Shown one piece after another: positions 1-64,000 of a DNA stretch of 64,000 nt. The stretch covers positions 2,218-66,217 of the forward strand of contig CALXCH010000001.1 of NCBI GenBank assembly GCA_944386735.1, read 5' to 3'. Below the pieces are notes generated by a model. It did not search any database, was not told the origin of the DNA, and saw only the letters and a list, made by a program, of their open reading frames with translations. How positions within the stretch are numbered: the stretch's first letter is position 1; each line of letters begins with the position of its first letter. The stretch comes from an uncultured Clostridia bacterium. GTDB lineage: Bacteria > Bacillota > Clostridia > TANB77 > CAG-508. The position numbers were made by a program, and so were the translations under genes.

Positions 1-702
1 GAAAAAATAAAAACATATAATATGCCATTTTTTAGTTATATAGTATCAGCATCATCACATACAGCATTTACATTAGATGGTTTGCAAGATACAAGTAAAG
101 TAAATATTGATGTAGGAAAATATAAAGGAACATTTTTTGGAAATTACTTAGAAGCAGTCAATTATGCAGACTATGCATTTGGAACATTTATAGAAGAACT
201 AAAGGATGCAGACTTGTATGATAATTCAGTAATTTTAATATATGGAGACCACAATGGAATAGATATGTATAATGCTGAAATGCTAGATTTCTTAGAACAG
301 ATAAATCCAGATTTAAATGATGTAGATATAAAATTAAATTATATAAGAGTAGCATGTGGAATGAAAATACCAGGAATAGAAAATTTAACAATAGAAAAAC
401 CAGTAAATAAATTAGATATAAAACCAACATTTGAATATTTAATAAAAGAAAATGCAGGAGTAAGTCTTGGAACAAATATGTTTGCAAGAAAAGATTTTGT
501 TTGTTTAAATAATGAAAGAATAGTAACTAGTAGATATTATTATGATGAAAAATGGTATAGAAGAATAGATGGAACAGAAGTAAATTTAGAAAATGGAGAA
601 ATACCAGAAGATGAAAAGGAGCTATTAGAAGAATATTATAATGATATGAAAGAGGAATTAGATATATCGACATCAATAAGTATAAATAATTTACTAAAAT
701 AA
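1..702 (+). CDS. LTA synthase / sulfatase-fold family protein, C-terminal part (5' end lies outside the window; the ORF track's Met at 22 is internal)
   Basis: The ORF is open from the window edge. Motifs such as SASSHTAF and LIYGDHNG are typical of the LtaS/sulfatase catalytic domain C-terminus. Confidence 0.55.
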   Translation, partial: EKIKTYNMPFFSYIVSASSHTAFTLDGLQDTSKVNIDVGKYKGTFFGNYLEAVNYADYAFGTFIEELKDADLYDNSVILIYGDHNGIDMYNAEMLDFLEQINPDLNDVDIKLNYIRVACGMKIPGIENLTIEKPVNKLDIKPTFEYLIKENAGVSLGTNMFARKDFVCLNNERIVTSRYYYDEKWYRRIDGTEVNLENGEIPEDEKELLEEYYNDMKEELDISTSISINNLLK

Positions 703-733
703 GCTGTTTTTGGGGACGGGGTCAAAAAACAGC
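703..733. repeat. Family-A hairpin repeat copy 1: GCTGTTTTT-GGGGACGGGGTC-AAAAACAGC
   Basis: Perfect 9-bp inverted repeat around a G-rich loop, starting right after the TAA stop at 700-702. Near-identical copy at 30066-30096 and an inverted variant at 33879-33913. Confidence 0.8.
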
Positions 734-754
734 ATAAAGAAAGGATAGTAAGTA

Positions 755-1759
755 ATGGATGAGGAAAGAGTAATAAGTCCAATGCTGGAAAACAAAACAG
801 AAGAAAGATTGGAAAATTCATTAAGACCTAAAATTTTAGATGAATATATTGGACAAGATAAAGTAAAAGAAAATATGAAAATATATATAGAATCAGCTAA
901 AAAAAGAAATGAACCACTAGACCATTGTTTATTATATGGTCCTCCTGGACTTGGAAAAACTACTTTAGCAAATATAATAGCAAACGAAATGGGGTCAAAT
1001 ATAAAAATAACATCAGGGCCAGCAATTGAAAAGCCAGGAGATTTAGCAGCAATACTTACAAATTTATCAGAATTTGATGTTTTATTTATAGATGAGATAC
1101 ATAGACTAAGTAAAAGTGTAGAAGAAATATTATATCCAGCATTAGAAGATTTTACATTAGATATAGTAATAGGAAAAGGACCAAGTAGTAGGTCAATAAG
1201 ATTAGATTTACCCAAATTTACGTTAATAGGGGCAACTACAAAAGCAGGTTCACTTACTACTCCGCTACGCGATAGATTTGGAATAATACATAGATTAGAA
1301 TTATATTCACCAGAAGAATTAGCAACAATAGTAAAAAGGTCAAGTAAGATATTAAATATAGAAATAGATGAGGAAGCAGCAGTAGAAATAGCAAGAAGGT
1401 CAAGAGGAACACCTAGAATTGCAAATAGGTTATTAAAAAGAGTAAGAGACTATGCAATTGTTTTAGGAGATGGGCATATTAGTTTAAAGATAGCAAAACA
1501 TGCATTAAATAAATTAGAAATAGATGAATTAGGATTAGATGATATAGATAGAAAATTGTTAGAAACAATGATTGTACAATATGGTGGAAGAGCAGTAGGA
1601 ATAGAAGCATTAGCTGCAACAGTAGGAGAAGAAATAGACACAATAGAAGATGTATATGAACCTTATTTAATACAAATAGGATTTATTGCAAGAACATTAA
1701 GAGGAAGAAAAGTATTGCCACCGGCATATAAACATTTGGGTTATGAATATTTAGGGTAA
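755..1759 (+). CDS. ruvB: Holliday junction branch migration helicase RuvB
   Basis: Walker [10 protein letters not shown], full-length RuvB-like sequence of 334 aa, RBS AAAGGA upstream. Confidence 0.95.
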
Positions 1760-1814
1760 TTGGAGATGCATACAAAATGTTACAAGGAAAACGTTCCTAG
1801 AAAGGATGATGTAG

Positions 1815-2315
1815 ATGTCAGAATTTTATAATAGAGTAAAAGAAATATGTAGTAGATATAAAAAAGTTGCAATGTTTGTGGATATGGATGGAACAATAGT
1901 AGAATATGTTATGTATCCAGATAAAACTATAACCACTAAAGCAAAAGGGATGTTTGTGAATAATAAACCTATAAAAATAATAATTGATGAATTAAGGGAA
2001 ATAAATGAAATACAAAATTTGAATTTATATATTTTATCTATGGCAAGAAGTTATATAATAGTTGAAGAAAAGAAAGAATGGTTAAAAAAATACATACCTT
2101 TTATAGATGAAAAAAATTGGATTATAATAAATAGAGAAGCAGGAGATTATAATGATGAAAATAGAAGTAGAATAAAAGCAGAGAAGATACAAGAAAAACT
2201 AAAAGAATATGACCATACTATATTTTTAGATGATGACCATAAAGTATTACAAGGAGCAATGAATTTATTAAAAGATAAATGTGATATATTTCACGTATCG
2301 TCAGCGATAATTTAA
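1815..2315 (+). CDS. HAD-superfamily 5'(3')-deoxyribonucleotidase-like protein
   Basis: HAD motif I FVDMDGTI near the N-terminus and a C-terminal LDDD motif. 166 aa with RBS. Confidence 0.45.
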   Translation: MSEFYNRVKEICSRYKKVAMFVDMDGTIVEYVMYPDKTITTKAKGMFVNNKPIKIIIDELREINEIQNLNLYILSMARSYIIVEEKKEWLKKYIPFIDEKNWIIINREAGDYNDENRSRIKAEKIQEKLKEYDHTIFLDDDHKVLQGAMNLLKDKCDIFHVSSAII

Positions 2316-2333
2316 GTACTAAAGGAGAAAAAG

Positions 2334-4043
2334 ATGATTTTAAGTAAAATAAAAGATAATTATAAAACTTTAATTTTTGTAGCGTTTATTAATTTAATAA
2401 TATTTGGAGTATCAAATCTTATATTTGATATAAAATATGAACAAGTGGATGACTTTTTTATATATGGATTATATTCTGGATTAGATGGAACTTATAATAT
2501 ACATGGAATATATATTCACCCTATTATATGTTTTATATTAAGTTTATTTTTTAGAATATTACCAATGATAAACTGGCATACAATGTTTTTACTACTTATG
2601 CAATTTATATGTTTTACAATAATTGGAACTTTAATAATAAGAAAGAATAATAGTAAAACAGCATATTTATTATATGTGTTATTTGCAAGTGTATGTTATA
2701 CTTCACTTTTAGAATTAATACAATACACATCTGTTGCAGCACTTTTAATATTAACAGCATTTTTTGTAATGATGGATTATATAGAAAGAAAAAAACATGG
2801 AAAAAAATATATAATTTGTTATGTAGTGTTATTTATAATAGGAATAATGACAAGGATGCAGTCATTGTTGATAATTGCTCCATTTTTTGCACTATATTTT
2901 ATATTTAATATTATTTTATTAATAAGAAAAAGAGTAGATAAGGAAAAATTAATAAAGATTGTAAAACATTATTTGATTTTTACAAGTTTAACAGTTTTAG
3001 TATATGTTTCAAATATTATAATTTATAATAGTAATGAAACATATAGAAATTATATGGAATATAATGATTTAAGATCAACATTACATGATGTATCATTTAT
3101 AGTATATCCACTAAATAAGGAAATATTTGATGAAATAGGTTGGTCTGAAAATGATTATTATTTATTTTATACATTTAATTATGGCGATGAAAATGTTTAT
3201 AGCAAAGAAAATTTACAGAAGATAATAGATTATAAAAAAAGTAATAATACCCTTTATGATTTTGATTTTAAATTAAAAGATTTTGAAGAAGATTTTATAG
3301 ATCAAATGACGAATACATATCCTTATATTATTATAATGTTTTTTGGAAGTTTTTTAATTGCAATATATACAAATAAAGAAAAAAGAGGCTATATAATAGC
3401 GATATTTTTGGTAACACTTGCAGTAAATTCTATATTTATTATAATAAATAGAAATGTTCACAGAGTAATAATTCCAGAATATATTTTGGGAACAGCAATG
3501 CTTTTATATTTAACGAAATATAAAAGTGAAAATAAAGAAAAAATAGATATAATAAGAGCAATGTCGATATTTATGATAGTAATGACAGTAATATTTGCAG
3601 GAGGAACATATGAATTTAATTATGAATTAGAAGACTATAGTAATTATAAAGATGTAATAAATTATACAAATGAACATAAAGAAAATGTGTACTTATATAC
3701 TGCCCCATCACTTCAATTTAGATATTTAGCATATTCTGTATATGAAATGCCACCCAAAGGAGCACTTTCAAATCTAAGAGTTATGGGTGGATGGGATATA
3801 TTTACACAGAATTATTATGATTTTAAAGCAAGATATAATTTGGATGGAACATTTTTAGATTTATTAAAAGATAACGTATATTTAATAGATGGAGATGTTG
3901 TGTGGTCAGGTATTGAATATAAAAATTATATAGATAATATAGTTTTATTTATAAAAGAACATTATAACAAAGATGTCACATATGAAAAAATAGAAACTTT
4001 TGATAATATTTATATTTATAAATTACATGAAGTAGCAGACTAA
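2334..4043 (+). CDS. Polytopic integral membrane protein, function unknown (possible glycosyl/lipid transferase-like)
   Basis: 569 aa with more than 10 hydrophobic segments and a soluble C-terminal about 200 aa. RBS AAAGGAG. Confidence 0.45.
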   Translation: MILSKIKDNYKTLIFVAFINLIIFGVSNLIFDIKYEQVDDFFIYGLYSGLDGTYNIHGIYIHPIICFILSLFFRILPMINWHTMFLLLMQFICFTIIGTLIIRKNNSKTAYLLYVLFASVCYTSLLELIQYTSVAALLILTAFFVMMDYIERKKHGKKYIICYVVLFIIGIMTRMQSLLIIAPFFALYFIFNIILLIRKRVDKEKLIKIVKHYLIFTSLTVLVYVSNIIIYNSNETYRNYMEYNDLRSTLHDVSFIVYPLNKEIFDEIGWSENDYYLFYTFNYGDENVYSKENLQKIIDYKKSNNTLYDFDFKLKDFEEDFIDQMTNTYPYIIIMFFGSFLIAIYTNKEKRGYIIAIFLVTLAVNSIFIIINRNVHRVIIPEYILGTAMLLYLTKYKSENKEKIDIIRAMSIFMIVMTVIFAGGTYEFNYELEDYSNYKDVINYTNEHKENVYLYTAPSLQFRYLAYSVYEMPPKGALSNLRVMGGWDIFTQNYYDFKARYNLDGTFLDLLKDNVYLIDGDVVWSGIEYKNYIDNIVLFIKEHYNKDVTYEKIETFDNIYIYKLHEVAD

Positions 4044-4112
4044 AAAACTGCTACTTTTGTTGTAACGAATTTAAAGTTTGTACGTCATATATACAAGAAA
4101 GGGGAAAAGGTT

Positions 4113-4589
4113 ATGCAGGATATGGAAAAAATATATGAAGAATATTTTGAAACTGTAAATAAATATTTATTCTGTTTAACTAAGAATTCTGACATTGCAG
4201 AGGAATTGACACAAGAAACGTTTTACAGAGCAGTAAAGAAAATAGGTACCTATAAAGGTGATTGTAAAATCTCTGTATGGTTATGTCAGATTGCTAAAAA
4301 CTTATGGTATGATGAGTGTAGAAAAAATAAAAAAATAGCAAATAACAATTTCGATTTACCTAATTTAGAATCAGAAGAAAGAGTAGAAGAACAAGTTATT
4401 TCAAAAGATGAAAAAATTACCTTATATAAGAAAATGCAAAGTTTAGATGAAAAAACAAGAGAGGTAATATATCTTAGAATAACAGGAGAATTAAGCTTTA
4501 AGGAAATTGGAGATATATTAAATAAGTCAGAGAACTGGGCAAGAGTAACCTTTTATAGAGGAAAACAAAAAATGAAGGAGGGTGATTAA
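4113..4589 (+). CDS. ECF-type RNA polymerase sigma-70 factor
   Basis: Sigma region 2 (WLCQIAKNLWYDECRK) and region 4 (REVIYLRITGELSFKEIGDIL). 158 aa. Confidence 0.85.
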   Translation: MQDMEKIYEEYFETVNKYLFCLTKNSDIAEELTQETFYRAVKKIGTYKGDCKISVWLCQIAKNLWYDECRKNKKIANNNFDLPNLESEERVEEQVISKDEKITLYKKMQSLDEKTREVIYLRITGELSFKEIGDILNKSENWARVTFYRGKQKMKEGD

Positions 4590-4590
4590 A

Positions 4591-5466
4591 ATGAAAGAAA
4601 GAGATTGTAAAATTGTTCAAGATTTATTACCTAACTATATTGAAAATTTAACAAATGAAGAAACAAATAAATATATAGAAGAACATTTAGATACTTGCAA
4701 AGATTGTAAAAAAATCTATGACAATATGAAAAAGGATTTTAATGTAGATAATAAAACTAAAGAAAAAAAGAAAGTTAAATTCTTAAAGAAATATAGGAAT
4801 AAATTAAGAATATTAGAAATTATTATAATAATTATCATAGTAATATTTATTGCAAATACAGGAAGAAAAGCATATATAATTTCAAATTTATCTGATAAAG
4901 CAAAAGAGTATGAAAATTCAAATAATTATCATGAAGTATCATATTCATTACAAGAAGGAATATTTAATAAATCTGAAATTTTTAGTATGGAAGGCAAAAA
5001 GAAATTAGTATATACGACAATTACAGATGAAGAAACTCAAATACTTACAATGAACCTTACTCAAATAGAAAATGAAAAATATGAAGGAAATATTTATTTT
5101 GATAATAGTTTAGGAAAAAATGTTGTTTTAGACCAAGAAGTTGGAGTAATGGTAGGTCCTCAAGATATTTTTAAAACTGAAAATTTAGGACAATTATTAG
5201 TATATTCAATTCCAACTTATGTAACAAGTACGAAATTTGATGGAATAGACAGTTATTATATATCAAACTTTCAAGGAGAAGGTGGAATGTATGTAAACAA
5301 AGAAACGGGACTTCCTATAAGTACTATGTCAAGTGAGATTGAATATGAGGAAGGAATAATGGGAAGGTCACCTACAACAGAATACAAATATGAATTTGGA
5401 ACAGTTACAGAAGAGGATTTTACAGAACCAGATATAAGTGAATATACAATTAAGGAAGGTATATAA
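4591..5466 (+). CDS. Anti-sigma factor, zinc-finger (HxxxCxxC) type with one TM and an extracytoplasmic domain
   Basis: Immediately follows the sigma gene (stop/start overlap region). N-terminal HLDTCKDCKK motif, a central TM segment, and GGAGG RBS before ATG 4591. Confidence 0.6.
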   Translation: MKERDCKIVQDLLPNYIENLTNEETNKYIEEHLDTCKDCKKIYDNMKKDFNVDNKTKEKKKVKFLKKYRNKLRILEIIIIIIIVIFIANTGRKAYIISNLSDKAKEYENSNNYHEVSYSLQEGIFNKSEIFSMEGKKKLVYTTITDEETQILTMNLTQIENEKYEGNIYFDNSLGKNVVLDQEVGVMVGPQDIFKTENLGQLLVYSIPTYVTSTKFDGIDSYYISNFQGEGGMYVNKETGLPISTMSSEIEYEEGIMGRSPTTEYKYEFGTVTEEDFTEPDISEYTIKEGI

Positions 5467-5581
5467 AAATATAAGGAAAGAGTAGAAATATTCTTTCCTT
5501 GTATTTTGGCTAAAAACTGGAAAAAAACTTTAAAATGTGTTATATTAGTATATGTAAATTAAAAGTAAAGGAAGACGAAAA

Positions 5582-6148
5582 ATGAAATTATTATTACATA
5601 CTTGTTGTGCACCTTGTAGTGTGTATTGCATTGATGAATTAAGAAGTGAAAATATAGAGCCAACTGTATATTGGTTTAATCCTAATATACATCCATATAT
5701 GGAATATAAAGCAAGGAGAGATTGCTTAAAAGAATATACTAAAAGTATAAATGTAAATGCTATTTTTGAAGAAAATTATGGACTAGATGATTTTTGTAAA
5801 AATGTTGTTAAATCTTTAGATACAAGATGTCAAGATTATTGTTATCCAGTTCGTCTAGAACAAACTGCAAAATATGCTAAAGAAAATGGTTTTGATACAA
5901 TTTCAACAACTCTTTTAGTTAGTCCATATCAAAAGCATGATATAATTAAAGATTTAGGAGAAGTAATTGCTAAAAAATATGGAATAGAATTTTTATATAG
6001 AGATTTTAGAGTAGGATTTAGAGAAGGACAAGCAAAAGCAAGAGAAATAGGTCTTTATATGCAAAAATATTGTGGTTGTATTTTTTCAGAAGAGGATAGA
6101 TATAGAAAAAAGATTGAAAAAGATAAGCAAAAGATATTAGTAAAATAA
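5582..6148 (+). CDS. queH: Epoxyqueuosine reductase QueH (DUF208)
   Basis: N-terminal HTCCAPCS motif and conserved Cys pattern. 188 aa. Confidence 0.8.
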   Translation: MKLLLHTCCAPCSVYCIDELRSENIEPTVYWFNPNIHPYMEYKARRDCLKEYTKSINVNAIFEENYGLDDFCKNVVKSLDTRCQDYCYPVRLEQTAKYAKENGFDTISTTLLVSPYQKHDIIKDLGEVIAKKYGIEFLYRDFRVGFREGQAKAREIGLYMQKYCGCIFSEEDRYRKKIEKDKQKILVK

Positions 6149-6182
6149 ATTTTACATACTGTTAAAAACAAGTCATACCAGA

Positions 6183-6398
6183 CTAGTATTCCTGGTATCC
6201 ACGTCTAATATAATTAACATGAGAGCAACAAGGACATTTGTAAGAAGATGTTGTTGCAAACATTCCATCATCGGGATTACTTTTTAAATCATCAAATCCA
6301 AGTTCAAGTATTGCTCCACAATATTTACAAGTTACCCGCATAAATCCTGGTTTTCCATCATTAAAAAGTTTTTTCTTTCCTTCTTTAATGACTCGCAT
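6183..6398 (-). CDS. Small zinc-ribbon protein (two CxxC pairs), unknown function
   Basis: CKYCGA...CPCCSH motifs. AGGAGG RBS 7 nt upstream of ATG (rc of 6396-6398); the longer ORF-track start lacks an RBS. Confidence 0.4.
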   Translation of the reverse strand: MRVIKEGKKKLFNDGKPGFMRVTCKYCGAILELGFDDLKSNPDDGMFATTSSYKCPCCSHVNYIRRGYQEY

Positions 6399-6594
6399 GA
6401 TAATCCTCCTTAGACTTATAGTGAACCAATTGGTTCTAATCTTATAGGACATGTATGAGATTTTACTCAATACAGTTATATTATACTATAATGTATTTGA
6501 ACTAGAATAAATAATTATGATATTAATAATATATAAAAGATAATAAATTATCTATTTATATAAAAATGAGAGAAATAAATCCTCTCGAGATTGC

Positions 6595-6777
6595 TTATTT
6601 AACGGAATTGGAGTTCTCTGCACGAACTTCAATTTTTCCTTTTGAAAAAGAAAAATATGTATTATAGCCGATTAAAGTAGTTAAAAACATAAAGAAGCAA
6701 ACTATAAATACAATAAAGCACAACCTAGATACTTTAGTGCCAATTCTTCGTTGTCTTTTGTTTCCAATTCTTTTCAC
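6595..6777 (-). CDS. Small basic membrane protein (60 aa), GTG start
   Basis: AAAGGAAG RBS before GTG and a single hydrophobic helix. Preceded on its strand by a structured leader. Confidence 0.35.
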   Translation of the reverse strand: MKRIGNKRQRRIGTKVSRLCFIVFIVCFFMFLTTLIGYNTYFSFSKGKIEVRAENSNSVK

Positions 6778-6803
6778 TTCCTTTCTGGCAAAATTAAACT
6801 GCT

Positions 6804-6883
6804 AACAGGTGCAGCTTATCAACAGTTGAAGTGGAAAACTGCCTAGCCAATCAGCAGTACAACTGCTGATTGATACACCTGTT
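6804..6883. other. Candidate structured RNA / cis-regulatory element: 8-bp outer stem AACAGGTG/CACCTGTT enclosing a 10-bp hairpin CAATCAGCAG-TACAA-CTGCTGATTG
   Basis: Nested perfect inverted repeats read directly from the sequence. Lies in the leader of the minus-strand small gene and upstream of the dapD promoter. Confidence 0.35.
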
Positions 6884-6993
6884 GTTAAAGTGAGAAATAA
6901 GCGACAAAAAGAATATATCAAGAATTAATTTAAAAGCCAATATTTATTTTATAAGTAAGGAAAATGTTAAAATAGAATATATAAGTTTGAAAA

Positions 6994-7022
6994 TTGACGG
7001 AAAAATATATAAATGATATAAT
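6994..7022 (+). promoter_or_regulatory. Sigma-A-type promoter for the dapD operon: TTGACG-17 nt-TATAAT
   Basis: Near-consensus -35 and -10 with a 17-nt spacer, about 40 nt upstream of the dapD RBS. Confidence 0.6.
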
Positions 7023-7062
7023 GCTTGAAAAGTTAATAAAAAGTTTTTTAGGAGTTGATGGT

Positions 7063-7854
7063 ATGGAAAAATACTTGAAATTATTAGAAAAAGAAGATTT
7101 AACAAGAGAAGAATTTATGCCAGTATGGGAAGAATTTAAAAGTGATTTAAATAAAGGAAATGTAAGAGTAGCAGAAAAAATAGATGGAGAATGGAAAGTA
7201 AATAAATGGGTAAAACAATTTATATTGTTAGGCTTTAAATATGGAGAAGTAATAAAATTTGAAGATGGAACTATAGATAAAGATACAATGGGAGAAAGAA
7301 AAGTAAATTTAGATGAAAAAGTAAGAGTAGTTTCTCCTACAGTATCAATAAGAGATGGTGTGTATATCGGAAAAGGAGTCACTTTTATGCCACCTTGTTA
7401 TACAAATATAGGAGCATATATAGATGAAGGTTCAATGGTAGACTCTTTAGCATTAGTAGGGTCTTGTGCTCAAATAGGAAAAAATGTACATTTAGGTGCA
7501 GGAGTAATAATAGGTGGAGTATTAGAGCCAGTAGGTGCATATCCTGTAATTATAGAAGATAATGTATTTGTTGGAGCAGGTTCACAAATAACAGAAGGAA
7601 CAATAGTAAAAGAAGGGGCTGTAATAGGAGCAGGTGTAACAATTACAGGAAGTACACCAGTTTATGATAATGTAAATGGAAACATAATTACTCCAAATGA
7701 AAATGGTCAAATAGTAATACCAAAAGATGCAGTTGTAATACCAGGAACAAGAGATGTTAAATCTAATATAGAAGGAGTAACATTATCTAAATCAGTTCCA
7801 ATGATTATAAAATATGGAAGTAAGGTAGTTTTAGAAGATTTATTAAGACCATAA
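7063..7854 (+). CDS. dapD: 2,3,4,5-tetrahydropyridine-2,6-dicarboxylate N-acyltransferase (DapD-type hexapeptide transferase)
   Basis: Strong resemblance to E. coli DapD (RVAEKIDGEW, NIGAYIDEGSMVDS, GSCAQIGKNVHLGAGV). AGGAG RBS 8 nt before ATG 7063; the ORF-track start at 6994 overlaps the promoter. Confidence 0.85.
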   Translation: MEKYLKLLEKEDLTREEFMPVWEEFKSDLNKGNVRVAEKIDGEWKVNKWVKQFILLGFKYGEVIKFEDGTIDKDTMGERKVNLDEKVRVVSPTVSIRDGVYIGKGVTFMPPCYTNIGAYIDEGSMVDSLALVGSCAQIGKNVHLGAGVIIGGVLEPVGAYPVIIEDNVFVGAGSQITEGTIVKEGAVIGAGVTITGSTPVYDNVNGNIITPNENGQIVIPKDAVVIPGTRDVKSNIEGVTLSKSVPMIIKYGSKVVLEDLLRP

Positions 7855-7906
7855 TATTTTATCGCATAAGGCTTCTTATGCGATATTTTGAAAGGAAGAG
7901 AAGTAA

Positions 7907-9110
7907 ATGGCAAATGTAAATGAAAATTTTTTGAACTTAAAGAATGATTATTTGTTTTCTACTATAACAGAAAAAAGAAATGAATTTGAGAAAAATAATC
8001 CAGATAAAAAAGTCATAAGTTTAGGAATAGGAGATGTATCATTACCACTTGCACCAGTTGTAATAGAAGCAATGAAAAAGTCAGTTGATGAAATGTCTAA
8101 AAAAGAAACTTTTAGAGGCTATGGAATAGTTCAAGGATATGACTTTTTAATAGATAGAATTTTAGATGTTGAATATAAGAAAAGAGGAGTTTCTTTAGAA
8201 AAAGATGAAGTGTTTATTGCAGCAGGAAGTAAAGGAGATTTAGCAGGAATAGCAGAGTTGTTATCTGAAGATAATATTGTAGCTTTAATGGATCCAGTAT
8301 ATCCAGCATATAGAGATGCAAATATAATGCTTGGAAGAAATGATATAGTTTATTTAAAAGCTACTGAAGAAAATAATTTTACACCTGAACTTCCAAAAGA
8401 ACATGTTGATATAATATACCTTTGTTCTCCAAATAATCCAACTGGAACAGTTTTAACTAGAAAGCAATTAGAGGAATGGATTAAATATGCTAAAGAAAAT
8501 AAAGCAATAATATTTTACGATTCTGTTTATGAAATATTTATAGAAGATGAAGATATACCTCATAGTATCTATGAGATAGAAGGCGCAAAAGAAGTTGCAG
8601 TAGAATTTAGATCTTATTCAAAACTTGCAGGCTTTACAGGTGTTAGATGTTCTTTTGCGGTTGTACCTAAAGAACTAAAAGTATACACAAAAAGTGGAAA
8701 AGAGGTGGATTTAAATAGTTTGTGGAGAAGAAGACAAAGTACTAAATTTGGTGCAGCGTCATATATTACTCAAAGAGCAGCAGAAGCAGTGTATACAGAA
8801 GATGGTCAAAAACAAATAAGAGAAAATATAAAATATTATAAAGAAAATGCAAAATACATAAAAGAAGAATTAGAAAAAGTTGGATTTATTGTATATGGAG
8901 GAGAAAGTTCACCATATATTTGGCTTAAAACACCAAATGCAATGAAATCTTGGGATTTCTTTGATAAATTATTAAATGAAGCAGCAGTAGTCCGGAACAC
9001 CAGGAGTAGGATTTGGAGAATGTGGAGAGGGATTTTTTAGATTAACAGCATTTTCTAGTAAAGAAGATACTAAAGAAGCTGTGGATAGGATAATTAAATT
9101 ATTTAAGTAA
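7907..9110 (+). pseudogene. Class I/II (PLP) aminotransferase of the diaminopimelate pathway (DapC/PatA-like), interrupted by a 1-nt frameshift near 8991
   Basis: Frame A reads ...AAVV then nonsense to 9040. The +1 frame from 8991 reads [39 protein letters not shown] to TAA at 9108-9110, the canonical aminotransferase C-terminus. Confidence 0.7.
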
Positions 9111-9121
9111 GAGGTAATGTT

Positions 9122-10252
9122 ATGAATATTGAACAAGAAGTTATGAATTTAAAAGAGCAAATGAAAAAGGATAAAGAGTATTTGTGGAATCATCCAGAAA
9201 AAGGCTTATGTGAGTTTGAAACATCAAGTTATATAAAGAAAAGATTAGAAGAAATGGGATATAACGATATAAATACAAATATATATGCAACAGGAATTAT
9301 TGCAACTTTGAGAGGAAGAGAAAATGGCCCTTGTATATTATTTAGAAGTGATATGGATGCAGTTGTAATGGATGAAACAGGAAGAACTAAGCATACATGT
9401 GGACACGATGCCCATATGACAATTTTACTTTCACTTGCTAAAATTTTAATGGATAATAAAGATAAAATAAAAGGAACTGTAAAACTTCTTTTCCAACCAG
9501 ATGAAGAAGGCGATGCAGGGGCTAAAGATATGGTTAAAAATGGAGCATTAGAAAATCCAAAAGTAGATAAAGCATTTGCAATTCATGTTTGGAGTGAATT
9601 TAAAGAAGATGAAATTGCTGTAAAATCAGGAACTGTAATGGCATCATCAGACCCTTATGATATTGTTGTATATGGTAAAGGTGGGCATGCTGCAATGCCC
9701 GAAAAATGTATTGATACAATTTATATTGCAAATAAAATAGGAATAGCTTTAAAAGAAATGGCAAGATTAGATGTAGAACCTGAAAAAAAAGCGATTATTG
9801 GAGCAACTGCAATAAGTGGTGGAAAAACAAATAATGTTATTCCTGATGTTGTACACATGAAAGGAATCTGTAGAACAAACAATAATGAAGTAAGAAAAGA
9901 AATGAAAAAGAAAATTGTAGAAACAGTAGAAGGTATTGCAAAAGAGATGGGAGGAAGAGCAGAGGTTAAGTTTTTGGTAGAATATCCTGTAACAGTTAAT
10001 TCTAAAGAAGAAGCGGAAACTGTACAAGAAATAGCAAAAAAGATTGTAAGCAATGTTGTAACAGACTATCAAACTACTACATCAGAAGATTTTTCATATT
10101 ATTTAGAAAAAGTACCAGGTTGTATGATATTTGTTGGTTGTACAAGAGATAAATTTTATCCACAACATAATGAAAATTTCACAGTAGGAGAAAATCCAAT
10201 ATTAATAGGAACGGAAGTTTTCTATGAGATTGCTAAGAAATATTTAATGTAA
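9122..10252 (+). CDS. M20D-family amidohydrolase (N-acyl-LL-diaminopimelate deacylase, YkuR-like)
   Basis: HTCGHDAHM metal-binding motif. 376 aa. Third gene of the dap cluster. Confidence 0.75.
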   Translation: MNIEQEVMNLKEQMKKDKEYLWNHPEKGLCEFETSSYIKKRLEEMGYNDINTNIYATGIIATLRGRENGPCILFRSDMDAVVMDETGRTKHTCGHDAHMTILLSLAKILMDNKDKIKGTVKLLFQPDEEGDAGAKDMVKNGALENPKVDKAFAIHVWSEFKEDEIAVKSGTVMASSDPYDIVVYGKGGHAAMPEKCIDTIYIANKIGIALKEMARLDVEPEKKAIIGATAISGGKTNNVIPDVVHMKGICRTNNNEVRKEMKKKIVETVEGIAKEMGGRAEVKFLVEYPVTVNSKEEAETVQEIAKKIVSNVVTDYQTTTSEDFSYYLEKVPGCMIFVGCTRDKFYPQHNENFTVGENPILIGTEVFYEIAKKYLM

Positions 10253-10273
10253 TTATAAAAGGGGGAATTGTCT

Positions 10274-10804
10274 ATGAAAAAGGTATATATAGTAATAATT
10301 TTAACAATAGTTCTAATTTTAATAATATGTGGAATTGAATTTTTCACCAATAATAGACATGAAGAAGAACAAAATATGACAACTGCAAATGAAAATGCTG
10401 TTGTAAATGAAGCTACGGAAAACTATGCTACAAATAGTAATGTAAATCAAATAGATGAAGATAGTAGAAATATTAATAATGTAACAATGAAAATAAAAGA
10501 AGGAACATTAACAAAAACATCTGCAACTATTTTAATAGAAGATAAAAATGAAGAAAAATATGACTATGGACAATGGTTTAGAATTGATAAAAAAGAAAAT
10601 GGAGAATGGAAAGAGTTAGAGCAAATAAATGAAAATTTTGCATTTACTGATATAGCATATATTCCAAAAGAAGACGGAACAATAGAAATCGAGGAGAACT
10701 GGAAAGATTTATATGGAGAGTTAGATACAGGAGAATATAGATTAGTAAAAGAATTATATGGTAATGAAAAAAATTATATATATGCAGAGTTTACAATTGA
10801 ATAA
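10274..10804 (+). CDS. Hypothetical secreted/membrane-anchored protein
   Basis: N-terminal hydrophobic segment and a GGGGGAA RBS-like sequence before ATG 10274. Confidence 0.4.
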   Translation: MKKVYIVIILTIVLILIICGIEFFTNNRHEEEQNMTTANENAVVNEATENYATNSNVNQIDEDSRNINNVTMKIKEGTLTKTSATILIEDKNEEKYDYGQWFRIDKKENGEWKELEQINENFAFTDIAYIPKEDGTIEIEENWKDLYGELDTGEYRLVKELYGNEKNYIYAEFTIE

Positions 10805-10810
10805 AAAGTT

Positions 10811-10849
10811 ATGGTACTATGAGCAAAGAACTTCTTAGTACCATTTTTA
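10811..10849 (+). terminator. Rho-independent terminator ATGGTACTA...TAGTACCAT followed by a T-run
   Basis: 9-bp perfect stem followed by TTTTT. Confidence 0.75.
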
Positions 10850-10947
10850 ATAGGTAAAATCTAATTATTAGTAAATTTGTAGTAAATAGAATAAAACTAT
10901 GTTATAATATTAAAAATTTCAAAATTATAGTTTAAATGGAGTAAGTC

Positions 10948-11565
10948 ATGGAAAAGAAAAAAATAATTGTATTTGGAGGATGCTTTAATCCACCGTTAAA
11001 TTCACATTTTTCACTTGCTGAACAAATTGTTAGTGAATATGCAGATGTAGAAAAAATAATATTTGTGCCAGTAAATAGTAAATATGATAAAGAAGGTTTA
11101 GTTGGTAATGAAGATAGATACCAAATGCTAAAAAGAGTGTGTGATAAAAATAAAAAGTTTAAAGTATCAAGAGTAGAAATAGATAGTGAAAGACCATTAT
11201 ATACCGTTGAGACTTTAGAGAGGTTACAAAAAGAATATAGTAAATATGATATTGCATTTGCAACAGGAAGTGATAATCTAAAAGAAATGAGCAAATGGAA
11301 AAAAGCAGACGAATTAGTAAAGAATTTTAAGGTTTTTGTGTTAGAAAGAGATAAAGACAATGTAGATGAGATAATAGAAAAAGATGAATTTTTAAAGAAA
11401 AATAAAGAGTCTTTTATAAAAGCAAAAGAAAGTATAAGAAGTAACTTGAGTTCTACTTTTGTAAGAGATAAAATAAGTAAAGGTAAGAGCATAAGATATT
11501 TAACAACAGATGACGTTATATCATATATAAAAGAACATAATTTGTATAAAAAACAAGGGAAGTGA
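10948..11565 (+). CDS. nadD: Nicotinate-nucleotide adenylyltransferase
   Basis: GGCFNPPLNSH nucleotidyltransferase motif. 205 aa. Confidence 0.85.
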   Translation: MEKKKIIVFGGCFNPPLNSHFSLAEQIVSEYADVEKIIFVPVNSKYDKEGLVGNEDRYQMLKRVCDKNKKFKVSRVEIDSERPLYTVETLERLQKEYSKYDIAFATGSDNLKEMSKWKKADELVKNFKVFVLERDKDNVDEIIEKDEFLKKNKESFIKAKESIRSNLSSTFVRDKISKGKSIRYLTTDDVISYIKEHNLYKKQGK

Positions 11566-12338
11566 TAAATATGTTAGAAAAAGAAGAACTAAGAAAAGAG
11601 TTAGATGGTGCAATTAAATGGATAAAAGATTATGTAGAAAAATCAGGTGCAAATGGATTAGTTGTAGGAGATAGTGGAGGAAAGGACTCAGCAACAGTAA
11701 TTGCAATGGCAGTAAATGCTATTGGGAAAGAAAAAGTAATTGCAGTATCAATGCCTTGTCATTCTGAGAATAGTGATTTTGATGATGCAAAATTAGTAGC
11801 AGATACTTTTGGAGTAAAATTTTTAAAAGTAGATTTAACTAAATCTTATGATGAAATGGAAAAAGAAATAGAAAATTCTTTATGTGATGAATTATCTAAA
11901 GAAGCAAAGATAAATATAAAACCACGTTTAAGAATGACAACGTTATATGGAATTGCACAGAGTTTAGGGGATTTGGTAATTGGTACAGGAAATCTTTGTG
12001 AAGCAATGGTAGGTTATACAACAAAATGGGGAGATAATAGTTCTGATTTAAATCCAATTGGAAATTTTACAGTTGAGGAAGTATTAGAAATAGGAAGGTA
12101 CTTGGGAGTTCCAAGTAAAATACTAGAAAAAGCACCAAATGATGGATTAGGTGGTGAAACAGATGAAGAAAAAATGGGGATAAAATATAGTGAAATTGCA
12201 GAAATGATAGAAACAGGAAAAACAAATGAAAATGTAAAAGAAGAAATTATAAAAAAATATAAAAATTCAAAACATAAAAGAGAGTTAGTACCAACATATA
12301 GATTTGATAGAAAAAATTATTTGAAAGAAGAGTATTAA
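11562..12338 (+). CDS. nadE: NH3-dependent NAD+ synthetase
   Basis: SGGKDS PP-loop motif. 258 aa. 4-nt overlap with nadD. Confidence 0.85.
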   Translation: MINMLEKEELRKELDGAIKWIKDYVEKSGANGLVVGDSGGKDSATVIAMAVNAIGKEKVIAVSMPCHSENSDFDDAKLVADTFGVKFLKVDLTKSYDEMEKEIENSLCDELSKEAKINIKPRLRMTTLYGIAQSLGDLVIGTGNLCEAMVGYTTKWGDNSSDLNPIGNFTVEEVLEIGRYLGVPSKILEKAPNDGLGGETDEEKMGIKYSEIAEMIETGKTNENVKEEIIKKYKNSKHKRELVPTYRFDRKNYLKEEY

Positions 12339-12341
12339 GAT

Positions 12342-12821
12342 ATGGAATATAAAATAAGAGAAATAGAAAAGAAGGATAATAAGCAAGTAGAAAATGTAAT
12401 TAGAACATGTTTAATAGAATTTGGAGGAAATCATGAGGGTCTAGCTTGGAGTGACCCAGATTTAGGAAGATTTTCTGAAGTGTATAACAAAACTGGATTT
12501 AAATATTGGGTAGTAGAAGATGAAGAAGGAAAAGTTGTAGGTGGATGTGGAATAGGTAAACTAGAAGGAACAGATGATGTTTGTGAACTTCAAAAAATGT
12601 ACTGCTTAGAAAGTGCAAGAGGAACAGGAATATCACATAAATTAATGGACTTAGCTTTGTCTTATGCTAAAAAATATTATAAGAGATGTTATATAGAAAC
12701 ATTAAGTAATATGGTAGCTGCAAATAAATTTTATAAAAAATATGGATTTAAAAGTTTAGATGAACCTTTAGTGAAGACTGAGCATTATGCTTGTGATGTT
12801 TGGTATGTAAAAGATTTATAA
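12342..12821 (+). CDS. GNAT family N-acetyltransferase
   Basis: 159 aa with acetyl-CoA binding-like core (RGTGISHKLM). Confidence 0.6.
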   Translation: MEYKIREIEKKDNKQVENVIRTCLIEFGGNHEGLAWSDPDLGRFSEVYNKTGFKYWVVEDEEGKVVGGCGIGKLEGTDDVCELQKMYCLESARGTGISHKLMDLALSYAKKYYKRCYIETLSNMVAANKFYKKYGFKSLDEPLVKTEHYACDVWYVKDL

Positions 12822-12835
12822 AGGAGAGAAGGCGT

Positions 12836-13708
12836 TTGAAAAGATTAGTTGTATTTGGAAAAAATAAAAAAGCTACAGCAACAGTATATTTTGTATTAAG
12901 ATTTTTGGTAATAGTAACATTAGTTTTACAATTAATTAAAGGGAATTATGAAAATGTGTTTATGTGTGTTTTAACACTTATTTTATTTTTAATACCAATT
13001 ATAATAGATAGAAAACTAAATATAAAATTACCTAATACTTTAGAAATAATAATATTTCTATTTATATTTTCAGCAGAAATATTAGGAGAAGTTCAGAATT
13101 TTTATGGAATATTTAAATATTGGGACTCAATCTTGCATACTATAAATGGATTTTTATGTGCAGCAATAGGATTTTCAATGATAGATATATTAAATAGAAG
13201 CACTAAATTTCATAAGATGCTAACCCCAGTTTTTGTTGCTTTAGTTGCATTTTGTTTTTCTATGACTGTAGGAGTTCTTTGGGAATTTATAGAATATGGT
13301 ATGGATAAAACTTTTAATACTGATATGCAAAAAGATAGAATAGTAACTACTGTTTCATCAACTTTACTAAATGAAGAAGGGAAGAACCAAGAAGAGGTTA
13401 TAAAAGATATTGAAAAAACAATAGTTTATGGAACTTTAAATGGAAAAAAGTCTGCGATTACAATTGATGGTGGATATTTAGATATTGGAATAAATGATAC
13501 AATGAAAGACTTAATTGTAAACTTTATAGGTGCTGTAGTTTTTTCAATAATAGGTTTATTGTATATTAAAAACAGAGATGAATATAGATTTGCAGAAGAA
13601 TTTATGCCAGCAGTAAAAACAGAAGAAGAAATAGAAGAAACAAAGAAAGAATTAGAAAGATTAGAAAAAGTTTTAGAGGATAAGAAAAAGAGAAAAAATA
13701 GAAAATAG
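12836..13708 (+). CDS. Integral membrane protein with a C-terminal charged coiled-coil tail, unknown function
   Basis: AAGGAGAG RBS then TTG 12836. Multiple TM segments and a KKRKNRK tail. Confidence 0.4.
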   Translation: MKRLVVFGKNKKATATVYFVLRFLVIVTLVLQLIKGNYENVFMCVLTLILFLIPIIIDRKLNIKLPNTLEIIIFLFIFSAEILGEVQNFYGIFKYWDSILHTINGFLCAAIGFSMIDILNRSTKFHKMLTPVFVALVAFCFSMTVGVLWEFIEYGMDKTFNTDMQKDRIVTTVSSTLLNEEGKNQEEVIKDIEKTIVYGTLNGKKSAITIDGGYLDIGINDTMKDLIVNFIGAVVFSIIGLLYIKNRDEYRFAEEFMPAVKTEEEIEETKKELERLEKVLEDKKKRKNRK

Positions 13709-13722
13709 AAATATCTTCATAA

Positions 13723-13751
13723 TTTGAAAAATAGAGGTATTTTTGGTATAA
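13723..13751 (+). promoter_or_regulatory. Strong sigma-A promoter TTGAAA-17 nt-(TGg)TATAAT
   Basis: Perfect spacing and an extended -10. Drives the high-GC orphan gene. Confidence 0.65.
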
Positions 13752-13797
13752 TATATATATGCAGAGAAAGGCTCTGCTGTAGTAGAAAGGATTAACA

Positions 13798-14319
13798 ATG
13801 TCGCAGTCACTAGAAAAGTATCTTGATATCTGCGTTCAGACGGCAGGTAATCCAGATTATGATGTACAATATGCTCTCGGAAAGAGACATGCTAAACTTG
13901 CACAGAAGTTGGCAAAGATGACTGATGATGCGCTTGGAGATTGGTTGGTATCAGAGGATGATACCAGCAGGGCGGCTGAGGATGCTGTTCGCATAGTTGG
14001 TCAAGAAAGAATCGAAGCAGCACTTATTAACATGTATATCACGGATGTGGAGAGACTCCTTCTTGATGCATCAAAAACTTTTCTTGAGGAAACTCAAGGA
14101 GAAGTAAACATCGGGATGCCTGAAGAGTTGCAGGGCATTGAGGACGACGAGAAACTGGTTAATAAGCTTTGTAGTCTTTACAACAACGATACTGCAAAGG
14201 CATTGCTGGTCCTCAGTAGCGAAGGCGAGCTTCTCGGTCTTTTGAGAAAGCAAATGCTAAGTTGCTACGAGGTCTCCATGATTCTTGTAGACTTCTACGA
14301 GGAGCTAATGGAAGACTAG
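13798..14319 (+). CDS. Orphan acidic 173-aa protein of unknown function, compositionally foreign (about 43% GC)
   Basis: GC content and codon usage (CTC, GCG, CGC, ACG) differ from the flanking genes. Has its own promoter and a GC-rich terminator. Confidence 0.6.
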   Translation: MSQSLEKYLDICVQTAGNPDYDVQYALGKRHAKLAQKLAKMTDDALGDWLVSEDDTSRAAEDAVRIVGQERIEAALINMYITDVERLLLDASKTFLEETQGEVNIGMPEELQGIEDDEKLVNKLCSLYNNDTAKALLVLSSEGELLGLLRKQMLSCYEVSMILVDFYEELMED

Positions 14320-14357
14320 AATATTCCCCCTAAGGGTTTGCTCTTAGGGGGATATTC
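14319..14357 (+). terminator. Strong terminator GAATATTCCCCCTAAG...CTTAGGGGGATATTC
   Basis: 16-bp GC-rich inverted repeat directly after the stop codon. Confidence 0.75.
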
Positions 14358-14462
14358 TATTTATAATTTATAGGATAAAAAATATTAAAATATTATTTTC
14401 GGTGGTAAATACAAAAAAACTGTGATATAATAAAAAAGATTTTTTATTAGGAGGAAAAACTT

Positions 14463-17198
14463 TTGGATAAATTTGTATTAGTAGATGGAAATAGTATAAT
14501 GAATAGAGCATTTTATGGAATAATGGGAAGTAAAATGCTAACAACAAAAGATGGAAAATATACAAATGCGGTGTATGGATTTTTAGCAATAATGTTTAAA
14601 TTGTTAGAAGACGTAAAGCCGCAATATATGGCAGTAGCATTTGATTTAAAAGCACCTACAGCAAGGCACAAAATGTATGAAGGATATAAAGCAAATAGAA
14701 AAGGAATGCCAGATGAACTTGCAGAACAAATGCCTATGATAAAAGAAATATTACGTGCAATGAATATAGATATAGTAGAAATGGAAGGGTATGAAGCAGA
14801 TGATGTATTAGGAACCCTATCTTGTTATGGAGAAAAACAAGGATTAGATGTAATTATTCTTTCAGGAGATAGAGATACATTTCAGCTTGCAACAGATAAA
14901 GTAACAATAAGAATACCACATACAAAAGCAGGAAAAAGTGAAACAGATGAATATGATGCAAAAAAAATAAAAGAAAAATATGGATTAAAGCCAAAACAAT
15001 TAATAGAAGTAAAAGGACTTCAAGGAGATACATCAGATAATATACCAGGAGTACCAGGAGTAGGAGAAAAAACAGCACTAAAACTGGTACAAGAATATGG
15101 CTCAATAGATAATTTGTATAAAAAAATAGAAGCAGGAGAAGATGATTTAAAAGGAAAACAAAGAGAAAAAATAGTAGAAAATAAAGACTTGGCATATTTA
15201 TCTAAAACATTAGGAACAATAAATGTAAATGTACCAATAAAAGATGATTTAAGCGATTTTAAGGTGGAAGAATGGGATAAAGAAAAAGTATTAGAATTGT
15301 TTAAGGAATTAAATTTTAACCGTTATATAGAACGTTTTAATTTAAAAGGAGAAGGTACTACAGGAGAAAAGGAAAATAACAGTAATAAGGAATTATATAA
15401 AAGAGTAGAAAAATCAAAAGAAGAAATAATTGATTTTATGAGACAATCAAAAGAAATGATATTTTACTTTGTAACAGAAAAAGATGATGATAAAGAAAAA
15501 ATAATAAAAGAAAAAATAAAAGGAATATCTATTTATAATAAAGAAAAAAATGAAGTTTATTATATAGAATTAAATAATGATGCGGATTGTTTGAAAGAAG
15601 TATTGGAAGATTCTGAAATAAGAAAAGTAGGAATAGATTTAAGTAGAATATATATATTATTAAAACAGGTTGGAATAAACTTAAAAGGAATAGATTATGA
15701 TATATCAATAGCATCATACATATTAAATCCAACAGATAATAAACTAAAAATAGAAGATTTAATAGTAAAATTTTTAGAATTAGATTTAGAGGAAATCTTA
15801 GGAGAAGAAGAAAAAAAAGATACTAAAGCAAAACAGATAAATCTATTTGAAAGCTCAGAAAATGATAGTGAAGAAAAAAGAAAATTAGAGGAAAGAAAAA
15901 AAGAAGAAGCTTGCTTGTATGTATATAGCATAGGAAAAATAAAAGAGATAACACTAAAGAAATTAGAAGAAGTAAATTGCTTAGAATTATTTAATAAAAT
16001 AGATATGCCTACAGTAGAAGTATTATCAAATATGCAATGGAATGGTATGTATGTAGATAAAGAAGAATTAGAAGCATTTGGAAAGGAACTAACACAAAAG
16101 TTAGATACAATAACAAAAATAATTTATGAAATGGCAGGAGAAGAATTTAATATAAATTCAACAAAACAATTAGGAGAAATCTTATTTGAAAAAATGAAAT
16201 TACCTGTTATTAAGAAGACAAAAAGTGGATATTCAACAGATGTAGATGTATTAGAAAAACTAAAAAAAGAAGATCCAATAATAGAACAAATATTAGAATA
16301 TAGACAACTTATGAAATTAAACTCAACATATGTAGAAGGATTAAAACCATATATAAATCCCAAAACAAATAGAATACATTCATTTTTCCATCAAACAATA
16401 ACAGCAACAGGAAGAATAAGCTCAACAGAGCCAAATCTACAAAATATACCAACAAGATTTGAACTTGGAAAAAGAGTAAGAAGAGTATTTAAGCCAGAAA
16501 ATGGATATGTCTATGTAGATGCAGATTATTCACAAATAGAATTAAGAGTATTAGCATCAATATCAGAAGATAAACATATGATAGAAGCATTTAAAGAAGG
16601 GCAAGATATTCATAAACAAGCAGCATCAAAGGTATTTAAAACCCCAATGGATGAAGTAACAAAAGAACAAAGAAGTAATGCAAAAGCAGTAAACTTTGGA
16701 ATTGTTTATGGGATAAGTGATTTCGGTCTAGGAGAACAATTAGGAATAGGAAGAAAACAAGCAAAAAAATATATAGATGAGTATTTAAGTGAATATTCTG
16801 GAATAAAGAAATTTATGGATAATATAAAAGAAGAAGCAAAAGAAAAAGGCTATGTAGAAACATTGTTCCATAGAAGAAGATATATACCAGAATTGAAATC
16901 AAACAATTATATGGTAAGACAATTTGGAGCAAGAGCAGCAATGAATACACCAATACAAGGAACAGCAGCAGATATAATGAAAATTGCTATGATAAAAGTA
17001 TTAAAAGAAATTGAAAAAAGGGGATTAAAATCAAAAATAGTATTACAAGTACACGATGAAATGATGATAGAAGCACCAATAGAAGAAAAAGAAGAAATAA
17101 AGGAAATAGTAAAAAATAGTATGGAGACAGCAACTAAGTTAAAAGTACCACTAATTGCTGAAATTTCAGAAGCAGACAACTGGTATGATTGCAAATAA
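14463..17198 (+). CDS. polA: DNA polymerase I
   Basis: 911 aa containing 5'-3' exonuclease, 3'-5' exonuclease-like and polymerase (family A) motifs such as DYSQIELR and QVHDE. AGGAGG RBS with TTG start. Confidence 0.95.
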   Translation: MDKFVLVDGNSIMNRAFYGIMGSKMLTTKDGKYTNAVYGFLAIMFKLLEDVKPQYMAVAFDLKAPTARHKMYEGYKANRKGMPDELAEQMPMIKEILRAMNIDIVEMEGYEADDVLGTLSCYGEKQGLDVIILSGDRDTFQLATDKVTIRIPHTKAGKSETDEYDAKKIKEKYGLKPKQLIEVKGLQGDTSDNIPGVPGVGEKTALKLVQEYGSIDNLYKKIEAGEDDLKGKQREKIVENKDLAYLSKTLGTINVNVPIKDDLSDFKVEEWDKEKVLELFKELNFNRYIERFNLKGEGTTGEKENNSNKELYKRVEKSKEEIIDFMRQSKEMIFYFVTEKDDDKEKIIKEKIKGISIYNKEKNEVYYIELNNDADCLKEVLEDSEIRKVGIDLSRIYILLKQVGINLKGIDYDISIASYILNPTDNKLKIEDLIVKFLELDLEEILGEEEKKDTKAKQINLFESSENDSEEKRKLEERKKEEACLYVYSIGKIKEITLKKLEEVNCLELFNKIDMPTVEVLSNMQWNGMYVDKEELEAFGKELTQKLDTITKIIYEMAGEEFNINSTKQLGEILFEKMKLPVIKKTKSGYSTDVDVLEKLKKEDPIIEQILEYRQLMKLNSTYVEGLKPYINPKTNRIHSFFHQTITATGRISSTEPNLQNIPTRFELGKRVRRVFKPENGYVYVDADYSQIELRVLASISEDKHMIEAFKEGQDIHKQAASKVFKTPMDEVTKEQRSNAKAVNFGIVYGISDFGLGEQLGIGRKQAKKYIDEYLSEYSGIKKFMDNIKEEAKEKGYVETLFHRRRYIPELKSNNYMVRQFGARAAMNTPIQGTAADIMKIAMIKVLKEIEKRGLKSKIVLQVHDEMMIEAPIEEKEEIKEIVKNSMETATKLKVPLIAEISEADNWYDCK

Positions 17199-17252
17199 TG
17201 TCGCATTGGGGACGTTTCCTATGAACACATTTTGTCGCATTTGGGACACATC
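17199..17252. repeat. Family-B element copy 1: direct repeats TGTCGCATTGGGGACG ... TGTCGCATTTGGGACAC
   Basis: Two 16-17-nt direct repeats 20 nt apart, immediately after the polA stop. Related copies at 23713-23761 and 25189-25280. Confidence 0.7.
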
Positions 17253-17289
17253 TTTCAAAGTGGAATGACAAAGGAGAGAGAAAATAAAA

Positions 17290-17851
17290 GTGAAAAATAT
17301 AAAACTAGTTATTACTATTGTAGTAATTTTACTTGTCATTGTATTTGTTTTTATTTTTAAAGATAAAATACTAAGAATAATTTACCCTAAAACTTATCAA
17401 GATATAGTTTCAAATTATGCTAGAGAATATAATGTTGAAGAAAATTTAGTATTTGCAGTTATAAAAGCTGAAAGCAACTTTGATGAAAATGCTGTGTCGC
17501 ATAAAAATGCTATTCGGTTTAATGCAGATTATGGAAGAGACAGCAGATGATATTGCAACAAGATATGGAATTGACATAGATAAAGAAAACATAAAAGAAT
17601 CTGTAACAAATGTACAAAATAATATAAATATTGGAACAAAATATTTATCTACTTTGCTTGATAAATATGGAAATAAAGAGGTTGCAGTTGCAGCGTATAA
17701 TGCAGGAATAGGAACTGTTGATAATTGGATAGCCAAAAATATAATAAAAGCAGATGGAAGTGATATTGAAAATATACCCTATAAAGAAACTAACAATTAT
17801 GTAAGGAAAATATTAAGAAATTATAAAATTTATCAAAGTATATATAAATAG
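17290..17851 (+). pseudogene. Lytic transglycosylase (Slt domain) interrupted by a 1-nt insertion at about 17515
   Basis: ORF1 ends ...AESNFDENAVSHKNAI then RFNADYGRDSR*. The ORF2 frame continues GLMQIMEETADDIATRYG...AAYNAGIGTVDNW. Removing C at 17515 restores the ESxF...GLMQ catalytic motif. Confidence 0.7.
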
Positions 17852-17912
17852 CTAGACAAATGATGAAAAATAAAATAAAATAGAAATGCAAAAAGTAAAA
17901 GGAGAAGTTAAT

Positions 17913-19166
17913 ATGCTAGTAGAACAATTACTATTTATATTTGTTTCGTTTGCAATGTTTGTATATATGTTTTTTAGAATGATAAGAAGAAATGATACTA
18001 GCTATGTAATTATTTTAGTATTAGAGGCAATGGGAATAGCTCTTAATTTCCTAGAAGTTTTATTTGATATAAAACTAAATGTTTTTTTTATGATTCTAAA
18101 ATATGTATTAGCAGTGTTAGTGCCAATAATAATTATTGCTTTAGAAAAACAAGGAATATACTTATATGAAGCAGTTAATTTGACTAAAGCTAAAATTTTT
18201 CTTATGTTTAAAGATAATAAAAAAGCAAAGGATGCTTTACTTAGTATACTTGATAAAGACAAAAATAGTTATAAAGCACACAAGATGCTTGCTCAAATTT
18301 ACGAAAAAGAAGGCGGAATGAGAAAGGCTATTGATGAATATGTACAAGCAATTGATATAGACAAACAAGATTACGATTCTTATTATAAAGTTGCAGAATT
18401 ATTAAATGGATTAGATAAAAAAGACGAAGCAGCCGAGATGTTATTTAATTTATTAAATAAGAAACCAGATACATATGAGGCATCTATATTATTAGGCGAT
18501 ATTTTAATTGATACTGAAATGTATAAAGAGGCAGTAAATGTATATCAAGAGGCATTAAAATATAATCCATATAGTTATGATATAAATTATAATTTGGGAA
18601 TTGCATATACTATGCTTAATGACTTCCAAAGTGCAAAAACTTGCTATGAGAAAGCTGCACAAATTAATAGTGTAGCATATGCATTAAAATATAATTTAGC
18701 TGAAATTGCACTTATATATAAAGACATAGAAGAAGCACAAAAGAAGTTTTTAGAAGCGGTAGATGAGGAAGAACTTTCAGCAGATAGTTATTATGAATTA
18801 TCTAAAATAGCTTTAATTAAAAATGATAAAGATACAGCTATAAAATATATAAATACAGCAATAGATATAGATAGTAAGAAAATCGTAGATAAAGTAAAAA
18901 AAGATCCAATTTTTATACCTATTATGGCAAGAATTTCAATTCCATTTAATTTAGAGAATAAAGAACAAGTAGATGAAAAACAACCAAAGAAGGAATTAAG
19001 TAAAAAAGAAATAAAAGCTAAAGAACATTTAGAAGAAATGTCTGAGATTACAAGGCATTTAAGCTATAATGATATTAATTTGTTAAAGAAAAACAGAAAA
19101 GAAAAATTAGAAGAAAAAGAAGTGAATGACCAAAAAGAAATAGACCAAAAAGAAAGACGTGATTAA
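17913..19166 (+). CDS. TPR-repeat protein with N-terminal transmembrane segments
   Basis: AAAGGAGAAG RBS before ATG 17913. Multiple TPR-like helices, including the pair EALKYNPYSYDINYNLGIAY. Confidence 0.55.
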   Translation: MLVEQLLFIFVSFAMFVYMFFRMIRRNDTSYVIILVLEAMGIALNFLEVLFDIKLNVFFMILKYVLAVLVPIIIIALEKQGIYLYEAVNLTKAKIFLMFKDNKKAKDALLSILDKDKNSYKAHKMLAQIYEKEGGMRKAIDEYVQAIDIDKQDYDSYYKVAELLNGLDKKDEAAEMLFNLLNKKPDTYEASILLGDILIDTEMYKEAVNVYQEALKYNPYSYDINYNLGIAYTMLNDFQSAKTCYEKAAQINSVAYALKYNLAEIALIYKDIEEAQKKFLEAVDEEELSADSYYELSKIALIKNDKDTAIKYINTAIDIDSKKIVDKVKKDPIFIPIMARISIPFNLENKEQVDEKQPKKELSKKEIKAKEHLEEMSEITRHLSYNDINLLKKNRKEKLEEKEVNDQKEIDQKERRD

Positions 19167-19219
19167 AATTACTCATAAAATTCCGAAAATTCAATATAAT
19201 AATCATAAGGAGGGATTTT

Positions 19220-20101
19220 ATGAGTACAAATTTTGCAATAATTGGTGGAGATTTGCGAATAATTAAGCTAGCTAAAATGCTTGCAGACGAAGGAAATATG
19301 GTATATACTTTTGGATTAGAAAAAGCAGAAGAATTAAAAGAACATAAAAATATTGTATTTACTGAAAAACTAAGTAAAGCTATTCCAGAAGATGTAGAAG
19401 TAGTAATTGGGCCAATACCTTTTTCAAGTAATGGCATAAATATTAATGCACCGTTTAGTAGAGAAGAAATATCTGTAAGAGAACTTGTTCATTACTTAAA
19501 TGCTAAAATATTAATTGCAGGGAGTATTATGCCAGAAGTTTATAGCCTAGCAAATGATGAATATGTTGAAATAATAGATATAATGAAAAGGGAAGAACTT
19601 GCAGTATTAAATACGATTTCGACAGCAGAAGGTGCAATTGAAATTGCAATAGCAAATACTAATAAAATAATACATGGAAGCAAAGTATTAATATTAGGTT
19701 TTGGAAGAATTGGAAAAGTACTGGCAAGAAAGCTAGCAGGGTTATCAGCTAAAGTTACTTGTGCTGCAAGAAAAGACGAAGATTTAGCATGGATTAAAGC
19801 ATATGGTCATAATGAAATTAATATAAATACTTTAGGAGAAAATTTAGGAGAGTTTGATATTATAATAAATACCGTTCCACATTTAATTTTAAATAAAGAA
19901 AGAATGCAATATGTAAAAGAAGATTGTTTGTTAATAGATTTAGCATCTAATCCTGGTGGAATAGATAAAAAAGAAGCAAAGGAGAGAAACTTAAAATTAA
20001 TATGGGCATTAGCTTTACCTGGAAAAGTAGCACCAGTTACAACTGCTGAATTTATAAAAGATACAATATATAATATATTAAAAGAAGTATATAAAAAATA
20101 A
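19220..20101 (+). CDS. dpaA: Dipicolinate synthase subunit A
   Basis: Closely resembles B. subtilis SpoVFA along its whole length (FAIIGGDLR, NTISTAEGAIEIAI, LIDLASNPGG, LPGKVAPVT). Confidence 0.8.
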   Translation: MSTNFAIIGGDLRIIKLAKMLADEGNMVYTFGLEKAEELKEHKNIVFTEKLSKAIPEDVEVVIGPIPFSSNGININAPFSREEISVRELVHYLNAKILIAGSIMPEVYSLANDEYVEIIDIMKREELAVLNTISTAEGAIEIAIANTNKIIHGSKVLILGFGRIGKVLARKLAGLSAKVTCAARKDEDLAWIKAYGHNEININTLGENLGEFDIIINTVPHLILNKERMQYVKEDCLLIDLASNPGGIDKKEAKERNLKLIWALALPGKVAPVTTAEFIKDTIYNILKEVYKK

Positions 20102-20122
20102 ACAAGGGAAGGAAGAATAGAT

Positions 20123-20977
20123 ATGGTATTAGAACTATTAAAAGCTGCTATATTTGGAGTTATAGAAGGAATTACAGAATGGCTACCAATTAGTAGTACA
20201 GGACATTTAATTTTAGCAGAACAATTTATAAAGTTTAAGGAGGTCTCTCCAGAGTTTTGGAGTATGTTCCAAGTTGTTATACAATTTGGTGCCATTCTAG
20301 CAGTTGTGCTTTTATATTTTAAGAAAATATGGCCTTTTACTAAAAATAAAGAAAAAGCAATTAAGAAGACTGGAATACTATCTTACTTTAATAAAGATAT
20401 AATGAATTTATGGGGCAAAATATTAGTTGGTTGTATTCCAGCAGCAATTATTGGATTGCTTTTTGATGAAGTTTTTGAAGCATTATTTTATAATCCAGTA
20501 TGTATAGCAATCGCATTAATTGTTTTTGGTATTGCATTTATTGTAATAGAAAATTGGAACAAAAATAGAAAGTCAAAGGTGAAGGAAACAAGTAAAGAGA
20601 TTACATATAAAGATGCATTTTTAATTGGAATATTTCAATTAATTGCAGCAATCTTTCCAGGAACGTCACGTTCAGGAGCAACTATTATAGGTGGATTATT
20701 AATAGGTCTTTCTAGACCAAATGCTGCTGAATTTACATTTTATTTAGCAATTCCAACTATGCTTGGAGCGAGTTTATTGAAATTAGTTAAATTTGGATTT
20801 GGATTTACAGGAATAGAAATTGCAGTATTATTAGTTGGAATGTTAGTTTCATTCTTAGTTTCTGTTGCAATTATTAAATTTTTAATGAATTATATTAAAA
20901 AACATAACTTTAAAGTATTTGGATATTATAGAATAGTACTTGGAATTATAGTATTAGCATATTTCTTTTTAAGATAG
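20123..20977 (+). CDS. uppP: Undecaprenyl-diphosphate phosphatase
   Basis: EGITEWLPISSTGHLIL and PGTSRSG motifs. 284-aa membrane protein. Confidence 0.9.
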   Translation: MVLELLKAAIFGVIEGITEWLPISSTGHLILAEQFIKFKEVSPEFWSMFQVVIQFGAILAVVLLYFKKIWPFTKNKEKAIKKTGILSYFNKDIMNLWGKILVGCIPAAIIGLLFDEVFEALFYNPVCIAIALIVFGIAFIVIENWNKNRKSKVKETSKEITYKDAFLIGIFQLIAAIFPGTSRSGATIIGGLLIGLSRPNAAEFTFYLAIPTMLGASLLKLVKFGFGFTGIEIAVLLVGMLVSFLVSVAIIKFLMNYIKKHNFKVFGYYRIVLGIIVLAYFFLR

Positions 20978-20989
20978 GAATAAGATAAG

Positions 20990-21019
20990 AAAGAGCTTGC
21001 AATTTTGCAAGCTCTTTTG
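20990..21019. terminator. Bidirectional terminator AGAGCTTGCAA-ttt-TGCAAGCTCT
   Basis: Perfect inverted repeat between convergent genes. Confidence 0.7.
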
Positions 21020-21022
21020 AGG

Positions 21023-21478
21023 TCATTTTGTTTTTGTTTCGTTCAACACATCAACATAAGATGAATCATTTATTTCTTCAAAAGCTTTTAAAAGTGCTTC
21101 AATAAGTTCATTTCTACTATTACGATATGCTAGTAAATACAAATATTTTTTGTAATCTTCAAAAGATTTTACTTCAGCATCAGGTATTTCATAGTAAAGC
21201 TCTAAAGTCCTATTTTGAAAATCTTTTACGATATTTAATAATGCATTTGTATACTTAATTTTAGCATTTGTAAATCCTAAGTCATATGAAAGAGGAATTA
21301 TAGAAAACTTAAATATAAGGTATGAAGAAATAACAGAAACAAGACCAACAAGAAGTATTGTTCCTACACTATCTCTAATAAAGTTTATTCCAGCTAAATC
21401 TAAAGCAAGGATGATAACTATCATAGCCATATTGAACAGAAACGAAACACAAAAAATATTCAAAAACCGTCTTGACAT
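21023..21478 (-). CDS. Hypothetical membrane protein (151 aa)
   Basis: ORF with two N-terminal hydrophobic helices. No recognizable family. Confidence 0.35.
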   Translation of the reverse strand: MSRRFLNIFCVSFLFNMAMIVIILALDLAGINFIRDSVGTILLVGLVSVISSYLIFKFSIIPLSYDLGFTNAKIKYTNALLNIVKDFQNRTLELYYEIPDAEVKSFEDYKKYLYLLAYRNSRNELIEALLKAFEEINDSSYVDVLNETKTK

Positions 21479-21693
21479 TTTAAACCTCCAAACGTAAAAT
21501 TTATGACTTAATTATTATACCACATTTTAGAGAAAAGAACAAATTATTTAAAATACAAGTTAAAAAATACTATCATATTATTGAAAATTATGTAAAATTA
21601 TGATATTATATTACCATAAAATTTTTATAATCTCGTTTTTCAGCGAGTGAATATACAACTGGTAAAATAACTATTTTAGGGAAAGGATTAAAA

Positions 21694-21990
21694 ATGGCTA
21701 AGACATTTGAAATTACGAAGAAACTTGTAGAAAACAGGATTTATGAACTTCAGCAAGAAAAAGAGAAAAATGAAAAAGCTGAGGAAGAGATTCTAAATAG
21801 TATGGATGAGCTAAAGCATATGAAAAGTCTTAGCGAAGCCAACTATGATGAGCTTGTTTGGCTTGCAGCAGACCTAGCAGAAGTTTATTGCAAGCTAAAA
21901 AATGTTTCAGCAGAATTGGAGAAGCTACTTGCTGAATATAAATGGCTAGGCGAAGCTGAACAAGAAACTTTTAATAGCAATTGTAAATAG
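21694..21990 (+). CDS. Small acidic coiled-coil protein (98 aa), unknown function
   Basis: AGGGAAAGGA RBS and a terminator hairpin GGCACCTCGAA...TTCGAGATGCC downstream. Confidence 0.4.
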   Translation: MAKTFEITKKLVENRIYELQQEKEKNEKAEEEILNSMDELKHMKSLSEANYDELVWLAADLAEVYCKLKNVSAELEKLLAEYKWLGEAEQETFNSNCK

Positions 21991-22089
21991 CCATTAAAAG
22001 ACTAATTAAAGGCACCTCGAACTTCGAGATGCCTTTTCTACTTCTTCATTTTTTTCATTTTCCTATTTGCTGAACTTTATAAGTTTATC

Positions 22090-22284
22090 TTATTTGTTAT
22101 CAATGATATCTTGGCTGATTTTTGAAAGATAATGATATCTATGAGGTATAAGTAACATTTCCACAGAAATTAAACTTATCAAAAACTCTGGCAAAGAAAT
22201 CTCCCCTTCCATTATGAAAGCGATAAAAATAAGTAAAAAAGCAAATAAAGATGATTGAAGAATCGCTTTTACAAGGTTAGACAT
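22090..22284 (-). CDS. Small membrane protein (64 aa)
   Basis: AGGAGG RBS 9 nt before ATG on the minus strand. One or two hydrophobic helices. Confidence 0.4.
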   Translation of the reverse strand: MSNLVKAILQSSLFAFLLIFIAFIMEGEISLPEFLISLISVEMLLIPHRYHYLSKISQDIIDNK

Positions 22285-22358
22285 TTGTCAAAACCTCCTA
22301 AAAATATAGGTGTGTAAAATATAAATGTATTATAACAATTTTTTTGAAAAAAGTAAAG

Positions 22359-22604
22359 TTATTCAGGTCTTCTAGAATTTCTATTTTCTTGGGTTTGCTG
22401 GTTATTGCATAGTTTTTCATATTCCTTACATTTTATTTTATAATCCATTTGCATACAAAGATATCGGTAATAGTAAAAAGCCTGTTCATATTGCATAATT
22501 GGATTAAACATAGGGTCTCTATATAAATCATTCATATCTGCATTCATATTTTGGTTGTAGTCCATAAAATTAGGATTAAATCCATTATTGAAATCTCTTT
22601 CCAA
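22359..22604 (-). CDS. Small Asn/Tyr/Met-rich protein (81 aa, TTG start), possibly spore-coat associated
   Basis: AGGAG RBS before TTG. Low-complexity N/Y-rich composition, adjacent to ylbJ. Confidence 0.35.
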   Translation of the reverse strand: MERDFNNGFNPNFMDYNQNMNADMNDLYRDPMFNPIMQYEQAFYYYRYLCMQMDYKIKCKEYEKLCNNQQTQENRNSRRPE

Positions 22605-22617
22605 GATAAATCATCTC

Positions 22618-23661
22618 CTATATATCAAAATTAAAAAATGGTATAACATTAATAAAAATATATGTATAAACAGCAGCTAGTATTCCTTGAAGTAATTTAC
22701 CATAAATATATGGCTTAATTGATAAATCAGTTTTAGAGGTAATACTTAGAACTTGTAAAAGTACTGAGATTCCACCAAAACCAAGTAAGAAGGCTGTAAA
22801 AATAATGTTTATTGAAAGTTTCTTGCAGGCAACTAGTGAAATACTATTTATTCCATTTGTAATTTCTAAAATGCCACAAAGAAGGGGACTAATAAAAGAA
22901 GTATCAATATGTAGAATGTTAAACAATGGGGAGATACAGGTAGAAAGAATATTTATTATTCCACTAGATTTTAAAATAGAAATTACACTAGAAAATATAA
23001 CAACAAAACCACCTATTAATAAAATAGTAGAAATACTACTTGTAATACTTTCAGCTAATACTTCTCCTAAGTTAGAAAAAGAAACAGTTTTATTTTCTAA
23101 ATTAAAATTAGAACTAGAACTTTCTAAATTTTTATTCTTTTTCCAAAATCTAAATATAATACCAACACTTATTCCTGCTAAAATGTGAGTTATAAAAAGT
23201 AAAATACCAATAGTTGTGCTTCCGAACATTAAAATACCAACTGTACCAATTATAAAAAGAGGACCAGAATTATTGGTAAAACTAAGAAGTCTTTCACATT
23301 CTTCTTTAGAACAAATATTATTTTTTCTAAAGTTAGAAGCAATTTTAGCTCCAACAGGATATCCACTAATAATTCCCATAATAAAAGCAAAAGCACCTTC
23401 ACCACGAATGTTAAATAAGGGCTTCATATATTTGTTTAGTAAACGTCCTAAAATACTTACAATCCTTGTATGCATTAAAAGTTCAGTAGATACAAAAAAA
23501 GGAAAAAGTGAAGGAACAACAGAGGTTGCCCATAAGGTTAGTCCAGATTTTACGGCTGGTAGGTTGGACTTAGAAAAGATAAGCAAACACAGTGTAAAAC
23601 CTAAAAAGATTAATGGTAAGATATTTCTTTTTAACTTTATAACATAAAAGCTTGGTTTCAT
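22618..23661 (-). CDS. ylbJ: Sporulation integral membrane protein YlbJ (nucleoside-recognition/Gate domain)
   Basis: AAGGAGG RBS before ATG (rc of 23659-23661). Polytopic with a conserved YlbJ-like pattern. The ORF-track N-terminal extension lacks an RBS and covers repeat B2. Confidence 0.65.
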   Translation of the reverse strand: MKPSFYVIKLKRNILPLIFLGFTLCLLIFSKSNLPAVKSGLTLWATSVVPSLFPFFVSTELLMHTRIVSILGRLLNKYMKPLFNIRGEGAFAFIMGIISGYPVGAKIASNFRKNNICSKEECERLLSFTNNSGPLFIIGTVGILMFGSTTIGILLFITHILAGISVGIIFRFWKKNKNLESSSSNFNLENKTVSFSNLGEVLAESITSSISTILLIGGFVVIFSSVISILKSSGIINILSTCISPLFNILHIDTSFISPLLCGILEITNGINSISLVACKKLSINIIFTAFLLGFGGISVLLQVLSITSKTDLSIKPYIYGKLLQGILAAVYTYIFINVIPFFNFDI

Positions 23662-23712
23662 ATTTCCTCCTTGAATTCTTTTTAATTTATATTCATAGAA
23701 TATAAAAATATT

Positions 23713-23761
23713 CATTGGGGACGTTTCCTTTGTGACATTTGGTATGCATTTGGGATACATC
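23713..23761. repeat. Family-B element copy 2: CATTGGGGACGTTTCCT ... GCATTTGGGATACATC
   Basis: Same paired-repeat architecture as 17199-17252. Lies in the ylbJ upstream region. Confidence 0.65.
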
Positions 23762-23899
23762 TACGAAAGAAAATTATAATTTAATTAATATATTTTTTAG
23801 AATTAAAATAATATAAAAAGAGTCTCAAATTAATGAGACTCCATGTTTACCCAAGAAAATGAAGATAATCACTGCTTCTTATAAGCTTACTTGATTTCT

Positions 23900-24109
23900 T
23901 CACCTTTCTTCGTCGTATATGTCATTGATTACTTGCATTCCAATTAGAACTCCAATCAACATACCGAAGAGTAAAATTACCCCAAGTGCGATAGCAAAGG
24001 TAATAGGGTTGATTGTTGTAGGCCCTATTCCTGATAAAGTGAGTAGCAGAATAGTAACAAGAGTGACGCCAACGGAAATTCCAAACGGGTAAACAAACGC
24101 ACGTAACAT
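23900..24109 (-). CDS. Small two-helix membrane protein (69 aa)
   Basis: AGGAGG RBS 7 nt before ATG (rc of 24107-24109). Highly hydrophobic. Confidence 0.4.
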   Translation of the reverse strand: MLRAFVYPFGISVGVTLVTILLLTLSGIGPTTINPITFAIALGVILLFGMLIGVLIGMQVINDIYDEER

Positions 24110-24267
24110 AGTGCTACCTCCTAAAGATAGGAATTTATAAAGTAAATAAAGTATATCATGATTTACATAAAAGTGCAAATAAATTTTGGGTTTAGCTTGT
24201 AATTTAGCTAAAAAAATGATATAGTAAAAAAAGAATTTTTAGGAAAATTTAGAAAGGAAGTGTAAGC

Positions 24268-25188
24268 TTGGATATAAGAAAGATTATAGAAGAAGCAAAT
24301 CTAAAAATTTCTAAAGATAGAATTTTATTTGAAGAGCCAATGAAAAAATATACAAGTTTTAAGATTGGTGGACCAGCAGAATGTTTAATAAAAATAGAAA
24401 ATAAAGAAGAATTAAAAGAAATATTAAGTTTAGCAAATGAAAATGATATACCTGTAACGATTATAGGAAATGGAAGTAATGTGTTAGTGCTAGATGAAGG
24501 AATACCAGGTATTACTTTAATGATAAAAATTGAAGGAATAAGCTTTCAAACTTTAGATGACAAAAAGTTTATTGTTAGAGTTGGAGCAGGAGAAAAGATT
24601 GCAAAAGTAGGAAGAATGTTTTTAAACAATTCTCTTACAGGTTTTGAAGAAATATCAGGAATACCAGGAACTTTTGGCGGAGCAGTAAGAATGAATGCGG
24701 GAGCACACGGAAAAGAAATGAAAGACATAGTAAAAACTGTTACTTGTATGGATTATTCTGGTAATGAAAAAATATTTAGTAATCAAGAAATGAAATTTGA
24801 ATATAGAAGAAGTATTTTAAAAGAAGAAAAATATATAGTAACAGAAGTAGAAATAGAACTTGAAAAAGGAAATACAGAAGAAATAAAAGCAAAAATGGAT
24901 GAATATGCAAAATTTAGAAAAGAAAAACAACCATTAGAATATCCAAGCGCAGGAAGTACATTTAAAAGAGGAGAAGATTTTATAACAGCTAAATTAATAG
25001 ATGAAGCAGGCTTAAAAGGATATTCTGTTGGTGATGCAGAAGTATCAACAAAACATGCAGGTTTTGTAATAAACAAAGGAAATGCGACTGCAAAAGATGT
25101 TTTAGAATTAGTAAACAAAGTAAAAGAAGAAGTTTATAAAAAATTTCAAAAGAAAATAGAATTAGAAGTAGAAGTAATAGGTAGATAG
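24268..25188 (+). CDS. murB: UDP-N-acetylenolpyruvoylglucosamine reductase
   Basis: FAD-binding PCMH domain (GGPAE) and a C-terminal MurB domain. 306 aa. Confidence 0.9.
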   Translation: MDIRKIIEEANLKISKDRILFEEPMKKYTSFKIGGPAECLIKIENKEELKEILSLANENDIPVTIIGNGSNVLVLDEGIPGITLMIKIEGISFQTLDDKKFIVRVGAGEKIAKVGRMFLNNSLTGFEEISGIPGTFGGAVRMNAGAHGKEMKDIVKTVTCMDYSGNEKIFSNQEMKFEYRRSILKEEKYIVTEVEIELEKGNTEEIKAKMDEYAKFRKEKQPLEYPSAGSTFKRGEDFITAKLIDEAGLKGYSVGDAEVSTKHAGFVINKGNATAKDVLELVNKVKEEVYKKFQKKIELEVEVIGR

Positions 25189-25280
25189 GATGTGTCCTAG
25201 ATGTGACATTTTAAGTTAGATGTTAAAGCTTTGCTTGTTACAGATAAATTACGCAAAGGAAACGTCCTAAATAGTGACAT
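25189..25280. repeat. Family-B element copy 3 (inverted orientation, longer spacer)
   Basis: The reverse complement reads ATGTCACTATTTAGGACGTTTCC ... ATGTCACATCTAGGACACATCC. Starts at the murB stop. Confidence 0.65.
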
Positions 25281-25295
25281 ATATAAAGGAGTAGG

Positions 25296-26984
25296 ATGAT
25301 GAAAGGTTTTTTTCAATGGTTTAAAGCAAGCAGTAAAATGAAAAGATGGATGTTTTTGATTTTAGTAGGTATTATACTTGCTTGTTATGGGTTAGCAAGA
25401 ATATTGGTAATGAAGGAAATTTCTTTCGTAGATGTTGGACAGGTTGTTGCAATATTTGTTGTTGGATTTCTTGCAATTGTAATAGGACTTGTATTCTTAA
25501 ATAAAAGAACATTAGAAGTTTTAATCGAAGCAAGTGACGAGAGAATGGAAAATAATAAAAATGTTAATATGAAGTCACTTATATTTAATAAAACTGTTTA
25601 TGATAAAGGACCTAATATTGTAGTAATTGGTGGAGGAACAGGTTTAGATACTGTACTTTCTGGATTAAAGAATTATACAAATAATTTAACAGCAATAGTA
25701 ACAGTATCTGATTATGGAGAGGCAGCAACAAACTCTAGAAAAGAATTACAAACATTACCACTTGATGATATAAAAGACAGTATAGTTTCTCTAGCTTCAA
25801 AAGAAGGTGAGATAGATAAATTATTTAATTATGAATTTAAAGAAGGAAAATTAAAAGGATTAAATTTTTCAGATATATATTTCTTAGCAATGAAAGGTGT
25901 TAATGGTAATTTTGAGGATTCTATTATAAAAAGTAATGAAGTTTTAAATATGATAGGAAAAGTTATTCCAGTAACATTAGATGAGATGAAAATTGTTGCA
26001 GAACTTGCAAATGGTTATATAGTAGAAGAAAAATCTAGAATACCAGAAGTTGTTGCAGACAAATTAACAAAAATAAATAGGATAACAATTAGTCCATCAA
26101 ATTGTAGACCAGCACCTGGAGTTGTAGAAGCTATAAAAGAAGCAGATTGTATTGTAATAGGACCTGGAAGTTTGTATACAAATGTTATACCTAATCTTTT
26201 AATAAATGGAGTTGCTAAAGCTATAAAAGAGAGTACAGCAATTAAAGTATATGTTTGTAATATAATGACAGAACCAGGACAAACAGACAATTATAGTATT
26301 TCAGATCATATCAATGCTATTATAGAACATTGTGGCAGCGGTATAATTGATTATTGTATTTATGATACTGGTGAAGTTATTCCAGAGTTTATAAAGAAGT
26401 ACAATATGGAAGGACAAGATTTAGTAGAACAAGATGTTGATAAAGTAAAAGGAATTAAGTTTTTACAAAGAAACTTGTCTATGATAAAAGATGATTTGAT
26501 AAGACATGACCCAGGACTTGTTGCTTCTTCTATTATTGAATTAATTTGTGATGATTTGAGATACCAAGATAAACAAAATGACCCACAATATTTGATGCTA
26601 AGCAACAAATTAAGAGAAGAAAAGAGAATAAACAAAATTAAAAAGAAAATGAAGAAAAAAGATATAAAGGCTGCTAAAAATAATAATGATAAAATTAAAT
26701 CTCCTCTTAAGTCAAAGAGTAAATTTAGTAGCAAATATAGTGATAGAATTGAATCAATTAGAGAAGCAGATAGAAAAGCAGAAGCAAGAGCAAGACAAAG
26801 GGATCAGAAAGGAAGAACAAAAACTAGAAAAGGTAGAAATCCAAGAAAGAATGATGTTACTAAAAAAAATTCAGCTCAAAGAAGAAATAGTGCTAGTGCT
26901 ACTACTAGAAAAAAATCGCCACAAGAAATTAGAGCAGAGATGTTAAAAAAATTAGAAAATAGTAAATTAAATGATAGAAAATAG
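25296..26984 (+). CDS. YvcK/CofD-like (UPF0052, gluconeogenesis factor family) protein with an N-terminal TM anchor and a long Lys/Arg-rich C-terminal tail
   Basis: VVIGGGTGLDTVLSGLK motif of the YvcK family. Two N-terminal hydrophobic helices. C-terminal about 130 aa is extremely basic and low-complexity. Confidence 0.7.
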   Translation: MMKGFFQWFKASSKMKRWMFLILVGIILACYGLARILVMKEISFVDVGQVVAIFVVGFLAIVIGLVFLNKRTLEVLIEASDERMENNKNVNMKSLIFNKTVYDKGPNIVVIGGGTGLDTVLSGLKNYTNNLTAIVTVSDYGEAATNSRKELQTLPLDDIKDSIVSLASKEGEIDKLFNYEFKEGKLKGLNFSDIYFLAMKGVNGNFEDSIIKSNEVLNMIGKVIPVTLDEMKIVAELANGYIVEEKSRIPEVVADKLTKINRITISPSNCRPAPGVVEAIKEADCIVIGPGSLYTNVIPNLLINGVAKAIKESTAIKVYVCNIMTEPGQTDNYSISDHINAIIEHCGSGIIDYCIYDTGEVIPEFIKKYNMEGQDLVEQDVDKVKGIKFLQRNLSMIKDDLIRHDPGLVASSIIELICDDLRYQDKQNDPQYLMLSNKLREEKRINKIKKKMKKKDIKAAKNNNDKIKSPLKSKSKFSSKYSDRIESIREADRKAEARARQRDQKGRTKTRKGRNPRKNDVTKKNSAQRRNSASATTRKKSPQEIRAEMLKKLENSKLNDRK

Positions 26985-26993
26985 GAGGAAATT

Positions 26994-29024
26994 ATGAGAT
27001 TTACAAAAGAAAGTTTAAATTTGGAAAATGGTTTAGATAAAGAATGGATAATTACTAATGGAATAGGAGGATATAGTTCTTCTACAATAATTGGTGCAAA
27101 TACAAGAAAATATCACGGATTGTTAGTTGCAAGTTTAACACCACCTGCAAGAAGGTTTTTAATACTTTCTAAGTTAGATGAAAGTATTGAAGTTAGAGGT
27201 AAAAAATATAATCTTTATACTAATATTGGAAAAGAATATATATCAAAAGGATTCAAGTATCAAGACAGCTTTGAAAAAGATATTGTACCAACTTTTACAT
27301 ACAAAGTAGGAAAAATTGAAATAACTAAAACTATTTGTATGGATTATGGTAAAAATACAGTTGGAATTTATTATAAAATTAAAAATGGAGCTTATAAATC
27401 TAAATTAACATTAGCGCCTATAATTAATTTTAGAGATTTTCATACTGTAAGTACAGACCATTGTTTCAATTTAAAACAACAAATTCATGGAAATAAAGTA
27501 AGAATAGAAGTAGATGAAAACTCTTATACTCCTATTTATATAAATCTATCAGATGGAAAATATGTAGAACATCAAAATGATAGCTTTAATAATATGTTTT
27601 ATATAGAGGAAGAAAAAAGAGGCTTTGAAGGAGAAGAAAACCATGCAGTACCAGGTAGGTATGAGATAGAAATTAAGGCCAAAGAAATAAAAGAACTTTC
27701 TTTTGTATGTTCATTAGAGGAAAATATTGAAGAACTTGATGTAAAAGATTTAATAGAAAAAGAAGAAAAAAGAGTAAATGAAATATATGAAAATTCAGAG
27801 CTTATAAATGAAAAGGCTAAAACTCAAAAAGAGAAAAAAGAGAATGAATTAATAAAAACATTTTTATTAGCAGCAGATAATTTTGTAGTAAATCGTTATA
27901 ACTTTGGATTACACACTTTAATTGCAGGATATCACTGGTTCTTAGATTGGGGAAGAGATGCCTTAATTTCTTTTGAAGGTGTTTTATTAATACCTAAAAG
28001 ATTTGATATAGCTAGAGAAGTTTTAAAAACAATGACAAGAGATGTTAAATATGGATTAGTTCCAAATGGATATTCAGGTTATGATAATAGACCACTTTAT
28101 AATAGCGTAGATGCATCACTATTATTGTTTGAAGAAATACAAAAATATATTGATTATACAAAAGATTATAAGTTTGTAAAGGAAGAAATGTATGATGTGA
28201 TGAAAGCAATAATTGAAAATTATTGTAAAGGAATAAATGTAGACGAAAATAATATCTATTTAGATACAGATGGATTAATTGTTTCAGGAACAGAAAATAC
28301 ACAAAATACATGGATGGATGTGAAATTTGACGGAAAAGCAGTAACACCTAGAAATGGAAAAGCTGTAGAAGTAAATAGTTTATGGTACAATGCAAATAGA
28401 ATTATGGCAGATTTAAGTATAAGATTTGGTCATCTTTTAACTGCTAAAAAGTACAAGGATTTAGCAGAAAATTGTAAAATAGCATTCCAAGAAAAATTTT
28501 ATAACAAAGAAACAAAATGTTTATATGATGTTTTAGGAGATGGAAAAATAAGACCAAATCAATTATTTTCATTAAGTTTAAGTTATCCTGTAATTGAACC
28601 TGATTCAGAAGAAGCTAGAAACATTATAACAGTAATAGAAAAAAAATTATTAAATGCATATGGATTAAAAACTTTAGCAAAAGGCGAAGAAAATTATGTA
28701 GAGGTTTATGAAGGTGATGAAAAACATAGAGATACAAGTTATCATCAAGGAATAACTTGGCCATGGTTACTTGGGCTATATTATAATGCTTTAAAAAATA
28801 TGAAGAATAAAATAGAAAATAAAGAAGAAAAAGAAGAGTTAGAACAAAAAATAAATAAGTTTATTGAAAAAACTAAAAAGACATTTTCTAAAGAAATTTA
28901 TGAAAATGGATGTATAGGAAGTATTTCAGAACTTTATGACTCAAGAAAACCACAATTACCAAAAGGAACAATTGCACAATGTTGGAGTGTAGCAGAAATA
29001 TTTAGAATAATACTTGGAAAATAA
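26994..29024 (+). CDS. Glycogen debranching enzyme (amylo-alpha-1,6-glucosidase family)
   Basis: 676 aa with GDE N-terminal and (alpha/alpha)6 catalytic-domain signatures (GYHWFLDWGRD). Confidence 0.75.
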   Translation: MRFTKESLNLENGLDKEWIITNGIGGYSSSTIIGANTRKYHGLLVASLTPPARRFLILSKLDESIEVRGKKYNLYTNIGKEYISKGFKYQDSFEKDIVPTFTYKVGKIEITKTICMDYGKNTVGIYYKIKNGAYKSKLTLAPIINFRDFHTVSTDHCFNLKQQIHGNKVRIEVDENSYTPIYINLSDGKYVEHQNDSFNNMFYIEEEKRGFEGEENHAVPGRYEIEIKAKEIKELSFVCSLEENIEELDVKDLIEKEEKRVNEIYENSELINEKAKTQKEKKENELIKTFLLAADNFVVNRYNFGLHTLIAGYHWFLDWGRDALISFEGVLLIPKRFDIAREVLKTMTRDVKYGLVPNGYSGYDNRPLYNSVDASLLLFEEIQKYIDYTKDYKFVKEEMYDVMKAIIENYCKGINVDENNIYLDTDGLIVSGTENTQNTWMDVKFDGKAVTPRNGKAVEVNSLWYNANRIMADLSIRFGHLLTAKKYKDLAENCKIAFQEKFYNKETKCLYDVLGDGKIRPNQLFSLSLSYPVIEPDSEEARNIITVIEKKLLNAYGLKTLAKGEENYVEVYEGDEKHRDTSYHQGITWPWLLGLYYNALKNMKNKIENKEEKEELEQKINKFIEKTKKTFSKEIYENGCIGSISELYDSRKPQLPKGTIAQCWSVAEIFRIILGK

Positions 29025-29040
29025 AGGAGTAATTTAAAAG

Positions 29041-30066
29041 ATGACATCTATTGAAAATCTAGAAAAAGAATTAAAACAAGAAAAATTGAATAGTTTATAC
29101 CTTTTATATGGTGAAGAACTATTTTTATTAGAAAACAATATAAAAAGAATAAGAAAATTATTTGGTGAAACTGTAAAAGGCATAAACTCTATTTTAATAG
29201 ATGATACAAATGTAAAAGAATTAATCCAAGATATTGAAACACCTGCATTTGGTTATGAGAAAAAACTAATTATTGCAAGAAATACTGGACTTTTTAAAGC
29301 AGAAGGAAAAAGAAAAAATAAAGAACTTAGTGATTTAAAAGATAAAATAAATGATTATTTAAATGAAAATATTGATATAATAAATCAAAGTGTTATATTA
29401 GTATTTGTGGAAGAAGATGCAGATAGTAGATTAAAATTATTTAAAACATTAGATAAACTAGGAACAGTTTGTAAATTCGATTTCCAAAAACCTGTACAAA
29501 TAGAAAAAAGAGTAAAAGCTATTTGTAAAGCTTATGAAGTAAAAATAGATGATAGTACTTTAAAATATTTTATAGAAATTTGTGGAACAAATATGCAAGA
29601 TGTAATAAATGAAATAAGAAAACTTATTGAGTATGCAGGAAAAGGTGGAGTAATTAAAAAAGAAGATGTTGATAGCTTAACAATAAAAAAACTAGAAGCA
29701 GTAATATTTGATTTAACAGATAATTTAGGGCAAAAACAAACAAGAAAAGCATTAGATGTATTAAAGAATTTGATTTATAATAAAGAGCCAATACAAAGAA
29801 TTTTAGTTATGTTATATAATCATTTTAAGAAACTATATTTCTTAAAATTAGCAATTAGATATAATAAAGATATTGTAACTTCATTAAGTTTAAAACCAAA
29901 TCAAACTTTTCTAGTAAACAAATATAAAACACAATCTAAATATTTTACAGAAAAAGAATTAAAAGAAGTTTTGCAAGCATTAAGAGATTTAGATGTAAAT
30001 TATAAGAATGGCCTAATAGACATACAAGTGGGCTTAGAAGCAATTCTTTGTAATTATTGCTCATAG
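29041..30066 (+). CDS. holA: DNA polymerase III subunit delta
   Basis: N-terminal LYLLYGEELFLLE, typical of HolA. 341 aa. Confidence 0.8.
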   Translation: MTSIENLEKELKQEKLNSLYLLYGEELFLLENNIKRIRKLFGETVKGINSILIDDTNVKELIQDIETPAFGYEKKLIIARNTGLFKAEGKRKNKELSDLKDKINDYLNENIDIINQSVILVFVEEDADSRLKLFKTLDKLGTVCKFDFQKPVQIEKRVKAICKAYEVKIDDSTLKYFIEICGTNMQDVINEIRKLIEYAGKGGVIKKEDVDSLTIKKLEAVIFDLTDNLGQKQTRKALDVLKNLIYNKEPIQRILVMLYNHFKKLYFLKLAIRYNKDIVTSLSLKPNQTFLVNKYKTQSKYFTEKELKEVLQALRDLDVNYKNGLIDIQVGLEAILCNYCS

Positions 30067-30096
30067 CTGTTTTTGGGGACGGGGTCAAAAAACAGC
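30066..30096. repeat. Family-A hairpin repeat copy 2 (identical to 703-733), overlapping the holA TAG stop
   Basis: 31/31 nt identical to copy 1. Confidence 0.8.
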
Positions 30097-30152
30097 CATA
30101 AACTAAAAACAAAATAGAAAAATAACTATAAAATGCATAATAAATCACTTAA

Positions 30153-30974
30153 ATGATAAAAATAGTAAAAAGAAATTTTATCATTTGGGTGATTTTTATG
30201 TTTAAAAGAAATAACGAAAAGATAGAAAATAAAAAGTTAAAAAATAAAAAAACAAAAATAACAAACAAAATAAAAGAAAGAACTTTAAGCAAAAAAAGTA
30301 TAAAGGTTAGTTTAGTAATTACATTTATAGTTTTATTATTTTCTACTGTTATTTTTATGTATTCTACAAATAACAGTGAAGTAGAAGCTTTATCTAAATA
30401 TGGTTCTAGGGGAGACGAAGTAAGACAGATACAAACTAAACTTAAAAGATGGGGATATTATAATGGCAATGTAGATGGCATATTTGGAAGTCAGACATTA
30501 GAAGCGGTTAAATATTTCCAAAGAAAAAATGGACTGACAGTAGATGGAATTGCAGGGCCTGCAACTTTAAAAGCTATGGGAATATATAGTTCTAGTTCAT
30601 CTTCTAGTTCGAGTACAAGTAATTCTAGTGATGTAAATTTACTTTCTAGAATTATTTATGGAGAAGCAAGAGGAGAACCATATACAGGACAAGTTGCAGT
30701 AGGAGCAGTTGTTTTAAATAGAGTAAAAAGTAGTTCTTTTCCTAATACAATATCAGGAGTAATATATCAATCAGGTGCTTTTGATGCTGTAAGAGATGGA
30801 CAAATAAATCTATCACCAGATTCTACTGCAAAAAAAGCGGCACAAGATGCTTTAAATGGTTGGGATCCAACATATGGAGCAATATATTATTTTAATCCAG
30901 CAACTGCAACTAATAAATGGATTTGGTCAAGACCAATGACAGTAACTATAGGAAGACATAGATTTTGCAAATAA
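30153..30974 (+). CDS. sleB: Spore cortex-lytic enzyme SleB (PG-binding domain + hydrolase domain); alternative start ATG 30198
   Basis: PG_binding_1 repeats (GSRGDEVRQIQTKLKRWGYY), a Ser-rich linker and an SleB catalytic C-terminus (IIYGEARGEP, YQSGAFD). Confidence 0.8.
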   Translation: MIKIVKRNFIIWVIFMFKRNNEKIENKKLKNKKTKITNKIKERTLSKKSIKVSLVITFIVLLFSTVIFMYSTNNSEVEALSKYGSRGDEVRQIQTKLKRWGYYNGNVDGIFGSQTLEAVKYFQRKNGLTVDGIAGPATLKAMGIYSSSSSSSSSTSNSSDVNLLSRIIYGEARGEPYTGQVAVGAVVLNRVKSSSFPNTISGVIYQSGAFDAVRDGQINLSPDSTAKKAAQDALNGWDPTYGAIYYFNPATATNKWIWSRPMTVTIGRHRFCK

Positions 30975-31228
30975 AAACAAAGAAGTTAAAAGCTATTATT
31001 AAGTATTGTTTTAATATTTGATAATACTTTTTTTATTTAGAATAAAAAATTGAATATTAAATAAGTGAAAAATATGAATGAAAAATAGAGCAAAAAGTAG
31101 AGTAAAAAGGTTTTTCTAAAGATAGTAAAAAATAGAAAAAAACATTTGACAAAAGGAAGTATTTAATAGATAATATATATGTAAAAAATGCAAAAGAAAA
31201 TGGCTTTAGATACGAAGGAGGAACATAT

Positions 31229-33799
31229 ATGTATTTATTTAATAGGATAACGGTAAATCCACAATTACCAAAAAGAATAGAAAAATTATCAGTGATAGCT
31301 AATAATTTATGGTGGTCTTGGAATACAGAATTCTTAAGACTATTTCAAAGAATGGATAGAGATTTGTGGGAAGTATCAAATAAGAACCCAATCAAGTTTT
31401 TAAAACATGTGTCACAAGAAAAATTAGAGGATGTAGCAAAAGATGTTACATTTTTAAAAGAGTATGACAAAATAGTAGAAGAATTTGAAGGATATATAAA
31501 TAGTAGAAATACATGGTTTAATAAAATGTATCCAGAAGAAAAAGGAGATTTAATAGCATATTTCTCAGCTGAATATGGATTAGACCAAACTATTCCTATT
31601 TATTCAGGAGGACTTGGAATATTATCAGGAGACCATTTAAAATCAGCAAGTGATTTAGGAATTCCCCTTGTTGCTGTAGGATTATTATATAAAAATGGAT
31701 ATTTTAATCAAAAAATAGATGGAAATGGAAATCAACAAACAGAATATAATGATATAGATTTATATGATTTACCAATAAACCCTGTAAAAGATGAAAATGG
31801 TGATGACTTAATAATATTTGTAAAATTTCCAAAAAGAAGATTATATTTAAAAGTATGGAGCATAAATGTAGGAAGAGTAAAACTATATTTATTAGACTCA
31901 GATATTGAAAAAAATAATCCAGAAGATAGAGATGTAACACTAAGGCTTTATGGTGGAGACCAAGAAATGAGAATACGCCAAGAAATAGTTTTAGGACAAG
32001 CGGGAGTAGAATTACTTACAAAATATTTAAAACTAAATCCAACAGTATATCACATGAATGAAGGACATTCTGCATTTTTAACATTAGAACTTATGAAAAA
32101 CATAATAAAAGAAAAAGAAGTATCATTTGAAGTAGCAAAAGATATAACAAGTTCAAAAACAGTATTTACAACACATACACCAGTACCAGCAGGAAATGAT
32201 ATATTTCCGCTAGATTTAGTAGAAAAATATTTCAAAGACTTCTGGCCAAGATTAGGATTAACAAGAGAAGAATTTTTAAGGCTTGGAATGAAACCGGGAA
32301 AAGATTTAGACAATGGCTTTAATATGGGAATATTAGCACTAAAAATTGCGGGAAAGAAAAATGGAGTAAGTAAACTGCATGGAGCAGTATCAAGAGAACT
32401 ATTTGGAGATGTATGGCCAAATATAGCGGCAAATGAAGCTCCAATAGGATATGTAACAAATGGAATACATACTTGTTCATGGCTTGCACCAAGAATGAAA
32501 GAATTATTTAATAAATACCTAATACCATATTGGCAAGATAATATGCATAAAGACCAAATATGGGAAAAAATAAGAAATGTGCCGGATGAAAAAATATGGC
32601 AAATACATAATGATAGAAAAATAAAATTATTAAGATTAGTAAAAGATAATACATATGAAAGATTAAGACGTTCAGGATATAGCTATGAAGATATTAATGA
32701 AATAATATCAAAATTAAACCCAAATGCATTAACAATAGGATTTGCAAGAAGATTTGCAACATATAAAAGAGCAACATTAATATTTAAAGACTTAGAAAGA
32801 ATAACACAAATAATAAACAATAGTGAAAGACCAGTACAAATAATATTTGCAGGAAAAGCACATCCAGCAGATAAAGAAGGACAAGATTTAATAAGGTATA
32901 TTCATCAAGTATCAATGATGCCACAATTTAAAGGAAAAATATTCTTACTAGAAAACTATAATATAGCAATGTCAAGATATTTAGTAAGTGGAGTAGATGT
33001 ATGGTTAAATAACCCAAGAAGACCAATGGAAGCATCAGGAACAAGTGGACAAAAAGCATCAGTAAATGGAGTAATAAACTTTAGTGTACTAGATGGTTGG
33101 TGGGCAGAAGGATATACACAAACCAATGGATGGACAATAGGAAGTAACCAAGAATATGAATCATATGAAGCACAAGATCAAGCGGATAGTCAAAGTTTAT
33201 ATAGAACATTGGAAGAAAAAATAATACCAACATTCTATGATAGGGATAAAAACGGAATGCCAACAAAATGGATACAAATCATGAAAAACTCCATAATAAC
33301 AACAGGAGGAAAATATAGTACATCAAGAATGCTTGTAGACTATACAAAAGATTATTATATGCCACTATGTAAGTTAACAAAAAAATATTACCAAGATATA
33401 GATAATGTAGCAGCATTTAACTCATGGAAAAAGGACTTGTACACAAACTGGAAAGATGTAAAAATAAGACAAACAGAAGAAGACGCAGATAATATAACAA
33501 TAGACGCTGGAAATAAAATAGAAGTAGGTTGTGAAGTAGAACTTCCAAATATAGATGTAAATAATGTAAGTGTAGAAGTTTATTATGGCAAAATATTAGA
33601 AAATGGAATAGTAGAAAACGTAAGTATAACGCCAATGCAATTAACAGAAAAAGATGAAGAAACAAGAAAATATTATTATACAGCAAAAATAGAATTAACA
33701 ACTGGTGGAAATTATGGTTATACATTTAGAGTAATGCCAAAACATGAAATGATATTAGAGCCAGCAAACTTAGACTTAATAAAATGGGTAACAAAATAA
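31229..33799 (+). CDS. glgP: Alpha-glucan (glycogen/maltodextrin) phosphorylase, long GT35 type
   Basis: 856 aa with PLP-binding region (GTSGQKASVNG) and GT35 motifs. Confidence 0.85.
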   Translation: MYLFNRITVNPQLPKRIEKLSVIANNLWWSWNTEFLRLFQRMDRDLWEVSNKNPIKFLKHVSQEKLEDVAKDVTFLKEYDKIVEEFEGYINSRNTWFNKMYPEEKGDLIAYFSAEYGLDQTIPIYSGGLGILSGDHLKSASDLGIPLVAVGLLYKNGYFNQKIDGNGNQQTEYNDIDLYDLPINPVKDENGDDLIIFVKFPKRRLYLKVWSINVGRVKLYLLDSDIEKNNPEDRDVTLRLYGGDQEMRIRQEIVLGQAGVELLTKYLKLNPTVYHMNEGHSAFLTLELMKNIIKEKEVSFEVAKDITSSKTVFTTHTPVPAGNDIFPLDLVEKYFKDFWPRLGLTREEFLRLGMKPGKDLDNGFNMGILALKIAGKKNGVSKLHGAVSRELFGDVWPNIAANEAPIGYVTNGIHTCSWLAPRMKELFNKYLIPYWQDNMHKDQIWEKIRNVPDEKIWQIHNDRKIKLLRLVKDNTYERLRRSGYSYEDINEIISKLNPNALTIGFARRFATYKRATLIFKDLERITQIINNSERPVQIIFAGKAHPADKEGQDLIRYIHQVSMMPQFKGKIFLLENYNIAMSRYLVSGVDVWLNNPRRPMEASGTSGQKASVNGVINFSVLDGWWAEGYTQTNGWTIGSNQEYESYEAQDQADSQSLYRTLEEKIIPTFYDRDKNGMPTKWIQIMKNSIITTGGKYSTSRMLVDYTKDYYMPLCKLTKKYYQDIDNVAAFNSWKKDLYTNWKDVKIRQTEEDADNITIDAGNKIEVGCEVELPNIDVNNVSVEVYYGKILENGIVENVSITPMQLTEKDEETRKYYYTAKIELTTGGNYGYTFRVMPKHEMILEPANLDLIKWVTK

Positions 33800-33834
33800 A
33801 AGTACTTAAATATGTTGCTTTTTCAGGACTTGAT

Positions 33835-33870
33835 TAAAAAAATACATCTCAAATAAATGAGGTGTATTTT
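33835..33870 (+). terminator. Terminator AAAAAATACATCTCA...TGAGGTGTATTTTT
   Basis: 10-bp stem followed by a T-run after glgP. Confidence 0.7.
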
Positions 33871-33878
33871 TATATTAT

Positions 33879-33913
33879 TCAGCTGTTTTTTGACCCCGTC
33901 ATGAAAAACAGCT
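33879..33913. repeat. Family-A hairpin repeat copy 3 (inverted/variant loop GACCCCGTCATG)
   Basis: CAGCTGTTTTTT...AAAAAACAGCTG stem. The loop is the reverse complement of the GACGGGGTC core. Confidence 0.7.
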
Positions 33914-34024
33914 GAATTAAAATTTGAAATTAATAATAGATGTAACTTGAAAAGAAAATTATTATATGCTAGTATTTAATATGTAAAACAAAGGAAAATG
34001 TAAATAAAATAGGAGGAAAATGAA

Positions 34025-35410
34025 GTGAATAATATCTCTAGTAAATATTTAGCAATATGTCCACTAGATGGAAGATATTCTGAGATTGGAGAAGCGTTAG
34101 CATCATATTTTTCAGAATATGCTTTAGTAAAAAACAGAGTTTGGGTTGAAGTAAATTGGCTTGTATTTCTATTAGAAAATTTAAAAGAAAGTGAAATATT
34201 AAATAAATTTTCAAAAGAGAGATTAACAGAAATATTAGATATTTCTGAAAATTTTTCAGAAAAAGAATTTATGAGAGTAAAAGAAATTGAAAAAGTAACT
34301 AATCATGATGTAAAAGCAATAGAGATTTTTGTAGGAGAAAAGCTTAAAGAAAAAGAAGTAGAAGAGCTTGTAAGTTATGTACATATTGGTTGTACTTCTG
34401 AAGATATTAATAATACTGCATATGCAAACATGATAAAAAATGGACTTAAAAAAGTTTGGATACCAGAAGCTAATAATTTAATAAATATTTTAAGTGACTT
34501 TGCAAAAAAGTATGCAGATATTCCAATGCTAGCACATACTCATGGACAACCGGCAACGCCAACAACAGTTGGAAAAGAATTTGCAATATATGTACATAGA
34601 CTAAAAAATTCTCTAAATAATGTAATAGAAATAAAACCTACAGCAAAGTTTAATGGAGCGACAGGAAATTATTCAGCAATATCAGTTGCATTCCCTGATG
34701 AAAATTGGGAAGAACTTTCTAAAAAATTTGTAGAAGAAAAACTTAAATTAACATTTAATCCACTAACAACTCAAATAGAAGGACACGATTATATGTGCCA
34801 TATATTTGATGGAATAAGACATTTTAATAATGTAATGTTAGATTTAGTACGTGATATGTGGTTATATATTAGTAAAAATTATTTTAAACAAATAGTAATA
34901 AAAAATGAAGTAGGAAGTAGTACAATGCCACATAAGGTAAATCCTATTAAATTTGAAAATAGTGAGGCCAATATAGATATTTCAAATAATATATTAGTAG
35001 GACTATCTAATAAACTTCCAGTTTCTCGTATGCAAAGAGATTTATCAGACTCTTCAAGTCAAAGAAATATTGGTATGGGAGTTGGATATTCACTTCAAGC
35101 AATAAAACAAGCAATTAGTGGATTAAAGAGAGTAGAAGTAAATAAAGAAGAAATTACTAAAGCACTTGAATGTAATTGGGAAGTACTAGCAGAGCCAATC
35201 CAAACTGTGCTTCGTAAATATGGCATTCCTGATGCTTATGATAAACTAAAAGAACTAACTAGAGGAAAGAGAATCTCTAAAGAAGATATACAAGAATTTA
35301 TCAAATCACTTAATATTCTTTCACCTGAAGATAAAGATAATCTTCTTCAGCTAACTCCTGGGAATTATGTTGGTTATGCTAGTAAACTAGCAAAAAAGAT
35401 TGCTGAGTAA
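34025..35410 (+). CDS. purB: Adenylosuccinate lyase
   Basis: Fumarate-lyase signature GSSTMPHKVNP. 461 aa. AGGAGG RBS with GTG start. Confidence 0.85.
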   Translation: MNNISSKYLAICPLDGRYSEIGEALASYFSEYALVKNRVWVEVNWLVFLLENLKESEILNKFSKERLTEILDISENFSEKEFMRVKEIEKVTNHDVKAIEIFVGEKLKEKEVEELVSYVHIGCTSEDINNTAYANMIKNGLKKVWIPEANNLINILSDFAKKYADIPMLAHTHGQPATPTTVGKEFAIYVHRLKNSLNNVIEIKPTAKFNGATGNYSAISVAFPDENWEELSKKFVEEKLKLTFNPLTTQIEGHDYMCHIFDGIRHFNNVMLDLVRDMWLYISKNYFKQIVIKNEVGSSTMPHKVNPIKFENSEANIDISNNILVGLSNKLPVSRMQRDLSDSSSQRNIGMGVGYSLQAIKQAISGLKRVEVNKEEITKALECNWEVLAEPIQTVLRKYGIPDAYDKLKELTRGKRISKEDIQEFIKSLNILSPEDKDNLLQLTPGNYVGYASKLAKKIAE

Positions 35411-35574
35411 GAAATTGCGTATTCGAGTTTATTCTATTAAAGGGAATGTTTACAATTTAGTAAGTGTTTCATTTTCTTTAGCCAAACAGGAAACTTATTC
35501 TAATATATATAAAATATTGTGTTCTTTTGTTTAAAATGTTATAATTATTTTATATAAAAAGGGAGAAATGTGTC

Positions 35575-38500
35575 ATGAAAAGAAACAAAAGAGTTTTAAT
35601 AATGATTTTAATAATAATTATTATATCAGGAACACTTTTTTTGATTTTTAATAATAGTAATAATATTACTAAAAATAAATCTCAAATAAAAGGAAATATT
35701 GAAATATCTACTAGTTCTAATGTAAATGTGGTAGAACGAGAAATGACATTATCTGCAGAAAAAACAACAGAAGCAATGGAAAACAACTCAAGAGTCTTAC
35801 AAAATGCTATAGATGAAGTTTCAAGTTCTGGTGGAGGAACTATAAGCTTACCAGCAGGAACATATTATTTTGCACCAATAAATACATATACAGACCAAGC
35901 AAGCTCTCAGAAAAGAGCATATTATGCTGTTGAATGTAGAAGTAATGTTAAACTTGTAGGAGCGGGAACTAATGAGAGTAATAGCAATTCATGTACTATA
36001 CTTAAACCATATGGTGCTAATTTGGATGTTTCATTTACAATGTTCCAGTATATAAGTCAAGATACACCTAAAGTATATATTGAAAATGCGGATTTTGCAG
36101 ATTTTATAATAGATGCTAATGAAACATCCAAAAATCAAAACACTGGATATGTAGCTCAAGGAAAAGGATTTTCTTTTTCAGCATATAAAGATTGTGATTG
36201 GAATAATGTAGTGGTTAAGAATACAGATGGTACTGGATTTGGTATGGATTATCCAATAAATTGTACTGTAACAAATTGTGTTGCGATAGGATGTGGAAAA
36301 GCAGCTGCAGATACTGATGCTGGAGCATCAGGTTTCGGAATAGGAACAGGATATTCTGAGGACGAATCAATGAAAATTTCTAATTGTTTATCAATAGGAA
36401 ATAGAAAGTTTGGATTTTTCTTTGAACATCAAGGTAGGTTTGGTTCTGATATAAGAGCTAGAACTGCAAAAGGATTTATTGTTACTGATTGTGTAGCAAG
36501 AGGTAATATGTATAATTTTGGAGGAGAAAAAGCAAATGATTTGATTTATATAAATTGTACATCTGAGAATAGTAATAGTAATGATCCAAATCCATTAAGG
36601 AATCAGAATAAAAATGCGTTCTATTTTGGAACAAATACAAGAAGATCATATGTACAAGATTGTGATATAGAGCAATCATACACTAATATAACAGATACGA
36701 GTGTTTCATACTATACACCAGTTTATTGGGCTGCAAAAAACTCAATAATAGATATAGGTGGTGACAGAACGGAATATAATGCATTAAATAATTGTTATAA
36801 TTCATCAGCGATAGCGATGTTATGGAGATTTGCTGGCAGACCAGGAGAGGTATTAATAGGTAATGAACAAGGTGATACAGGATATGATGATGTTGGCTCT
36901 AATGACTGGTTTGTTGATGCAGTAGTATGGGCATATAATGAAGGCATATTAAGTGGAGGAGGAGCGTTTAATGCAGGAAATGACTGTACTAGAGGAGAGT
37001 TTATAACAATGCTTTGGAAATATGCTGGTAGCCCAATTGTTAGTACGGGAAATAATTATACAGATGTTAATGCAGGAGATTCCTTTTATAATGCTGTAAA
37101 CTGGGCATTAAGTAAGAGAATAATAGAATCACAAGGAAGTGAATTTTATCCTTCAAATGCATGTACAAATGCTGAGATTTTAACCATGTTATATAAATAT
37201 GATACAGTAAATCCACAAAGAGTAGTAATATATGATTATTGGGAAAATGGAGGAAATGATTCTAGTAAAGTATATGAAATAGAAAAACAAAATGAAAATG
37301 TAGATTTAAATGTAAAAGCGCAAAAAGATGGATATCAATTTGAAGGATGGTCAACTAATAAAAATGCAACAACTGGAGCATCTTCTTTAAGGATGAATGC
37401 AGACAGTATATATTTATATGCTTTATACAAGAAAGATATAAAAATAACATATGATGCAAATGGTGGAAATAATGCACCATCAGTTCAAACAGCTACAATT
37501 TATAATAATCAAGAAAGTGTAAATATAACCTTAAGCAAATCTATACCTACAAGAGCAGGATATACATTTAAAGGATGGACAGATGAGAAAGATTCTGCAC
37601 AAGTTAAATATAGTTCAGGTGAAACATGTTCATTTGATGATAGTTGTACATTATATGCAGTATGGGAAGTAATGAAGGAAAAATATACATTAACAGTAAG
37701 GCCAAATGGAGGAAAATGGAATAATTTAACACAAGATGCAGAAATTAATGGTGAATCAGGAACAAGTGTTAACATACCAAATCCAATTCCACCACAAGGA
37801 TATACAATAATATTTAATGGAAATGGTGGAATAGCTAGCAAAACATCTGAAACAACGACAAAAATTTTTAACAATTGGAGTTTAAGTGGAGTTGGAAGCT
37901 TAACTGGAACAACATATACATTTGGAGAAGGTTCAGGAATATTAACAGCAAATTATACGGATATAGGAATAGAAATGCCAACAGCTATAAGAGATGGATA
38001 TACATTTAGAGGTTGGACAGATGTAAGAGGTTCAACAGAAATAAAATATAGAGCAGGAGAAACATATTCTTTTGATAGCAATTGTACATTATATGCAGTA
38101 TGGGAAGAAAATACAAGCGCGTCATATATGGTAACGTATGATTATTCTCATAATGGTGGAGAAAGTGTGGATAAAGTGCAAGAAGAAAAAAAACCGGGAG
38201 AAGAAATAGACTTAAATGTGCAAGCAAGAAAATCAGGATATGAATTTGTCGGATGGTCAACTGATCCCCAGGCTAAAGAAGGGGTAGAGTTTTTAGTAAT
38301 GGAAAATGAAAATATTACCTTATATGCAATATTTAAGAAAGATATTAGATTAAACTTTATTGATTATAATGGAAGAGAAGAAAATCAAACAGTAGAAAAC
38401 ATAACAATATATAATAATGACAAGGGAGAAATTACAGCACCAACTATAAATCAATATTCAGATTGGATTGCAAGATATTGGACAATTGATAAACAACCAG

Positions 38501-39618
38501 ATTCAGAGCAAACTGTAGAATCAGGAGGAATAATTACAAATATAATAGAAAACCAAACATACTATGCAAGATATACAAAAGAGATAGAAATATCATTTGA
38601 CTTAAATGAAGGAAAAGGTATATTACCAGAAACGATAAATGGTAATATAGAAGCAAATAGTAATAATATAAATGATATAAAAGGATTCGAAGTAACAATT
38701 CCAGATGCTGAAATTTCACGAGATGGATTTAGTTTTTATGGATGGATGACTAATAAAGATGGAACTGGAGCAGATTATGAGATAGGAGATGAATCTTTAT
38801 TTACTTCAGATGTTGTACTTTATGCAAAATGGGTTGAAAATAGTGAACCAACAACTGATACTACTTTACCTGTTTTAGAAATAGAATATAATAAAGAAGA
38901 AAAATGGACAAACAAAGATATTGAAATACTAATAACTGCAGAAGATAAAGGTTCAGGAATAGAAAAAGTAACAGTAAACGATAAGGTTGTCCTTGAAAGT
39001 GATGGAAATACATCATATATTGTTAAAGAAAATGGAACTTATAATATTGTAGCAATAGATAAAGTAGGAAACAGTATAAGAAAAACTGTAACAGTATCTA
39101 ATATAGATAAAGTTTTACCTGTGATAGATAAAATAGAACAAGATGGACATGAAATTAAAATTACTTCTATTGATGAAGAATCTGGAACAAAGAGTATTGA
39201 ATATAGCTATGATGGAAAAACCTGGAACGATTTGCTAGACGACAACATAGATAAAGAATTTACTGTGACAGATTATGTATATAAAACAGGAGAATCATAT
39301 ATTATACTAAAAGAACTTGGAGACCAAACTATATATTTTAGGTCTATAGATGAAGCTGGAAATATTGGTGAAATACAGGCATTTAAGCAAAATCCGGAAG
39401 AAAACAAACCATCTGGTAATGGAAATAATACATCATCAACTAATAATAGTAATATGAATACAGTAAATACAGGAAAAGAAGAAAATAGTAAAGATAGTAT
39501 TGCTAACAAATTGTTACCATATGCAGGTAAAAGAACAATTATTGTTTTAATTATAATAATATCTATTATTGCAATAGTGTTTAGAAAGAAATATAATAAC
39601 CTAAAGGATATAAAATAG
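35575..39618 (+). CDS. Large cell-surface protein: signal peptide, right-handed beta-helix (pectate-lyase-like) domain, three SLH-like repeats, multiple Listeria-Bacteroides (Flg_new) repeats, Big-like domains, C-terminal TM anchor
   Basis: 1347 aa. Repeated YTFKGWTDxxxSxxxKYxxGExxSFDxxCTLYAVWE units and SLH-like FYPSNACTNAEILTMLYKY motifs. N-terminal signal sequence. Confidence 0.7.
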   Translation: MKRNKRVLIMILIIIIISGTLFLIFNNSNNITKNKSQIKGNIEISTSSNVNVVEREMTLSAEKTTEAMENNSRVLQNAIDEVSSSGGGTISLPAGTYYFAPINTYTDQASSQKRAYYAVECRSNVKLVGAGTNESNSNSCTILKPYGANLDVSFTMFQYISQDTPKVYIENADFADFIIDANETSKNQNTGYVAQGKGFSFSAYKDCDWNNVVVKNTDGTGFGMDYPINCTVTNCVAIGCGKAAADTDAGASGFGIGTGYSEDESMKISNCLSIGNRKFGFFFEHQGRFGSDIRARTAKGFIVTDCVARGNMYNFGGEKANDLIYINCTSENSNSNDPNPLRNQNKNAFYFGTNTRRSYVQDCDIEQSYTNITDTSVSYYTPVYWAAKNSIIDIGGDRTEYNALNNCYNSSAIAMLWRFAGRPGEVLIGNEQGDTGYDDVGSNDWFVDAVVWAYNEGILSGGGAFNAGNDCTRGEFITMLWKYAGSPIVSTGNNYTDVNAGDSFYNAVNWALSKRIIESQGSEFYPSNACTNAEILTMLYKYDTVNPQRVVIYDYWENGGNDSSKVYEIEKQNENVDLNVKAQKDGYQFEGWSTNKNATTGASSLRMNADSIYLYALYKKDIKITYDANGGNNAPSVQTATIYNNQESVNITLSKSIPTRAGYTFKGWTDEKDSAQVKYSSGETCSFDDSCTLYAVWEVMKEKYTLTVRPNGGKWNNLTQDAEINGESGTSVNIPNPIPPQGYTIIFNGNGGIASKTSETTTKIFNNWSLSGVGSLTGTTYTFGEGSGILTANYTDIGIEMPTAIRDGYTFRGWTDVRGSTEIKYRAGETYSFDSNCTLYAVWEENTSASYMVTYDYSHNGGESVDKVQEEKKPGEEIDLNVQARKSGYEFVGWSTDPQAKEGVEFLVMENENITLYAIFKKDIRLNFIDYNGREENQTVENITIYNNDKGEITAPTINQYSDWIARYWTIDKQPDSEQTVESGGIITNIIENQTYYARYTKEIEISFDLNEGKGILPETINGNIEANSNNINDIKGFEVTIPDAEISRDGFSFYGWMTNKDGTGADYEIGDESLFTSDVVLYAKWVENSEPTTDTTLPVLEIEYNKEEKWTNKDIEILITAEDKGSGIEKVTVNDKVVLESDGNTSYIVKENGTYNIVAIDKVGNSIRKTVTVSNIDKVLPVIDKIEQDGHEIKITSIDEESGTKSIEYSYDGKTWNDLLDDNIDKEFTVTDYVYKTGESYIILKELGDQTIYFRSIDEAGNIGEIQAFKQNPEENKPSGNGNNTSSTNNSNMNTVNTGKEENSKDSIANKLLPYAGKRTIIVLIIIISIIAIVFRKKYNNLKDIK

Positions 39619-39649
39619 ATACAAAACATAAAAATAATAAATTTTTGTT

Positions 39650-39678
39650 AAAAGGGTATGTTAAAGCATACCCTTTTC
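39650..39678. terminator. Bidirectional terminator AAAAGGGTATG-ttaaag-CATACCCTTTT
   Basis: Perfect inverted repeat between convergent genes. Confidence 0.7.
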
Positions 39679-39715
39679 TAATGACAAGAAAAATGAAATT
39701 GTTGAGAAATGTTTT

Positions 39716-40633
39716 CTATAAAGTAGCACCAAGAATTAGAATGCCGATATTATCATTGTAGATTTCGTCAAATTGAGAAATAGGAAGAGGATTTTCACCA
39801 ATACCTGCTTCTATAGTATAGCCTGGTCTGTTATATTCTTGAATAAACCAATCTTTATATCCTGCAAAACTAGAATTGTAAGGTGTTTCAGCAAGTAAAT
39901 AACCACTAGCTTCAGCTAATCTATTTCCGATATATTCACCTTTTGGAGGATTAAAATCTTGAAATTGCCAATAAATTTCTTTTCCTTGCGTATGAAATGC
40001 AATAACTAAGCTAAAATTATAAGAAAGAGTAAAGTTATAAATAGTAAGAGCTTCTGGTTCTGTTAAAGGGCCAAATCCTACAAAATCACGAGGACTTGGC
40101 TTATTAAATCCTTGAGCATATTTTATTTCTTTTGCGTTATTCCAACCTGCAGGAAATTGTAAATTTAAATCTACACCATTAAAATTTGCTTTCCAACCAT
40201 CAGGAAAAGGTATGTCAGGAAAATTTTGAGCAATAGATTGGAAAGAACGATATATTAAACTATTAGTAGGGTAAAAACCAGTAACTAAATCAACTCCATC
40301 TGGATTAACCATAGGCATAATATAGATAGAAGTAGACAAAAATAAATTCCTAATTCTAACACCATAAAGAGATCCATTAGTAATGTAAGCTAAACAATAA
40401 TCTTCTATAAATTTCATAAGAAGAACAGATGTAATCCATTCCTGAGCATGAATAGCAGCGGAATAAAATACTTTTTTTCTACCACGGCCAAGCCTAATTA
40501 CAGGAATAGATTTACCAAGAACACTATAACCTGTATTTTGAATTTGAATAAAAGGATAAGTATTATTTAGTTCATGAAGATTAGACATCATAATTTCATA
40601 AGTATAATTAATATTTGTTTGAACAATAGCCAT
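39716..40633 (-). CDS. Peptidase M14 family (gamma-D-glutamyl-L-diamino acid endopeptidase-like)
   Basis: HAQEW zinc-binding motif and M14 carboxypeptidase fold features. 305 aa. Confidence 0.65.
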   Translation of the reverse strand: MAIVQTNINYTYEIMMSNLHELNNTYPFIQIQNTGYSVLGKSIPVIRLGRGRKKVFYSAAIHAQEWITSVLLMKFIEDYCLAYITNGSLYGVRIRNLFLSTSIYIMPMVNPDGVDLVTGFYPTNSLIYRSFQSIAQNFPDIPFPDGWKANFNGVDLNLQFPAGWNNAKEIKYAQGFNKPSPRDFVGFGPLTEPEALTIYNFTLSYNFSLVIAFHTQGKEIYWQFQDFNPPKGEYIGNRLAEASGYLLAETPYNSSFAGYKDWFIQEYNRPGYTIEAGIGENPLPISQFDEIYNDNIGILILGATL

Positions 40634-40726
40634 AAAATCACCTAAAATATAATATGCGATAAATAAAATAAAAGTGAAAAAAGTGAAAAACTTGTAATTT
40701 TTATCTTATCAAGTTATAATGTTTAT

Positions 40727-41585
40727 ATGAAAAAGTTAGTAGTTAGTAAAAAATATGATGGAAAAAAATTAAATAAGTTTTTGTTTTCTAATATATCTGG
40801 ATTATCAGAAGGTCTATTTTATAAAACTCTTAGAAAAAAAGATATAAAAATAAACAGAGAGCGTGTTAATTCTAATGTGATTGTAAATGAAGGAGACGAA
40901 GTATTAGTATATATATCAGATGAATTATTAAACTCTAAAGTTTTATTAGATGTAATATATGAAGATGAAAACATCTTAATTGTAAATAAGCCTTATAATT
41001 TAGAAGTAACAGGAGAGAACAGTTTAACTAGTATAATCCATGAAAAATATAAAGGAAATGATTTTTTACCAATGCCTTGTCATAGAATAGATAGAAATAC
41101 ACATGGGATGGTTTTATTTGCTAAAAATCAAAAAGCATTAGATATCCTTTTAAATAAATTTAAAAATCACGAAATAGAAAAACATTATTTAGCTTTGGTA
41201 TATGGTTGTCCAAAAGAAGAATATAAAATAGCAGAAGCTTATTTATTTAAAGACAATAAGAAATCTAAAGTATATATAAGTGATATTCCTAAAAAGGGAT
41301 ATAGAAAGATTATTACAATATATAGAGTATTAGAAAAAAGAAAAGATAATACATCTCTTTTAGATGTAGAAATAAAAACAGGAAGAACGCATCAAATAAG
41401 AGCTCATTTAGCTTTCTTAGGGCATCCAATAATAGGAGACCGGAAAATATGGGAAGAATGAAATAAATAAAAAGTTTGGCAAAAAGTATCAATGTTTGAA
41501 AAGCTATATATTAAAATTTAATTTTAAAGATAATAATGGTATTCTAGAGTATTTAAATGGAAAAACAATTATATTGAAAAAATAA
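40727..41585 (+). pseudogene. RluA-family 23S rRNA pseudouridine synthase interrupted by a 1-nt insertion in an A-run at 41444-41447
   Basis: The frame ends ...GHPIIGDRKIWEE*. The -1 frame continues KYGKNEINKKFGKKYQCLKSYILKFNFKDNNGILEYLNGKTIILKK*, the normal RluA C-terminus. Catalytic HRIDRNTHG motif is present. Confidence 0.7.
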
Positions 41586-41657
41586 AAAGATAGATAGAAT
41601 AAAATAAATTGAATATATTATAAAAAGCATACTAATAAAAATAGTATGCTAAATGCG

Positions 41658-42761
41658 TTATAAAGTAATTTTTTGATTATCTTTTTTGGCTTTAGATGGA
41701 GAAGCTTTTTTTCTTGCATCTAAAATTGCAATATTAATGTACATTTGAAAATTATCAGTATATATATGATTATGTATAAAGTCATTTACAGTTTTATATT
41801 CTTTATCAGTAAAGCAGATTATTAAGTAAAAAGCGTTCTTACATCCACTATATCTAATATAATCACATAATTGATTTTCATATCCTGCTTTTAAATATGA
41901 GCTACTAGCCTTTTTGACTTCTATTAAGATTTTTTCATCTTTTTTATTACTTCTAAATAATTTAAAATCAACTTGTCCATTTTTAACTAAAACTTCTCTA
42001 GAAATATCTACTTCTTTTCCAATAAAATATGCATCCATGATATTTTCTATAATTACATGAATTTTCTTTTCGGTTACTGGTTGTTTATTTTCCCAAAATA
42101 GTTCTGCTAAACTTCCACTATTAATTCGTTGCTGTAAATAAGAAAATAATTCGCTGATTTCTCCTGTTAATGTAATGTGGTTGCTTTTGAATTGCTTTTG
42201 AATATCTATTGGTAAAATTTCAAAGTAATAATCCAAATTAATTCCCATTGTTTTAGCTATAATAGGCATATTAGCTTTTTGTTCATTATATAAATAAGGA
42301 AGTTCTATAAAATCAATATCATCATAAATATCTTCACAAATATAACTTGGGTTATAATAGTATCCTTCGAGTATATCAATTGGAAAGTCATCATCATCCA
42401 TTTCTTTTTTATCTATCTCGACATATTTTTGTATAGTATCTATTAATTCTTTGTCATAAAATACTTTTTTAAAATCTTCTTTCATATCATTTTTTAAATT
42501 TTGCATTTCCATTAAAAAATAATATAATGCTACTTCGTGAAAAGCTGTAAGTTCGTGCCAAAATTCATCACTTGTCCAAGCGTATAAATCTTTAAATACT
42601 TCTAGACATTTTTGATATTGTTCTCTAAATAAATATTTAGGCATATAATCTTCTATCATATCTCCAATATCAATTTCTGGATCTCCAAAGATTTCTCCTT
42701 CTAAATAATTATGTATTATTTTGCAGTATACTATACTTCTGGGTGTATTAAGATTTATCAT
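41658..42761 (-). CDS. Hypothetical 367-aa protein with a C-terminal PD-(D/E)xK-like nuclease motif (D...ILIEVKK), adjacent to tRNA-Gly
   Basis: GQVDFKLF ... EKILIEVKK pattern. No recognizable N-terminal domain. Terminator hairpin downstream. Confidence 0.4.
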   Translation of the reverse strand: MINLNTPRSIVYCKIIHNYLEGEIFGDPEIDIGDMIEDYMPKYLFREQYQKCLEVFKDLYAWTSDEFWHELTAFHEVALYYFLMEMQNLKNDMKEDFKKVFYDKELIDTIQKYVEIDKKEMDDDDFPIDILEGYYYNPSYICEDIYDDIDFIELPYLYNEQKANMPIIAKTMGINLDYYFEILPIDIQKQFKSNHITLTGEISELFSYLQQRINSGSLAELFWENKQPVTEKKIHVIIENIMDAYFIGKEVDISREVLVKNGQVDFKLFRSNKKDEKILIEVKKASSSYLKAGYENQLCDYIRYSGCKNAFYLIICFTDKEYKTVNDFIHNHIYTDNFQMYINIAILDARKKASPSKAKKDNQKITL

Positions 42762-42774
42762 TTTTTACCTCACT

Positions 42775-42849
<75 letters not shown>

Positions 42850-42915
42850 AAAATATAAGAATACAATAATAAGTATATCATAATTATAAGAAAAAGTAAA
42901 ATATATAGAAAATTT

Positions 42916-43695
42916 TCATTTGAAATCGTAAAAATTTTTGAAAGTGTATCCTTGAGATCTTAAATAATTTATAGAATCTTTTAACACAGTTGAACTATCA
43001 CTAACATCTTTTGTATCATGCATTAAAACGACTAAAGTATCTTTATTTTTTGAAGATGATATTAAATTATCTAATAATTGTTTTTTAGTATATTTCTTTT
43101 CTGAATCTTTATTTAAAGCATTCCAATCAATATAAGTGTAATCCATATTTTGTAAAAGTTTTACATATTCATTCTTTTTATCTTTATATACATTAGACAT
43201 AAATCCATTTGGAAATCTAAATACATGTGAAGAATAGTTATTAATACCAATAGCATTTCCAATTGCTAAATCTGTTTTTTCTATTTCAGATGTAAAAGAA
43301 TTAGCATCTTTGTACAAAATAGAATTATTGTGACTATAGGTATGATTAGCTATATAGTGACCTTCTTTATAAGCTCGATTTACAATCTCAGGATGTTCTT
43401 CAACTTTTTTTCCTATTACAAAAAAGGTGGCTTTAATATTTTCTTCTTTTAGAATATCTAAAATTTTTGGGGTAACAGAAGGGCTTGGACCATCATCAAA
43501 GCTTAAGTAAGCAATTTTTTCGTTAGAATTAAATATATTATTAATACTATTTGTAAATTCACTTGAAACTTCTTTAATATCGATGTTTGATGCTAAAAGT
43601 ATACTTCTTGAAAAATAACAAATAGAAAATATAAATAATATAAAAAATGTAAGAAATATAAAAATAGCTCTTTTTTTAAAAAGAAAAATTTTCAA
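42916..43695 (-). CDS. Polysaccharide deacetylase (NodB homology domain) with an N-terminal TM anchor
   Basis: NodB motifs (DDGP, HTYSH). 259 aa. Confidence 0.75.
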   Translation of the reverse strand: MKIFLFKKRAIFIFLTFFILFIFSICYFSRSILLASNIDIKEVSSEFTNSINNIFNSNEKIAYLSFDDGPSPSVTPKILDILKEENIKATFFVIGKKVEEHPEIVNRAYKEGHYIANHTYSHNNSILYKDANSFTSEIEKTDLAIGNAIGINNYSSHVFRFPNGFMSNVYKDKKNEYVKLLQNMDYTYIDWNALNKDSEKKYTKKQLLDNLISSSKNKDTLVVLMHDTKDVSDSSTVLKDSINYLRSQGYTFKNFYDFK

Positions 43696-43783
43696 TAATC
43701 ATCACCAATAAAAAATATTACAAAAATATGAAAATATTACAATTATTGCTCAAATTAATTATAAAAAATAACTATTGTTATTG

Positions 43784-43812
43784 TTGATAAAATCTTTAAA
43801 ATATAGTATAAT
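43784..43812 (+). promoter_or_regulatory. ssrA promoter TTGATA-17 nt-TATAAT
   Basis: Consensus-like -35/-10 about 10 nt upstream of the tmRNA 5' end. Confidence 0.6.
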
Positions 43813-43821
43813 AGATAAGAC

Positions 43822-44179
43822 ATGGGGATGAAATGGTTTCGACATAATACTAGAAGTATAGATTGCAAGTAGTGGATGGTCGCTTTGGCCACTTAAAAAA
43901 AGCGAAAGTAAATATAAACGCTGATAACGAAGAATTAGCATTAGCTGCCTAAGTTGCGGCTACGCTTTACTAAAAAGTCCCACCTTTTTAGATAAAGTGT
44001 TATAACAGTGGGAAACGAAGCTACTTTTGCTTTTAAAGTAGTAGGTATTTTAAAAAGCTATATTTTAATAAAACCTGTTTGTTGGTGTTATTAAAATGAA
44101 TAAAATAAACAAACTAAACTTGTAGATATCTATGTGGAAGGTATTGTGGACAGGAGTTCGACTCTCCTCATCTCCACCA
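43822..44179 (+). ncRNA. ssrA: tmRNA (SsrA), tag reading frame GCT GAT AAC GAA GAA TTA GCA TTA GCT GCC TAA (ADNEELALAA)
   Basis: 5' GGGGATG and 3' GGACAGGAGTTCGACTCTCCTCATCTCCACCA tRNA-like ends. Internal tag ORF at 43926-43958. Terminator hairpin follows. Confidence 0.9.
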
Positions 44180-44383
44180 ATTAGGACACGAAATTAACCT
44201 TTTTGTGTCTTTTTATTTTTTGTAATTTATTAAAATAAAAAAATATAGTGAATTAATGTTAATAACTAAAGAAAATTGGTTAAAAATTGTACTTAAAGAG
44301 GCTTTTTGTTGAAAGTTATGTAAAATTCTGATATAATAAGAAAGTATTATACATAGGCTTAGCCATAAGAGAAGGGAAAAATC

Positions 44384-45139
44384 ATGGCTACTATTGTTCA
44401 CACTGACGAAGACTTTGCAAAAACTTATGTTTTTCGAACTCAAGATGAGCACGTTTTGTATATTAGCGATTTTAAGGAAGGAGTTGCTACAGTAGAATTA
44501 ACAGATGACCATACACTTGATTCTTTGGCAAGAGTAATTTTCGGCTGTTTTTCAAAAAAATCAAATTTTGCTGAAGCGATTCTTAAAGCTTATCATTGTG
44601 ATGAAAATGTGAGATTTAAGGGATTTGCAATTAATATTAACGGAAAATTGGTAAATATTACTAAGGAAGACTGTGACATTGATGAAATTATCGAATTGAT
44701 AAAGCAAGCTGAGAAGGAAACTCAAGAAGAAACAATGGCAAATTCATTTGGACAGCTTGTGGAATTTTTTACAGGAATTCCAAAAGAAGTAAGTTATGTG
44801 AGAGCAATTGTTAAAATTGAGTTTAAAGATGAAGCATCTGAAAAATCATGGAATGAATGGTTTGAAAGTGCTGAGAGCGAAGAACAAAATGAAATTGTTA
44901 GCTTTGGAGATTTGCTAGCTAGGTATTCACAAAGTGCAATGAAAGATGGATATCCTTTTGAAACTGCTGTAACTAGGTCATATCTGAAACTTTCTGCAAT
45001 GGATGAAAATCTAGATGATGCAATGAAACAATATGCAATTGATAAGCTGATTGAATGTTGGAAATATGGTAAAGAACTGAAGGAATGGAATGATGGTAGA
45101 ACCAAGTCTGACCTGGAAAATCTGATTGATGAAATCTAG
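44384..45139 (+). CDS. Acidic 251-aa protein, uncharacterized family, paralog 1 of 3 in tandem
   Basis: Own promoter TTGAAA-17-TATAAT, RBS, and terminator CCTCCTTTAAAGGAGG. N-terminal VHTDEDF...GVATVE...GCFSKKSNF...AYHCDEN is shared with the paralogs. Confidence 0.6.
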   Translation: MATIVHTDEDFAKTYVFRTQDEHVLYISDFKEGVATVELTDDHTLDSLARVIFGCFSKKSNFAEAILKAYHCDENVRFKGFAININGKLVNITKEDCDIDEIIELIKQAEKETQEETMANSFGQLVEFFTGIPKEVSYVRAIVKIEFKDEASEKSWNEWFESAESEEQNEIVSFGDLLARYSQSAMKDGYPFETAVTRSYLKLSAMDENLDDAMKQYAIDKLIECWKYGKELKEWNDGRTKSDLENLIDEI

Positions 45140-45308
45140 TGGCTATACCGTAAAAGCTAAATAGCTTTTAGTAAAAAGAAAATAGTTTTCTTTACCTCCT
45201 TTAAAGGAGGTTTCTTTTTATTCTACATAACTATTTGAATTGTTATATAATTGTGGTATAATAAATGAGTATTAAAGTAATAGTTAGTATATAGAAAGGA
45301 AGAGTATT

Positions 45309-46064
45309 ATGATTACATTTGTACATACTGACGAGGAATTTGTGAAGATGTACAAGTTTCGGACACAGAACAATCATGTTGTGCTTGTAAAAGAATTTGA
45401 AAATGGAGTTGCAACAATTGAACCAACATGGGATTACAAAAATTTAGATGAGTTTATTGAAGTTATTTCAGGTTGCCTTAATGGAAAATCTAATTTTAAA
45501 AAAGAGCTTATGAAAGCCTATGGCCATGATGAAAATTCTGAACTTAAGGGAATTAATATTATCATATTAGGTATCAATGTGTTTATTTCGCCTGAAAAGA
45601 AGAACAAAGATGAAATTCAAGCTATTATTGATTCAAGTATGATAAAACATTTTGAAAGAAACTTACGAGAAGTAATCGATAGTTCATTCCATTGTCGGTA
45701 TTGTGATTATATAACTAATATTGTCTATAGTACGGAAATTGAATTTGTAAGTAAAGAGGCAGAAAGAAAGTGGAGAAAGAAGACTGATAAGTTAAGAGAA
45801 ACAGAAACAGGATTCTTTATAGTAGACTATGCAGACAACTTAGCTAAATATATTCAGTATCTTGTTGAGGATATGGATAAAAAGTTTCCTACAGTAATAG
45901 ATGAAGCAATGGAAGACATTGATTCATTGACGATGGCAGAAGGTGACACTATACTAGAAGCAATCTATTTGCTTGTTGATACTTGGAAATATGGAGATGA
46001 ACTTATAAAATGGAATAGAAAAGTAATCGATTTTCAAATGCAAAGTATCATAGATGACCTCTAA
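45309..46064 (+). CDS. Acidic 251-aa protein, paralog 2 of 3
   Basis: VHTDEEF...GVATIE...GCLNGKSNF...AYGHDEN, C-terminal WKYGDELIKWN. Own promoter and terminator CCTCTAGAAATAGAGG. Confidence 0.6.
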   Translation: MITFVHTDEEFVKMYKFRTQNNHVVLVKEFENGVATIEPTWDYKNLDEFIEVISGCLNGKSNFKKELMKAYGHDENSELKGINIIILGINVFISPEKKNKDEIQAIIDSSMIKHFERNLREVIDSSFHCRYCDYITNIVYSTEIEFVSKEAERKWRKKTDKLRETETGFFIVDYADNLAKYIQYLVEDMDKKFPTVIDEAMEDIDSLTMAEGDTILEAIYLLVDTWKYGDELIKWNRKVIDFQMQSIIDDL

Positions 46065-46259
46065 CTTTGCTAACTAATAACAAATGGTTAAATAACCATT
46101 AAGCTAAAAAGAAAAAATTTCTTTTCCTCTAGAAATAGAGGTTTCTTTTTTTATTTTTTATTTTTGACAAAAATTAAGTATTAATTGACTTTTATGTAAA
46201 TGGAATATATAATAACAATATGTAATTGTAAAATCATTTTACTTAGAGAAAGGAATATC

Positions 46260-47027
46260 ATGAAAACCATCATCAAAAAAGTAAATAAAATTTTTTCTTT
46301 TAAAGACGAGAAAGGATATGAAGTCCTTGTAGATGGATTTAAAGATGGATTTGCAACAATCCGGATTCCAATTACTGTTACTAGATATGAGGATAAAATC
46401 TCTGCTTGCATAGTAGACGGAAATAATCTTATTAGCTTTTTATCAGGCTGTTTTGGCAAAGAGTCTAATTTCGTAAAAATGCTGTTTGAAACATATGAAT
46501 GTGATTCAACTGCTGAATTTCTTGGATTTAAGTTAAAGGCAGGAGATATGTCATGCACAGTAACTAGGGAAAATTCAGCTTTTTACAGCATTAAAGAAAT
46601 CATAGAAAATTTCCTTGGCATATATGCTGAAGCAGAAGCAGAAAAAATTAACAAGCGAACAGATGAGTATAATAAAGAAAGGGAAGATTTGGATAATCTT
46701 CTCGATAGTCTAGATATAGCTTTTAAGAGTGATCAAGCAGAAGATAAATATATAGAAGAAGCTGAAAGGTTAGATGAAAACTTCTTGGGATATGGACAAG
46801 ATTTTGTTGCACATGTTCAGTACCTTGTGGAACAAGAAGGCTACAATATTTCTGATGCTGTTAATGAGACCTATAGAAGGTTTGATTCAATCAGTTTCAA
46901 TATTGAAGAAGGATTAGCATCAATACAATTCATTTGTAGGTTCTGCCTCTATGGAGATGAGATTTATGAAAGTTATTTTAATATTTGGATGAAGATGTAT
47001 AACGATGAGCTAAATAACTATCTCTAA
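46260..47027 (+). CDS. Acidic 255-aa protein, paralog 3 of 3 (more diverged)
   Basis: GFATIRIP...SGCFGKESNF...TYECDSTAEFLGF, C-terminal LYGDEIYESYFNIW. Promoter TTGACT-17-TATAAT. Terminator CCCTCTAGAAATAGAGGG. Confidence 0.55.
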   Translation: MKTIIKKVNKIFSFKDEKGYEVLVDGFKDGFATIRIPITVTRYEDKISACIVDGNNLISFLSGCFGKESNFVKMLFETYECDSTAEFLGFKLKAGDMSCTVTRENSAFYSIKEIIENFLGIYAEAEAEKINKRTDEYNKEREDLDNLLDSLDIAFKSDQAEDKYIEEAERLDENFLGYGQDFVAHVQYLVEQEGYNISDAVNETYRRFDSISFNIEEGLASIQFICRFCLYGDEIYESYFNIWMKMYNDELNNYL

Positions 47028-47183
47028 GAATGATTAACGAGAGTGTTAAATAACCTCTTAAAAAAGATTTTATCTTTCCCTCTAGAAATAGAGGGTTCTT
47101 TTTATTTTTTAGATTTGTAATAATAGAATTTTCAGTTGAATAAAATAAAATGTGAACATTTTGTGAAAAATTAAAAATAGGTA

Positions 47184-47212
47184 TTGACAATTAGCAAAAT
47201 AGGGTATACAGT
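47184..47212 (+). promoter_or_regulatory. groESL promoter (TTGACA -35 with TATACA/TACAGT -10)
   Basis: Consensus -35 immediately upstream of CIRCE. Confidence 0.5.
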
Positions 47213-47213
47213 A

Positions 47214-47240
47214 TTAGCAGTCAATAAGATAGAGTGCTAA
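47214..47240 (+). promoter_or_regulatory. CIRCE operator (HrcA binding site) TTAGCAGTC-N9-GAGTGCTAA
   Basis: Matches the CIRCE consensus TTAGCACTC-N9-GAGTGCTAA with one mismatch, 21 nt upstream of groES. Confidence 0.85.
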
Positions 47241-47543
<303 letters not shown>

Positions 47544-47579
47544 TGAAAAATTTAAAAAGAAAGTTTTAGAAAGGAATGA

Positions 47580-49217
<1,638 letters not shown>

Positions 49218-49264
49218 TAAATAAATATAAGAGAAGTTACAGGTATTGTAGCTTCTCTTATATG

Positions 49265-50143
49265 TTATAACCAATTTTTAATTACATCTTCAGAAACATT
49301 CATATTATTATAACCAATCCCAATTTTTCTATCAGGTTTTTTATCTCCGTGACAGTCAGTACCAGCGGACATAAACATATTATTTTGTTTGCAGTAATTT
49401 TCTAAAGTCTTTATTTGGGTAGAACTAAAACCAGAGTAATAAACTTCTACACCATCAATTATATTGTTATTTCTTAAATTATCTAAAAATTCAATGTAAT
49501 TATCTAATGGATACAAGTATAAATGTGCTATAAAAACTTTTCCACCATATTTTCTAATTTTATTTGAAACTTCTTTTGCAGATGGATATTGTTTAGAAAA
49601 ATTTCTATATAATATAAAATTAGGATTACAAGTAGATTTCCTAAAAATAATACCACTATTATTCCACTCTTCATCAGTAAAGAATTTTTTGTTTTCTTCA
49701 TATTTGGTAATATCATCATAAATAATTTTTACAGGAAATTTTTGTACTTCATTATATTGTAAATTAGGAGTTGTTTTTATATTATTTTTCTTACATAAGT
49801 CTAAAAATTCTTGAAATTCTTTTTTATATCCATTAATTTCATTGTTTTTTGTATATGTTTTATCTATCCAGTCTTGTAATTTAAAGGGGTCAAAACCATA
49901 TCCTAAAAGTTCGATTTTAACACTATCAAAAACACAATTAAATTCTCCTCCAGTTACAATTCTTCCAGAAAAGTATTTTTTTACATCAATATCTTTTAAC
50001 TTTATATGTGGAAGAGATGTGTCATGGTCTGTAATTGCTAAAGTTGTAACATTATTTTTTGCAGCATTAGATAGCAGTTCTTCGATTGTCCATGTACCAT
50101 CTGAAAATATTGTATGTGTATGTAAATCTACCATTTTTATCAC
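49265..50143 (-). CDS. PHP-domain phosphoesterase
   Basis: N-terminal DLHTHTIFSDG ... ITDHDT PHP motifs. 292 aa. Confidence 0.65.
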   Translation of the reverse strand: MIKMVDLHTHTIFSDGTWTIEELLSNAAKNNVTTLAITDHDTSLPHIKLKDIDVKKYFSGRIVTGGEFNCVFDSVKIELLGYGFDPFKLQDWIDKTYTKNNEINGYKKEFQEFLDLCKKNNIKTTPNLQYNEVQKFPVKIIYDDITKYEENKKFFTDEEWNNSGIIFRKSTCNPNFILYRNFSKQYPSAKEVSNKIRKYGGKVFIAHLYLYPLDNYIEFLDNLRNNNIIDGVEVYYSGFSSTQIKTLENYCKQNNMFMSAGTDCHGDKKPDRKIGIGYNNMNVSEDVIKNWL

Positions 50144-50296
50144 CTATTTTATTTTAAAAATTTTTTTAAGTATATATTTTTTTATTATTTTTGTCCATTG
50201 TATAAAAAAATTAAATAAAATTTTATACAAAAATAAATATTTTTAATTGTTGATTTTTTCTGTTAGTTAAGGTATAATAAGTCTTGTATTACTTAT

Positions 50297-50372
50297 GCCA
50301 AAATAGCTCAGTTGGTAGAGCAACGGATTCGTAACCCGGAGGTCAGCAGTTCGATTCTGCTTTTTGGCACCA
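50297..50372 (+). tRNA. tRNA, most likely Thr (anticodon CGU), 76 nt with encoded CCA
   Basis: GCCAAAATAGCTCAGTTGGTAGAGCAACGGATTCGTAACCCGGAGGTCAGCAGTTCGATTCTGCTTTTTGGCACCA. Acceptor, D and T arms are perfect. The anticodon stem has only 3 WC pairs. Has its own promoter and terminator. Confidence 0.65.
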
Positions 50373-50555
50373 ATACAAATTTTATCAAACTTTATTAATT
50401 GAAAATCAAATTATTATAAGAAAATAGGCAATTAGTTAGAAGTAACTAGTTGCTAATTTTTTGTGCTTTTTATTTAAGGATGAGAAGGACTGGAATTAAT
50501 AAAAATAACATGCTATACTAAAATAAATGATAAAAAATAAAAGAGGGTGAAAAAT

Positions 50556-51263
50556 ATGAAGGAATTAGACAAAATTTTTGAGTATTTAAATGATTGGATG
50601 AAATTACCAAAATATCAATTAGAAAGAAGAGTCGATATATTTTTTTCAATATATTTAGAAGAAATATTAAGTAAAAAATTAGAAATAGGAAAAGAACAGA
50701 TAAAAGAAATATTGCCAGAATTTCCACTAAGAAAAGAGAAAAAAACAGGAAAAGAAATATATGCTAGTAATAATGCAGATTATGCAGTATTTGTGGCAGA
50801 AAACGAAAAAATAAAAATGTATTTGGTAGAATTAAAAACGGAAATGGATTCTATAAGTGGTATTCAAAAAGAATACTATAAAACAGCTAAGGGAAAAAAG
50901 TTAAAAGAAATTTTAAAAGATATAATAGAAATAGAGAAAAAAAGTGATCAATGGAGAAAATATGATTATTTATTAGGGAAATTAGAAAGACTAGATTTAA
51001 TAAAGATTAATAAAGATAATGGAAAAAATTATAGAAAAGAATGGAAAGTAATAACAGATAATATTAGTAAAGATAAAATTGAAGTTATTTATATTACACC
51101 AATTAATCCAGAAAACTGTGAATATACAAATATTACATTTAAAGATGTGAGAGAATTTTTGAAAAATGGAGAAGGTGAATTTGTGAAAAATTTTATTAAT
51201 TTATTAGTAAATATAGAAAAATACAATGAAGAAGAAAAAAATAGAAGAAAAAGTAAATTGTAA
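50556..51263 (+). CDS. Hypothetical 235-aa protein with a PD-(D/E)xK-like nuclease core (ADYAVFVA ... LVELK)
   Basis: AGAGGG RBS 8 nt before ATG 50556. D-x18-ExK pattern within predicted beta strands. Forms an operon with the next gene (10-nt gap). Confidence 0.5.
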   Translation: MKELDKIFEYLNDWMKLPKYQLERRVDIFFSIYLEEILSKKLEIGKEQIKEILPEFPLRKEKKTGKEIYASNNADYAVFVAENEKIKMYLVELKTEMDSISGIQKEYYKTAKGKKLKEILKDIIEIEKKSDQWRKYDYLLGKLERLDLIKINKDNGKNYRKEWKVITDNISKDKIEVIYITPINPENCEYTNITFKDVREFLKNGEGEFVKNFINLLVNIEKYNEEEKNRRKSKL

Positions 51264-51273
51264 GGAGTAATTT

Positions 51274-52428
51274 ATGGAAATAACAATACATAGAGGGACA
51301 CACCAAATAGGAGGATGTGTTACTGAAATAGAATCTAGTAAAGGTACAAAAATAATAATAGATATTGGTGAAAACTTACCAACAGAAGATGGAAGAAAAT
51401 TACCAGAACTTAATGTAGAAGGATTAAAAGAAGGTAAAGAAGATATAGATGCTGTATTTGTAACACATTATCATGGAGACCATATAGGGCTATTTAATAA
51501 GATTTCACCTAAGATACCAATATATATTGGAGAAATTTCAAAACAAATATATATGATGGTAGCAAAGAAACTTGCAAGTGCTGGTATAATAGGAGAGGAA
51601 GATATAGAAAGAATTAACAAGTTTATAGGTTATAAAATTGGAGAAAAAATAAAAATAAATGATATAATAGTTACACCAATAGAAGTTGACCATTCAGCAT
51701 TTGATGCACATATGTTATTAATTGAATGTGACGGTAAAAAAGTATTACATACAGGAGATTTTAGAACACATGGACAAAGAGGGAAAGCAGTTATTCCAGC
51801 ATTAGAGATATATGTAGGAAAGGTAGATTGTTTAATATGTGAAGGAACTACGCTTTCAAGAGAAAAAGAAACTCAGATAACAACAGAATTTGAAATACAA
51901 AAAGAAGCTAAAGAAATTTTTGAGAAGAATATGTATTCTTTTGTAATATGCAGTAGTACTAATATTGATAGAATTGCAGCAATACATAAGGGAGCAATAG
52001 AAGCAGGAAGATTATTTGTATGTGATGAATATCAAAAAGAGATTTTAATGTATATAGATACTGTTTCAAGAAGTACATACTATAAATTTAAAGGAAAAGT
52101 ACTTAATTATGCAGAAAACATTAAAAATCTTATGAAAGAAAAAGGATTTGTTATGCTTGTTAGACCAAATTATATATCTAAAAAAGTTATGAGAGAATTT
52201 AAGGATAGTGTGTTTATTTATTCACAATGGAAAGGTTATTTAAGTGAAAAATATAAAAATGATTATGAGTATTTACAAAGTTTTGTACCAAGAGATTATA
52301 TATATTTACATACAAGTGGTCATGCAGATTTTGAAGCAATAAAAAAGATTTGTGAAGCAGTAAAACCCCAAATAATAATTCCAATACATGGAGAAAAACC
52401 AGAAGAATTTAATAATATGCGGACTTGA
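51274..52428 (+). CDS. Metallo-beta-lactamase-fold nuclease with a beta-CASP-like C-terminus (384 aa)
   Basis: MBL motifs D(IIDIGE), HYHGDH, TGDFR, and the beta-CASP motif C HTSGHA near the C-terminus. Confidence 0.65.
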   Translation: MEITIHRGTHQIGGCVTEIESSKGTKIIIDIGENLPTEDGRKLPELNVEGLKEGKEDIDAVFVTHYHGDHIGLFNKISPKIPIYIGEISKQIYMMVAKKLASAGIIGEEDIERINKFIGYKIGEKIKINDIIVTPIEVDHSAFDAHMLLIECDGKKVLHTGDFRTHGQRGKAVIPALEIYVGKVDCLICEGTTLSREKETQITTEFEIQKEAKEIFEKNMYSFVICSSTNIDRIAAIHKGAIEAGRLFVCDEYQKEILMYIDTVSRSTYYKFKGKVLNYAENIKNLMKEKGFVMLVRPNYISKKVMREFKDSVFIYSQWKGYLSEKYKNDYEYLQSFVPRDYIYLHTSGHADFEAIKKICEAVKPQIIIPIHGEKPEEFNNMRT

Positions 52429-52505
52429 AAATTGTAAGATATTATTAATTAAAGATGGTAAAAGTATTAAGTTGTAAATAATAGATAAAAAAAGGGGATA
52501 ATATC

Positions 52506-53108
52506 ATGAATAAAATTTTAGATTTTTTTAAAACAAAAAAAGTTGTAAAAATAATAGGAATAGTAATATGTATAATTGTTATAATATTAGCAATTTGGTT
52601 ATGGTCTATTTTTGGACCTACTTTTAAAGTTGTAAATATTTTAGGTAAAATTAACGGAACATCGTATAGTTTAGAGAAAAGTAAAGGTAGTGTGGCTTAT
52701 AATGGAAGATGTAGAGTGAATGTTTATCCGTCAGAGAATTTATATGAACCAGATCTTGTACAGGATCAAACCAATAAACAAGCGATATTTTTGTATGTTG
52801 GAAGTGCTACAAGTAATAAAAAAGGAGCTGTTTCTATAACCGTTGAGTCGATGGCTGAGTCAAGTAGTAGTATTGTAAGTAGTATGAATACAATAACAAG
52901 TACAAAAGAACCAACAATAAGTAGAGAATACAATACTTTAAATTATTTTGTGTACAATGGAAAAAATTATTTTTATAACTTAAATCCATATGGAATAATG
53001 TTTACAACGCCAATTGATAATAATTATTTGTATTGGGTAATGATTCAAGATTATAGTAATTTAACTAAAGAAGATATAGAGTCGATACTTTATTTTAAGG
53101 TTGTATAA
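52506..53108 (+). CDS. Hypothetical membrane-anchored extracytoplasmic protein (200 aa)
   Basis: N-terminal TM helix, Ser/Thr-rich middle. No family recognized. Confidence 0.4.
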   Translation: MNKILDFFKTKKVVKIIGIVICIIVIILAIWLWSIFGPTFKVVNILGKINGTSYSLEKSKGSVAYNGRCRVNVYPSENLYEPDLVQDQTNKQAIFLYVGSATSNKKGAVSITVESMAESSSSIVSSMNTITSTKEPTISREYNTLNYFVYNGKNYFYNLNPYGIMFTTPIDNNYLYWVMIQDYSNLTKEDIESILYFKVV

Positions 53109-53122
53109 TTGGAATGTTTAAA

Positions 53123-53151
53123 TTTACAAAAAAGCCAAGATATGCTATAAT
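53123..53151 (+). promoter_or_regulatory. Promoter TTTACA-17 nt-TATAAT for the 53231 gene
   Basis: Spacing and hexamers close to consensus. Confidence 0.5.
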
Positions 53152-53230
53152 AATAGTATGTAAGATGCATTAACTCCATTTTGCATCAAAGTATTAACGT
53201 CTATGTAAAAAGACTTTTTTAGGAGGAAAA

Positions 53231-53644
53231 ATGAAGAATGGTTACGACTACGCTGTCGAAATGATGAGGAAGTATCCTCATGATGAAGCGACAGACTTGG
53301 AAGAACGCTACTACGACTATGCAGGTGAAGTTTCAAGACTCCTTCGTGTTAAGAAGCTGACCGGAACGTATAGTGTAAACTCAGGTGCTAGGAAGACCTT
53401 CAGGCAAGAGTATGAGAAGCTCGTTGATAAGGCTATCTGCATGATTAATGGCTCAGCGGAGATTGTCTTCCAAGGTACTTATGGGCATGTTTTACCTAAC
53501 CCAGATGGTGCAATTCGCTTCACAGTTGATGTGAGCAATATCATCAAAAAGCTTCCTAAACTTCAAAAGGGTGAAAGCTATGTCTTTCCAACTCTTAAGG
53601 TAGACAAAAAGTGGGGACAGGTGAATTTCCAAGTAGGTAAGTGA
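53231..53644 (+). CDS. Small protein (137 aa), unknown family, high-GC (about 43%) copy of a duplicated gene
   Basis: AGGAGG RBS. C-terminal KKLPKLQKGESYVFPTLKV is shared with the paralog at 53909. The GC content is far above local background. Confidence 0.55.
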   Translation: MKNGYDYAVEMMRKYPHDEATDLEERYYDYAGEVSRLLRVKKLTGTYSVNSGARKTFRQEYEKLVDKAICMINGSAEIVFQGTYGHVLPNPDGAIRFTVDVSNIIKKLPKLQKGESYVFPTLKVDKKWGQVNFQVGK

Positions 53645-53691
53645 CAATAAACACAAAAGGCTGGTTCAGATAGGACTAGTCTTTTGTGTTA

Positions 53692-53758
53692 TTTTTCTAA
53701 TAAAGTAAGCAAAAAAGTATGCAGAATTGGAAAAGTATGGTATACCATTATATCAATG
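53692..53758 (+). repeat. 67-nt duplicated promoter-containing segment, copy 1 (TTTTTCTAATAAAGTAAGCAAAAAAGTATGCAGAATTGGAAAAGTATGGTATACCATTATATCAATG)
   Basis: About 85% identical to 54301-54368. Contains an extended -10 TGgTATACC. Confidence 0.7.
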
Positions 53759-53804
53759 TAGTCATAAAGCAAGAGGTCAACTTTATTGAAGTTGGCATTT
53801 TTGC

Positions 53805-53833
53805 TTGCAAAAAATGGGAGAAAAGTGTATAAT
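53805..53833 (+). promoter_or_regulatory. Strong promoter TTGCAA-17 nt-(TGt)TATAAT for the 53909 gene
   Basis: Near-consensus hexamers with an extended -10. Confidence 0.6.
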
Positions 53834-53908
53834 AATAATGTTTAAAGGTATAACTCCTTTTTACACTAAGATGTTGGCAACTTGTAAAAGACTTTTTAAG
53901 GAGGAAAA

Positions 53909-54259
53909 ATGAGTGGTTATGCAAATGATGTTGCAAATAGACTTTGGATTAGAAATGGAAGAAACAGAAAAGAAGTTCAAGCTAATGTATTAATTCAATT
54001 TAGAGATTGTTTAGATGATTTTATAGATGAAAATATGCATGAAATAAAAGTTAGGCCTGTTTGTGTTATTTTTCAGAATCCTAGAAAACCATATAAGAGG
54101 GAATTTAAAAGAAAAGGCGTGACTTATATTGAAAAAAGTTTGGATTCGGTAGTAAAAAAACTTCCTAAACTTAGTGAGGGAGAATACTACGACTTTCCTA
54201 GTCTTGAAATTATTTTGGAACGGAATGGAACGGGTTTTATCTATTTAAGATATGCATAA
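53909..54259 (+). CDS. Small protein (116 aa), native-GC paralog of the 53231 gene
   Basis: AAGGAGG RBS. C-terminal KKLPKLSEGEYYDFPSLEI. Terminator GCAGCTTAAGG...CCTTAAGTTGC downstream. Confidence 0.55.
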   Translation: MSGYANDVANRLWIRNGRNRKEVQANVLIQFRDCLDDFIDENMHEIKVRPVCVIFQNPRKPYKREFKRKGVTYIEKSLDSVVKKLPKLSEGEYYDFPSLEIILERNGTGFIYLRYA

Positions 54260-54300
54260 CACAAAAAAGCAGCTTAAGGGCGATATTGCCTTAAGTTGCT

Positions 54301-54368
54301 TTTTTCTAATAAAATAAGTAAAAAACAGTACACAGATTTGGAAAAGTATGGTATACTATTATACAATG
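54301..54368 (+). repeat. 67-nt duplicated promoter-containing segment, copy 2 (likely the promoter of the flavodiiron gene)
   Basis: Contains TGgTATACT about 30 nt upstream of the flavodiiron RBS. Confidence 0.7.
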
Positions 54369-54399
54369 AGGAAGAAAATGTAAAAGGAGGAAAATTGTT

Positions 54400-55569
54400 A
54401 TGGCAGATATGAATATATCAAAAGATATAACTTGGATAGGTGCAAGTGATAATGACCTAAAATTATTTGAAAGTCAATATGTATTAGAACATGGAATGAG
54501 CTATAATTCATATATAATAAAAGATGAGAAAAATGTAGTGTTAGATACAATAGATGAGCACGTGACTGATATTTGGCAAGAAAATTTGGAGAAAGCATTA
54601 GGAGGAGAAAAACCAGATTATTTAATAGTTTCACATATGGAACCAGACCATGCATATAATATAGGATTACTTGCTAAAAAATATCCAGACATGAAATTAG
54701 TAGGAAATCAAATGACATTTAATATGCTTTTAAATTTCTTTAGTGATATAGATTTAAGTAGTAGAAAAGTAATTGTAACAGAAGGAGATATACTAGATAT
54801 AGGAAAACATAAATTACAATTCTTTATGGCTCCTATGGTTCATTGGCCAGAGGTAATGGTAACATATGAGCAAACAGAAAAGGTATTATTTTCAGCAGAT
54901 GCATTTGGAAAATTTGGTTCATTAGATTATGATGAAGAATGGGACTGCGAAGCAAGGAGATATTATTTTGGAATAGTAGGAAAATATGGAACACAAGTAC
55001 AAGCATTATTAAAAAAGGCGGCTACATTAGATATAAAAATGATATGTCCATTACATGGACCAATATTAAAAGAAAATTTAGAATATTATATAAATAAATA
55101 TGATATCTGGAGTAAATATGAGCCAGAAGAAGAAGGTGTATTTATTGCAGCAGCAAGTATATATGGAAATACATTAAATGCAGCAAAAGAGATGGCTGAA
55201 ATTTTAAAAGAAAAAGGAGCTAAAAAAGTTGTTGTATCAGACTTAGCAAGAGAAGATTGGGCAGAGGCAATAGAAGATGCATTTAGATATTCTAAATTAA
55301 TAGTTGCATCATCTAGCTATAATATGGGAATATTCCCACCAATGGAACATTTCTTAAGACATTTAAAAGATAGAAATTATCAAAAAAGAACTGTTGGAAT
55401 AATAGAAAATGGTTCTTGGGCACCATCAGCAGGAAGAGGAATGAAAGCAATAATTTCTGAGATGAAAGATTTAAATATAGTAGAACCAATGGTAACTATA
55501 AAATCAAGAATGAATGCAGAAAATAAAAAACAAATGGAAAGTTTAGCAGATGAAATATTAAAAAACTAA
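54400..55569 (+). CDS. Flavodiiron protein (class A FprA-type: metallo-beta-lactamase-like + flavodoxin domains)
   Basis: SHMEPDHAYN di-iron motif and a C-terminal flavodoxin-like domain. 389 aa. Confidence 0.8.
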   Translation: MADMNISKDITWIGASDNDLKLFESQYVLEHGMSYNSYIIKDEKNVVLDTIDEHVTDIWQENLEKALGGEKPDYLIVSHMEPDHAYNIGLLAKKYPDMKLVGNQMTFNMLLNFFSDIDLSSRKVIVTEGDILDIGKHKLQFFMAPMVHWPEVMVTYEQTEKVLFSADAFGKFGSLDYDEEWDCEARRYYFGIVGKYGTQVQALLKKAATLDIKMICPLHGPILKENLEYYINKYDIWSKYEPEEEGVFIAAASIYGNTLNAAKEMAEILKEKGAKKVVVSDLAREDWAEAIEDAFRYSKLIVASSSYNMGIFPPMEHFLRHLKDRNYQKRTVGIIENGSWAPSAGRGMKAIISEMKDLNIVEPMVTIKSRMNAENKKQMESLADEILKN

Positions 55570-55591
55570 CTTTAGGAAGGAGAGCTTAAGA

Positions 55592-56497
55592 GTGGGATTT
55601 TTTGAGAAATTAAAAAGAGGAATGAACAAAACAAAAAGTTCATTTGATGAAAAAATAAGTAATGTATTTAAAAGCTTTAGAAAAGTAGATGAAGACTTTT
55701 TAGAGGAATTAGAAGAAATTTTAATAATGTCTGATATTGGAGTGGATACTTCAGTAAATATAATAAATAATTTAAGAGATAGGATAAAAAAAGAAAAAAT
55801 TCAAGATGAAGAAGATGTAAAAAAAGCATTAAGAGAAGAAATGCAAAAGATTTTAGATGTGGCAGATGTAAGCTTACATTTAAATACAAAACCATCTGTA
55901 ATTCTAGTTGTAGGAGTAAATGGCGTTGGTAAAACTACTTCAATTGGAAAAATTGCAAATAGATTAGCAAAAGATGGAAAGAAGGTAGTAGTTGCAGCAG
56001 CAGATACATTTAGAGCAGCAGCAGTAGAACAATTAGAGATATGGGCTAATAGAGCAGGGGCAGATATAGTAAAAAGAGAAGAAGGAGTAGACCCAGCATC
56101 TGTTGTATATGATGCAATTAGGATAACAAGAGAAAAGAATGCAGATGTATTAATAGTAGATACAGCAGGAAGATTACATAACAAAAAATATTTAATGGAT
56201 GAATTAAATAAAATTCAAAAAGTAATAAATAAAGAAATGCCTGACTCAGATAAAGAAGTATTATTAGTAATAGATGGAACAACAGGCCAAAATGCTATTT
56301 CACAAGTAAAAGCTTTTAAAGAAGAAGCGGATATAACAGGGTTAGTAATTACAAAATTAGATGGAACAGCAAAAGGTGGAGTTGCAATAGGGATAGTTTC
56401 AGAAAACAAAATTCCAATCAAATTTATCGGAGTTGGTGAACAAATAGATGACATGGAGGTATTTAATGCAGAAGATTTTGTAAAAGCTATAATCTAA
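55592..56497 (+). CDS. ftsY: Signal recognition particle receptor FtsY
   Basis: SRP GTPase motifs GVNGVGKTT and DTAGR. 301 aa. GTG start. Confidence 0.9.
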   Translation: MGFFEKLKRGMNKTKSSFDEKISNVFKSFRKVDEDFLEELEEILIMSDIGVDTSVNIINNLRDRIKKEKIQDEEDVKKALREEMQKILDVADVSLHLNTKPSVILVVGVNGVGKTTSIGKIANRLAKDGKKVVVAAADTFRAAAVEQLEIWANRAGADIVKREEGVDPASVVYDAIRITREKNADVLIVDTAGRLHNKKYLMDELNKIQKVINKEMPDSDKEVLLVIDGTTGQNAISQVKAFKEEADITGLVITKLDGTAKGGVAIGIVSENKIPIKFIGVGEQIDDMEVFNAEDFVKAII

Positions 56498-56534
56498 ATA
56501 AAGGGGCAATTTATTAACTAAAGGAGGTAAAAAA

Positions 56535-59465
56535 GTGGATAAAGATACCCAAAAACAAGAAAATATTCAAACAGAAGGAAATGAAACAAAAAAGGTAGAA
56601 ACAAAGGAAAAAGAAGTTACAAAGAAGAAAAATAGTAAAACTAGAATGTTACTTGTTATTTTATTTTTAATAGTATTTGCAATAGTTAGTTATGTGCAAT
56701 TAAGGGGAAGTTATTTAGAATATTTAGAATTAGGACAAGATTATACTAATGTTTTTACAACAAATATAACTTATCGTTATACAATTATGGTTGTTATTTT
56801 CCTTCTTCTATATATTATTATTTATTTTACAAATAGAGGAATAAAAAAAGGATTAAAAGTATTTTTTGATAATGAAAATAAAACACAACCAAAACTCCCA
56901 AATAAATCTTTAGCACTAGTAATATCAGCGATAGTAAGCTTTTTTACATCATCAGCTATTATGCAAAAGATAATGATAGCGACTAGTGGAGCATCATTTG
57001 GAATACAAGACCCAATATTTGGATTAGATATTTCATATTATATGTTTTTAAAACCATTGATAGAAACATTGGTATTATATTTTGTAATATTATTTGTAAG
57101 TTTATCAATATATATGGCTATATATTATATTATAGTATTTAACCGTTATTTTGATGGTGTAGACGGTAAAATGTTAAAAGAAAGCCTATTTATGAAAAAA
57201 TTACTTAGAAATGTAATGTTAATAGTAATAGGTATTGCCATTTTAACTGTTTTAGGTACTCAAAATGTAATGTTTGGAAAAATACTTACAGTAGGAGACA
57301 ATATAGAGATAAATGGAGCTGGAATGACGGAAGCAACAGTTCAAGTTTGGGGATATGTAATATTTGCACTTGTAATAATAATTTTTGCATATAGAGCTTT
57401 AAGAGCATTTAAAGCAGAAAATACAAATAAAGTATTAAAAAATTTAGCAGTAATACCTGGATATCTGGTTATATTATTTGTAGTAATGTTAGGATTTGAC
57501 CTAATATATGTAAATTCAAACGAATTAGATAAAGAAAGAAATTATATTTCAGAAAATATAAAAAATACCAAAAATGCATATAACATAAATATTGAAGAAA
57601 CAAACTTACAAGATTCAGGAACTATCACACAGGAAGAAGTAGAAGAAAACCAAACTGTAATTAATAATATACCAATAATTAGTAAAGATGCAGTTCTAGA
57701 AACTTTAAAAAATAATCAATCAAATGCTGGATACTATGTATATCCAAATGCAACACTTGCAAGATATAATATAAATGGACAAGATAAGTTGGTATATTTA
57801 GCACCTAGAGAAATTACTAACTCAGGTAGAACTTATAGTAATAAGACATATGAATATACTCATGGAATGGGAGAAATAATAACATCTGCAACAGAGAGTA
57901 CAGATAGTGGAAATATTAAATATGTACAAAGTGATGTGTCAGGTTCAGATGAAGTGATTAAAATTTCACAACCAAGAATATATTTTGGACTAGAAACAGA
58001 TGAGACAATAGCAACAAACACAAAAAATAAACAAGAATATGATTATACAGATGAAAATGGAACAGACCAAGTATCAATATATGATGGAAAAGCAGGACTA
58101 AATTTAGGATTTTTAGATAGATTAGTACTTGGAATTTATAAAGGAGATTTAAATTTAGCATTTTCTAGTGAAATGACAAGTGATAGTAAAATATTAATAA
58201 ATAGAGATATAGTAACAAGAGCAAAGAAAGCAATGCCATATCTAATTTATGATGAAAATCCTTACACAGTTATTACAGACGATGGAAAAATTGTATGGGT
58301 ATTAGATGCTTATACAGTATCATCTAGTTATCCATTCTCACAATATACAACAATTGAACATGATGGATATACAGAAGATATAAATTATATAAGAAATTCT
58401 GTAAAAGTAATAATTAATAGCTACGATGGAACAATGGATTTTTATATAACGGATAGAACAGATCCTATTGCTATGGCTTATAGAAATATTTATAAAGATT
58501 TATTTAAGGTTGTAGGTTTAGATGGAGAAATACCAGAAGATATTTCTAAGCATTTTGTATATCCAGAATTCTTATATAGTGTACAGGCAGAAGTATTAAA
58601 AGTATATCATAATACTAGACCAGATGTAATATATAGAGCAGATGATTTATGGGATATTGCAAAATCTAGCTCAACAAGAAATACAAATACAACAGGAACA
58701 TATATGGAACCTTATTACACAATGGTTAAAACTAATAGTGGAGAACAATTAGGACTAGTACAAATATATACGCCAGATGAAAGACAAAATATTATTTCAT
58801 ACTTAGTAGGAAGTAATGAAAATGGTGAAAATGTACTAAGGTTATATAAATTCTCTGCGGATAGTAATATAGTAGGTCCAATGCAACTTGATAAACAAAT
58901 AGAAGAAGATACAACAATTAGTAGTGAGTTAGATTCATTAAATGTAACGGGAACGAAATTGACAAAACAAATGATTATAGTTCCAATTAATAATACATTG
59001 CTATATGTAGAGCCTATTTATCAAACAATGCTTAATGAGTCTGATGTTCCACTTCTAAAGAAAGTAATAGTGGCATCTGGAAATAAAGTTGCAATAGGAG
59101 ATACTTTAACAGAAGCTTTACAAAATTTACTTTCTAGATATGCTACAAATATTGAAGTTGAAGATACTGAGGATATAGAAGGTCTTATTGATGCTATTAT
59201 AAAAGCGAACCAAAATTTAACACAATCAAATGAAAATAATGATTGGGAAATGATGGGGAGAGATATTTCAAAACTTCAAGAATTAATTAATCAATTGGAA
59301 CAAGCAAAGAAGGAAGATGAACAAGAGCAAGAAGAACAAGCTAAAGAAAATCAAAACCAAGTAGATGAAAATACAGCTAATTCTATTGATACAAATACTG
59401 CAAATGATACTAATATAGTAAATGAGCAAAATAATATAGTTGTAAATAATAAAATAAGTGAGTAA
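56535..59465 (+). CDS. UPF0182-family large membrane protein (976 aa)
   Basis: N-terminal about 7 TM helices then a large extracytoplasmic domain and a Q/E/N-rich C-terminus. Architecture and size match UPF0182. Terminator AAAAATCCACC...GGTGGATTTTT. Confidence 0.55.
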   Translation: MDKDTQKQENIQTEGNETKKVETKEKEVTKKKNSKTRMLLVILFLIVFAIVSYVQLRGSYLEYLELGQDYTNVFTTNITYRYTIMVVIFLLLYIIIYFTNRGIKKGLKVFFDNENKTQPKLPNKSLALVISAIVSFFTSSAIMQKIMIATSGASFGIQDPIFGLDISYYMFLKPLIETLVLYFVILFVSLSIYMAIYYIIVFNRYFDGVDGKMLKESLFMKKLLRNVMLIVIGIAILTVLGTQNVMFGKILTVGDNIEINGAGMTEATVQVWGYVIFALVIIIFAYRALRAFKAENTNKVLKNLAVIPGYLVILFVVMLGFDLIYVNSNELDKERNYISENIKNTKNAYNINIEETNLQDSGTITQEEVEENQTVINNIPIISKDAVLETLKNNQSNAGYYVYPNATLARYNINGQDKLVYLAPREITNSGRTYSNKTYEYTHGMGEIITSATESTDSGNIKYVQSDVSGSDEVIKISQPRIYFGLETDETIATNTKNKQEYDYTDENGTDQVSIYDGKAGLNLGFLDRLVLGIYKGDLNLAFSSEMTSDSKILINRDIVTRAKKAMPYLIYDENPYTVITDDGKIVWVLDAYTVSSSYPFSQYTTIEHDGYTEDINYIRNSVKVIINSYDGTMDFYITDRTDPIAMAYRNIYKDLFKVVGLDGEIPEDISKHFVYPEFLYSVQAEVLKVYHNTRPDVIYRADDLWDIAKSSSTRNTNTTGTYMEPYYTMVKTNSGEQLGLVQIYTPDERQNIISYLVGSNENGENVLRLYKFSADSNIVGPMQLDKQIEEDTTISSELDSLNVTGTKLTKQMIIVPINNTLLYVEPIYQTMLNESDVPLLKKVIVASGNKVAIGDTLTEALQNLLSRYATNIEVEDTEDIEGLIDAIIKANQNLTQSNENNDWEMMGRDISKLQELINQLEQAKKEDEQEQEEQAKENQNQVDENTANSIDTNTANDTNIVNEQNNIVVNNKISE

Positions 59466-59542
59466 TAAAAAATAGACAAAAAATAAATGAAAAAAGAATA
59501 AAACAAACATAAAAAATCCACCATATAATTAGGTGGATTTTT

Positions 59543-59881
59543 ATGTTTTTTGATAAAATAAAGAGAAAGAAAAAAGAAGAAAAAGAAGAAGTGAAAAAAA
59601 CCAGAGAAAAAATAAGTATATTAAATAAGTCAATAGATCATTTAAATAAAGTTCTTCAAGAAGGAAATTTTGTAGAACTTGCTTATTTATTAGGAAATAG
59701 AAAAGAAGTATTTATAAGAAATTTTTTTGCAGGGATATCAAGAGGGATTGGTATAGGAATAGGAGTAACAATAATTACTGCAATTCTTGTAATGATTCTT
59801 CAAAAGATAGTAACATTAAATATACCAGTAATTGGAGAATATATATCAGACATTGTAGAGATAGTTCAAAAAAGCAGATGA
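59543..59881 (+). CDS. Small membrane protein (112 aa)
   Basis: Basic N-terminus, one or two TM helices, RBS-less but tightly placed after the terminator. Confidence 0.4.
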   Translation: MFFDKIKRKKKEEKEEVKKTREKISILNKSIDHLNKVLQEGNFVELAYLLGNRKEVFIRNFFAGISRGIGIGIGVTIITAILVMILQKIVTLNIPVIGEYISDIVEIVQKSR

Positions 59882-59911
59882 GACAAAAGGGAACAGGGCT
59901 TTTTTGTCTCA
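59879..59911. repeat. G-loop hairpin variant: TGAGACAAAA-GGGAACAGGGC-TTTTTTGTCTCA overlapping the TGA stop
   Basis: 9-bp stem with a loop resembling the family-A loop. Confidence 0.6.
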
Positions 59912-59970
59912 AAAATAGTGCATAATTAGATTTACTATGTTATAATTTAAGAAAAAAAGAAGGTATAGAT

Positions 59971-60843
59971 ATGGAAGAATTAAAAAAAGAAGATATAAAA
60001 AATATATTTCCTAAAAGAGATGAAAATTCAAATAAAGGAAATTTTGGTTATGTAGGAATAATGGGAGGATGCATAGAATATTCAGGAGCTGTTAAGCTTG
60101 CAAACTTAAGTAGTTCTGCTTTAACATCAGGAGCTGGTGTTGTAAGACTTATAGTACCGAAAGAAATAGCAAGTGGTGTTATGCCGTATCTATTAGAGCA
60201 AACATTGTTTACAATTGAAAGTAAAGATGGACATATGTTATTTAATGAAGAAGAAATAGATAAATCTTTAGAAAAATTAAAAGCCTTATCAATAGGTATG
60301 GGATGGGGTGAAAGTAAAGATAATGAGAAAATACTTAGTTACATATTAGAAACAAAAGATATACCAATTGTAATAGATGCAGATGGTTTAAATACCTTAG
60401 CTAAAATGGATAAAAGTATCTTAAATAGAACTAAGTCTAAAGTAATATTAACACCACATCCAAAAGAATTTGAAAGAATAAGCGGTTATGATTTTGAAGA
60501 TATTAAAAGTAATCCACAAGAACTTGCAGTTAAGTTTGCGAAACAATATGATGTTATTTTATTACTTAAAGGGCATACTACAATTGTAACTAATGGAGAA
60601 GAAGGCTATTTAGTAAAAAGAGGATGCGCAGGTATGGCAACAGCAGGAAGCGGAGATGTTTTATCAGGGGTTTTAGTGGGTCTTCTAGGATATAATGAGC
60701 CAACGGTTTTAACAATATCAGCAGGAGCATATTTAGCAGGTTTAGCAGGAGAGTTAGCAGAAAAAGAATTAAATGATATTTCTATGAAAGCATCTGATAC
60801 AATATCTAAAATACCAGAAGCAATAAATGAAATAAGAAAATGA
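59971..60843 (+). CDS. ADP-dependent NAD(P)H-hydrate dehydratase (YjeF C-terminal domain family)
   Basis: Carbohydrate-kinase-like fold motifs (GGMGWGE, TPHPKEFERI, GSGDVLSG). 290 aa. Confidence 0.7.
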   Translation: MEELKKEDIKNIFPKRDENSNKGNFGYVGIMGGCIEYSGAVKLANLSSSALTSGAGVVRLIVPKEIASGVMPYLLEQTLFTIESKDGHMLFNEEEIDKSLEKLKALSIGMGWGESKDNEKILSYILETKDIPIVIDADGLNTLAKMDKSILNRTKSKVILTPHPKEFERISGYDFEDIKSNPQELAVKFAKQYDVILLLKGHTTIVTNGEEGYLVKRGCAGMATAGSGDVLSGVLVGLLGYNEPTVLTISAGAYLAGLAGELAEKELNDISMKASDTISKIPEAINEIRK

Positions 60844-60874
60844 GACAAAAAAGCCCCGTCCCTCAAATGTCTCA
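60841..60874. repeat. G-loop hairpin variant: TGAGACA-aaaaaGCCCCGTCCCtcaaa-TGTCTCA overlapping the TGA stop
   Basis: 7-bp stem. The loop contains the reverse complement of GGGACGGGGC. Confidence 0.6.
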
Positions 60875-60905
60875 AAAAAAGAGTTCGATTTTGAACTCTT
60901 TTAAA
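60875..60905. terminator. Bidirectional terminator AAAAAGAGTTC-gatttt-GAACTCTTTT
   Basis: Perfect stem flanked by A- and T-runs between convergent genes. Confidence 0.7.
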
Positions 60906-60908
60906 CTT

Positions 60909-62129
60909 TTATATTAATTTATTAAATACTTTTTTACCTTTTTTAAGAATTGCATATCCGTCTTTGAAATCTTTATCTGATAATTGGTAGTTTGTATCTG
61001 TAACTTTTTCATCATTTAGAGTTATACCACCTTGGTTGATAAGTGTTCTTGCTTGTCCTTTAGAAGGAGCCATGTTGCACTTTATAATTGCATCTAAGAT
61101 TGAAATATTTCTATCTTCTAATTTAGTAGTAGGCATGTTATCTAAGTTACCTTGTCCACTAAATAATGCATTTGATGCTTCTTCAGCTTTTTTAGCTTCT
61201 TCTTCACCGTGAACTAATTTAGTAATTTCATATGCTAGAATTTTTTTAGCATCATTTATTTTTTCATCTTTAAGGCTTGCAAGTTCTTTTATTTTTTCAA
61301 TAGGTAAGAAGGTAAGCATTTTTAAAACATTTTCTACGCTATCATCTTCAACATTTCTCCAATATTGGTAAAATTCATAAGGAGAAGTTTTGTTAGGGTC
61401 AAGCCATAAAGCACCTTTTTCAGTTTTACCCATTTTTTTACCTTCTTTAGTTGTAAGAAGTTTAAATGTTAAACCAAAAGAATCGTCTTTACCTATTTTT
61501 CTAATTAGATCAACTCCACCTATAATATTAGACCATTGGTCATTTCCACCCATTTCTAACTTACAACCATATTCATTATATAAATGTAAGAAGTCATAAG
61601 ATTGCATAAGCATATAACTCATTTCAAAAAATGTAAGTCCTGTTTCTAGTCTTTGTTTATAACATTCAGCAGCAAGCATCTTATTAACAGAAAATAGGCT
61701 ACCAATTTCACGTACAAAATCAACAAATTTTAAATCTAAAAGCCAATCTGCATTATTTACTATTATTGCTGCATTTTCACCTTCAAAACTAACAAATTTT
61801 TCAACTTGTTTTTTAATACAAGCAACGTTATGGTCAATTTCTTCACGAGAAAGCATTTTTCTCATATCTGTTTTACCAGAAGGGTCACCAATTGTAGCAG
61901 TACCACCACCAACTAATATAATTGGTCTATGTCCACATTTTTGCATATGAGATGCAACCATTAGTGAAACAAAATGACCAACATGTAAACTATCAGCAGT
62001 AGGGTCTATACCAATATAAAAAGAAATTTTTTCTTTTCCTAAAAGTTCTTTTAATTCTTCTGGGTGAGTAATTTGTTCAATGTAACCTCTTCTTTCAAGT
62101 ATGTCTATAACATTTTCCATAAAATTCAA
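60909..62129 (-). CDS. tyrS: Tyrosine--tRNA ligase
   Basis: HIGH-class motif (SLHVGHFV), KMSKS-like KMGKT and a C-terminal S4 domain. 406 aa. Confidence 0.92.
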
Positions 62130-62137
62130 ATCCTTTC

Positions 62138-62425
62138 TTAGTTAAGCGTAATTCCGTTAAAACCAGTATCTTGATTTTGATTAATACCGTTTTGAAAATC
62201 TTTTTTATAATTTTTAAATTCAGGATATTTAACAAAACGATTTAAGTTTCTAACAGATATTCCTGTTTGATTAGAAATAGTATCTAAAGAATTATTAAAT
62301 CCATTTTCATCTAAATAAGATGTAAATTGCATAAATTCAGCTCCATCTTTTTTACTACAGTTTGGGCAAACATTACCCTCTGATACATAAAAACTTCCAC
62401 ATCTACTACATCTATTAAATTCCAT
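62138..62425 (-). CDS. Zinc-ribbon domain protein (95 aa) immediately upstream of tyrS
   Basis: CSRCGS...CPNC motif. AAGGAGG RBS. Confidence 0.45.
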
Positions 62426-62500
62426 TTTAAATCCTCCTTGTTTTATCTTTTGACAAATTATTCTAAAATCTACTACATTGTAACATAAATCAAAGGAAAA

Positions 62501-62923
62501 TTAAAGACTTTTTTCCTTTAAATCATTAAATTTTTTATAGAATTCAGGAATAGATTTTTGAAGACGAATAGGTCTTAAGTTTTTATCTGTAAAACAATGT
62601 TTAGTTTCGCCTGTAAAAACAACTTCTCCTGTATTCTTTTCAGTTGCAGTATAACCCATAGTAAGTCTTACTCCATTAAATTCTTTAACATATAATTTAA
62701 TTAAAATAACATCATTAAAAGTTACATGATGTTTAAAAGTGCAATTAACACCAAGAACAGGTATCATAACATTGTTATCTTCAAAAGCAGAATAAGGCAT
62801 ACCAAGTTCGTCAAGTAAGTAACATCTTGCTTCTTCCATATAACGAATATAATTAGAATGATGAACAATTCCCATTCTATCAGTTTCATAATAATTAATT
62901 TTTCTTTCATATACGTAATCCAT
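62501..62923 (-). CDS. Acyl-CoA thioesterase (4HBT/YbgC hotdog fold)
   Basis: 140 aa with a hotdog-fold catalytic-region pattern (YYETDRMGIVHHSNY). Confidence 0.7.
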   Translation of the reverse strand: MDYVYERKINYYETDRMGIVHHSNYIRYMEEARCYLLDELGMPYSAFEDNNVMIPVLGVNCTFKHHVTFNDVILIKLYVKEFNGVRLTMGYTATEKNTGEVVFTGETKHCFTDKNLRPIRLQKSIPEFYKKFNDLKEKSL

Positions 62924-63056
62924 AAAAAATCATTCCTTTCAGGGAGTAATTATATAAAAATAGTAAAAATATGTCAAATGTAAAAGATAATAAAAAGTGT
63001 ATGAAAATATCTAAAAGTATGATATATTATATAAAAATAAAAAGGGGAAAATGTTT

Positions 63057-63926
63057 ATGAAGAAAAGTTCTAAAATAATATTAGGTATAATAGTTGTGTT
63101 AATAGTTATATTTGTCATATATAAGGTCGATAGTATGAGAAGAGTAGAGGAAAGAATAACAGAAATGGCACAATATCTATTAGCAGGTATAACTAATGAA
63201 GATTATGAAAAAATTAGAAGTAATTTAAGAAGTGTAGAAGGAAATGAATTATCAGACCAAGAAATAACTAATTTTTTATTAAATACAGAGCTTTATAGAG
63301 CTACACTTTTGGATAATGGCGGAGTTATGTATGATGTAAATGTAAATTTCTTTAATATAAATGAAGGAAATATAGTATTCGGTTTTACAGCATTAAATGG
63401 AGAAAATATAACTAGAGAATTGAAATATGTAAAAAACGGAACGCATAGTTATTTTGTAACAGAGGAAACAGAGGAATGTATCAAAGAAAAAGAAAGCTAT
63501 TCAATTGATACAGATTTAGCTGATGGAACTGAACTTAAATATAATACATCAGAAGATACTCCTGATACAAAATTAAAAATATATGTATTTAAGCAAGATG
63601 AAAATGGTGGAATTTCATTAGAGATTATTAAGGAAGCAAAAGAAGATATAGAAAGAAAAATAGAACTTGGAATGAATGAAGAAATTAAGACCTTAAAAAG
63701 TATAAATGATAATTATACAATGGAATTTGATAATGAATATAAAAAAGTTTCAGTATATTATAGTGAAACTGATAAAAATAAAGTTGGCATAAAAGCACTT
63801 CCATTAAAAGTAATGTTATATTCTATAACAAAACAATCGTTAAGTGGAAATTCAGATTGGAAATTAACCATAGATTATTATGATTATAATACAAGAGAAT
63901 TATTATCAGAACAGGTAATTAGATAG
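63057..63926 (+). CDS. Hypothetical secreted/membrane-anchored protein
   Basis: GGGGA RBS 8 nt before ATG 63057, then an N-terminal TM helix. Confidence 0.4.
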   Translation: MKKSSKIILGIIVVLIVIFVIYKVDSMRRVEERITEMAQYLLAGITNEDYEKIRSNLRSVEGNELSDQEITNFLLNTELYRATLLDNGGVMYDVNVNFFNINEGNIVFGFTALNGENITRELKYVKNGTHSYFVTEETEECIKEKESYSIDTDLADGTELKYNTSEDTPDTKLKIYVFKQDENGGISLEIIKEAKEDIERKIELGMNEEIKTLKSINDNYTMEFDNEYKKVSVYYSETDKNKVGIKALPLKVMLYSITKQSLSGNSDWKLTIDYYDYNTRELLSEQVIR

Positions 63927-64000
63927 ACAATAATAATAAAAATAAGAAAATTTAATATAGTTTATTCTTAATTTTTGTGATATAATCAAAAAAATTAAGT

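Follow-up and report, generated by a model that had tools for sequence, protein, structure and literature searches.

The short hairpins with G-rich loops in the DNA analysed here very probably belong to a REP/REPIN family of uncultured, low-GC gut Clostridia, which would be copied or moved by a cognate RAYT whose gene we saw in relatives. The window (the whole stretch of 64,000 nucleotides) contains three copies, all singletons, and no doublets. In related genomes, copies of the repeat flank a gene for a Y1 HUH protein, fill gene junctions that are empty in other relatives, and carry a loop motif that recurs around distant homologues of that protein. A REP-like element had been among the candidate roles listed in an earlier note, made from the letters of the window; it is this candidate that the RAYT gene of the relatives bears out.

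Hairpin copies in the window

The three copies, and one neighbouring hairpin of another kind, are as follows.

702 to 733, plus strand (G-loop strand): REP copy 1, A-GCTGTTTTT-GGGGACGGGGTCA-AAAAACAGC, between the TAA of an LtaS-type gene (700-702) and the start of ruvB (755).
30065 to 30096, plus strand: REP copy 2, same sequence as copy 1; the stem opens with the G of the TAG (30064-30066) that ends holA.
33878 to 33916, minus strand (G-loop strand): REP copy 3, a longer palindrome with a diverged loop, CATGACGGGGTC, and a stem lengthened to 13 bp plus an inner 4 bp.
33835 to 33874, plus strand: terminator-like hairpin with a T-run, outside the repeat family, after a glycogen-phosphorylase-type gene (31229..33799).

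Copies 1 and 2 are identical at 31 of 31 nucleotides (703-733 and 30066-30096), as the earlier note had it, and the identity extends to 32 of 32 when 702-733 is compared with 30065-30096. Copy 3 had been described there as the same stem with an inverted loop. It is indeed a related copy, but its core (33882-33912) fits the pattern on the minus strand, differing at 3 positions (CAT in the loop where the others have GGG), and therefore the whole element, not the loop, is reverse-complemented. The hairpin folds into the 9-bp stem that had been given, closed by a loop of 13 nt and not of 12, since 9 + 12 + 9 makes 30 instead of 31. Compared with shuffles, its folding energy is -7.3 kcal/mol as DNA (z -4.8) and -11.1 kcal/mol as RNA (z -4.0), and the hairpins in general fold stably as DNA or RNA (z -4 to -8). 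In one hundred dinucleotide shuffles neither the full pattern nor the stem-gap-stem pattern occurred. The low GC content ascribed to the surroundings was also found (25-30% for the window).

The first two copies abut or overlap the stop codons of the upstream genes, as had been noted, and the assignment of these genes as LtaS-like and holA agrees with their Pfam matches (LtaS_N/Sulfatase and DNA pol III delta). In the first case the ORF 22..702 ends with TAA at 700-702, the stem begins at 703, and 21 nt separate the end of the copy from ruvB. In the second, the ORF 29041..30066 ends with a TAG whose G doubles as the first base of the stem. Copy 3 lies away from stop codons, 82 nt past the stop at 33799, just beyond the terminator-like hairpin, and 110 nt upstream of ORF 34025 (34025..35410, adenylosuccinate-lyase-type by Pfam). 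Like Rho-independent terminators, the copies are stem-loops just downstream of genes; unlike them, they have an A/T-rich stem and a 13-nt loop, none of the three is followed by a T-run, and copy 1 sits in an apparent operon junction. A terminator scan of positions 1-2000 gave no terminator-like site. The view that these are not ordinary terminators holds. At the gathering threshold no Rfam family matched the hairpin sites, the window giving one tmRNA and two tRNAs only.

The species of the window was found in metagenomes of the BRZ_* (BRZ_MC, BRZ_LG) and ONAT22-1 samples, and each of the three copies is fixed there (copy 1 in 8 contigs, copy 2 in 5). It is distinct from the repeat-bearing MAGs discussed below but related to them, with 72-77% DNA identity in shared genes. 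Neither the RAYT gene nor the syntenic PRK/U32 locus of these relatives was found in the window, and a comparison of sample identifiers between the RAYT clusters and the samples holding the window species gave no overlap. The three copies would be singletons left by mobilisation events, two of them recent or maintained and one decaying.

The repeat family in related genomes

A motif search in relatives had been proposed in the earlier note. We ran it as an exact-pattern scan (GTTTTTNNNGACGGGGTCAAAAAAC) of genome contigs, with one genome per species, which gave more than 102 loci among the matches listed. All matches listed lie in related uncultured Clostridia/Clostridium MAGs from animal-gut samples, one of them labelled Bacilli; the loci are spread over about a dozen and a half MAGs, many of which have several. 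The retrieved loci hold about 74 extra copies per Mb, a density that applies to a biased sample. Scans of viral contigs, plasmids and phages returned 0 copies, so the hairpin is not a fragment of a plasmid or phage element known in these collections.

The consensus reads nnTGTTTTT(T)GGGACGGGGTCAAAAAACAnn; the conservation of its core in this sample is by construction, as the search pattern set the core. The unit is a hairpin of about 31-35 nt with an A/T-rich stem (xGxTGTTTTT/AAAAACAxCx) and a loop of 11-13 nt that includes GGGAC(G/A)G. Just outside the fixed core, stem pair -1 covaries (A-T 55, C-G 52, G-C 18) and its variants are genome-specific; on the G-strand this pair is G.T in 20 cases and A.C in 7. 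The flank profiles are A/T-rich and otherwise featureless, with no target-site motif or duplication, no conserved tag or tail, and no classical 5' GTAG/GTGG tetranucleotide at the foot of the hairpin.

Some hairpins with altered loops adjoin canonical copies or a 47%-identical RAYT. They occur at L016:795-829, L012:~2570 and L104:2293-2319 (L numbers denote retrieved loci), with the loops AGCCCCGTCCCC, TGCCCC... and GGGGCCGGAGC, which suggests sub-families within genomes.

Doublets and orthologous junctions

Close pairs of copies have an almost uniform geometry: 32 of 33 are '+ then -', with converging G-strands. The core-to-core spacers of these doublets are AT-rich and measure 24-57 nt, with a peak at 44-57 nt, and the inverted doublet as a whole is about 105-115 bp long. 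A conserved spacer, as a MITE-like core would provide, was sought in the doublets and not seen. Singletons are the majority, numbering 85 against 61 members of doublets.

The junction behind the sleB-type gene occurs in several states. It is empty in L056 and L031, where only about 14-30 nt lie between the stop codon and the next start. In L066 and L080 it holds a REP(+), a spacer of 42-45 nt and a REP(-), placed exactly between the TAA and the Shine-Dalgarno sequence. In L039 it holds a degenerate REP(+), a different spacer and a REP(-). The sleB-type gene of the window (30153..30974) has no element after its stop codon. Further pairs of empty and filled junctions are L007 and L033 (differing by a whole doublet), L087 and L025, L081 and L007, and L035:2426 and L042. 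Orthologous junctions that are empty in one genome and filled in another imply that the element was gained or lost there, and the doublet with its spacer behaves as a unit. The earlier note had named fragments of a known IS or MITE as an outcome that would refute it; in effect this outcome has come about, the hairpin being itself the mobile or mobilised unit.

A near-identical terminator hairpin, AAATACATCTCAAA(TAAA)TGAGGTGTATTT, lies beside a REP at four places (window 33842-33867, L097:326-351, L023:3545-3567 and L090:5084-5105), with a REP on the left at some of them, on the right at others, or on either side of the hairpin. These may be one orthologous site at which each REP was gained or lost independently. 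The idea of a repeated terminator module tied to the REP was dropped, there being only these 4 occurrences, which are probably orthologous.

Placement at gene boundaries

Placement was assessed for 160 copies from 102 loci and the window, using crude ORF-based gene calls. Outside called ORFs lie 146 of the 160, and 8 of the 14 exceptions are in the last codons of an ORF, to which they supply the stop codon. In 53 of the 146 extragenic copies (36%) the 5' side of the G-strand is at most 12 nt from a gene end, against 4% expected for uniform, orientation-blind insertion into intergenic DNA; the 3' side is that close in 10 of 146. The enrichment at gene 3' ends, on which the earlier note had wanted its proposal checked, is thus present. 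Its stronger statement, that the hairpins are placed exactly at stop codons, is true of two of the three window copies and statistically of the relatives, but the rule is broader, as it includes the Shine-Dalgarno side: where the 5' side faces a gene start, the foot of the hairpin is 2-5 nt from the Shine-Dalgarno sequence. The orientation bias follows the direction of the gene and not the replication strand (11 vs 4 for lagging-strand genes), and a replication-strand polarity as in IS200/IS605 was rejected on this ground.

Part of the boundary pattern is geometric: a '+ then -' doublet presents a 5' side at either outer edge, and doublets fill tiny operon junctions. Among the 24 doublets whose two neighbouring genes were called, 12 sit flush with both genes and 10 with just one. 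Gaps of at most 40 nt account for only 3.6% of intergenic nucleotides, and the median gap is 85 nt. The boundary preference that is left over could come from selection, as nearly all other positions in gaps with a median of 85 nt would strike a promoter or a terminator; it could also come from a targeting step. Since the nine-fold enrichment at boundaries and the 53:10 orientation bias exceed what is expected of a purely selfish element inserting at random, targeting or a function for the host may be involved.

These figures are also the main argument for a different reading, in which the hairpin would above all serve the host at the RNA level (as a stem-loop in the 3'-UTR or between cistrons that stabilises the upstream mRNA, marks a processing site or modulates translation termination) and its spread would be secondary. 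The flush placement at gene boundaries agrees with such a role, as do the sense orientation of the G-loop after stop codons, the dependence of the bias on the gene instead of the replication strand, and the stable RNA fold. In E. coli the mRNA upstream of a REP is stabilised by it, and translation is lowered by REPs that lie no more than about 15 nt from a stop codon, which counts for this reading too. The excess of G.T over A.C at the covarying pair also points this way, but it is mild and fits equally well with the G-strand being the folding DNA strand. We nevertheless consider a primary RNA role unlikely. The neighbouring genes are functionally unrelated and orthologous junctions are often empty; the same repeat occurs in the opposite sense before Shine-Dalgarno sequences, inside the 3' ends of ORFs and inside one large ORF; the '+ then -' geometry of doublets yields an orientation bias without selection on RNA; the sites belong to no Rfam family; and the conserved loop follows the RAYT family across lineages whose stems differ (see below). 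For a REP/REPIN element, as preferred here, an effect at the RNA level remains plausible. When transcribed, a hairpin flush with a stop codon may keep 3' exonucleases away from the upstream mRNA or obstruct the ribosome as it terminates, and such protection or interference would be a side effect or an exaptation and not the reason for the existence of the repeat.

The eight copies at ORF ends (L053:3321, L083:6436, L089:6359, L090:3161, L094:2104, L007:6556, and one each in L051 and L079) have the stop codon 5-18 nt past the core, so that the element provides the last 12-14 or so codons and the stop instead of sitting past the stop. Two further copies of opposite orientation, L041:3257 and L041:4841, lie inside a single ORF that exceeds 6.5 kb and continues past the end of the locus (1470..8000); they may represent in-frame intragenic REP insertion in a very large protein.

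The RAYT gene

In L035, L042, L061 and L100 an ORF of 246-259 aa lies between copies of the repeat. Its product measures 246-273 aa over nine lineages, and 8 of the 9 RAYT lineages inspected have the (+)...(-) flanking arrangement. The repeat-flanked ORFs match Pfam Y1_Tnp with 53 bits (cut-off 23) and the NCBIfam model REP_Tyr_transpos (REP-associated tyrosine transposase) with 75.7 bits, just under its curated cut-off of 80, while on the IS200 model, where 55 bits are required, they reach 22. The motifs HxH and Y-I-H-x-N-P are invariant. A single-sequence phmmer search of the PDB found no match; a five-sequence profile alone reached E. coli TnpA_REP (4er8) as best match, with E 7e-6 against 0.06 for IS200-type transposases. 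With its HUH motif and catalytic Tyr, and being nearer to TnpA_REP than to IS200 transposases, the Y1 HUH protein is by sequence a RAYT. A database search returned 729 relatives at E <= 1e-20, all of which carry PF01797 and none of which is named.

Six clusters of the protein, with 68-100% identity and from many samples, share one gene context: PRK (uridine-kinase-type), RNHCP and RAYT, followed by a U32 peptidase on the opposite strand. In these six a (+) copy lies upstream of the RAYT gene and a (-) copy starts 4 nt past its stop codon. L061 and L100 form a second synteny group. The loops around the RAYT gene include the species-specific variants GGGACGGGGTC, GGGACGGAGCA and GGGACGGAGGT, and no TnpB gene was found next to RAYT. 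The single context, the conserved synteny and the inverted flanking repeats are hallmarks of RAYTs and set the gene apart from insertion sequences (PMC5581495).

These properties weigh against the proposal that the hairpin is a MITE or PATE, derived by deletion from an active insertion sequence of the IS200/IS605 type, instead of a REP that a domesticated RAYT serves. The associated protein does fall in Pfam Y1_Tnp (IS200-like family); the hairpins resemble the subterminal hairpins of IS200/IS605 elements and would likewise be the single-stranded substrate of a Y1 HUH enzyme; target-site duplications are absent in both; and polymorphism for presence and absence is seen. We hold this origin to be very improbable all the same, given the contrast between the RAYT and IS200 model scores, a chromosomal context that stays the same over the 68-100% range of identity as it would not for an insertion sequence, flanking hairpins that are one sequence in inverted orientation instead of distinct left and right ends, no adjoining tnpB, and no copies on plasmids, phages or viral contigs. 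Membership of the IS200/IS605 or PATE groups was rejected on the same model scores, syntenic context and identical inverted ends. That the hairpin is a binding or recombination site of some other DNA-binding protein (repeats of an invertible promoter switch, or a nucleoid-protein site) is suggested by identical inverted repeats that bracket short AT-rich segments near gene starts, superficially like invertons with a common inverted repeat, but is hardly credible with spacers judged too short for recombinase-mediated inversion, a majority of singletons, an associated Y1 HUH gene but no associated recombinase, and empty junctions that lack the spacer altogether.

A second, divergent RAYT-like gene (L011:26-889) encodes 287 aa that are 32-35% identical to the others and, in one MAG, adjoins a GAPDH gene. 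Its short upstream flank shows no sign of the known hairpin, and the gene may serve a different repeat family.

The loop motif around distant homologues

For a wider comparison we used 57 distant metagenome homologues of the RAYT (29-49% identity) with both flanks present. The motif GGGAC[AG]G was found on the sense strand within 150 nt upstream in 34 of the 57, its reverse complement downstream in 28 and both together in 25; the reversed arrangement gave 2, 1 and 1 of 57. Every case listed has the motif in a hairpin loop, and the stem differs between lineages. The loop motif GGGGAC(G/A)G is thus the one feature that hairpins around distant RAYT homologues have in common, and it points to a solution of the recognition problem other than the classical GTAG foot. 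We infer that the G-rich loop acts as the recognition determinant of this RAYT branch, in the role that the 5' GTAG has in classical REPs (PMC3479197, PMC8266576). Among the papers searched, none had GGGGACGG or GGGGACAG along with a mention of RAYT or TnpA_REP.

Comparison with known systems

The closest parallels are the REPIN-RAYT systems of Pseudomonas and Enterobacteria (PMC3116915, PMC5581495, bioRxiv 10.1101/2021.07.10.451892). Published REPINs are about 100 bp long and consist of two inverted REPs with a highly variable spacer, and their RAYT is single-copy and vertically inherited (bioRxiv 10.1101/2021.07.10.451892). Shared with the present family are a short REP that is palindromic, inverted doublets with variable spacers that measure about 100 bp, an extragenic location, probably a high copy number per genome, and a syntenic, apparently single-copy and vertically inherited RAYT flanked by the repeat. 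Different are the host (an uncultured low-GC Clostridia lineage), the A/T-rich stem, a conserved block that is the 11-13 nt loop and not a GC-rich stem, and a RAYT some 255 aa long that bears a C-terminal extension of roughly 110 aa. In the survey of Bertels 2017 (PMC5581495), abundant RAYT-flanking 16-mers were found only for Groups 2 and 3, and Clostridia were noted only under Group 1, which has low-abundance flanking repeats.

The E. coli REP/BIME elements with their TnpA_REP, the 'REPtron' (Ton-Hoang 2012, PMC3333891; Messing 2012, PMC3479197; Corneloup 2021, PMC8266576), likewise combine an HUH/Y1 protein, of which 4er8 is the best solved relative of ours, with hairpins that flank its gene; in both systems REPs alternate in orientation and some copies adjoin stop codons. 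Unlike the E. coli repeats, ours have neither the 5' GTAG guide tetranucleotide nor a bulged imperfect palindrome and carry the motif GGGAC(G/A)G in the loop, and protein identity to TnpA_REP is too low for single-sequence phmmer. The CGTC-tagged REPs (Di Nocera 2013, PMC3733652) are similar in having stems of 8-9 bp that open with A/T pairs and a predominance of head-to-head dimers, and CGTC does occur on the C-strand of our repeat. In those elements, however, CGTC forms an unpaired tag at the terminus, the loop has 4-5 nt, the tail is CCA-like, no transposase is associated and no Firmicutes are among the hosts given (PMC3733652). Our repeat has CGTC inside a loop of 11-13 nt, no conserved tail and an associated RAYT, and it was not assigned to that group.

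Mechanism and significance

By analogy with E. coli, the RAYT would bind the folded, single-stranded G-strand hairpin through its loop motif and then nick and rejoin the DNA, as described for TnpA_REP, so that the element is copied or moved. To our knowledge, transposition by a RAYT in vivo is not known for any REP.

The kind of element is known, and its host group and architecture (A/T stem, loop tag, long RAYT) lie outside two published surveys (PMC3733652, PMC5581495). Work on REP/REPIN populations and the RAYTs that go with them has dealt almost wholly with Proteobacteria. Tentatively, the family might stand for an undescribed 'loop-tagged' REPIN-RAYT branch, marked by its GGGGAC(G/A)G loop, by stems that covary freely and by a long RAYT (about 255 aa), that is widespread in anaerobic Firmicutes and other metagenomic lineages. 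In the Clostridia studied here it would land at gene boundaries, just 3' of stop codons and just 5' of Shine-Dalgarno sequences, as a result of targeting or host exaptation and not of passive selection. If so, it would be the first Gram-positive REPIN population and a system for testing the choice of REPIN sites and their effect on operon expression. The strong placement at stop codons and Shine-Dalgarno sequences in any case suits the question whether REPINs target gene boundaries and alter the expression of flanking cistrons.

The repeats matter in practice as well, as they break metagenome assemblies and annotators may take the hairpins for terminators. In one MAG contig (L099:~6170-6200) an Illumina adapter, AGATCGGAAGAGCGTCGTGTAGGGAAAGAGTG, follows a REP copy after 11 nt, which is an artefact of assembly. 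This and the large number of RAYT contigs only about 1 kb long suggest that assemblies break at the repeats.

Other features of the window

About 50 nt downstream of REP copy 2, and dissimilar to it, lies an inverted repeat (30142-30195) with 20-nt arms that are 90% complementary and a 14-nt loop. It overlaps the called start of the sleB-type ORF 30153..30974, whose true start may be further downstream than called. Three related, terminator-like repeats of 67 nt (AAAGAAACCTCT...AGAGG...TTTTT) at 45173-45239, 46104-46170 and 47057-47123 follow one each of three tandem paralogous genes (44384..45139, 45309..46064 and 46200..47027); they probably stem from tandem gene duplication and are unrelated to the REP family. 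The tmRNA gene lies at 43824-44179 and encodes the tag peptide ADNEELALAA, and the two tRNA genes are tRNA-Gly(TCC) at 42776-42849 and tRNA-Thr(CGT) at 50297-50372.

Follow-up and report, generated by a model that had tools for sequence, protein, structure and literature searches.

A G+C-rich orphan gene beside polA in uncultured gut Clostridia may be an old, recombining cassette

A 64,000-nt stretch of DNA from an uncultured Clostridia bacterium, hereafter the window, contains an orphan gene whose base composition departs from that of both its neighbours. We use the name X for this gene and for its relatives in other genomes. The explanation we favour, and to which we give roughly an even chance, is that X is an old, lineage-restricted and self-contained recombining cassette, that its composition is held by selection at the level of the mRNA, and that its product is a non-enzymatic, helical binding protein. 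Such a cassette would consist of a strong constitutive sigma-A promoter, a 5' hairpin, a strong Shine-Dalgarno (SD) sequence, a coding sequence of 166-183 codons and a G+C-rich terminator hairpin. It would have sat in the slot between a DUF2238 gene and polA since before the sampled species diverged, with loss on a few occasions, and its divergent versions would have been exchanged by recombination at the cassette borders. GC-rich, A-poor synonymous codons would be kept by selection on the mRNA, giving a compact and presumably long-lived message capped by the 5' hairpin at one end and the terminator hairpin at the other. The product would act by binding, for example as an inhibitor or an adaptor, and the fast turnover of versions would point to a partner that itself evolves fast, for example a protein of a phage or a toxin.

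In the window, X is the 173-aa open reading frame at 13798-14319 on the forward strand, in a neighbourhood of nadD, nadE, a GNAT acetyltransferase gene, a gene for a DUF2238 membrane protein, and polA. The features of the locus, with what each assignment is drawn from, are these:

13680-14390, forward strand: the whole cassette, a hypervariable segment between conserved flanks (sliding 100-nt identity)
13724-13752, forward strand: promoter of sigma-A type, TTGAAA-17-TGgTATAAT, with an extended -10 (11 of 12 consensus positions, with the TG)
13761-13777, forward strand: 5'-terminal mRNA hairpin, GCAGAG-AAAGG-CUCUGC, at or near +1 (covariation and MFE fold)
13785-13791, forward strand: Shine-Dalgarno sequence GAAAGGA (6 nt upstream of the ATG)
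13798-14319, forward strand: X coding sequence, for a 173-aa acidic orphan protein predicted to be all-helical (indels in multiples of three, dN/dS, AlphaFold2)
14191-14212, forward strand: candidate internal anti-SD segment, ACUGCAAAGGCAUUGCUGGUCC, at codons ~132-138 (pairs with the SD and AUG in the MFE fold)
14320-14357, forward strand: intrinsic terminator hairpin, GAAUAUUCCCCCUAAGGG-UUUG-CUCUUAGGGGGAUAUUC, then a U-rich tail (terminator scan and MFE fold)

The original prediction had described X as a gene of about 43% GC in a background of about 28%, using the rare codons CTC, GCG, CGC and ACG, and measurement bears this out. X has a GC of 0.443 and a GC3 of 0.443, the six genes around it have GC 0.25-0.29 and GC3 0.11-0.16, and the GC of the window overall is 0.276. 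GC3 exceeds 0.4 in only two of the ~57 long ORFs of the window, X and the ORF at 53231-53644. All four rare codons are found: CTC encodes 4 of the 26 leucines of X, against 0% in the background, and GCG, CGC and ACG account for 2/14, 1/6 and 2/7 of the codons for their amino acids. TTA, which makes up 66% of background leucine codons, is absent from X (0/26), CTT takes 12 of the 26, and AAG, GAG, ATC and GTC are raised. Most of the bias comes from codons ending in A being avoided, with third-position A (A3) at 0.24 in the window gene against 0.54 in the background. Over X as a whole, A3 is 0.21-0.33 against that same 0.54, and T3 is 0.24-0.42 against 0.32. We considered the codon bias of highly expressed genes as the cause of this composition and rejected it, since groES and groEL have GC3 of 0.06-0.08, the opposite direction. 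Elsewhere in the window, another ORF of raised GC3 has a Tad4 (Thoeris inhibitor) domain and adjoins the tmRNA, and a second GC-rich orphan has a tandem paralogue of low GC.

X is also, as had been predicted, a stand-alone and compositionally aberrant unit in a housekeeping neighbourhood. The claimed absence of mobile-element genes held within 5 kb on either side, where we found no integrase or transposase ORFs; phage genes were likewise absent within 5 kb, and the nearest tRNA is 28 kb distant. The consensus promoter and the GC-clamped terminator that had been read from the sequence were both recovered, and each is the best site of its kind in the 2 kb scanned. The -35 TTGAAA, the TG and the TATAAT of the promoter are invariant across 11 aligned versions of X, including the version found at a second locus. 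The terminator stem, at 14325-14352, has 12 pairs in the scan, seven of them G-C, and 17 pairs in the fold of the whole transcript. A terminator hairpin occurs in every version for which there is sequence beyond the stop codon, most of them with a CTAAGG..CTTAG core. The SD core GAAAGG (alignment columns 66-71) is invariant in 11/11 versions, and the base after it is A in nine versions and G in both versions of the group we call X4. Promoter, hairpin and SD are thus common to all versions, including X5 at the second locus and X7 on a short contig.

The hairpin at the 5' end of the message, whose +1 we placed from the position of the -10, is supported by covariation. Over the 11 versions, 100% of the cells in its 6-bp helix are paired, where slid controls reach only 19-62%, and two of its pairs show compensatory changes (UA to or from CG in four sequences, AU to or from GC in two). 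The MFE fold of the whole transcript also contains it. The loops are AAAGG, AAAUG, AAAUA, GAAGG and AAGGG, with UAAA in X7, whose hairpin has five pairs. Because G-U is used in six sequences, the element fits an RNA hairpin rather than a DNA palindrome; a palindromic DNA operator, in which the closing pair of 6/11 versions would be G-T, is the less likely reading. CsrA-type control through a GGA in the hairpin loop and the SD was considered and dropped, as a GGA is not conserved in the loop and is missing from some versions altogether. X is probably highly expressed and its mRNA probably stable.

Relatives at species level came from scanning genomes with the DUF2238 protein encoded next to X. 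Among uncultured gut Clostridia, nine or more lineages of species rank have a homologue of X in the slot between DUF2238 and polA, in the syntenic block GNAT-DUF2238-slot-polA (L001, L004/L011, L007, L014, L092, L008, L089 and L095 among them). We sorted them into versions: X1 is found in the window and L006, X2 in L001, L004 and L011, X3 in L007, L014 and L092, X4 in L008 and L089, X5 in L087 at the second locus, X6 in L095 and X7 in L094. The X1 copy in the L006 slot is 99% identical to that of the window, and the X2 protein has 60-66% amino-acid identity to X1. The others are far more distant, X3 (176-183 aa) at about 25-28% identity, X4 (166 aa) at about 24-28% and X6 (168 aa) at about 27-29%, so that the versions as a set span 24-66%. 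X5 (L087/L088, ~49 contigs) has a phage-type anti-repressor gene on one side and the 3' end of spoIVA on the other, and X7 was recovered on a short contig holding only the cassette. The contigs of all members with readable flanking DNA come from uncultured gut Clostridia and are low in GC (0.27-0.29); among named records, Clostridium sp. CAG:273 is the nearest.

Three lineages have the slot without an intact X. In L009 it holds a decayed remnant, a pseudogene; in L010 it is rearranged; and in L012 it is occupied by unrelated low-GC genes, for a secreted Endonuclea_NS_2 nuclease and an unrelated 186-aa ORF. The original prediction had set against recent acquisition the finding of the gene at this position, with similar GC, in all relatives. 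The slot is indeed variable in relatives, and X homologues with raised GC3 stand in the same slot, which is largely the finding that it had named.

Sliding 100-nt comparisons of the window with L007, L001 and L089 delimit the variable segment. DNA identity is 0.83-0.97, and mostly 0.90-0.97, up to ~13650, falls to 0.34-0.78 over ~13650-14380, and is back to 0.91-0.97 from ~14430, at the polA promoter. Given this sharp drop and return, the variable segment is exactly the cassette. Flank similarity is no guide to the version that a genome carries. The flanks of the window are closest to those of L007 (DUF2238 98%, polA 91%), and L007 carries the distant X3, which falls below the tblastn threshold at ~25-28% identity to the window protein; X2, the closest relative of X1, sits in genomes with more distant flanks. 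The versions also change character along their length. Between X1 and X2, synonymous sites are saturated over the first 120 codons (pS 0.74-0.87), whereas over the last 55 codons dS is 0.43-0.47, like that of the flanks (0.5-0.7). Judging by this mosaic pattern, by boundaries at the cassette ends and by the mismatch between version and flank similarity, the versions of X are mosaic and are shuffled by recombination with boundaries at the ends of the cassette.

X is a real protein-coding gene whose product is under purifying selection, because frames are open, indels keep the frame, dN/dS is low and the structural model is confident. The full-length genomic copies read have open frames of 166-183 codons, and indels between versions are all multiples of 3. 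Comparing the window copy with its nearest versions gives a dN/dS of 0.13-0.20, comparisons within versions give 0.20-0.55, and conservation of the protein persists where synonymous sites are saturated. An AlphaFold2 model built from 15 sequences has a pLDDT of 79.6, a pTM of 0.72 and nine helices; with 5 sequences only, pLDDT was 54, too poor for use.

Searches of 5.8 billion proteins and 1.84 billion cluster representatives returned a family of ~16 clusters, none with a name or a Pfam domain. The X protein matched no family in Pfam, NCBIfam, PHROG or PADLOC and no relative in the PDB by sequence, and a Foldseek search of the model against the PDB and BFVD gave no match (best E 0.66 and 0.096, TM-scores <=0.32). 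We found no homologue among INPHARED phages (50,697 records), PLSDB plasmids (72,556), IMG/VR or JGI metagenomes. Weak hits to T4_Rnl2_C (one member, E 6.6e-4) and to ThiD2 (E>=0.03 in three members) were set aside, since neither reached threshold and the members did not agree on them.

The invariant residues are mostly hydrophobic, together with an (A/S)-(R/S/K)-M-T-D-x-x-L-G-x-W motif and R71, and none of the invariant positions holds a catalytic-looking residue. The protein had been predicted to be acidic, and that of the window is (pI 4.27, net charge -19), although Asp and Glu make up 35/173 residues, or 20.2%, rather than the ~23% first given. Acidity is not a property of the family, however, as net charge ranges from -1 to -25. 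A role as a DNA mimic was therefore rejected: the match to DMP19 (PF14300) is at chance level (one member only, E 0.048, 14.7 bits against a cut-off of 25), charge is not conserved, and there is no fold match. X could be an immunity protein or a regulator, as the original prediction also suggested. It matches none of the described immunity families in Pfam or PADLOC, and it stands alone at all loci read, with no adjacent toxin gene, no immunity-gene array and no linked partner gene. Its hypervariability and its lack of catalytic motifs are the two observations that suggest a binding role and a part in conflict.

The unusual composition is shared by all members. GC3 is 0.23-0.55 in every X, against 0.08-0.17 in the member's own flanks, and it forms a gradient over the versions (0.23, 0.25, 0.32, 0.35-0.38, 0.44 and 0.52-0.55). 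In the flanks, synonymous sites are near compositional saturation, 35/37 fourfold sites with G/C differing between the window and L001. Where one sequence of a pair has G or C at a third position, the other has G or C as well at 59-93% of such sites in X and at 21-70% in flanks. We calibrated a two-state model of change between the GC and AT classes on the flanks and applied it to seven species pairs; class changes in X were below expectation in 7/7 pairs (p 1e-2 to 3e-5). The clearest case is L001 against L004, in which dS is higher in X (0.60) than in the flanks (0.42-0.49), yet class changes are few (p 3e-5): here the substitutions in X keep base class. Had the composition decayed neutrally since the species split, X1 and X2 would have had to start from an ancestral GC3 of 0.8-1.0. 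In the dead L009 copy, the CCCC/GGGG of the terminator has decayed to TTTC/TGGG by GC>AT changes. Within some versions dS is lower in X (0.05-0.20) than in the flanks (0.18-0.40), a difference that need not mean constraint and could come from recent exchange between species. The odd composition of X appears to be kept by selection and not to be the trace of a recent transfer. The non-coding parts of the cassette are still AT-rich.

Folding of the message offers a level at which such selection could act. Coding sequences of X fold more stably than synonymous-codon shuffles in 7/7 versions (z -1.2 to -5.0), and with block-wise shuffles that preserve local composition 8/8 versions are more stable, at a mean z of -2.1. 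Ten ordinary genes of the window, folded as controls, averaged a z of about -0.3. The excess is modest in some versions of X (z -0.6 to -1.9), and one control gene reached -2.3. The whole 597-nt transcript has a z of -6.6 against dinucleotide shuffles.

A more specific proposal would build on the candidate anti-SD segment, which uses the rare codons GTC and CTC. The X mRNA might be long-lived and self-masked, its synonymous G/C and rare codons being selected for a nuclease-resistant body and for an anti-SD GUCCUC/GUCCUU ~400 nt downstream (codons ~136-137) that would hide the SD and AUG. Translation would then take place only on nascent message or after a trigger, for instance in a dormant or germinating spore-former, and the protein would be a fast-evolving conflict factor kept as divergent forms across species. 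In 8/11 versions the SD and start codon have their best pairing partner in a homologous site, GUCCUU, AUCCUU or GUUCUU. With synonymous shuffles as the reference, however, the predicted accessibility of this region is not significantly reduced, and a like tendency is seen in control genes. We regard this proposal as quite unlikely in its entirety.

The high GC could instead mark a source. On this account, X would be imported recurrently from an unsampled, GC-richer mobile pool, such as phages, by homologous recombination at the cassette ends, and each import would then drift towards AT. The GC3 gradient across the versions is in keeping with it, as the spread of 0.23-0.55 also fits differing ages since import from an unsampled source. 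So are the sharp borders of the variable segment, with the version carried not following flank similarity, and the second-locus copy beside a phage-type anti-repressor gene. The account may also draw on the other GC3-raised genes of the window, the Tad4-domain ORF beside the tmRNA included, and on the second GC-rich orphan with its low-GC tandem paralogue, a pair of the kind that amelioration would produce. The phage, plasmid and metagenome collections searched nevertheless contain no X homologue, and the members with readable flanks all lie in low-GC chromosomal DNA behind the same AT-rich promoter and leader of host type. Between L001 and L004, moreover, X has too few changes between GC and AT classes for a dS above that of the flanks, and import alone leaves the folding beyond synonymous shuffles unexplained. 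We consider recurrent import possible, if unlikely.

GC-biased gene conversion, in which heteroduplex mismatches in a recombining slot are repaired towards G/C only inside the polymorphic segment, would account for two observations at once: recombination and mosaicism are confined to the cassette, and GC enrichment is limited to the hypervariable segment. It does not predict an MFE below that of synonymous shuffles, nor an avoidance of A with T3 kept, and the non-coding parts of the cassette stay AT-rich. We hold it to be distinctly unlikely. That the functional product is instead a structured non-coding RNA, or an RNA with a second job, with the ORF incidental or secondary, we think very unlikely. 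In an AT-rich genome, an island of high G+C is typically an RNA gene, and both the z of the whole transcript and the folding in excess of synonymous shuffles would suit such a role. Rfam 15, however, gave no hit over 12500-15500 even with the cut-off relaxed to E<=1, and scanning the window at gathering thresholds gave none either. The ORF of 166-183 codons is intact at 24-66% identity, with indels of 3n and dN/dS <1; the protein is conserved where synonymous sites are saturated, and its model is confident.

Least tenable is the reading first proposed, that X alone was recently acquired by horizontal transfer in this strain or species and still carries its donor's composition: a GC of 44% against 28% with rare codons in use, the stand-alone character of X and the lack of homologues outside a narrow group all suit it, but it fails because nine or more lineages, with flank synonymous sites near saturation, have X in this very slot, because L009 retains a pseudogene remnant and because of the decay arithmetic, and it also meets borders without mobility genes or a tRNA and a promoter and leader common to all versions.

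An old cassette under mRNA-level selection, the reading we prefer, would bear on how base composition is interpreted. Atypical composition is routinely taken as a sign of recent horizontal transfer, and X, at 44% GC in a 28%-GC genome, is a counter-example that is old and syntenic and whose composition appears to be under selection. Studies of how synonymous sites and mRNA structure are selected in extremely AT-rich bacteria could use it as a test system. With this locus comes, in addition, a protein family that is uncharacterised and whose predicted fold is unmatched, and a turnover of versions like that of conflict genes makes X a candidate for a new function related to phages or toxins.

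Several known systems resemble X in part. A recently acquired genomic islet differs from it in that X is present at the same site in relatives and has neither mobility genes nor a border tRNA. Like the DNA mimics and acidic inhibitors (DMP19, Ocr, ArdA, barstar-like immunity proteins), X is small (166-183 aa) and encoded alone, and the window copy is strongly acidic (net -19, pI 4.3) and predicted to be helical; unlike them, it has no significant sequence or fold similarity to draw on, and its charge is not conserved. The phage moron described by Hendrix and colleagues is one additional gene that brings its own sigma-70-type promoter and intrinsic terminator, differs in composition from both neighbours and is present or absent among related genomes. 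X, too, is a single gene with its own promoter upstream and its own intrinsic terminator downstream, and its GC and GC3 differ from those of both neighbours. It differs from a moron in lying outside any prophage, among housekeeping genes, with no phage homologue found, and in having been kept in one chromosomal slot across species, long enough for its composition to equilibrate.

Hypervariable chromosomal loci, such as those for pherotype, immunity and surface antigens, hold very divergent alleles between conserved flanks. X is alike in its flanks of 90-97% identity around proteins of 24-66%, in its mosaicism and in the independence of version from flank relatedness; it is unlike them in having no linked toxin, receptor or kinase and in encoding what is predicted to be a cytoplasmic helical protein. 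Finally, Firmicutes mRNAs can be stabilised by a 5'-terminal stem-loop, as in ermC, aprE and the cryIIIA STAB-SD leaders. The X message has a hairpin at its 5' end, kept by compensatory changes, followed by the strong SD GAAAGGA and closed by a strong terminator, stabilisation itself being putative here. What distinguishes X from these messages is that its coding body, too, has an unusual G+C content and an excess of predicted structure.

In the relatives, the slot between the DUF2238 gene and polA, which in the window holds the GC-rich orphan gene X, can carry other genes in place of X or a decayed copy of it. Two contigs illustrate these states:

L012 7034-8403: a 186-aa ORF and the gene for a 248-aa protein, filling the slot instead of X
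L009 6851-7085: a pseudogene remnant of the X4 type, one of the divergent versions of X

Both L012 genes have host-like GC. The 248-aa protein combines an Endonuclea_NS_2 domain (E 1.8e-26) with a hydrophobic N-terminal segment, and a Pfam search with the 186-aa ORF returned no match; the pair could be a nuclease and its inhibitor. The L009 remnant retains approximately 40 nt of the 3' end of X (the TDIMEN codons) together with an internal fragment, and its terminator has been degraded through GC>AT changes.

Three further relatives have extra AT-rich DNA 3' of X, at the position where polA follows X in the window:

L011, about 7490-7769: contains a (CA)n run
L008 7462-7900: contains a small ORF whose product has a pilin-like N-terminus (GITLIALVITIV)
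L092 7915-8327

A different setting is found in L087, which carries version X5 of the gene at a second locus:

L087, 8584-16410 region, minus strand: 91-aa C-terminal fragment of spoIVA

Adjoining this fragment in 8584-16410 is a phage-like gene run comprising a SAM-synthetase-like gene (phrog_1569), two HNH endonucleases and a DUF3560/primase-like gene. Because the spoIVA fragment abuts phage-like genes, the arrangement suggests an intervening element within this sporulation gene.

Within the window, at 12800-12838, the longest ORF of the DUF2238 gene begins with a TTG that overlaps the GNAT gene's end. Orthologues are called from the position equivalent to 12839 (MKRL...), and 12839 is more likely to be the start than the upstream TTG. 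Three other ORFs of the window are:

21694-21990: 98-aa ORF, GC3 0.29
53231-53644: second GC-rich orphan gene, 137 aa
53909-54259: its downstream tandem paralogue, 116 aa

The sole match of the 98-aa ORF is a weak one to TBCA_PH (E 9e-5, under cut-off), and its mRNA is more stably folded than synonymous shuffles (z -2.7). The second orphan has a GC of 0.43, GC3 of 0.45 and A3 of 0.22, and its paralogue a GC3 of 0.17, close to background; neither matched in a Pfam search, and in both cases mRNA folding is somewhat better than in synonymous shuffles (z -1.7 for the orphan, -1.6 for the paralogue). Promoter-like and terminator-like elements of its own accompany the orphan.

A further group of ORFs lies beside the tmRNA gene:

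43824-44179: tmRNA gene
44384-47027: three ORFs of 251-275 aa, directly 3' of the tmRNA gene

ORFs 1 and 2 are clear paralogues, and GC3 across the trio is slightly elevated (0.22-0.25). The first ORF has a Pfam match to the type I Thoeris inhibitor Tad4 (E 2e-8; 35 bits, where the cut-off is 25). The trio may be a phage-derived islet, placed at a classic site of integration.

Follow-up and report, generated by a model that had tools for sequence, protein, structure and literature searches.

What are the short paired repeats that stand at three gene boundaries in this stretch of Clostridia DNA, and how did they come to be there? The window, meaning the whole stretch of 64,000 nucleotides that was analyzed (G+C content 27.6%), carries three copies of a repeat designated family B (Table 1). 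The neighboring genes encode PolA, an SLT transglycosylase (two ORFs), a YlbJ-like Gate-domain membrane protein, MurB, and a CofD/YvcK-like protein, all of which had been named correctly in a preliminary description of the sequence. That description saw two direct repeats of about 17 nt in each copy and offered two explanations, namely an iteron-like operator for a regulator of envelope and sporulation genes, or a degenerate miniature repeat family.

Table 1. Family-B copies in the window and their parts, with positions in the window and the strand on which each reads.
Feature	Position	Strand	Sequence or remark
Copy 1, full-length element	17198..17253	+	nhmmer 57.3 bits, E 3e-16
Copy 1 arm1	17198-17205	+	ATGTCGCA
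Copy 1 box A	17206-17223	+	TTGGGGACGTTTCCTATG
Copy 1 decayed arm2	17224-17230	+	AACACAT
Copy 1 arm3	17234-17239	+	GTCGCA
Copy 1 box B and tail	17240-17253	+	TTTGGGACACATCT
Copy 2	23706..23762	+	nhmmer 36.1 bits, E 1e-9
Copy 2 decayed arm1		+	AAATATTCA
Copy 2 box A	23715-23732	+	TTGGGGACGTTTCCTTTG
Copy 2 arm2		+	TGTGACAT
Copy 2 arm3		+	TATGCA
Copy 2 box B and tail	23749-23762	+	TTTGGGATACATCT
Copy 3, degenerate	25189..25280	-	nhmmer, two pieces, 18.9 + 8.8 bits
Copy 3 head	25280-25274	-	ATGTCAC
Copy 3 box A	follows the head	-	TTTAGGACGTTTCCTTTG
Copy 3 second half	ends at 25189	-	ATGTCACATCTAGGACACATC; directly adjoins the murB TAG stop (25186-25188)

All three copies were located where they had been reported, and they lie far above chance expectation. 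Exact matches to the 13-mer GGGGACGTTTCCT lie at 17208 and 23717, and a further match, with two mismatches, lies at 25257 (minus strand); 0.14 such matches are expected by chance, and three or more were found in none of 100 shuffled sequences. Likewise, GGGACACATC is present with at most one mismatch at 17243, 23752, and 25189 (minus strand), with one stray match at 51295. The mixed orientation described earlier (copies 1 and 2 on the plus strand, copy 3 on the minus strand) is correct, as is the GTTTCCT tail that follows the first repeat. The core GGGGAC shared with a second repeat family, family A, was also recovered; TTGGGGACG occurs at 702, 30065, and 33881 within family A hairpins. The proposed pair of direct repeats is clean in copy 1, whereas copy 2 lacks the first TGTCGC and copy 3 is decayed, with its halves separated by an insert of about 40 nt and its GGGG reduced to TAGG or CTAGG. 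The elements in the window range from about 56 to 92 nt.

The positions of the copies relative to genes differ. Copy 1 begins on the final A of the polA TAA stop (17196-17198). Copy 2 reads away from the divergent ylbJ-like gene (start codon 23661-23659, minus strand), with its head about 45 nt upstream of that gene. Copy 3 occupies the intercistronic spacer between murB and the CofD(YvcK)-like gene and is about 15 nt from the start of the latter. When scored with a family profile built from relatives' copies plus window copies 1 and 2, the three window copies reach 57, 36, and 19 (+9) bits, respectively, compared with 62 to 65 bits for the best copies of relatives. Their GGGGWSAS-type tags are decayed forms (TGGGACAC, TGGGATAC, and TAGGACAC). 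The three copies are probably passive relics at various stages of decay, and any effect that they have on the expression of polA, ylbJ, murB, or yvcK would be incidental.

An alignment of the window copies with those of relatives reveals a unit of about 56 nt, which is an imperfect palindrome of the form X-X'-X (ATGTCGCATTGGGGAC / GTTTCCTTTGCGACAT / ATGTCGCATTTGGGAC) followed by an ACATCT tail. Its consensus reads, in order, A-T-(T/G)-TCGCR, TTGGGGAC, GTTTCCTT, TGCGnnA, an A/T-rich stretch of 3 to 5 nt, (T/G)TCGCR, TTTGGGAC, and ACATCT. The segment X comprises the first 16 nt and is directly repeated, and X' is the middle 16 nt. Because this segment between the direct repeats is their imperfect reverse complement, the unit is best described as a 1.5-fold palindrome, wherein X' can pair with either X. 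Relative to X, X' carries C-to-T changes that yield G.T pairs, along with one TT/TT mismatch. The sequence TTGGGGAC is the conserved unpaired or tag sequence of the consensus, and the search pattern itself accounts for part of the box A conservation among the copies recovered by the scan. The GTAG tetranucleotide is absent from the consensus. By-eye comparison with sigma-54 promoters, CcpA cre sites, LacI-type palindromes, and the Spo0A 0A box gave partial resemblance only. A palindromic operator is disfavored by the conserved asymmetry between GGGGAC and GTTTCC.

Covariation supports pairing within the unit most clearly in its 3' half. The 3' hairpin is formed by GTTTC:GGGAC outside and arm2:arm3 inside. 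In 37 copies, 86% of cells in the inner stem are paired versus 23 to 59% in slid controls, and the covariation score of the hairpin is 0.182 versus 0.091, a value reached by none of 500 shuffles. Support for the 5' hairpin is weaker, with 73% of cells paired and the observed value attained by 6 of 500 shuffles, in part because the ribosome-binding site of a neighboring gene often replaces arm1. When folded as DNA, most copies are poor hairpins, and a few subtypes fold strongly, such as those of L087 (z scores of -4.4 and -5.2; L numbers are our handles for the loci or lineages of relatives). Some metagenome-assembled genomes (MAGs) carry a hairpin-only unit, X-X', followed by TTTTT (T-run in L099, L102, and L035). 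Such units can also stand in tandem with a 36-nt period (L004 and L071); these were considered as a CRISPR-like mini-array and rejected, given that they contain no spacers and the units are head-to-tail palindrome copies.

Copies of family B are scattered between the genes of low-GC gut Clostridia that form one clade. A genome scan with an 18-mer pattern returned at least 114 loci, most of which are chance matches in high-GC genes (many apparently encoding ABC ATPases). The scan also yielded many loci from uncultured low-GC Clostridia MAGs, including BRZ_FR_bin67, BRZ_FC_bin42, BRZ_HK_bin22, BRZ_NT_bin79, and BRZ_DD_bin29, among others. Over 5.7 kb, the window shares 87% identity with BRZ_HK_bin22, and over 2.2 kb it shares 92% identity with BRZ_DD_bin29. 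An nhmmer search of 41 low-GC sequences (40 loci and the window) identified at least 57 distinct copies with E < 1e-3. Among the 59 matches listed, at most two overlap a plausible ORF, though about 87% of the DNA is ORF. Copies are arranged as singles, inverted dimers, tandems, and convergent pairs at larger spacing, with tail-to-tail inverted dimers 6 nt apart in L094, L098, L106, and L112. Many related lineages have no element in 10 to 19 kb.

Comparison of orthologous sites shows that they are gained and lost between relatives. At the end of polA, the site is filled in the window and in L021 (BRZ_HK_bin22) and is empty in L126, L130, L135, L138, and L178. The copy upstream of ylbJ is absent in all eight relatives compared (L125, L126, L129, L134, L135, L139, L142, and L178). 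The murB/yvcK spacer is filled on the minus strand, as in the window, in L124/L139 and L145, and in the opposite (plus) orientation in L153 through L156; remnants persist in L146 and L151, and the spacer is empty in L125, L126, L127, L148, L172, and L141. A clean insertion is evident in L124 (17858-17907) relative to about ten lineages, with a size that is only approximate (about 57 nt) and no exact junction or target duplication, since a divergence of about 20% separates filled from empty relatives. Moreover, L090 has a single copy where L094 has a dimer, and L156 carries a dimer at a site that is empty in the window (29011-29066). As a separate observation, the polA-end copy of L021 holds a second, inverted partial copy nested inside it.

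The placement of copies relative to coding regions is far from uniform. The head overlaps or abuts a co-oriented upstream stop codon in 17 of 48 scorable copies, compared with 1.4 expected if each copy were placed uniformly within its own spacer. By a second count, this is true for 19 to 23 of the at least 57 copies, almost always as TAA followed directly by TKTCGCR, and window copy 1 is among them. In about 16 further copies, the ribosome-binding site of a divergent gene lies against the head or in place of arm1. We infer from this pattern a target preference for TA(A), which together with very short spacers would make the stop codon the main tolerated site. The pattern is a concrete, testable clue to target choice.

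These findings bear directly on the proposal that the paired half-sites serve as an iteron-like operator, wherein an unknown regulator of envelope and sporulation genes would bind the duplex. Two direct repeats spaced about 35 nt apart have the look of such a site, and each of the three window copies adjoins envelope-related genes (SLT, YlbJ-like, and MurB/YvcK-like). However, the conservation at orthologous promoters of relatives that was expected for an operator is absent or variable at all three sites, and both orientation and distance to the downstream gene vary. Copy 1 is placed at a stop codon and not in a promoter, and 17 of 48 copies abut gene 3' ends. No promoter-like signal is enriched at the elements, and promoter-like matches remain at background (60 versus 52.7 expected). 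Family-wide, the neighbors are functionally diverse and include genes for Trp/Tyr-tRNA synthetase, FtsW/RodA, PolC, UvrB, CdsA, alpha-amylase, PGI, a T2SS-F protein, PolA, and RadA, as well as an uncharacterized 564-aa membrane protein and a 232-aa ORF resembling a monofunctional transglycosylase. Absence from orthologous promoters and scatter inside coding regions had both been named as observations that would speak against an operator; the former is what we find, whereas the copies are intergenic. With orthologous sites variable or empty and neighbors so varied, we consider an operator very improbable. The three sites are better labeled as decaying miniature repeats, since the window holds no hidden signal of an envelope or sporulation regulon, and a false lead for its annotation is thereby removed.

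The stop-codon pattern can also be read in terms of host function. In this alternative, the elements are RNA modules co-opted by the host at gene boundaries, whose spread or retention is driven by function and not by selfish transposition. In the sense orientation after a stop codon, such a module would act as a 3' stabilizer, a terminator, or a ribosome-stalling element, and in the antisense orientation before a ribosome-binding site it would form a 5'-UTR structure. Indeed, REPs of E. coli located near stop codons affect mRNA stability and translation. Also consistent with this possibility are the excess of heads abutting co-oriented stop codons (17 of 48), the roughly 16 copies in which a divergent gene's ribosome-binding site adjoins the head or takes its place, the hairpins followed by T-runs, and the G.T wobble pairs of the outer stem, which are invariant. 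Yet the three window copies fold no better than shuffled sequences (z scores of -1.4 to +0.2), none of the three is called as a terminator, and terminator-like matches are unenriched at the sites. Rfam 15 assigned no family at gathering thresholds in the whole window and nothing relevant at E values up to 10 between 17000 and 25500. In addition, sites are lost in relatives without replacement, and the stop-codon pattern could arise solely from a TA(A) target preference and very short spacers. Mobility is also the simpler account of the dimers, the tandems, and the association with a transposase that is described below. On this evidence, spread or retention of the elements as host RNA modules appears improbable.

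Family B is associated with a gene for a Y1 HUH transposase. In seven lineages (L038, L069, L081, L115, L118, L121, and L194, sampled from nine assemblies or MAGs), convergent copies with their heads outward flank a Y1 ORF (162+82 aa, or 257 aa when intact). The two flanking copies are of a variant particular to the lineage, for example GGGGACAGTCCCC in L115 and TGTCCATTTGGGACGTTTCTTTTTGGACA in L118, and this variant recurs elsewhere in the same locus. Repeat variant and enzyme lineage co-vary. The converse is also seen, in that no elements occur in four 20-kb loci (80 kb in total) from three sister lineages that lack the Y1 gene and have radA directly after a small ORF, compared with three elements in 20 kb of the Y1-bearing lineage L194. 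Flanking by itself is not unique to the transposase, since convergent pairs also enclose an ordinary gene, apparently encoding a monofunctional transglycosylase, in L057 and L111. Nor are the two flanking copies simply the ends of one inserted unit, given that relatives lacking Y1 retain a terminator hairpin that lies, where Y1 occurs, between this gene and the left element. No link between family A and a transposase was found in the loci searched. The second explanation in the preliminary description, that of a degenerate miniature repeat family, is thus supported and made more specific, as a dispersed intergenic repeat tied to the Y1 gene that it flanks.

The encoded protein resembles the transposases associated with REP sequences. 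It carries an HUH motif (TNHVHLV) and a tyrosine motif (YIHQNP), of which HVH and Y are invariant in the alignment, and it matches Pfam Y1_Tnp with 59.5 bits (cutoff 23). The best NCBIfam match is the REP-associated tyrosine transposase model (NF047646, REP_Tyr_transpos) with 65 to 73 bits, which is below the equivalog cutoff of 80; the IS200 model NF033573 gives only 17 to 26 bits. A search of PDB sequences with a single Y1 sequence returned nothing useful, and a profile of 20 Y1 homologues gave a sole, weak match to 4ER8, which is E. coli TnpA-REP (E 0.013, 18 bits). The same structure is the top Foldseek match (E 8e-6, TM 0.70) to an AlphaFold2 model of the protein (pLDDT 82), followed by the ISDra2, IS608, and IS200 transposases at about 3e-4. 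The C-terminal extra portion of about 100 aa is predicted by AlphaFold2 to be helical (pLDDT about 90) and is putatively helix-turn-helix (HTH)-like, with matches to HTH_23 (best E 7e-5), HTH_28 (7e-4), HTH_7, and Sigma70_r4_2 that all fall below Pfam cutoffs. Such a domain could in principle bind duplex copies of the element, a point that might be counted in favor of the operator discussed above.

The gene resides at one syntenic site, in the order mreB, a MiaB-like radical-SAM gene, a small ORF, Y1, radA, disA, and a PPIase gene, and this site is the same across lineages whose enzymes are 61 to 95% identical. No second copy of Y1 was found in the 1.12 Mb of clade DNA examined as loci, and tnpB is not a neighbor of Y1 among the called genes. 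These observations are pertinent to the alternative that the elements are the ends or remnants of an ordinary IS200/IS605 element, a palindrome-associated transposable element, and not of REP/TIRYT type. Membership of the enzyme in the same Y1 HUH superfamily, as reflected in its Pfam match, and the appearance of ISDra2, IS608, and IS200 transposases as next-best fold matches are what would be expected in that case. Opposed to it are the single syntenic transposase site in every lineage examined, the lack of a tnpB gene beside Y1, and the inverted arrangement of the flanking copies, in contrast to the end hairpins of IS200/IS605, which have the same orientation. Likewise, the NCBIfam scores favor the REP-associated model over that of IS200, and the best fold match is 4ER8. 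We therefore regard an ordinary IS200/IS605 origin as extremely improbable.

The window itself encodes no Y1 transposase homologue. In BRZ_DD_bin29, the nearest relative with both regions on one contig, the Y1 locus is joined to a region homologous to the right end of the window, and by synteny the Y1 gene would lie about 83 kb beyond the right window end. Intact Y1 homologues are about 257 aa long. The same +1 frameshift, in the region TTATTTCGGAAATAC, is carried by the Y1 gene in all three of the BRZ closest-clade MAGs from which the locus was recovered and in about a dozen database homologues of about 170 aa that end at the same point. The frameshift in these MAGs makes it doubtful that the elements are still mobile in the genome of the window.

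Taken together, the evidence makes it very probable that family-B elements are short, non-autonomous extragenic repeats of the REP/TIR kind and that their cognate enzyme is a single-copy Y1 HUH transposase of RAYT/TIRYT type with a putative C-terminal HTH domain. The single-copy status of the transposase and the copy number of the repeat are extrapolations from the loci sampled. The manner of dispersal can be proposed by analogy with IS200/IS605 and RAYT/TnpA-REP enzymes (4ER8; PMC3733652; PMC6006769). The enzyme would recognize the folded element on single-stranded DNA, its HUH and tyrosine residues would cleave next to the element and rejoin the ends, and the element would be reinserted at new intergenic sites. 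Insertion seems to favor a position just 3' of TA(A), from which the frequent overlap of the head with a TAA stop codon would follow.

The closest described system is that of the TIRYTs, or "TIRtrons". Di Nocera et al. (2013) described RAYT-like TIRYT genes with flanking inverted repeats that share the motif GGGGWSAS, some of which form dispersed families (PMC3733652). Quentin et al. (2018, PMC6006769) place most TIRYTs in TnpA-Y1 subclass 2.1, with a C-terminal HTH of the Bac_DnaA_C, HTH_23, or HTH_28 type. The system described here shares with TIRYTs a RAYT-like Y1 HUH enzyme that is longer than classical RAYTs and has a putatively HTH-like C terminus, for which the HTH matches are below Pfam cutoffs. 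It also shares the presence of GGGGWSAS in flanking and dispersed repeats, with GGGGACAC and GGGGACAG as the box B or core sequences of relatives (the latter also in the L115 variant), and the GGGGAC(G/A) tags of family B fit this motif. As with TIRYTs, the repeat that flanks the gene also forms a dispersed family of moderate abundance, with singles, dimers, and clusters. The likeness to subclass 2.1 is one of features, namely the putatively HTH-like C terminus and GGGGWSAS repeats.

Differences from the TIRYT systems are nonetheless apparent. The host is an uncultured low-GC gut Clostridia, and the repeat forms a 1.5-fold palindrome, with a head that overlaps TAA stop codons. Quentin et al. 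reported no REP-like sequences beside subclass 2.1 genes (PMC6006769), whereas the arrangement of repeats and gene is clear here and co-varies with lineage. Neither Clostridia nor Firmicutes are named for REP/TIR systems in these two studies (PMC3733652 and PMC6006769), and the sole mention of Clostridia concerns the IS200-like subclass 1.1 (PMC6006769). Bertels et al. found Group 1 RAYTs in Clostridia, with only a modest association with repeats (PMC5581495).

Family B also resembles the REP/REPIN-RAYT systems in being composed of short extragenic imperfect palindromes in many copies, with inverted dimers reminiscent of REPINs. As in a REPtron, the Y1 gene is flanked by inverted copies, and the one syntenic site among the loci examined suggests vertical inheritance. 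Repeat variant and enzyme lineage change together, as they do for REPs and RAYTs, and 4ER8 is the best match by both fold and profile. Unlike classical REPs, family B has no GTAG (or terminal CGTC) tag and carries GGGGAC instead, and most of its copies form a weak palindrome. The enzyme differs from classical RAYTs in its extra C-terminal domain of about 100 aa and in missing the NCBIfam equivalog cutoff. With IS200/IS605 it shares the catalytic superfamily, a presumed single-strand, hairpin-guided chemistry, and insertion by a short target sequence, but the Y1 gene is not multicopy or mobile in the loci examined, has no tnpB, and has ends that are inverted and not direct.

To our knowledge, work on REP/RAYT-type systems has been confined almost entirely to Proteobacteria, and we know of no demonstrated substrate for the HTH-bearing Y1 enzymes (TIRYT and subclass 2.1). 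The abundant, uncultured low-GC gut Clostridia of this clade provide a compact natural setting in which to study such enzymes, with one syntenic enzyme gene, lineage-specific flanks, dispersed copies, clean filled and empty sites, and sister lineages without both the Y1 gene and the repeats. A bolder reading is that this is the first clear REPtron-like system for HTH-bearing (TIRYT- or subclass 2.1-like) Y1 transposases, and one found in Firmicutes. The 56-nt unit would be inserted precisely at TA(A), such that its head becomes or abuts a stop codon or a ribosome-binding site. The host would then use the copies at gene boundaries, either as 3'-UTR structures or as 56-nt bridges from Shine-Dalgarno sequence to start codon, as at radA, and the conserved +1 frameshift would represent regulatory recoding and not decay. 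We consider this combination of proposals unlikely.

Among the MITE-like repeats known from Firmicutes, BOX, RUP, Bcr1, and EFAR are similar to family B in being small, non-coding, intergenic, and often pressed against the ends of genes. Those repeats are about 70 to 300 bp in length and have conventional terminal inverted repeats on which DDE transposases act, whereas family B is about 56 nt in length and is linked to a Y1 enzyme.

In the loci of two BRZ MAGs (low-GC uncultured Clostridia related to the window) and in L115, a locus of another lineage, the right-hand family-B element separates the radA ATG from a strong Shine-Dalgarno sequence, GGAGGAGGAG, by ~56 nt, its position being exactly between the two. 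A 19-codon mini-ORF starts in the tail of this element and stops just beyond the radA ATG. Translation of radA may depend on folding of the element or on this mini-ORF. In L196, a relative lacking the Y1 transposase (an HUH tyrosine transposase flanked by family-B copies), the spacer between the small ORF and radA is occupied by an unrelated element of ~250 nt (~10440-10690) with long and perfect terminal inverted repeats (ggtaatgtcattaagttaatggtggaggcacatgtatattaaaat...), which looks like a different MITE.

The Y1 transposase gene carries a +1 frameshift at TTATTTCGGAAATAC that is identical in the three BRZ MAGs whose Y1 locus was recovered, and the gene halves on either side both remain open. 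The truncated form also occurs in about a dozen database homologues of ~170 aa (P0001-P0012), the clusters of which contain up to 39 member sequences each. The frameshift could serve for recoding, mark a gene that has been split, or be decay common to these sequences.

Two family-B copies carry inserts. Window copy 1 has an orthologue in L021 (6021-6111), in which a second, partial copy is nested in inverted orientation between the halves of the element, and window copy 3 harbors an unrelated insert of ~40 nt at the same internal position. This shared position suggests that the A/T-rich center of the element is a hot spot for insertions. Downstream of copy 1, the lytic transglycosylase gene is split into two overlapping ORFs; either a frameshift or an error in sequencing accounts for the split.

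Family A is a second dispersed repeat family common to the window and the BRZ MAGs. Its consensus, GCTGTTTTT-yrGGACGGGGTC-AAAAAACAGC, folds into a hairpin with a 10-bp stem and a G-rich loop of 12 nt. The copy at 702 is immediately 3′ of a TAA stop codon and that at 30065 overlaps a TAG, a contact with stop codons resembling that of family B, with which family A also shares TTGGGGACG. No transposase linked to family A was found in the loci of relatives examined.

Coordinates of features in the window and in related loci
Feature	Location	Remarks
Right-hand family-B element, before radA	L038 4136-4206; L069 ~7900-7958; L115 4790-4845	
Y1 frameshift site	L038 3830-3890; L069 ~7590; L081 ~5230 (minus strand)	
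SLT-domain lytic transglycosylase, two ORFs	window 17290-17550 and 17480-17851	SLT matches in both
Family A	window 702-733, 30065-30096, 33881-33912 (inverted)	
Family A, other loci	L002 ~4615; L063 ~864; L076 ~7450; L086 ~299	
67-nt segment, three copies	window 45173-45239, 46104-46170, 47057-47123	~940 nt apart
tmRNA gene	window 43824-44179	191.7 bits
tRNA gene	window 42779-42849	(-)
tRNA gene	window 50297-50369	

Each 67-nt segment contains a hairpin with a T-run behind it (CCTCTAGAAATAGAGG...TTTTT), and the probable role of these segments is to terminate genes duplicated in tandem. The window also contains a 126-nt direct repeat (37547-37672 and 37985-38110) with 81% identity and a spacing of 438 nt.

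Follow-up and report, generated by a model that had tools for sequence, protein, structure and literature searches.

The interval between ssrA and groES in the window, the 64-kb stretch of DNA from an uncultured Clostridia bacterium that was analysed, holds three co-oriented paralogous genes on the + strand, P1, P2 and P3, which encode proteins of 251, 251 and 255 amino acids (Table 1). P1 begins 205 nt downstream of the tmRNA gene, and groES starts at position 47262. The neighbours of the array are ssrA, a polysaccharide deacetylase gene (pda), groESL and other housekeeping genes. The region upstream of groES carries a promoter and a CIRCE-like inverted repeat (TTAGCAGTC-N9-GAGTGCTAA); groESL therefore has its own control region. 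In a longer reading of P3 (275 aa, from position 46200) the start would fall within the predicted promoter. Another variable slot, 2 kb upstream, holds DUF8371 in the window and a NERD protein in the related locus L003.

Table 1. Features of the ssrA-groES interval (positions in the window)
Feature	Positions	Strand	Evidence and remarks
ssrA (tmRNA), tag ADNEELALAA; upstream slot boundary	43824..44179	+	ARAGORN; Rfam RF00023, 191.7 bits
ssrA terminator hairpin, then T-run	44183..44211	+	Terminator scan
Cassette 1 promoter, TTGAAA-17-TATAAT, TG-extended	44309..44337	+	Promoter scan, 11/12
P1 (type A), 251 aa	44384..45139	+	ORF; AF2 model, pLDDT 84.4; profiles A4 and A5
PF25186 stretch of P1, aa 152-241	44837..45106	+	35.0 bits, E 2e-8
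Cassette 1 terminator hairpin ACCTCCTTTAAAGGAGGT, then T-run	45194..45211	+	Terminator scan; in 67-nt repeat D1
Cassette 2 promoter, TTGAAT-16-TATAAT, TG-extended	45235..45262	+	Promoter scan, 10/12
P2 (type B), 251 aa, two-domain architecture as in P1	45309..46064	+	ORF; profiles A4 and A5
PF25186 stretch of P2, aa 152-239	45762..46025	+	37.3 bits, E 3.7e-9
Cassette 2 terminator hairpin CCTCTAGAAATAGAGG, then T-run	46126..46141	+	Terminator scan; 67-nt repeat
Cassette 3 promoter, TTGACT-17-TATAAT	46185..46213	+	Promoter scan, 11/12
P3 (type C), 255 aa, two-domain architecture as in P1	46260..47027	+	ORF; AF2 model, pLDDT 86.7
Cassette 3 terminator hairpin CCCTCTAGAAATAGAGGG, then T-run	47078..47095	+	Terminator scan; 67-nt repeat
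groES promoter and CIRCE-like inverted repeat; downstream boundary	47184..47239	+	Promoter scan, direct reading

An earlier note on this DNA had described the three genes as diverged tandem paralogs, each with its own near-consensus promoter and a similar hairpin terminator, and our measurements bear this description out. Identity is 36% between P1 and P2 and 24-31% between P1 and P3, P3 being homologous to the other two over its full length; in tblastn searches against the near-identical contig L001, P1 matched P2 with an E value of 4e-30 and P3 with 2e-10. The distance from the end of the predicted promoter to the ATG is exactly 47 nt in all three cassettes (the P3 ATG lies at 46260). Taken together, promoter-like sites show no enrichment in this AT-rich DNA (23, compared with 19.5 +/- 4.2 in shuffled sequences), so that the case for these promoters rests on their position and on the fact that orthologous cassettes in L026 and L008 share them. 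In both loci the type of promoter found in cassette 1 is also present upstream of type-A genes, and the TTGACT promoter upstream of type-C genes. Terminator hairpins were more numerous than expected (4, versus 0.9 +/- 0.9), and the three cassette terminators are members of a three-copy repeat of 67 nt with spacings of 931 and 953 nt. No RNA element was found in the leaders or spacers with Rfam. Each cassette is a self-contained unit, in which a promoter and a leader of 47 nt precede the coding sequence and a terminator follows it.

A two-domain protein family

In the AF2 model of P1, an N-terminal domain (about aa 1-95) is followed by a connector helix (aa 99-130) and by a Tad4-like helical domain (about aa 150-250). 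The C-terminal domain is a five-helix domain of the Tad4 family, joined to the N-terminal alpha/beta domain by the long connector helix. Both P1 and P2 score above the curated gathering cut-off (25 bits) of Pfam PF25186 (Tad4, type I Thoeris inhibitor), and a public database already annotates PF25186 on array proteins. P3 gave no Pfam match, its C-terminal domain being a divergent Tad4-like one that lies below the PF25186 threshold. Profile A5, built from stand-alone Tad4-like proteins only, matched all three proteins (E values of 2e-20 for P1, 7e-26 for P2 and 9e-11 for P3). Among 148 family representatives, 73 matched Tad4 (best E 1.4e-35) and 65 matched phrog_9822. Pfam revealed no housekeeping domain, Tad4 being the only family found. 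The best fold matches in BFVD include a protein of Mycobacterium phage Kumao, A0A2D1GPV5 (probability 1.0); tblastn identified the Kumao gene gp10, whose product may be the same protein, as a Tad4-domain homolog. P1-P3 had no meaningful match in NCBIfam or PADLOC, and PDB sequence searches with P1, P2, profile A5 and profile A4 (made of proteins that consist of the N-terminal domain alone) gave no match.

The motif WKYG(D/K)EL..WN, proposed in the earlier note as common to the three C-termini, is present in P1 and P2 but not in P3, which has CLYGDEIYESY at that place. The Tad4 signatures YA..WAKYMQYL and WKYGDEL..W are kept in the array proteins (as CLYGDEI in P3 for the second). The stretch D..G(I/V)TGFMY, common to phage Tad4-like proteins and to the fusion protein of L019, is replaced by an acidic, unrelated sequence in P1-P3, so that their target or binding mode may not be the one of canonical Tad4. 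The phage stretch G(I/V)TGFMY maps to the position of the loop that joins helices 3 and 4 in the Tad4 domain (P1, about aa 205-213; P3, about aa 211-217). No other segment varies as much as this loop, which accommodates insertions and deletions and has the lowest model confidence; in P3, aa 211-220 show the highest column entropy (2.08) and a dip in pLDDT (67).

The N-terminal domain, of about 110 aa, is marked by a GCF...SNF block that is present in P1, P2 and P3, in agreement with the shared domain noted earlier. Profile A4 matched P1, P2 and P3 with E values of 4e-30, 5e-27 and 3e-17 respectively, and the AF2 model of P3 carries an extra beta-hairpin in this domain. Comparison with Pfam, PHROG models, PDB sequences and solved folds gave no match. 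The suggestion of an undescribed system is not supported as a whole: the C-terminal half is a curated Pfam family, and it is the N-terminal domain that is undescribed. The N-terminal domain also exists alone, in proteins of about 115 aa, and an exhaustive HMM search retrieved fusions of the N- and C-terminal domains, each domain alone, and the arrangements N-C-N-C (P0080) and N-C-C (P0077). With 220 cluster representatives out of 1.84 billion, the family is very rare. The N-terminal domain may be an additional module for binding, or one for oligomerisation or regulation.

The proteins are acidic, as stated earlier (about 20% Asp+Glu): D+E amounts to 19.1-20.7% and the pI to 4.5-4.8. This content is in the top decile when compared with the 43 other proteins of the window (median 15.1%, maximum 20.2%) and is not extreme.

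Distribution and divergence of the cassettes

The pda-ssrA-[array]-groES-groEL locus contains one copy of the gene in L003 and L004, two in L008 and L009, and three in the window, L001 and L002. The order of the cassettes in L026 is A, C, B. In L013-L015 a three-copy array adjoins ssrA in inverted orientation, on contigs that end before any groES; in L013 ssrA runs opposite to the array, which lies on its 5' side. Type C (P3) is the only subtype found in every array of fully known content. The variation in copy number that the earlier note had proposed to survey therefore exists between lineages but not within the window's own species, of which more than 20 metagenome contigs all carry an unchanged array. 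In another Clostridia clade the family occupies a different housekeeping slot, cls-dpaA, and the extra cargo genes of this slot in L116 (450 and 392 aa) had no Pfam or PADLOC match. The pda-groES locus is a small variable slot of one to three cassettes in the core chromosome of an uncultured Clostridia clade.

Between the window and L002, dS is 0.27 for groEL (dN/dS 0.04) and 0.11 for groES. For the cassettes dS is 1.06-1.79, which is saturated and could partly stem from the comparison of non-orthologous paralogs after differential loss, and dN is 0.40-0.43. The cassette dN/dS is 0.2-0.4 (0.28-0.30 for close allele pairs), and open reading frames and promoters are intact at less than 50% amino-acid identity in the L026 and L008 cassettes. 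As judged from these sequence comparisons, the cassette reading frames and promoters are kept under purifying selection. Cassette turnover seems to involve duplication, loss, reordering and the exchange of alleles, which is what a molecular arms race would be expected to produce.

Stand-alone homologs of the C-terminal domain were found in 32 phage records, of which 29 are Bacillus phages, mostly with genomes of about 150-165 kb, and 125 IMG/VR loci encode a relative. Viral Tad4-like genes are stand-alone, single-copy and of about 110-120 aa in all 80 of 80 IMG/VR loci, and the N-terminal domain is absent within +/-6 kb of these 80 genes. Phage Bp8p-C has two adjacent open reading frames of the Tad4 family. 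tblastn of P1 and of P0074 (N-terminal domain alone) against 50,697 phage records gave no match, to the N-terminal domain or otherwise; IMG/VR scanned with these two proteins gave none either, nor did JGI metagenomes scanned with the alignment of type C. The plasmid collection contained a single C-domain match, on a 185-kb Clostridium baratii plasmid. In the collections searched, the fusion of the N-terminal domain with Tad4 was found only in Clostridia chromosomes, amid housekeeping genes.

Possible functions of the array

Yirmiya et al. reportedly described Tad4, in Cell in 2025, as a phage inhibitor of ThsB of type I Thoeris. Papers that cite this work report that Tad4 binds the type I Thoeris TIR protein ThsB and that a flexible loop of Tad4 blocks the NAD+-processing active site (PMC13402655; bioRxiv 10.64898/2026.01.28.702374; supplement file 9 of bioRxiv 10.1101/2025.06.06.658234). 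Since the C-terminal domain of the array proteins belongs to this phage anti-Thoeris family, the anti-defence affinity suggested in the earlier note is supported.

We favour, with a probability of about 0.45, the reading that the array encodes diversifying protein inhibitors of TIR or other NAD+-processing proteins, with differing specificities. P1-P3 would act as stoichiometric inhibitors, their targets being immune or toxin proteins of the TIR type or others that process NAD+, and each paralog would have a different specificity, set largely by the helix 3-4 loop of its Tad4 domain. The array proteins resemble Tad4 (PF25186; phrog_9822) in their C-terminal 100 aa or so, above the curated threshold for P1 and P2 and through profile A5 for P3, and in having a bundle of helices, two of which are joined by a variable loop. 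They differ from it in being two-domain proteins of 251-255 aa, in which the Tad4 domain stands behind a domain of about 110 aa and a long helix, whereas viral Tad4 stands alone, and in lacking the G(I/V)TGFMY stretch conserved in phage members. In addition, their genes are chromosomal, placed amid housekeeping genes and present in one to three copies per array; no Thoeris system lies in the 64-kb window, in which no TIR, ThsA/ThsB or other defence gene was found. A small protein binder that occludes an NAD+ site, as proposed here, is also what Tad3, Tad5, Tad6, Tad7 and aRad1 are, by means of a loop; these phage-encoded proteins have been experimentally tested, and the array proteins have no sequence relationship with them.

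The beneficiary of such inhibitors might be the host, for which the cassettes would be antidotes to TIR/NADase activity that comes in from outside or is encoded by the cell itself; alternatively, the slot might be a fossil of a mobile element. Several points speak against the inhibitor reading: a chromosomal, apparently constitutive inhibitor of immune enzymes has no obvious benefit for the host, P3, the subtype of every fully known array, is below the Pfam threshold, the array does not vary within the species, the 64-kb window has no TIR or other defence gene, and the phage G(I/V)TGFMY stretch is replaced in P1-P3. The slot resembles integrase-less hot spots of core genomes, which gather defence or counter-defence genes, in its conserved flanks, its variable cargo and the far greater age of the cargo alleles than of the flanks; unlike in these hot spots, the cargo is a single protein family, which resembles counter-defence and not defence. 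A wider proposal, which we regard as doubtful, is that bacteria keep diversifying arrays of TIR/NADase inhibitors, made of a Tad4 domain and the new module of about 110 aa, in core-genome hot spots. These would serve as a host antidote or immunity layer against NAD+-depleting effectors, TIR-type ones included, of competitors or mobile elements, or would restrain the cell's own Thoeris-like systems, the N-terminal domain being a second and new module, an inhibitor or a sensor, able to act on its own as well.

It is unlikely that the cassettes are orphan immunity genes of a polymorphic-toxin system of the LXG, WXG or Rhs type, each paralog counteracting a different toxin delivered by competitors. 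Diverged tandem paralogs whose number and order differ among lineages, alleles much older than the flanks and small, acidic, cytoplasmic products are features of such arrays, and the inhibition of NAD+-processing active sites by Tad4-type domains, described in the literature, would suit an immunity protein; if the toxins were NAD+-degrading, this reading would possibly merge with the inhibitor reading. However, no LXG, WXG100, Rhs or CdiA-type toxin was found among the neighbours, which are housekeeping genes, or among the 43 other window proteins, and no secretion gene lies nearby. With Pfam, P1-P3 and 148 relatives gave Tad4 and no immunity family (Imm, SUKH, SuFu and similar), and each gene has its own strong predicted promoter and terminator, as an independent transcription unit and not as part of a toxin operon.

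A past insertion would leave anti-defence genes with no current host role, as fossil cargo of a phage, satellite or island once integrated next to ssrA. Outside these arrays the Tad4 domain is found overwhelmingly in viruses, the DNA adjoining ssrA is variable as in islands and prophages that target this gene, the cassettes bring their own expression signals, and phage Bp8p-C too has an adjacent pair of Tad4-family genes. Against this, no tyrosine or serine integrase was found next to ssrA, the slot between pda and groES containing the three cassettes only besides ssrA; a repeat search of positions 43700-47300 detected no direct repeat of the ssrA 3' end, both absences having been noted earlier; and no other phage gene was found near the array. 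Together with the inversion of ssrA in L013 and the identity of the flanks in the relatives examined, these results led us to reject the insertion at an ssrA integration site advanced in the earlier note. Purifying selection on reading frames and promoters, the lack of the N-terminal domain around viral Tad4 genes and in cultured phages, and the cls-dpaA slot of another clade also count against leftover cargo, which we hold to be quite unlikely.

A similarly small probability attaches to the reading that the genes encode regulators or physiological factors of the host with no link to immunity, such as stress or sporulation proteins, in which the Tad4-like bundle would be a reused protein-binding fold. 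The genes are always chromosomal, near groESL here and near dpaA in another clade, and the invariance within the species, the lack of conservation of the canonical Tad4 loop motif and the low score of P3 would fit such a role. Saturated dS beside flanks with dS of 0.1-0.3, with a varying number and order of copies, is nevertheless atypical of housekeeping factors, the family is very rare, and groES is served by its own promoter and CIRCE-like operator. The DNA-mimic part of the earlier anti-defence suggestion, that is, anti-restriction proteins of the ArdA/Ocr type, was rejected as very improbable, for the acidity that favours it is modest and within the range of other window proteins, no ArdA/Ocr family or fold match was obtained, and homology points to an inhibitor that binds protein.

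In the literature consulted, Tad4 is presented solely as a small protein with which phages counter Thoeris; the collections searched reveal a fused, multi-copy and fast-turning-over version of it in a Clostridia core chromosome. If the array proteins do not inhibit TIR or NADase enzymes, the Pfam label 'Tad4' on bacterial proteins does not equate with an anti-Thoeris function. The new domain family of about 110 aa, with its stand-alone members, is a candidate counter-defence or regulatory module. If the array proteins do inhibit such enzymes, then cells, and not just phages, would deploy these inhibitors, with consequences for the way in which NAD+-based immunity and NADase toxins are held in check, and the locus would offer a natural set of diverged inhibitors in which specificity could be mapped.

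Cassette organisation between ssrA and groES

The window has a GC content of about 28% and carries housekeeping and sporulation genes of a Clostridia-type Firmicute, including polA, ruvB, purB, tyrS, ftsY, murB, dpaA, bacA, spore genes and groESL. Three co-oriented ORFs, encoding P1 (type A), P2 (type B) and P3 (type C), lie downstream of the tmRNA gene. For P3, the 255-aa form was preferred to a 275-aa one from 46200: the longer form would start within P3's own predicted -10 box, and a GAAAGGAA ribosome-binding site precedes the ATG at 46260. P1 is 36% identical to P2 and 24-31% identical to P3 (tblastn E values of 4e-30 and 2e-10, respectively).

Features of the array and its surroundings (window coordinates)
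Feature	Position	Strand	Basis or sequence
rluA-like gene	40727-41461		
Second variable slot	41658-42761	-	367-aa protein
tRNA-Gly	42776-42849		
tmRNA (ssrA)	43824-44179	+	ARAGORN + Rfam
Cassette 1 promoter			promoter-like site, TTGAAA-17-TATAAT, extended TG
Cassette 1 leader	44338-44383		between -10 box and ATG
P1	44384-45139	+	ORF, 251 aa
Cassette 2 promoter			promoter-like site, TTGAAT-16-TATAAT, extended TG
Cassette 2 leader	45263-45308		between -10 box and ATG
P2	45309-46064	+	ORF, 251 aa
sroB match	46081-46151		Rfam, sub-threshold
Cassette 3 promoter			promoter-like site, TTGACT-17-TATAAT
Cassette 3 leader	46214-46259		between -10 box and ATG
P3	46260-47027	+	ORF, 255 aa
groES promoter and inverted repeat	47184-47239		TTGACA-17-TACAGT; TTAGCAGTC-N9-GAGTGCTAA
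groES	starts 47262		
groEL	starts 47586		

One of the region's best promoter-like sites precedes each gene, and exactly 47 nt separate the end of the -10 box from the ATG in all three window cassettes (43-47 nt in the orthologous cassettes of contigs L026 and L008). These promoters are conserved and subtype-linked, each subtype keeping its own; an Rfam scan of the three leaders identified no RNA family. A GC hairpin followed by a T-run lies 3' of each gene, as part of a 67-nt repeat present in three copies (spaced 931 and 953 nt); together with the promoter of each gene, this indicates that the duplicated unit is the whole expression cassette. The sroB match (34 bits, gathering score 44, E 0.06) is most likely just the hairpin of the cassette 2 terminator, with which it overlaps. 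Since groES has its own promoter and an inverted repeat that we take to be CIRCE-like, the cassettes are outside the heat-shock operon. ORF analysis, tblastn and promoter and terminator scans bore out, in essentially every detail, the earlier description of three co-oriented, acidic paralogs after ssrA with their own promoters and terminators.

Domains and relatives of the array proteins

PF25186 ("Type I Thoeris inhibitor Tad4", cut-off 25 bits) covers aa 152-241 of P1 (35.0 bits) and aa 152-239 of P2 (37.3 bits); the Pfam scan of P3 gave no hit, being below the Tad4 threshold. A profile built from stand-alone Tad4-like proteins only matched all three (P2 7e-26, P1 2e-20, P3 9e-11), as did a second profile, for the N-domain, made solely from proteins of other lineages that consist of this domain alone (P1 4e-30, P2 5e-27, P3 3e-17). 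An exhaustive HMM search among 1.84 billion cluster representatives yielded only 220 relatives at E <= 1e-3, in five architectures: two-domain (220-290 aa), N alone (about 110-140 aa), C alone (about 100-160 aa), N-C-N-C (protein P0080) and N-C-C (protein P0077). Tad4 was matched by 73 of 148 representatives (best E 1.4e-35) and phrog_9822 by 65; for the N-domain of these 148 there was a model in neither Pfam nor PHROG. What the earlier note proposed as an undescribed system is therefore not wholly so: the C-domain family is known, and public database entries of these proteins already carry the PF25186 tag. We found no description of Tad4 in fusion with an unannotated domain for which stand-alone proteins exist, of self-contained tandem cassettes of Tad4-like genes, of their hot-spot dynamics, or of their presence in Clostridia core-genome slots instead of phages.

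Tad3-Tad6 are reported to be mutually unrelated phage proteins whose binding to ThsB, the type I Thoeris TIR protein, places a flexible loop in the active site of that protein (PMC13402655; bioRxiv 10.64898/2026.01.28.702374; supplement to bioRxiv 10.1101/2025.06.06.658234). Inhibition of related eukaryotic TIR immunity by Tad4 is also reported. Tad4-like genes of the stand-alone kind are present in 32 records of cultured phages (29 of them Bacillus phages, mostly with genomes of about 150-165 kb) and in 125 IMG/VR loci. Each of the 80 viral loci fetched has one such gene, of about 110-120 aa, and no N-domain ORF within +/-6 kb, whereas the array proteins are chromosomal, N-domain-fused and 251-255 aa long. 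In cultured phages, tblastn with P1 and with the N-domain-alone protein P0074 gave no N-domain match, and the fusion of L019, from another Clostridia clade, matches phages via its C-domain only. Bacillus phage Bp8p-C carries two Tad4-family ORFs side by side (L027 2061-2803, gp074-gp073 region); the upstream ORF reaches 91 bits against PF25186 but is annotated just as the 65-aa gp074, probably a mis-annotation.

The AF2 models of P1 and P3 are confident (pLDDT 84.4 and 86.7) and predict a small alpha/beta N-domain, with an additional beta-hairpin in P3, joined by a connector helix of 30-40 residues to a C-domain of five helices. Neither domain had a sequence or fold relative in the PDB. A Mycobacterium phage Kumao protein was among the best fold matches in a viral structure library; tblastn also identifies a Kumao gene, which may be the one for this protein, as a Tad4-domain homolog. 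Within the Tad4 domain, sequence variability is highest and model confidence lowest in the helix 3-4 loop (P3 aa 211-220, column entropy 2.08, pLDDT 67). At this position D..G(I/V)TGFMY is common to the phage members and the L019 fusion, and P1-P3 have unrelated acidic sequence with indels in its place.

Variable slots and cassette turnover

The N+Tad4 fusion was found only in uncultured Clostridia, in chromosomal contexts. The pda-ssrA-[array]-groES-groEL slot (pda, polysaccharide deacetylase) holds one cassette in contigs L003/L004 (type C only), two in L008/L009 (types A and C) and three in the window, L001 and L002; the order in L026 is A, C, B. Copy number next to ssrA, which the earlier note had proposed to survey, thus varies across lineages; more than 20 metagenome contigs of the window's own species have the same array. 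Contigs L013-L015, which end before any groES, carry three cassettes beside an ssrA of opposite strand relative to the array (L013 365-718), so that the array abuts the 5' side of ssrA there. No mobility genes accompany the array; its proposed origin as an island integrated at ssrA fails, integrase and att repeat being absent and ssrA inverted in L013. The tmRNA tag peptides are ADREELALAA (L013), ADKEELALAA (L008) and ADNEELALAA (window).

Members of the family in the second Clostridia clade (L019-L023, L116) lie elsewhere among housekeeping genes, between cardiolipin synthase and dpaA (about 8.7-10.4 kb in each locus). The content of this slot varies: a gene for the N-domain alone, such a gene together with an N+Tad4 fusion, or two more genes of unknown function (450 and 392 aa) that match neither Pfam nor PADLOC. 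The window has another variable slot some 2 kb upstream of its array, between the rluA-like gene and tRNA-Gly. It encodes a protein of unknown function tagged PF28130 DUF8371 in the public database, with no hit in our Pfam scan; a related lineage (L003 4879-5652) has there a gene for a NERD nuclease-related protein carrying a Top1 zinc ribbon, and the cargo of the slot may be of defence type. A PHP-domain gene between groEL and tRNA-Thr is absent from L002 (L002 4355-5860, window 49265-50372), where a 440-aa IS605 OrfB/TnpB-type ORF (PF01385, Cas12f1-like TNB domain) follows the tRNA.

Between the window and MAG contig L002 (Nei-Gojobori method), dS, dN and dN/dS were 0.27, 0.011 and 0.04 for groEL, 0.11, 0.023 and 0.21 for groES, 1.79, 0.43 and 0.24 for the P2-type cassette, and 1.06, 0.40 and 0.37 for the P3-type cassette; the cassettes directly beside groES have just 47-49% aa identity. 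By these distances the cassette alleles appear far older than their flanking genes, which points to a hot spot with allele exchange or birth-and-death turnover and to more than a rapid change of the amino-acid sequences. Close allele pairs of the window and contig L024 (85-88% identity) gave dN/dS of 0.28-0.30, which indicates functional genes under purifying selection.

Possible roles of the array

An orphan immunity array would fit this population pattern, but the 64-kb window holds no linked toxin gene, and Pfam scans of P1-P3 and of 148 relatives matched no immunity family. A non-immune host role seems less likely, since it sits badly with the turnover and with the rarity of the family. 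DNA mimicry, raised in the earlier note, has in its favour just a modest acidity (D+E 19-21%, pI 4.5-4.8), only at the upper end of the range of the window's own proteins (D+E median 15.1%, maximum 20.2%).

The array proteins may instead bind TIR-type or other NAD+-processing proteins and inhibit them stoichiometrically, with several specificities across the array that the variable helix 3-4 loop would largely determine. No TIR or Thoeris gene is present in the 64-kb window; the lack of a conserved loop motif and the sub-threshold Pfam score of subtype C are arguments that a protein other than canonical ThsB may be the target. The beneficiary would be either the host, for which the cassettes would serve as antidotes, or a mobile element since lost.
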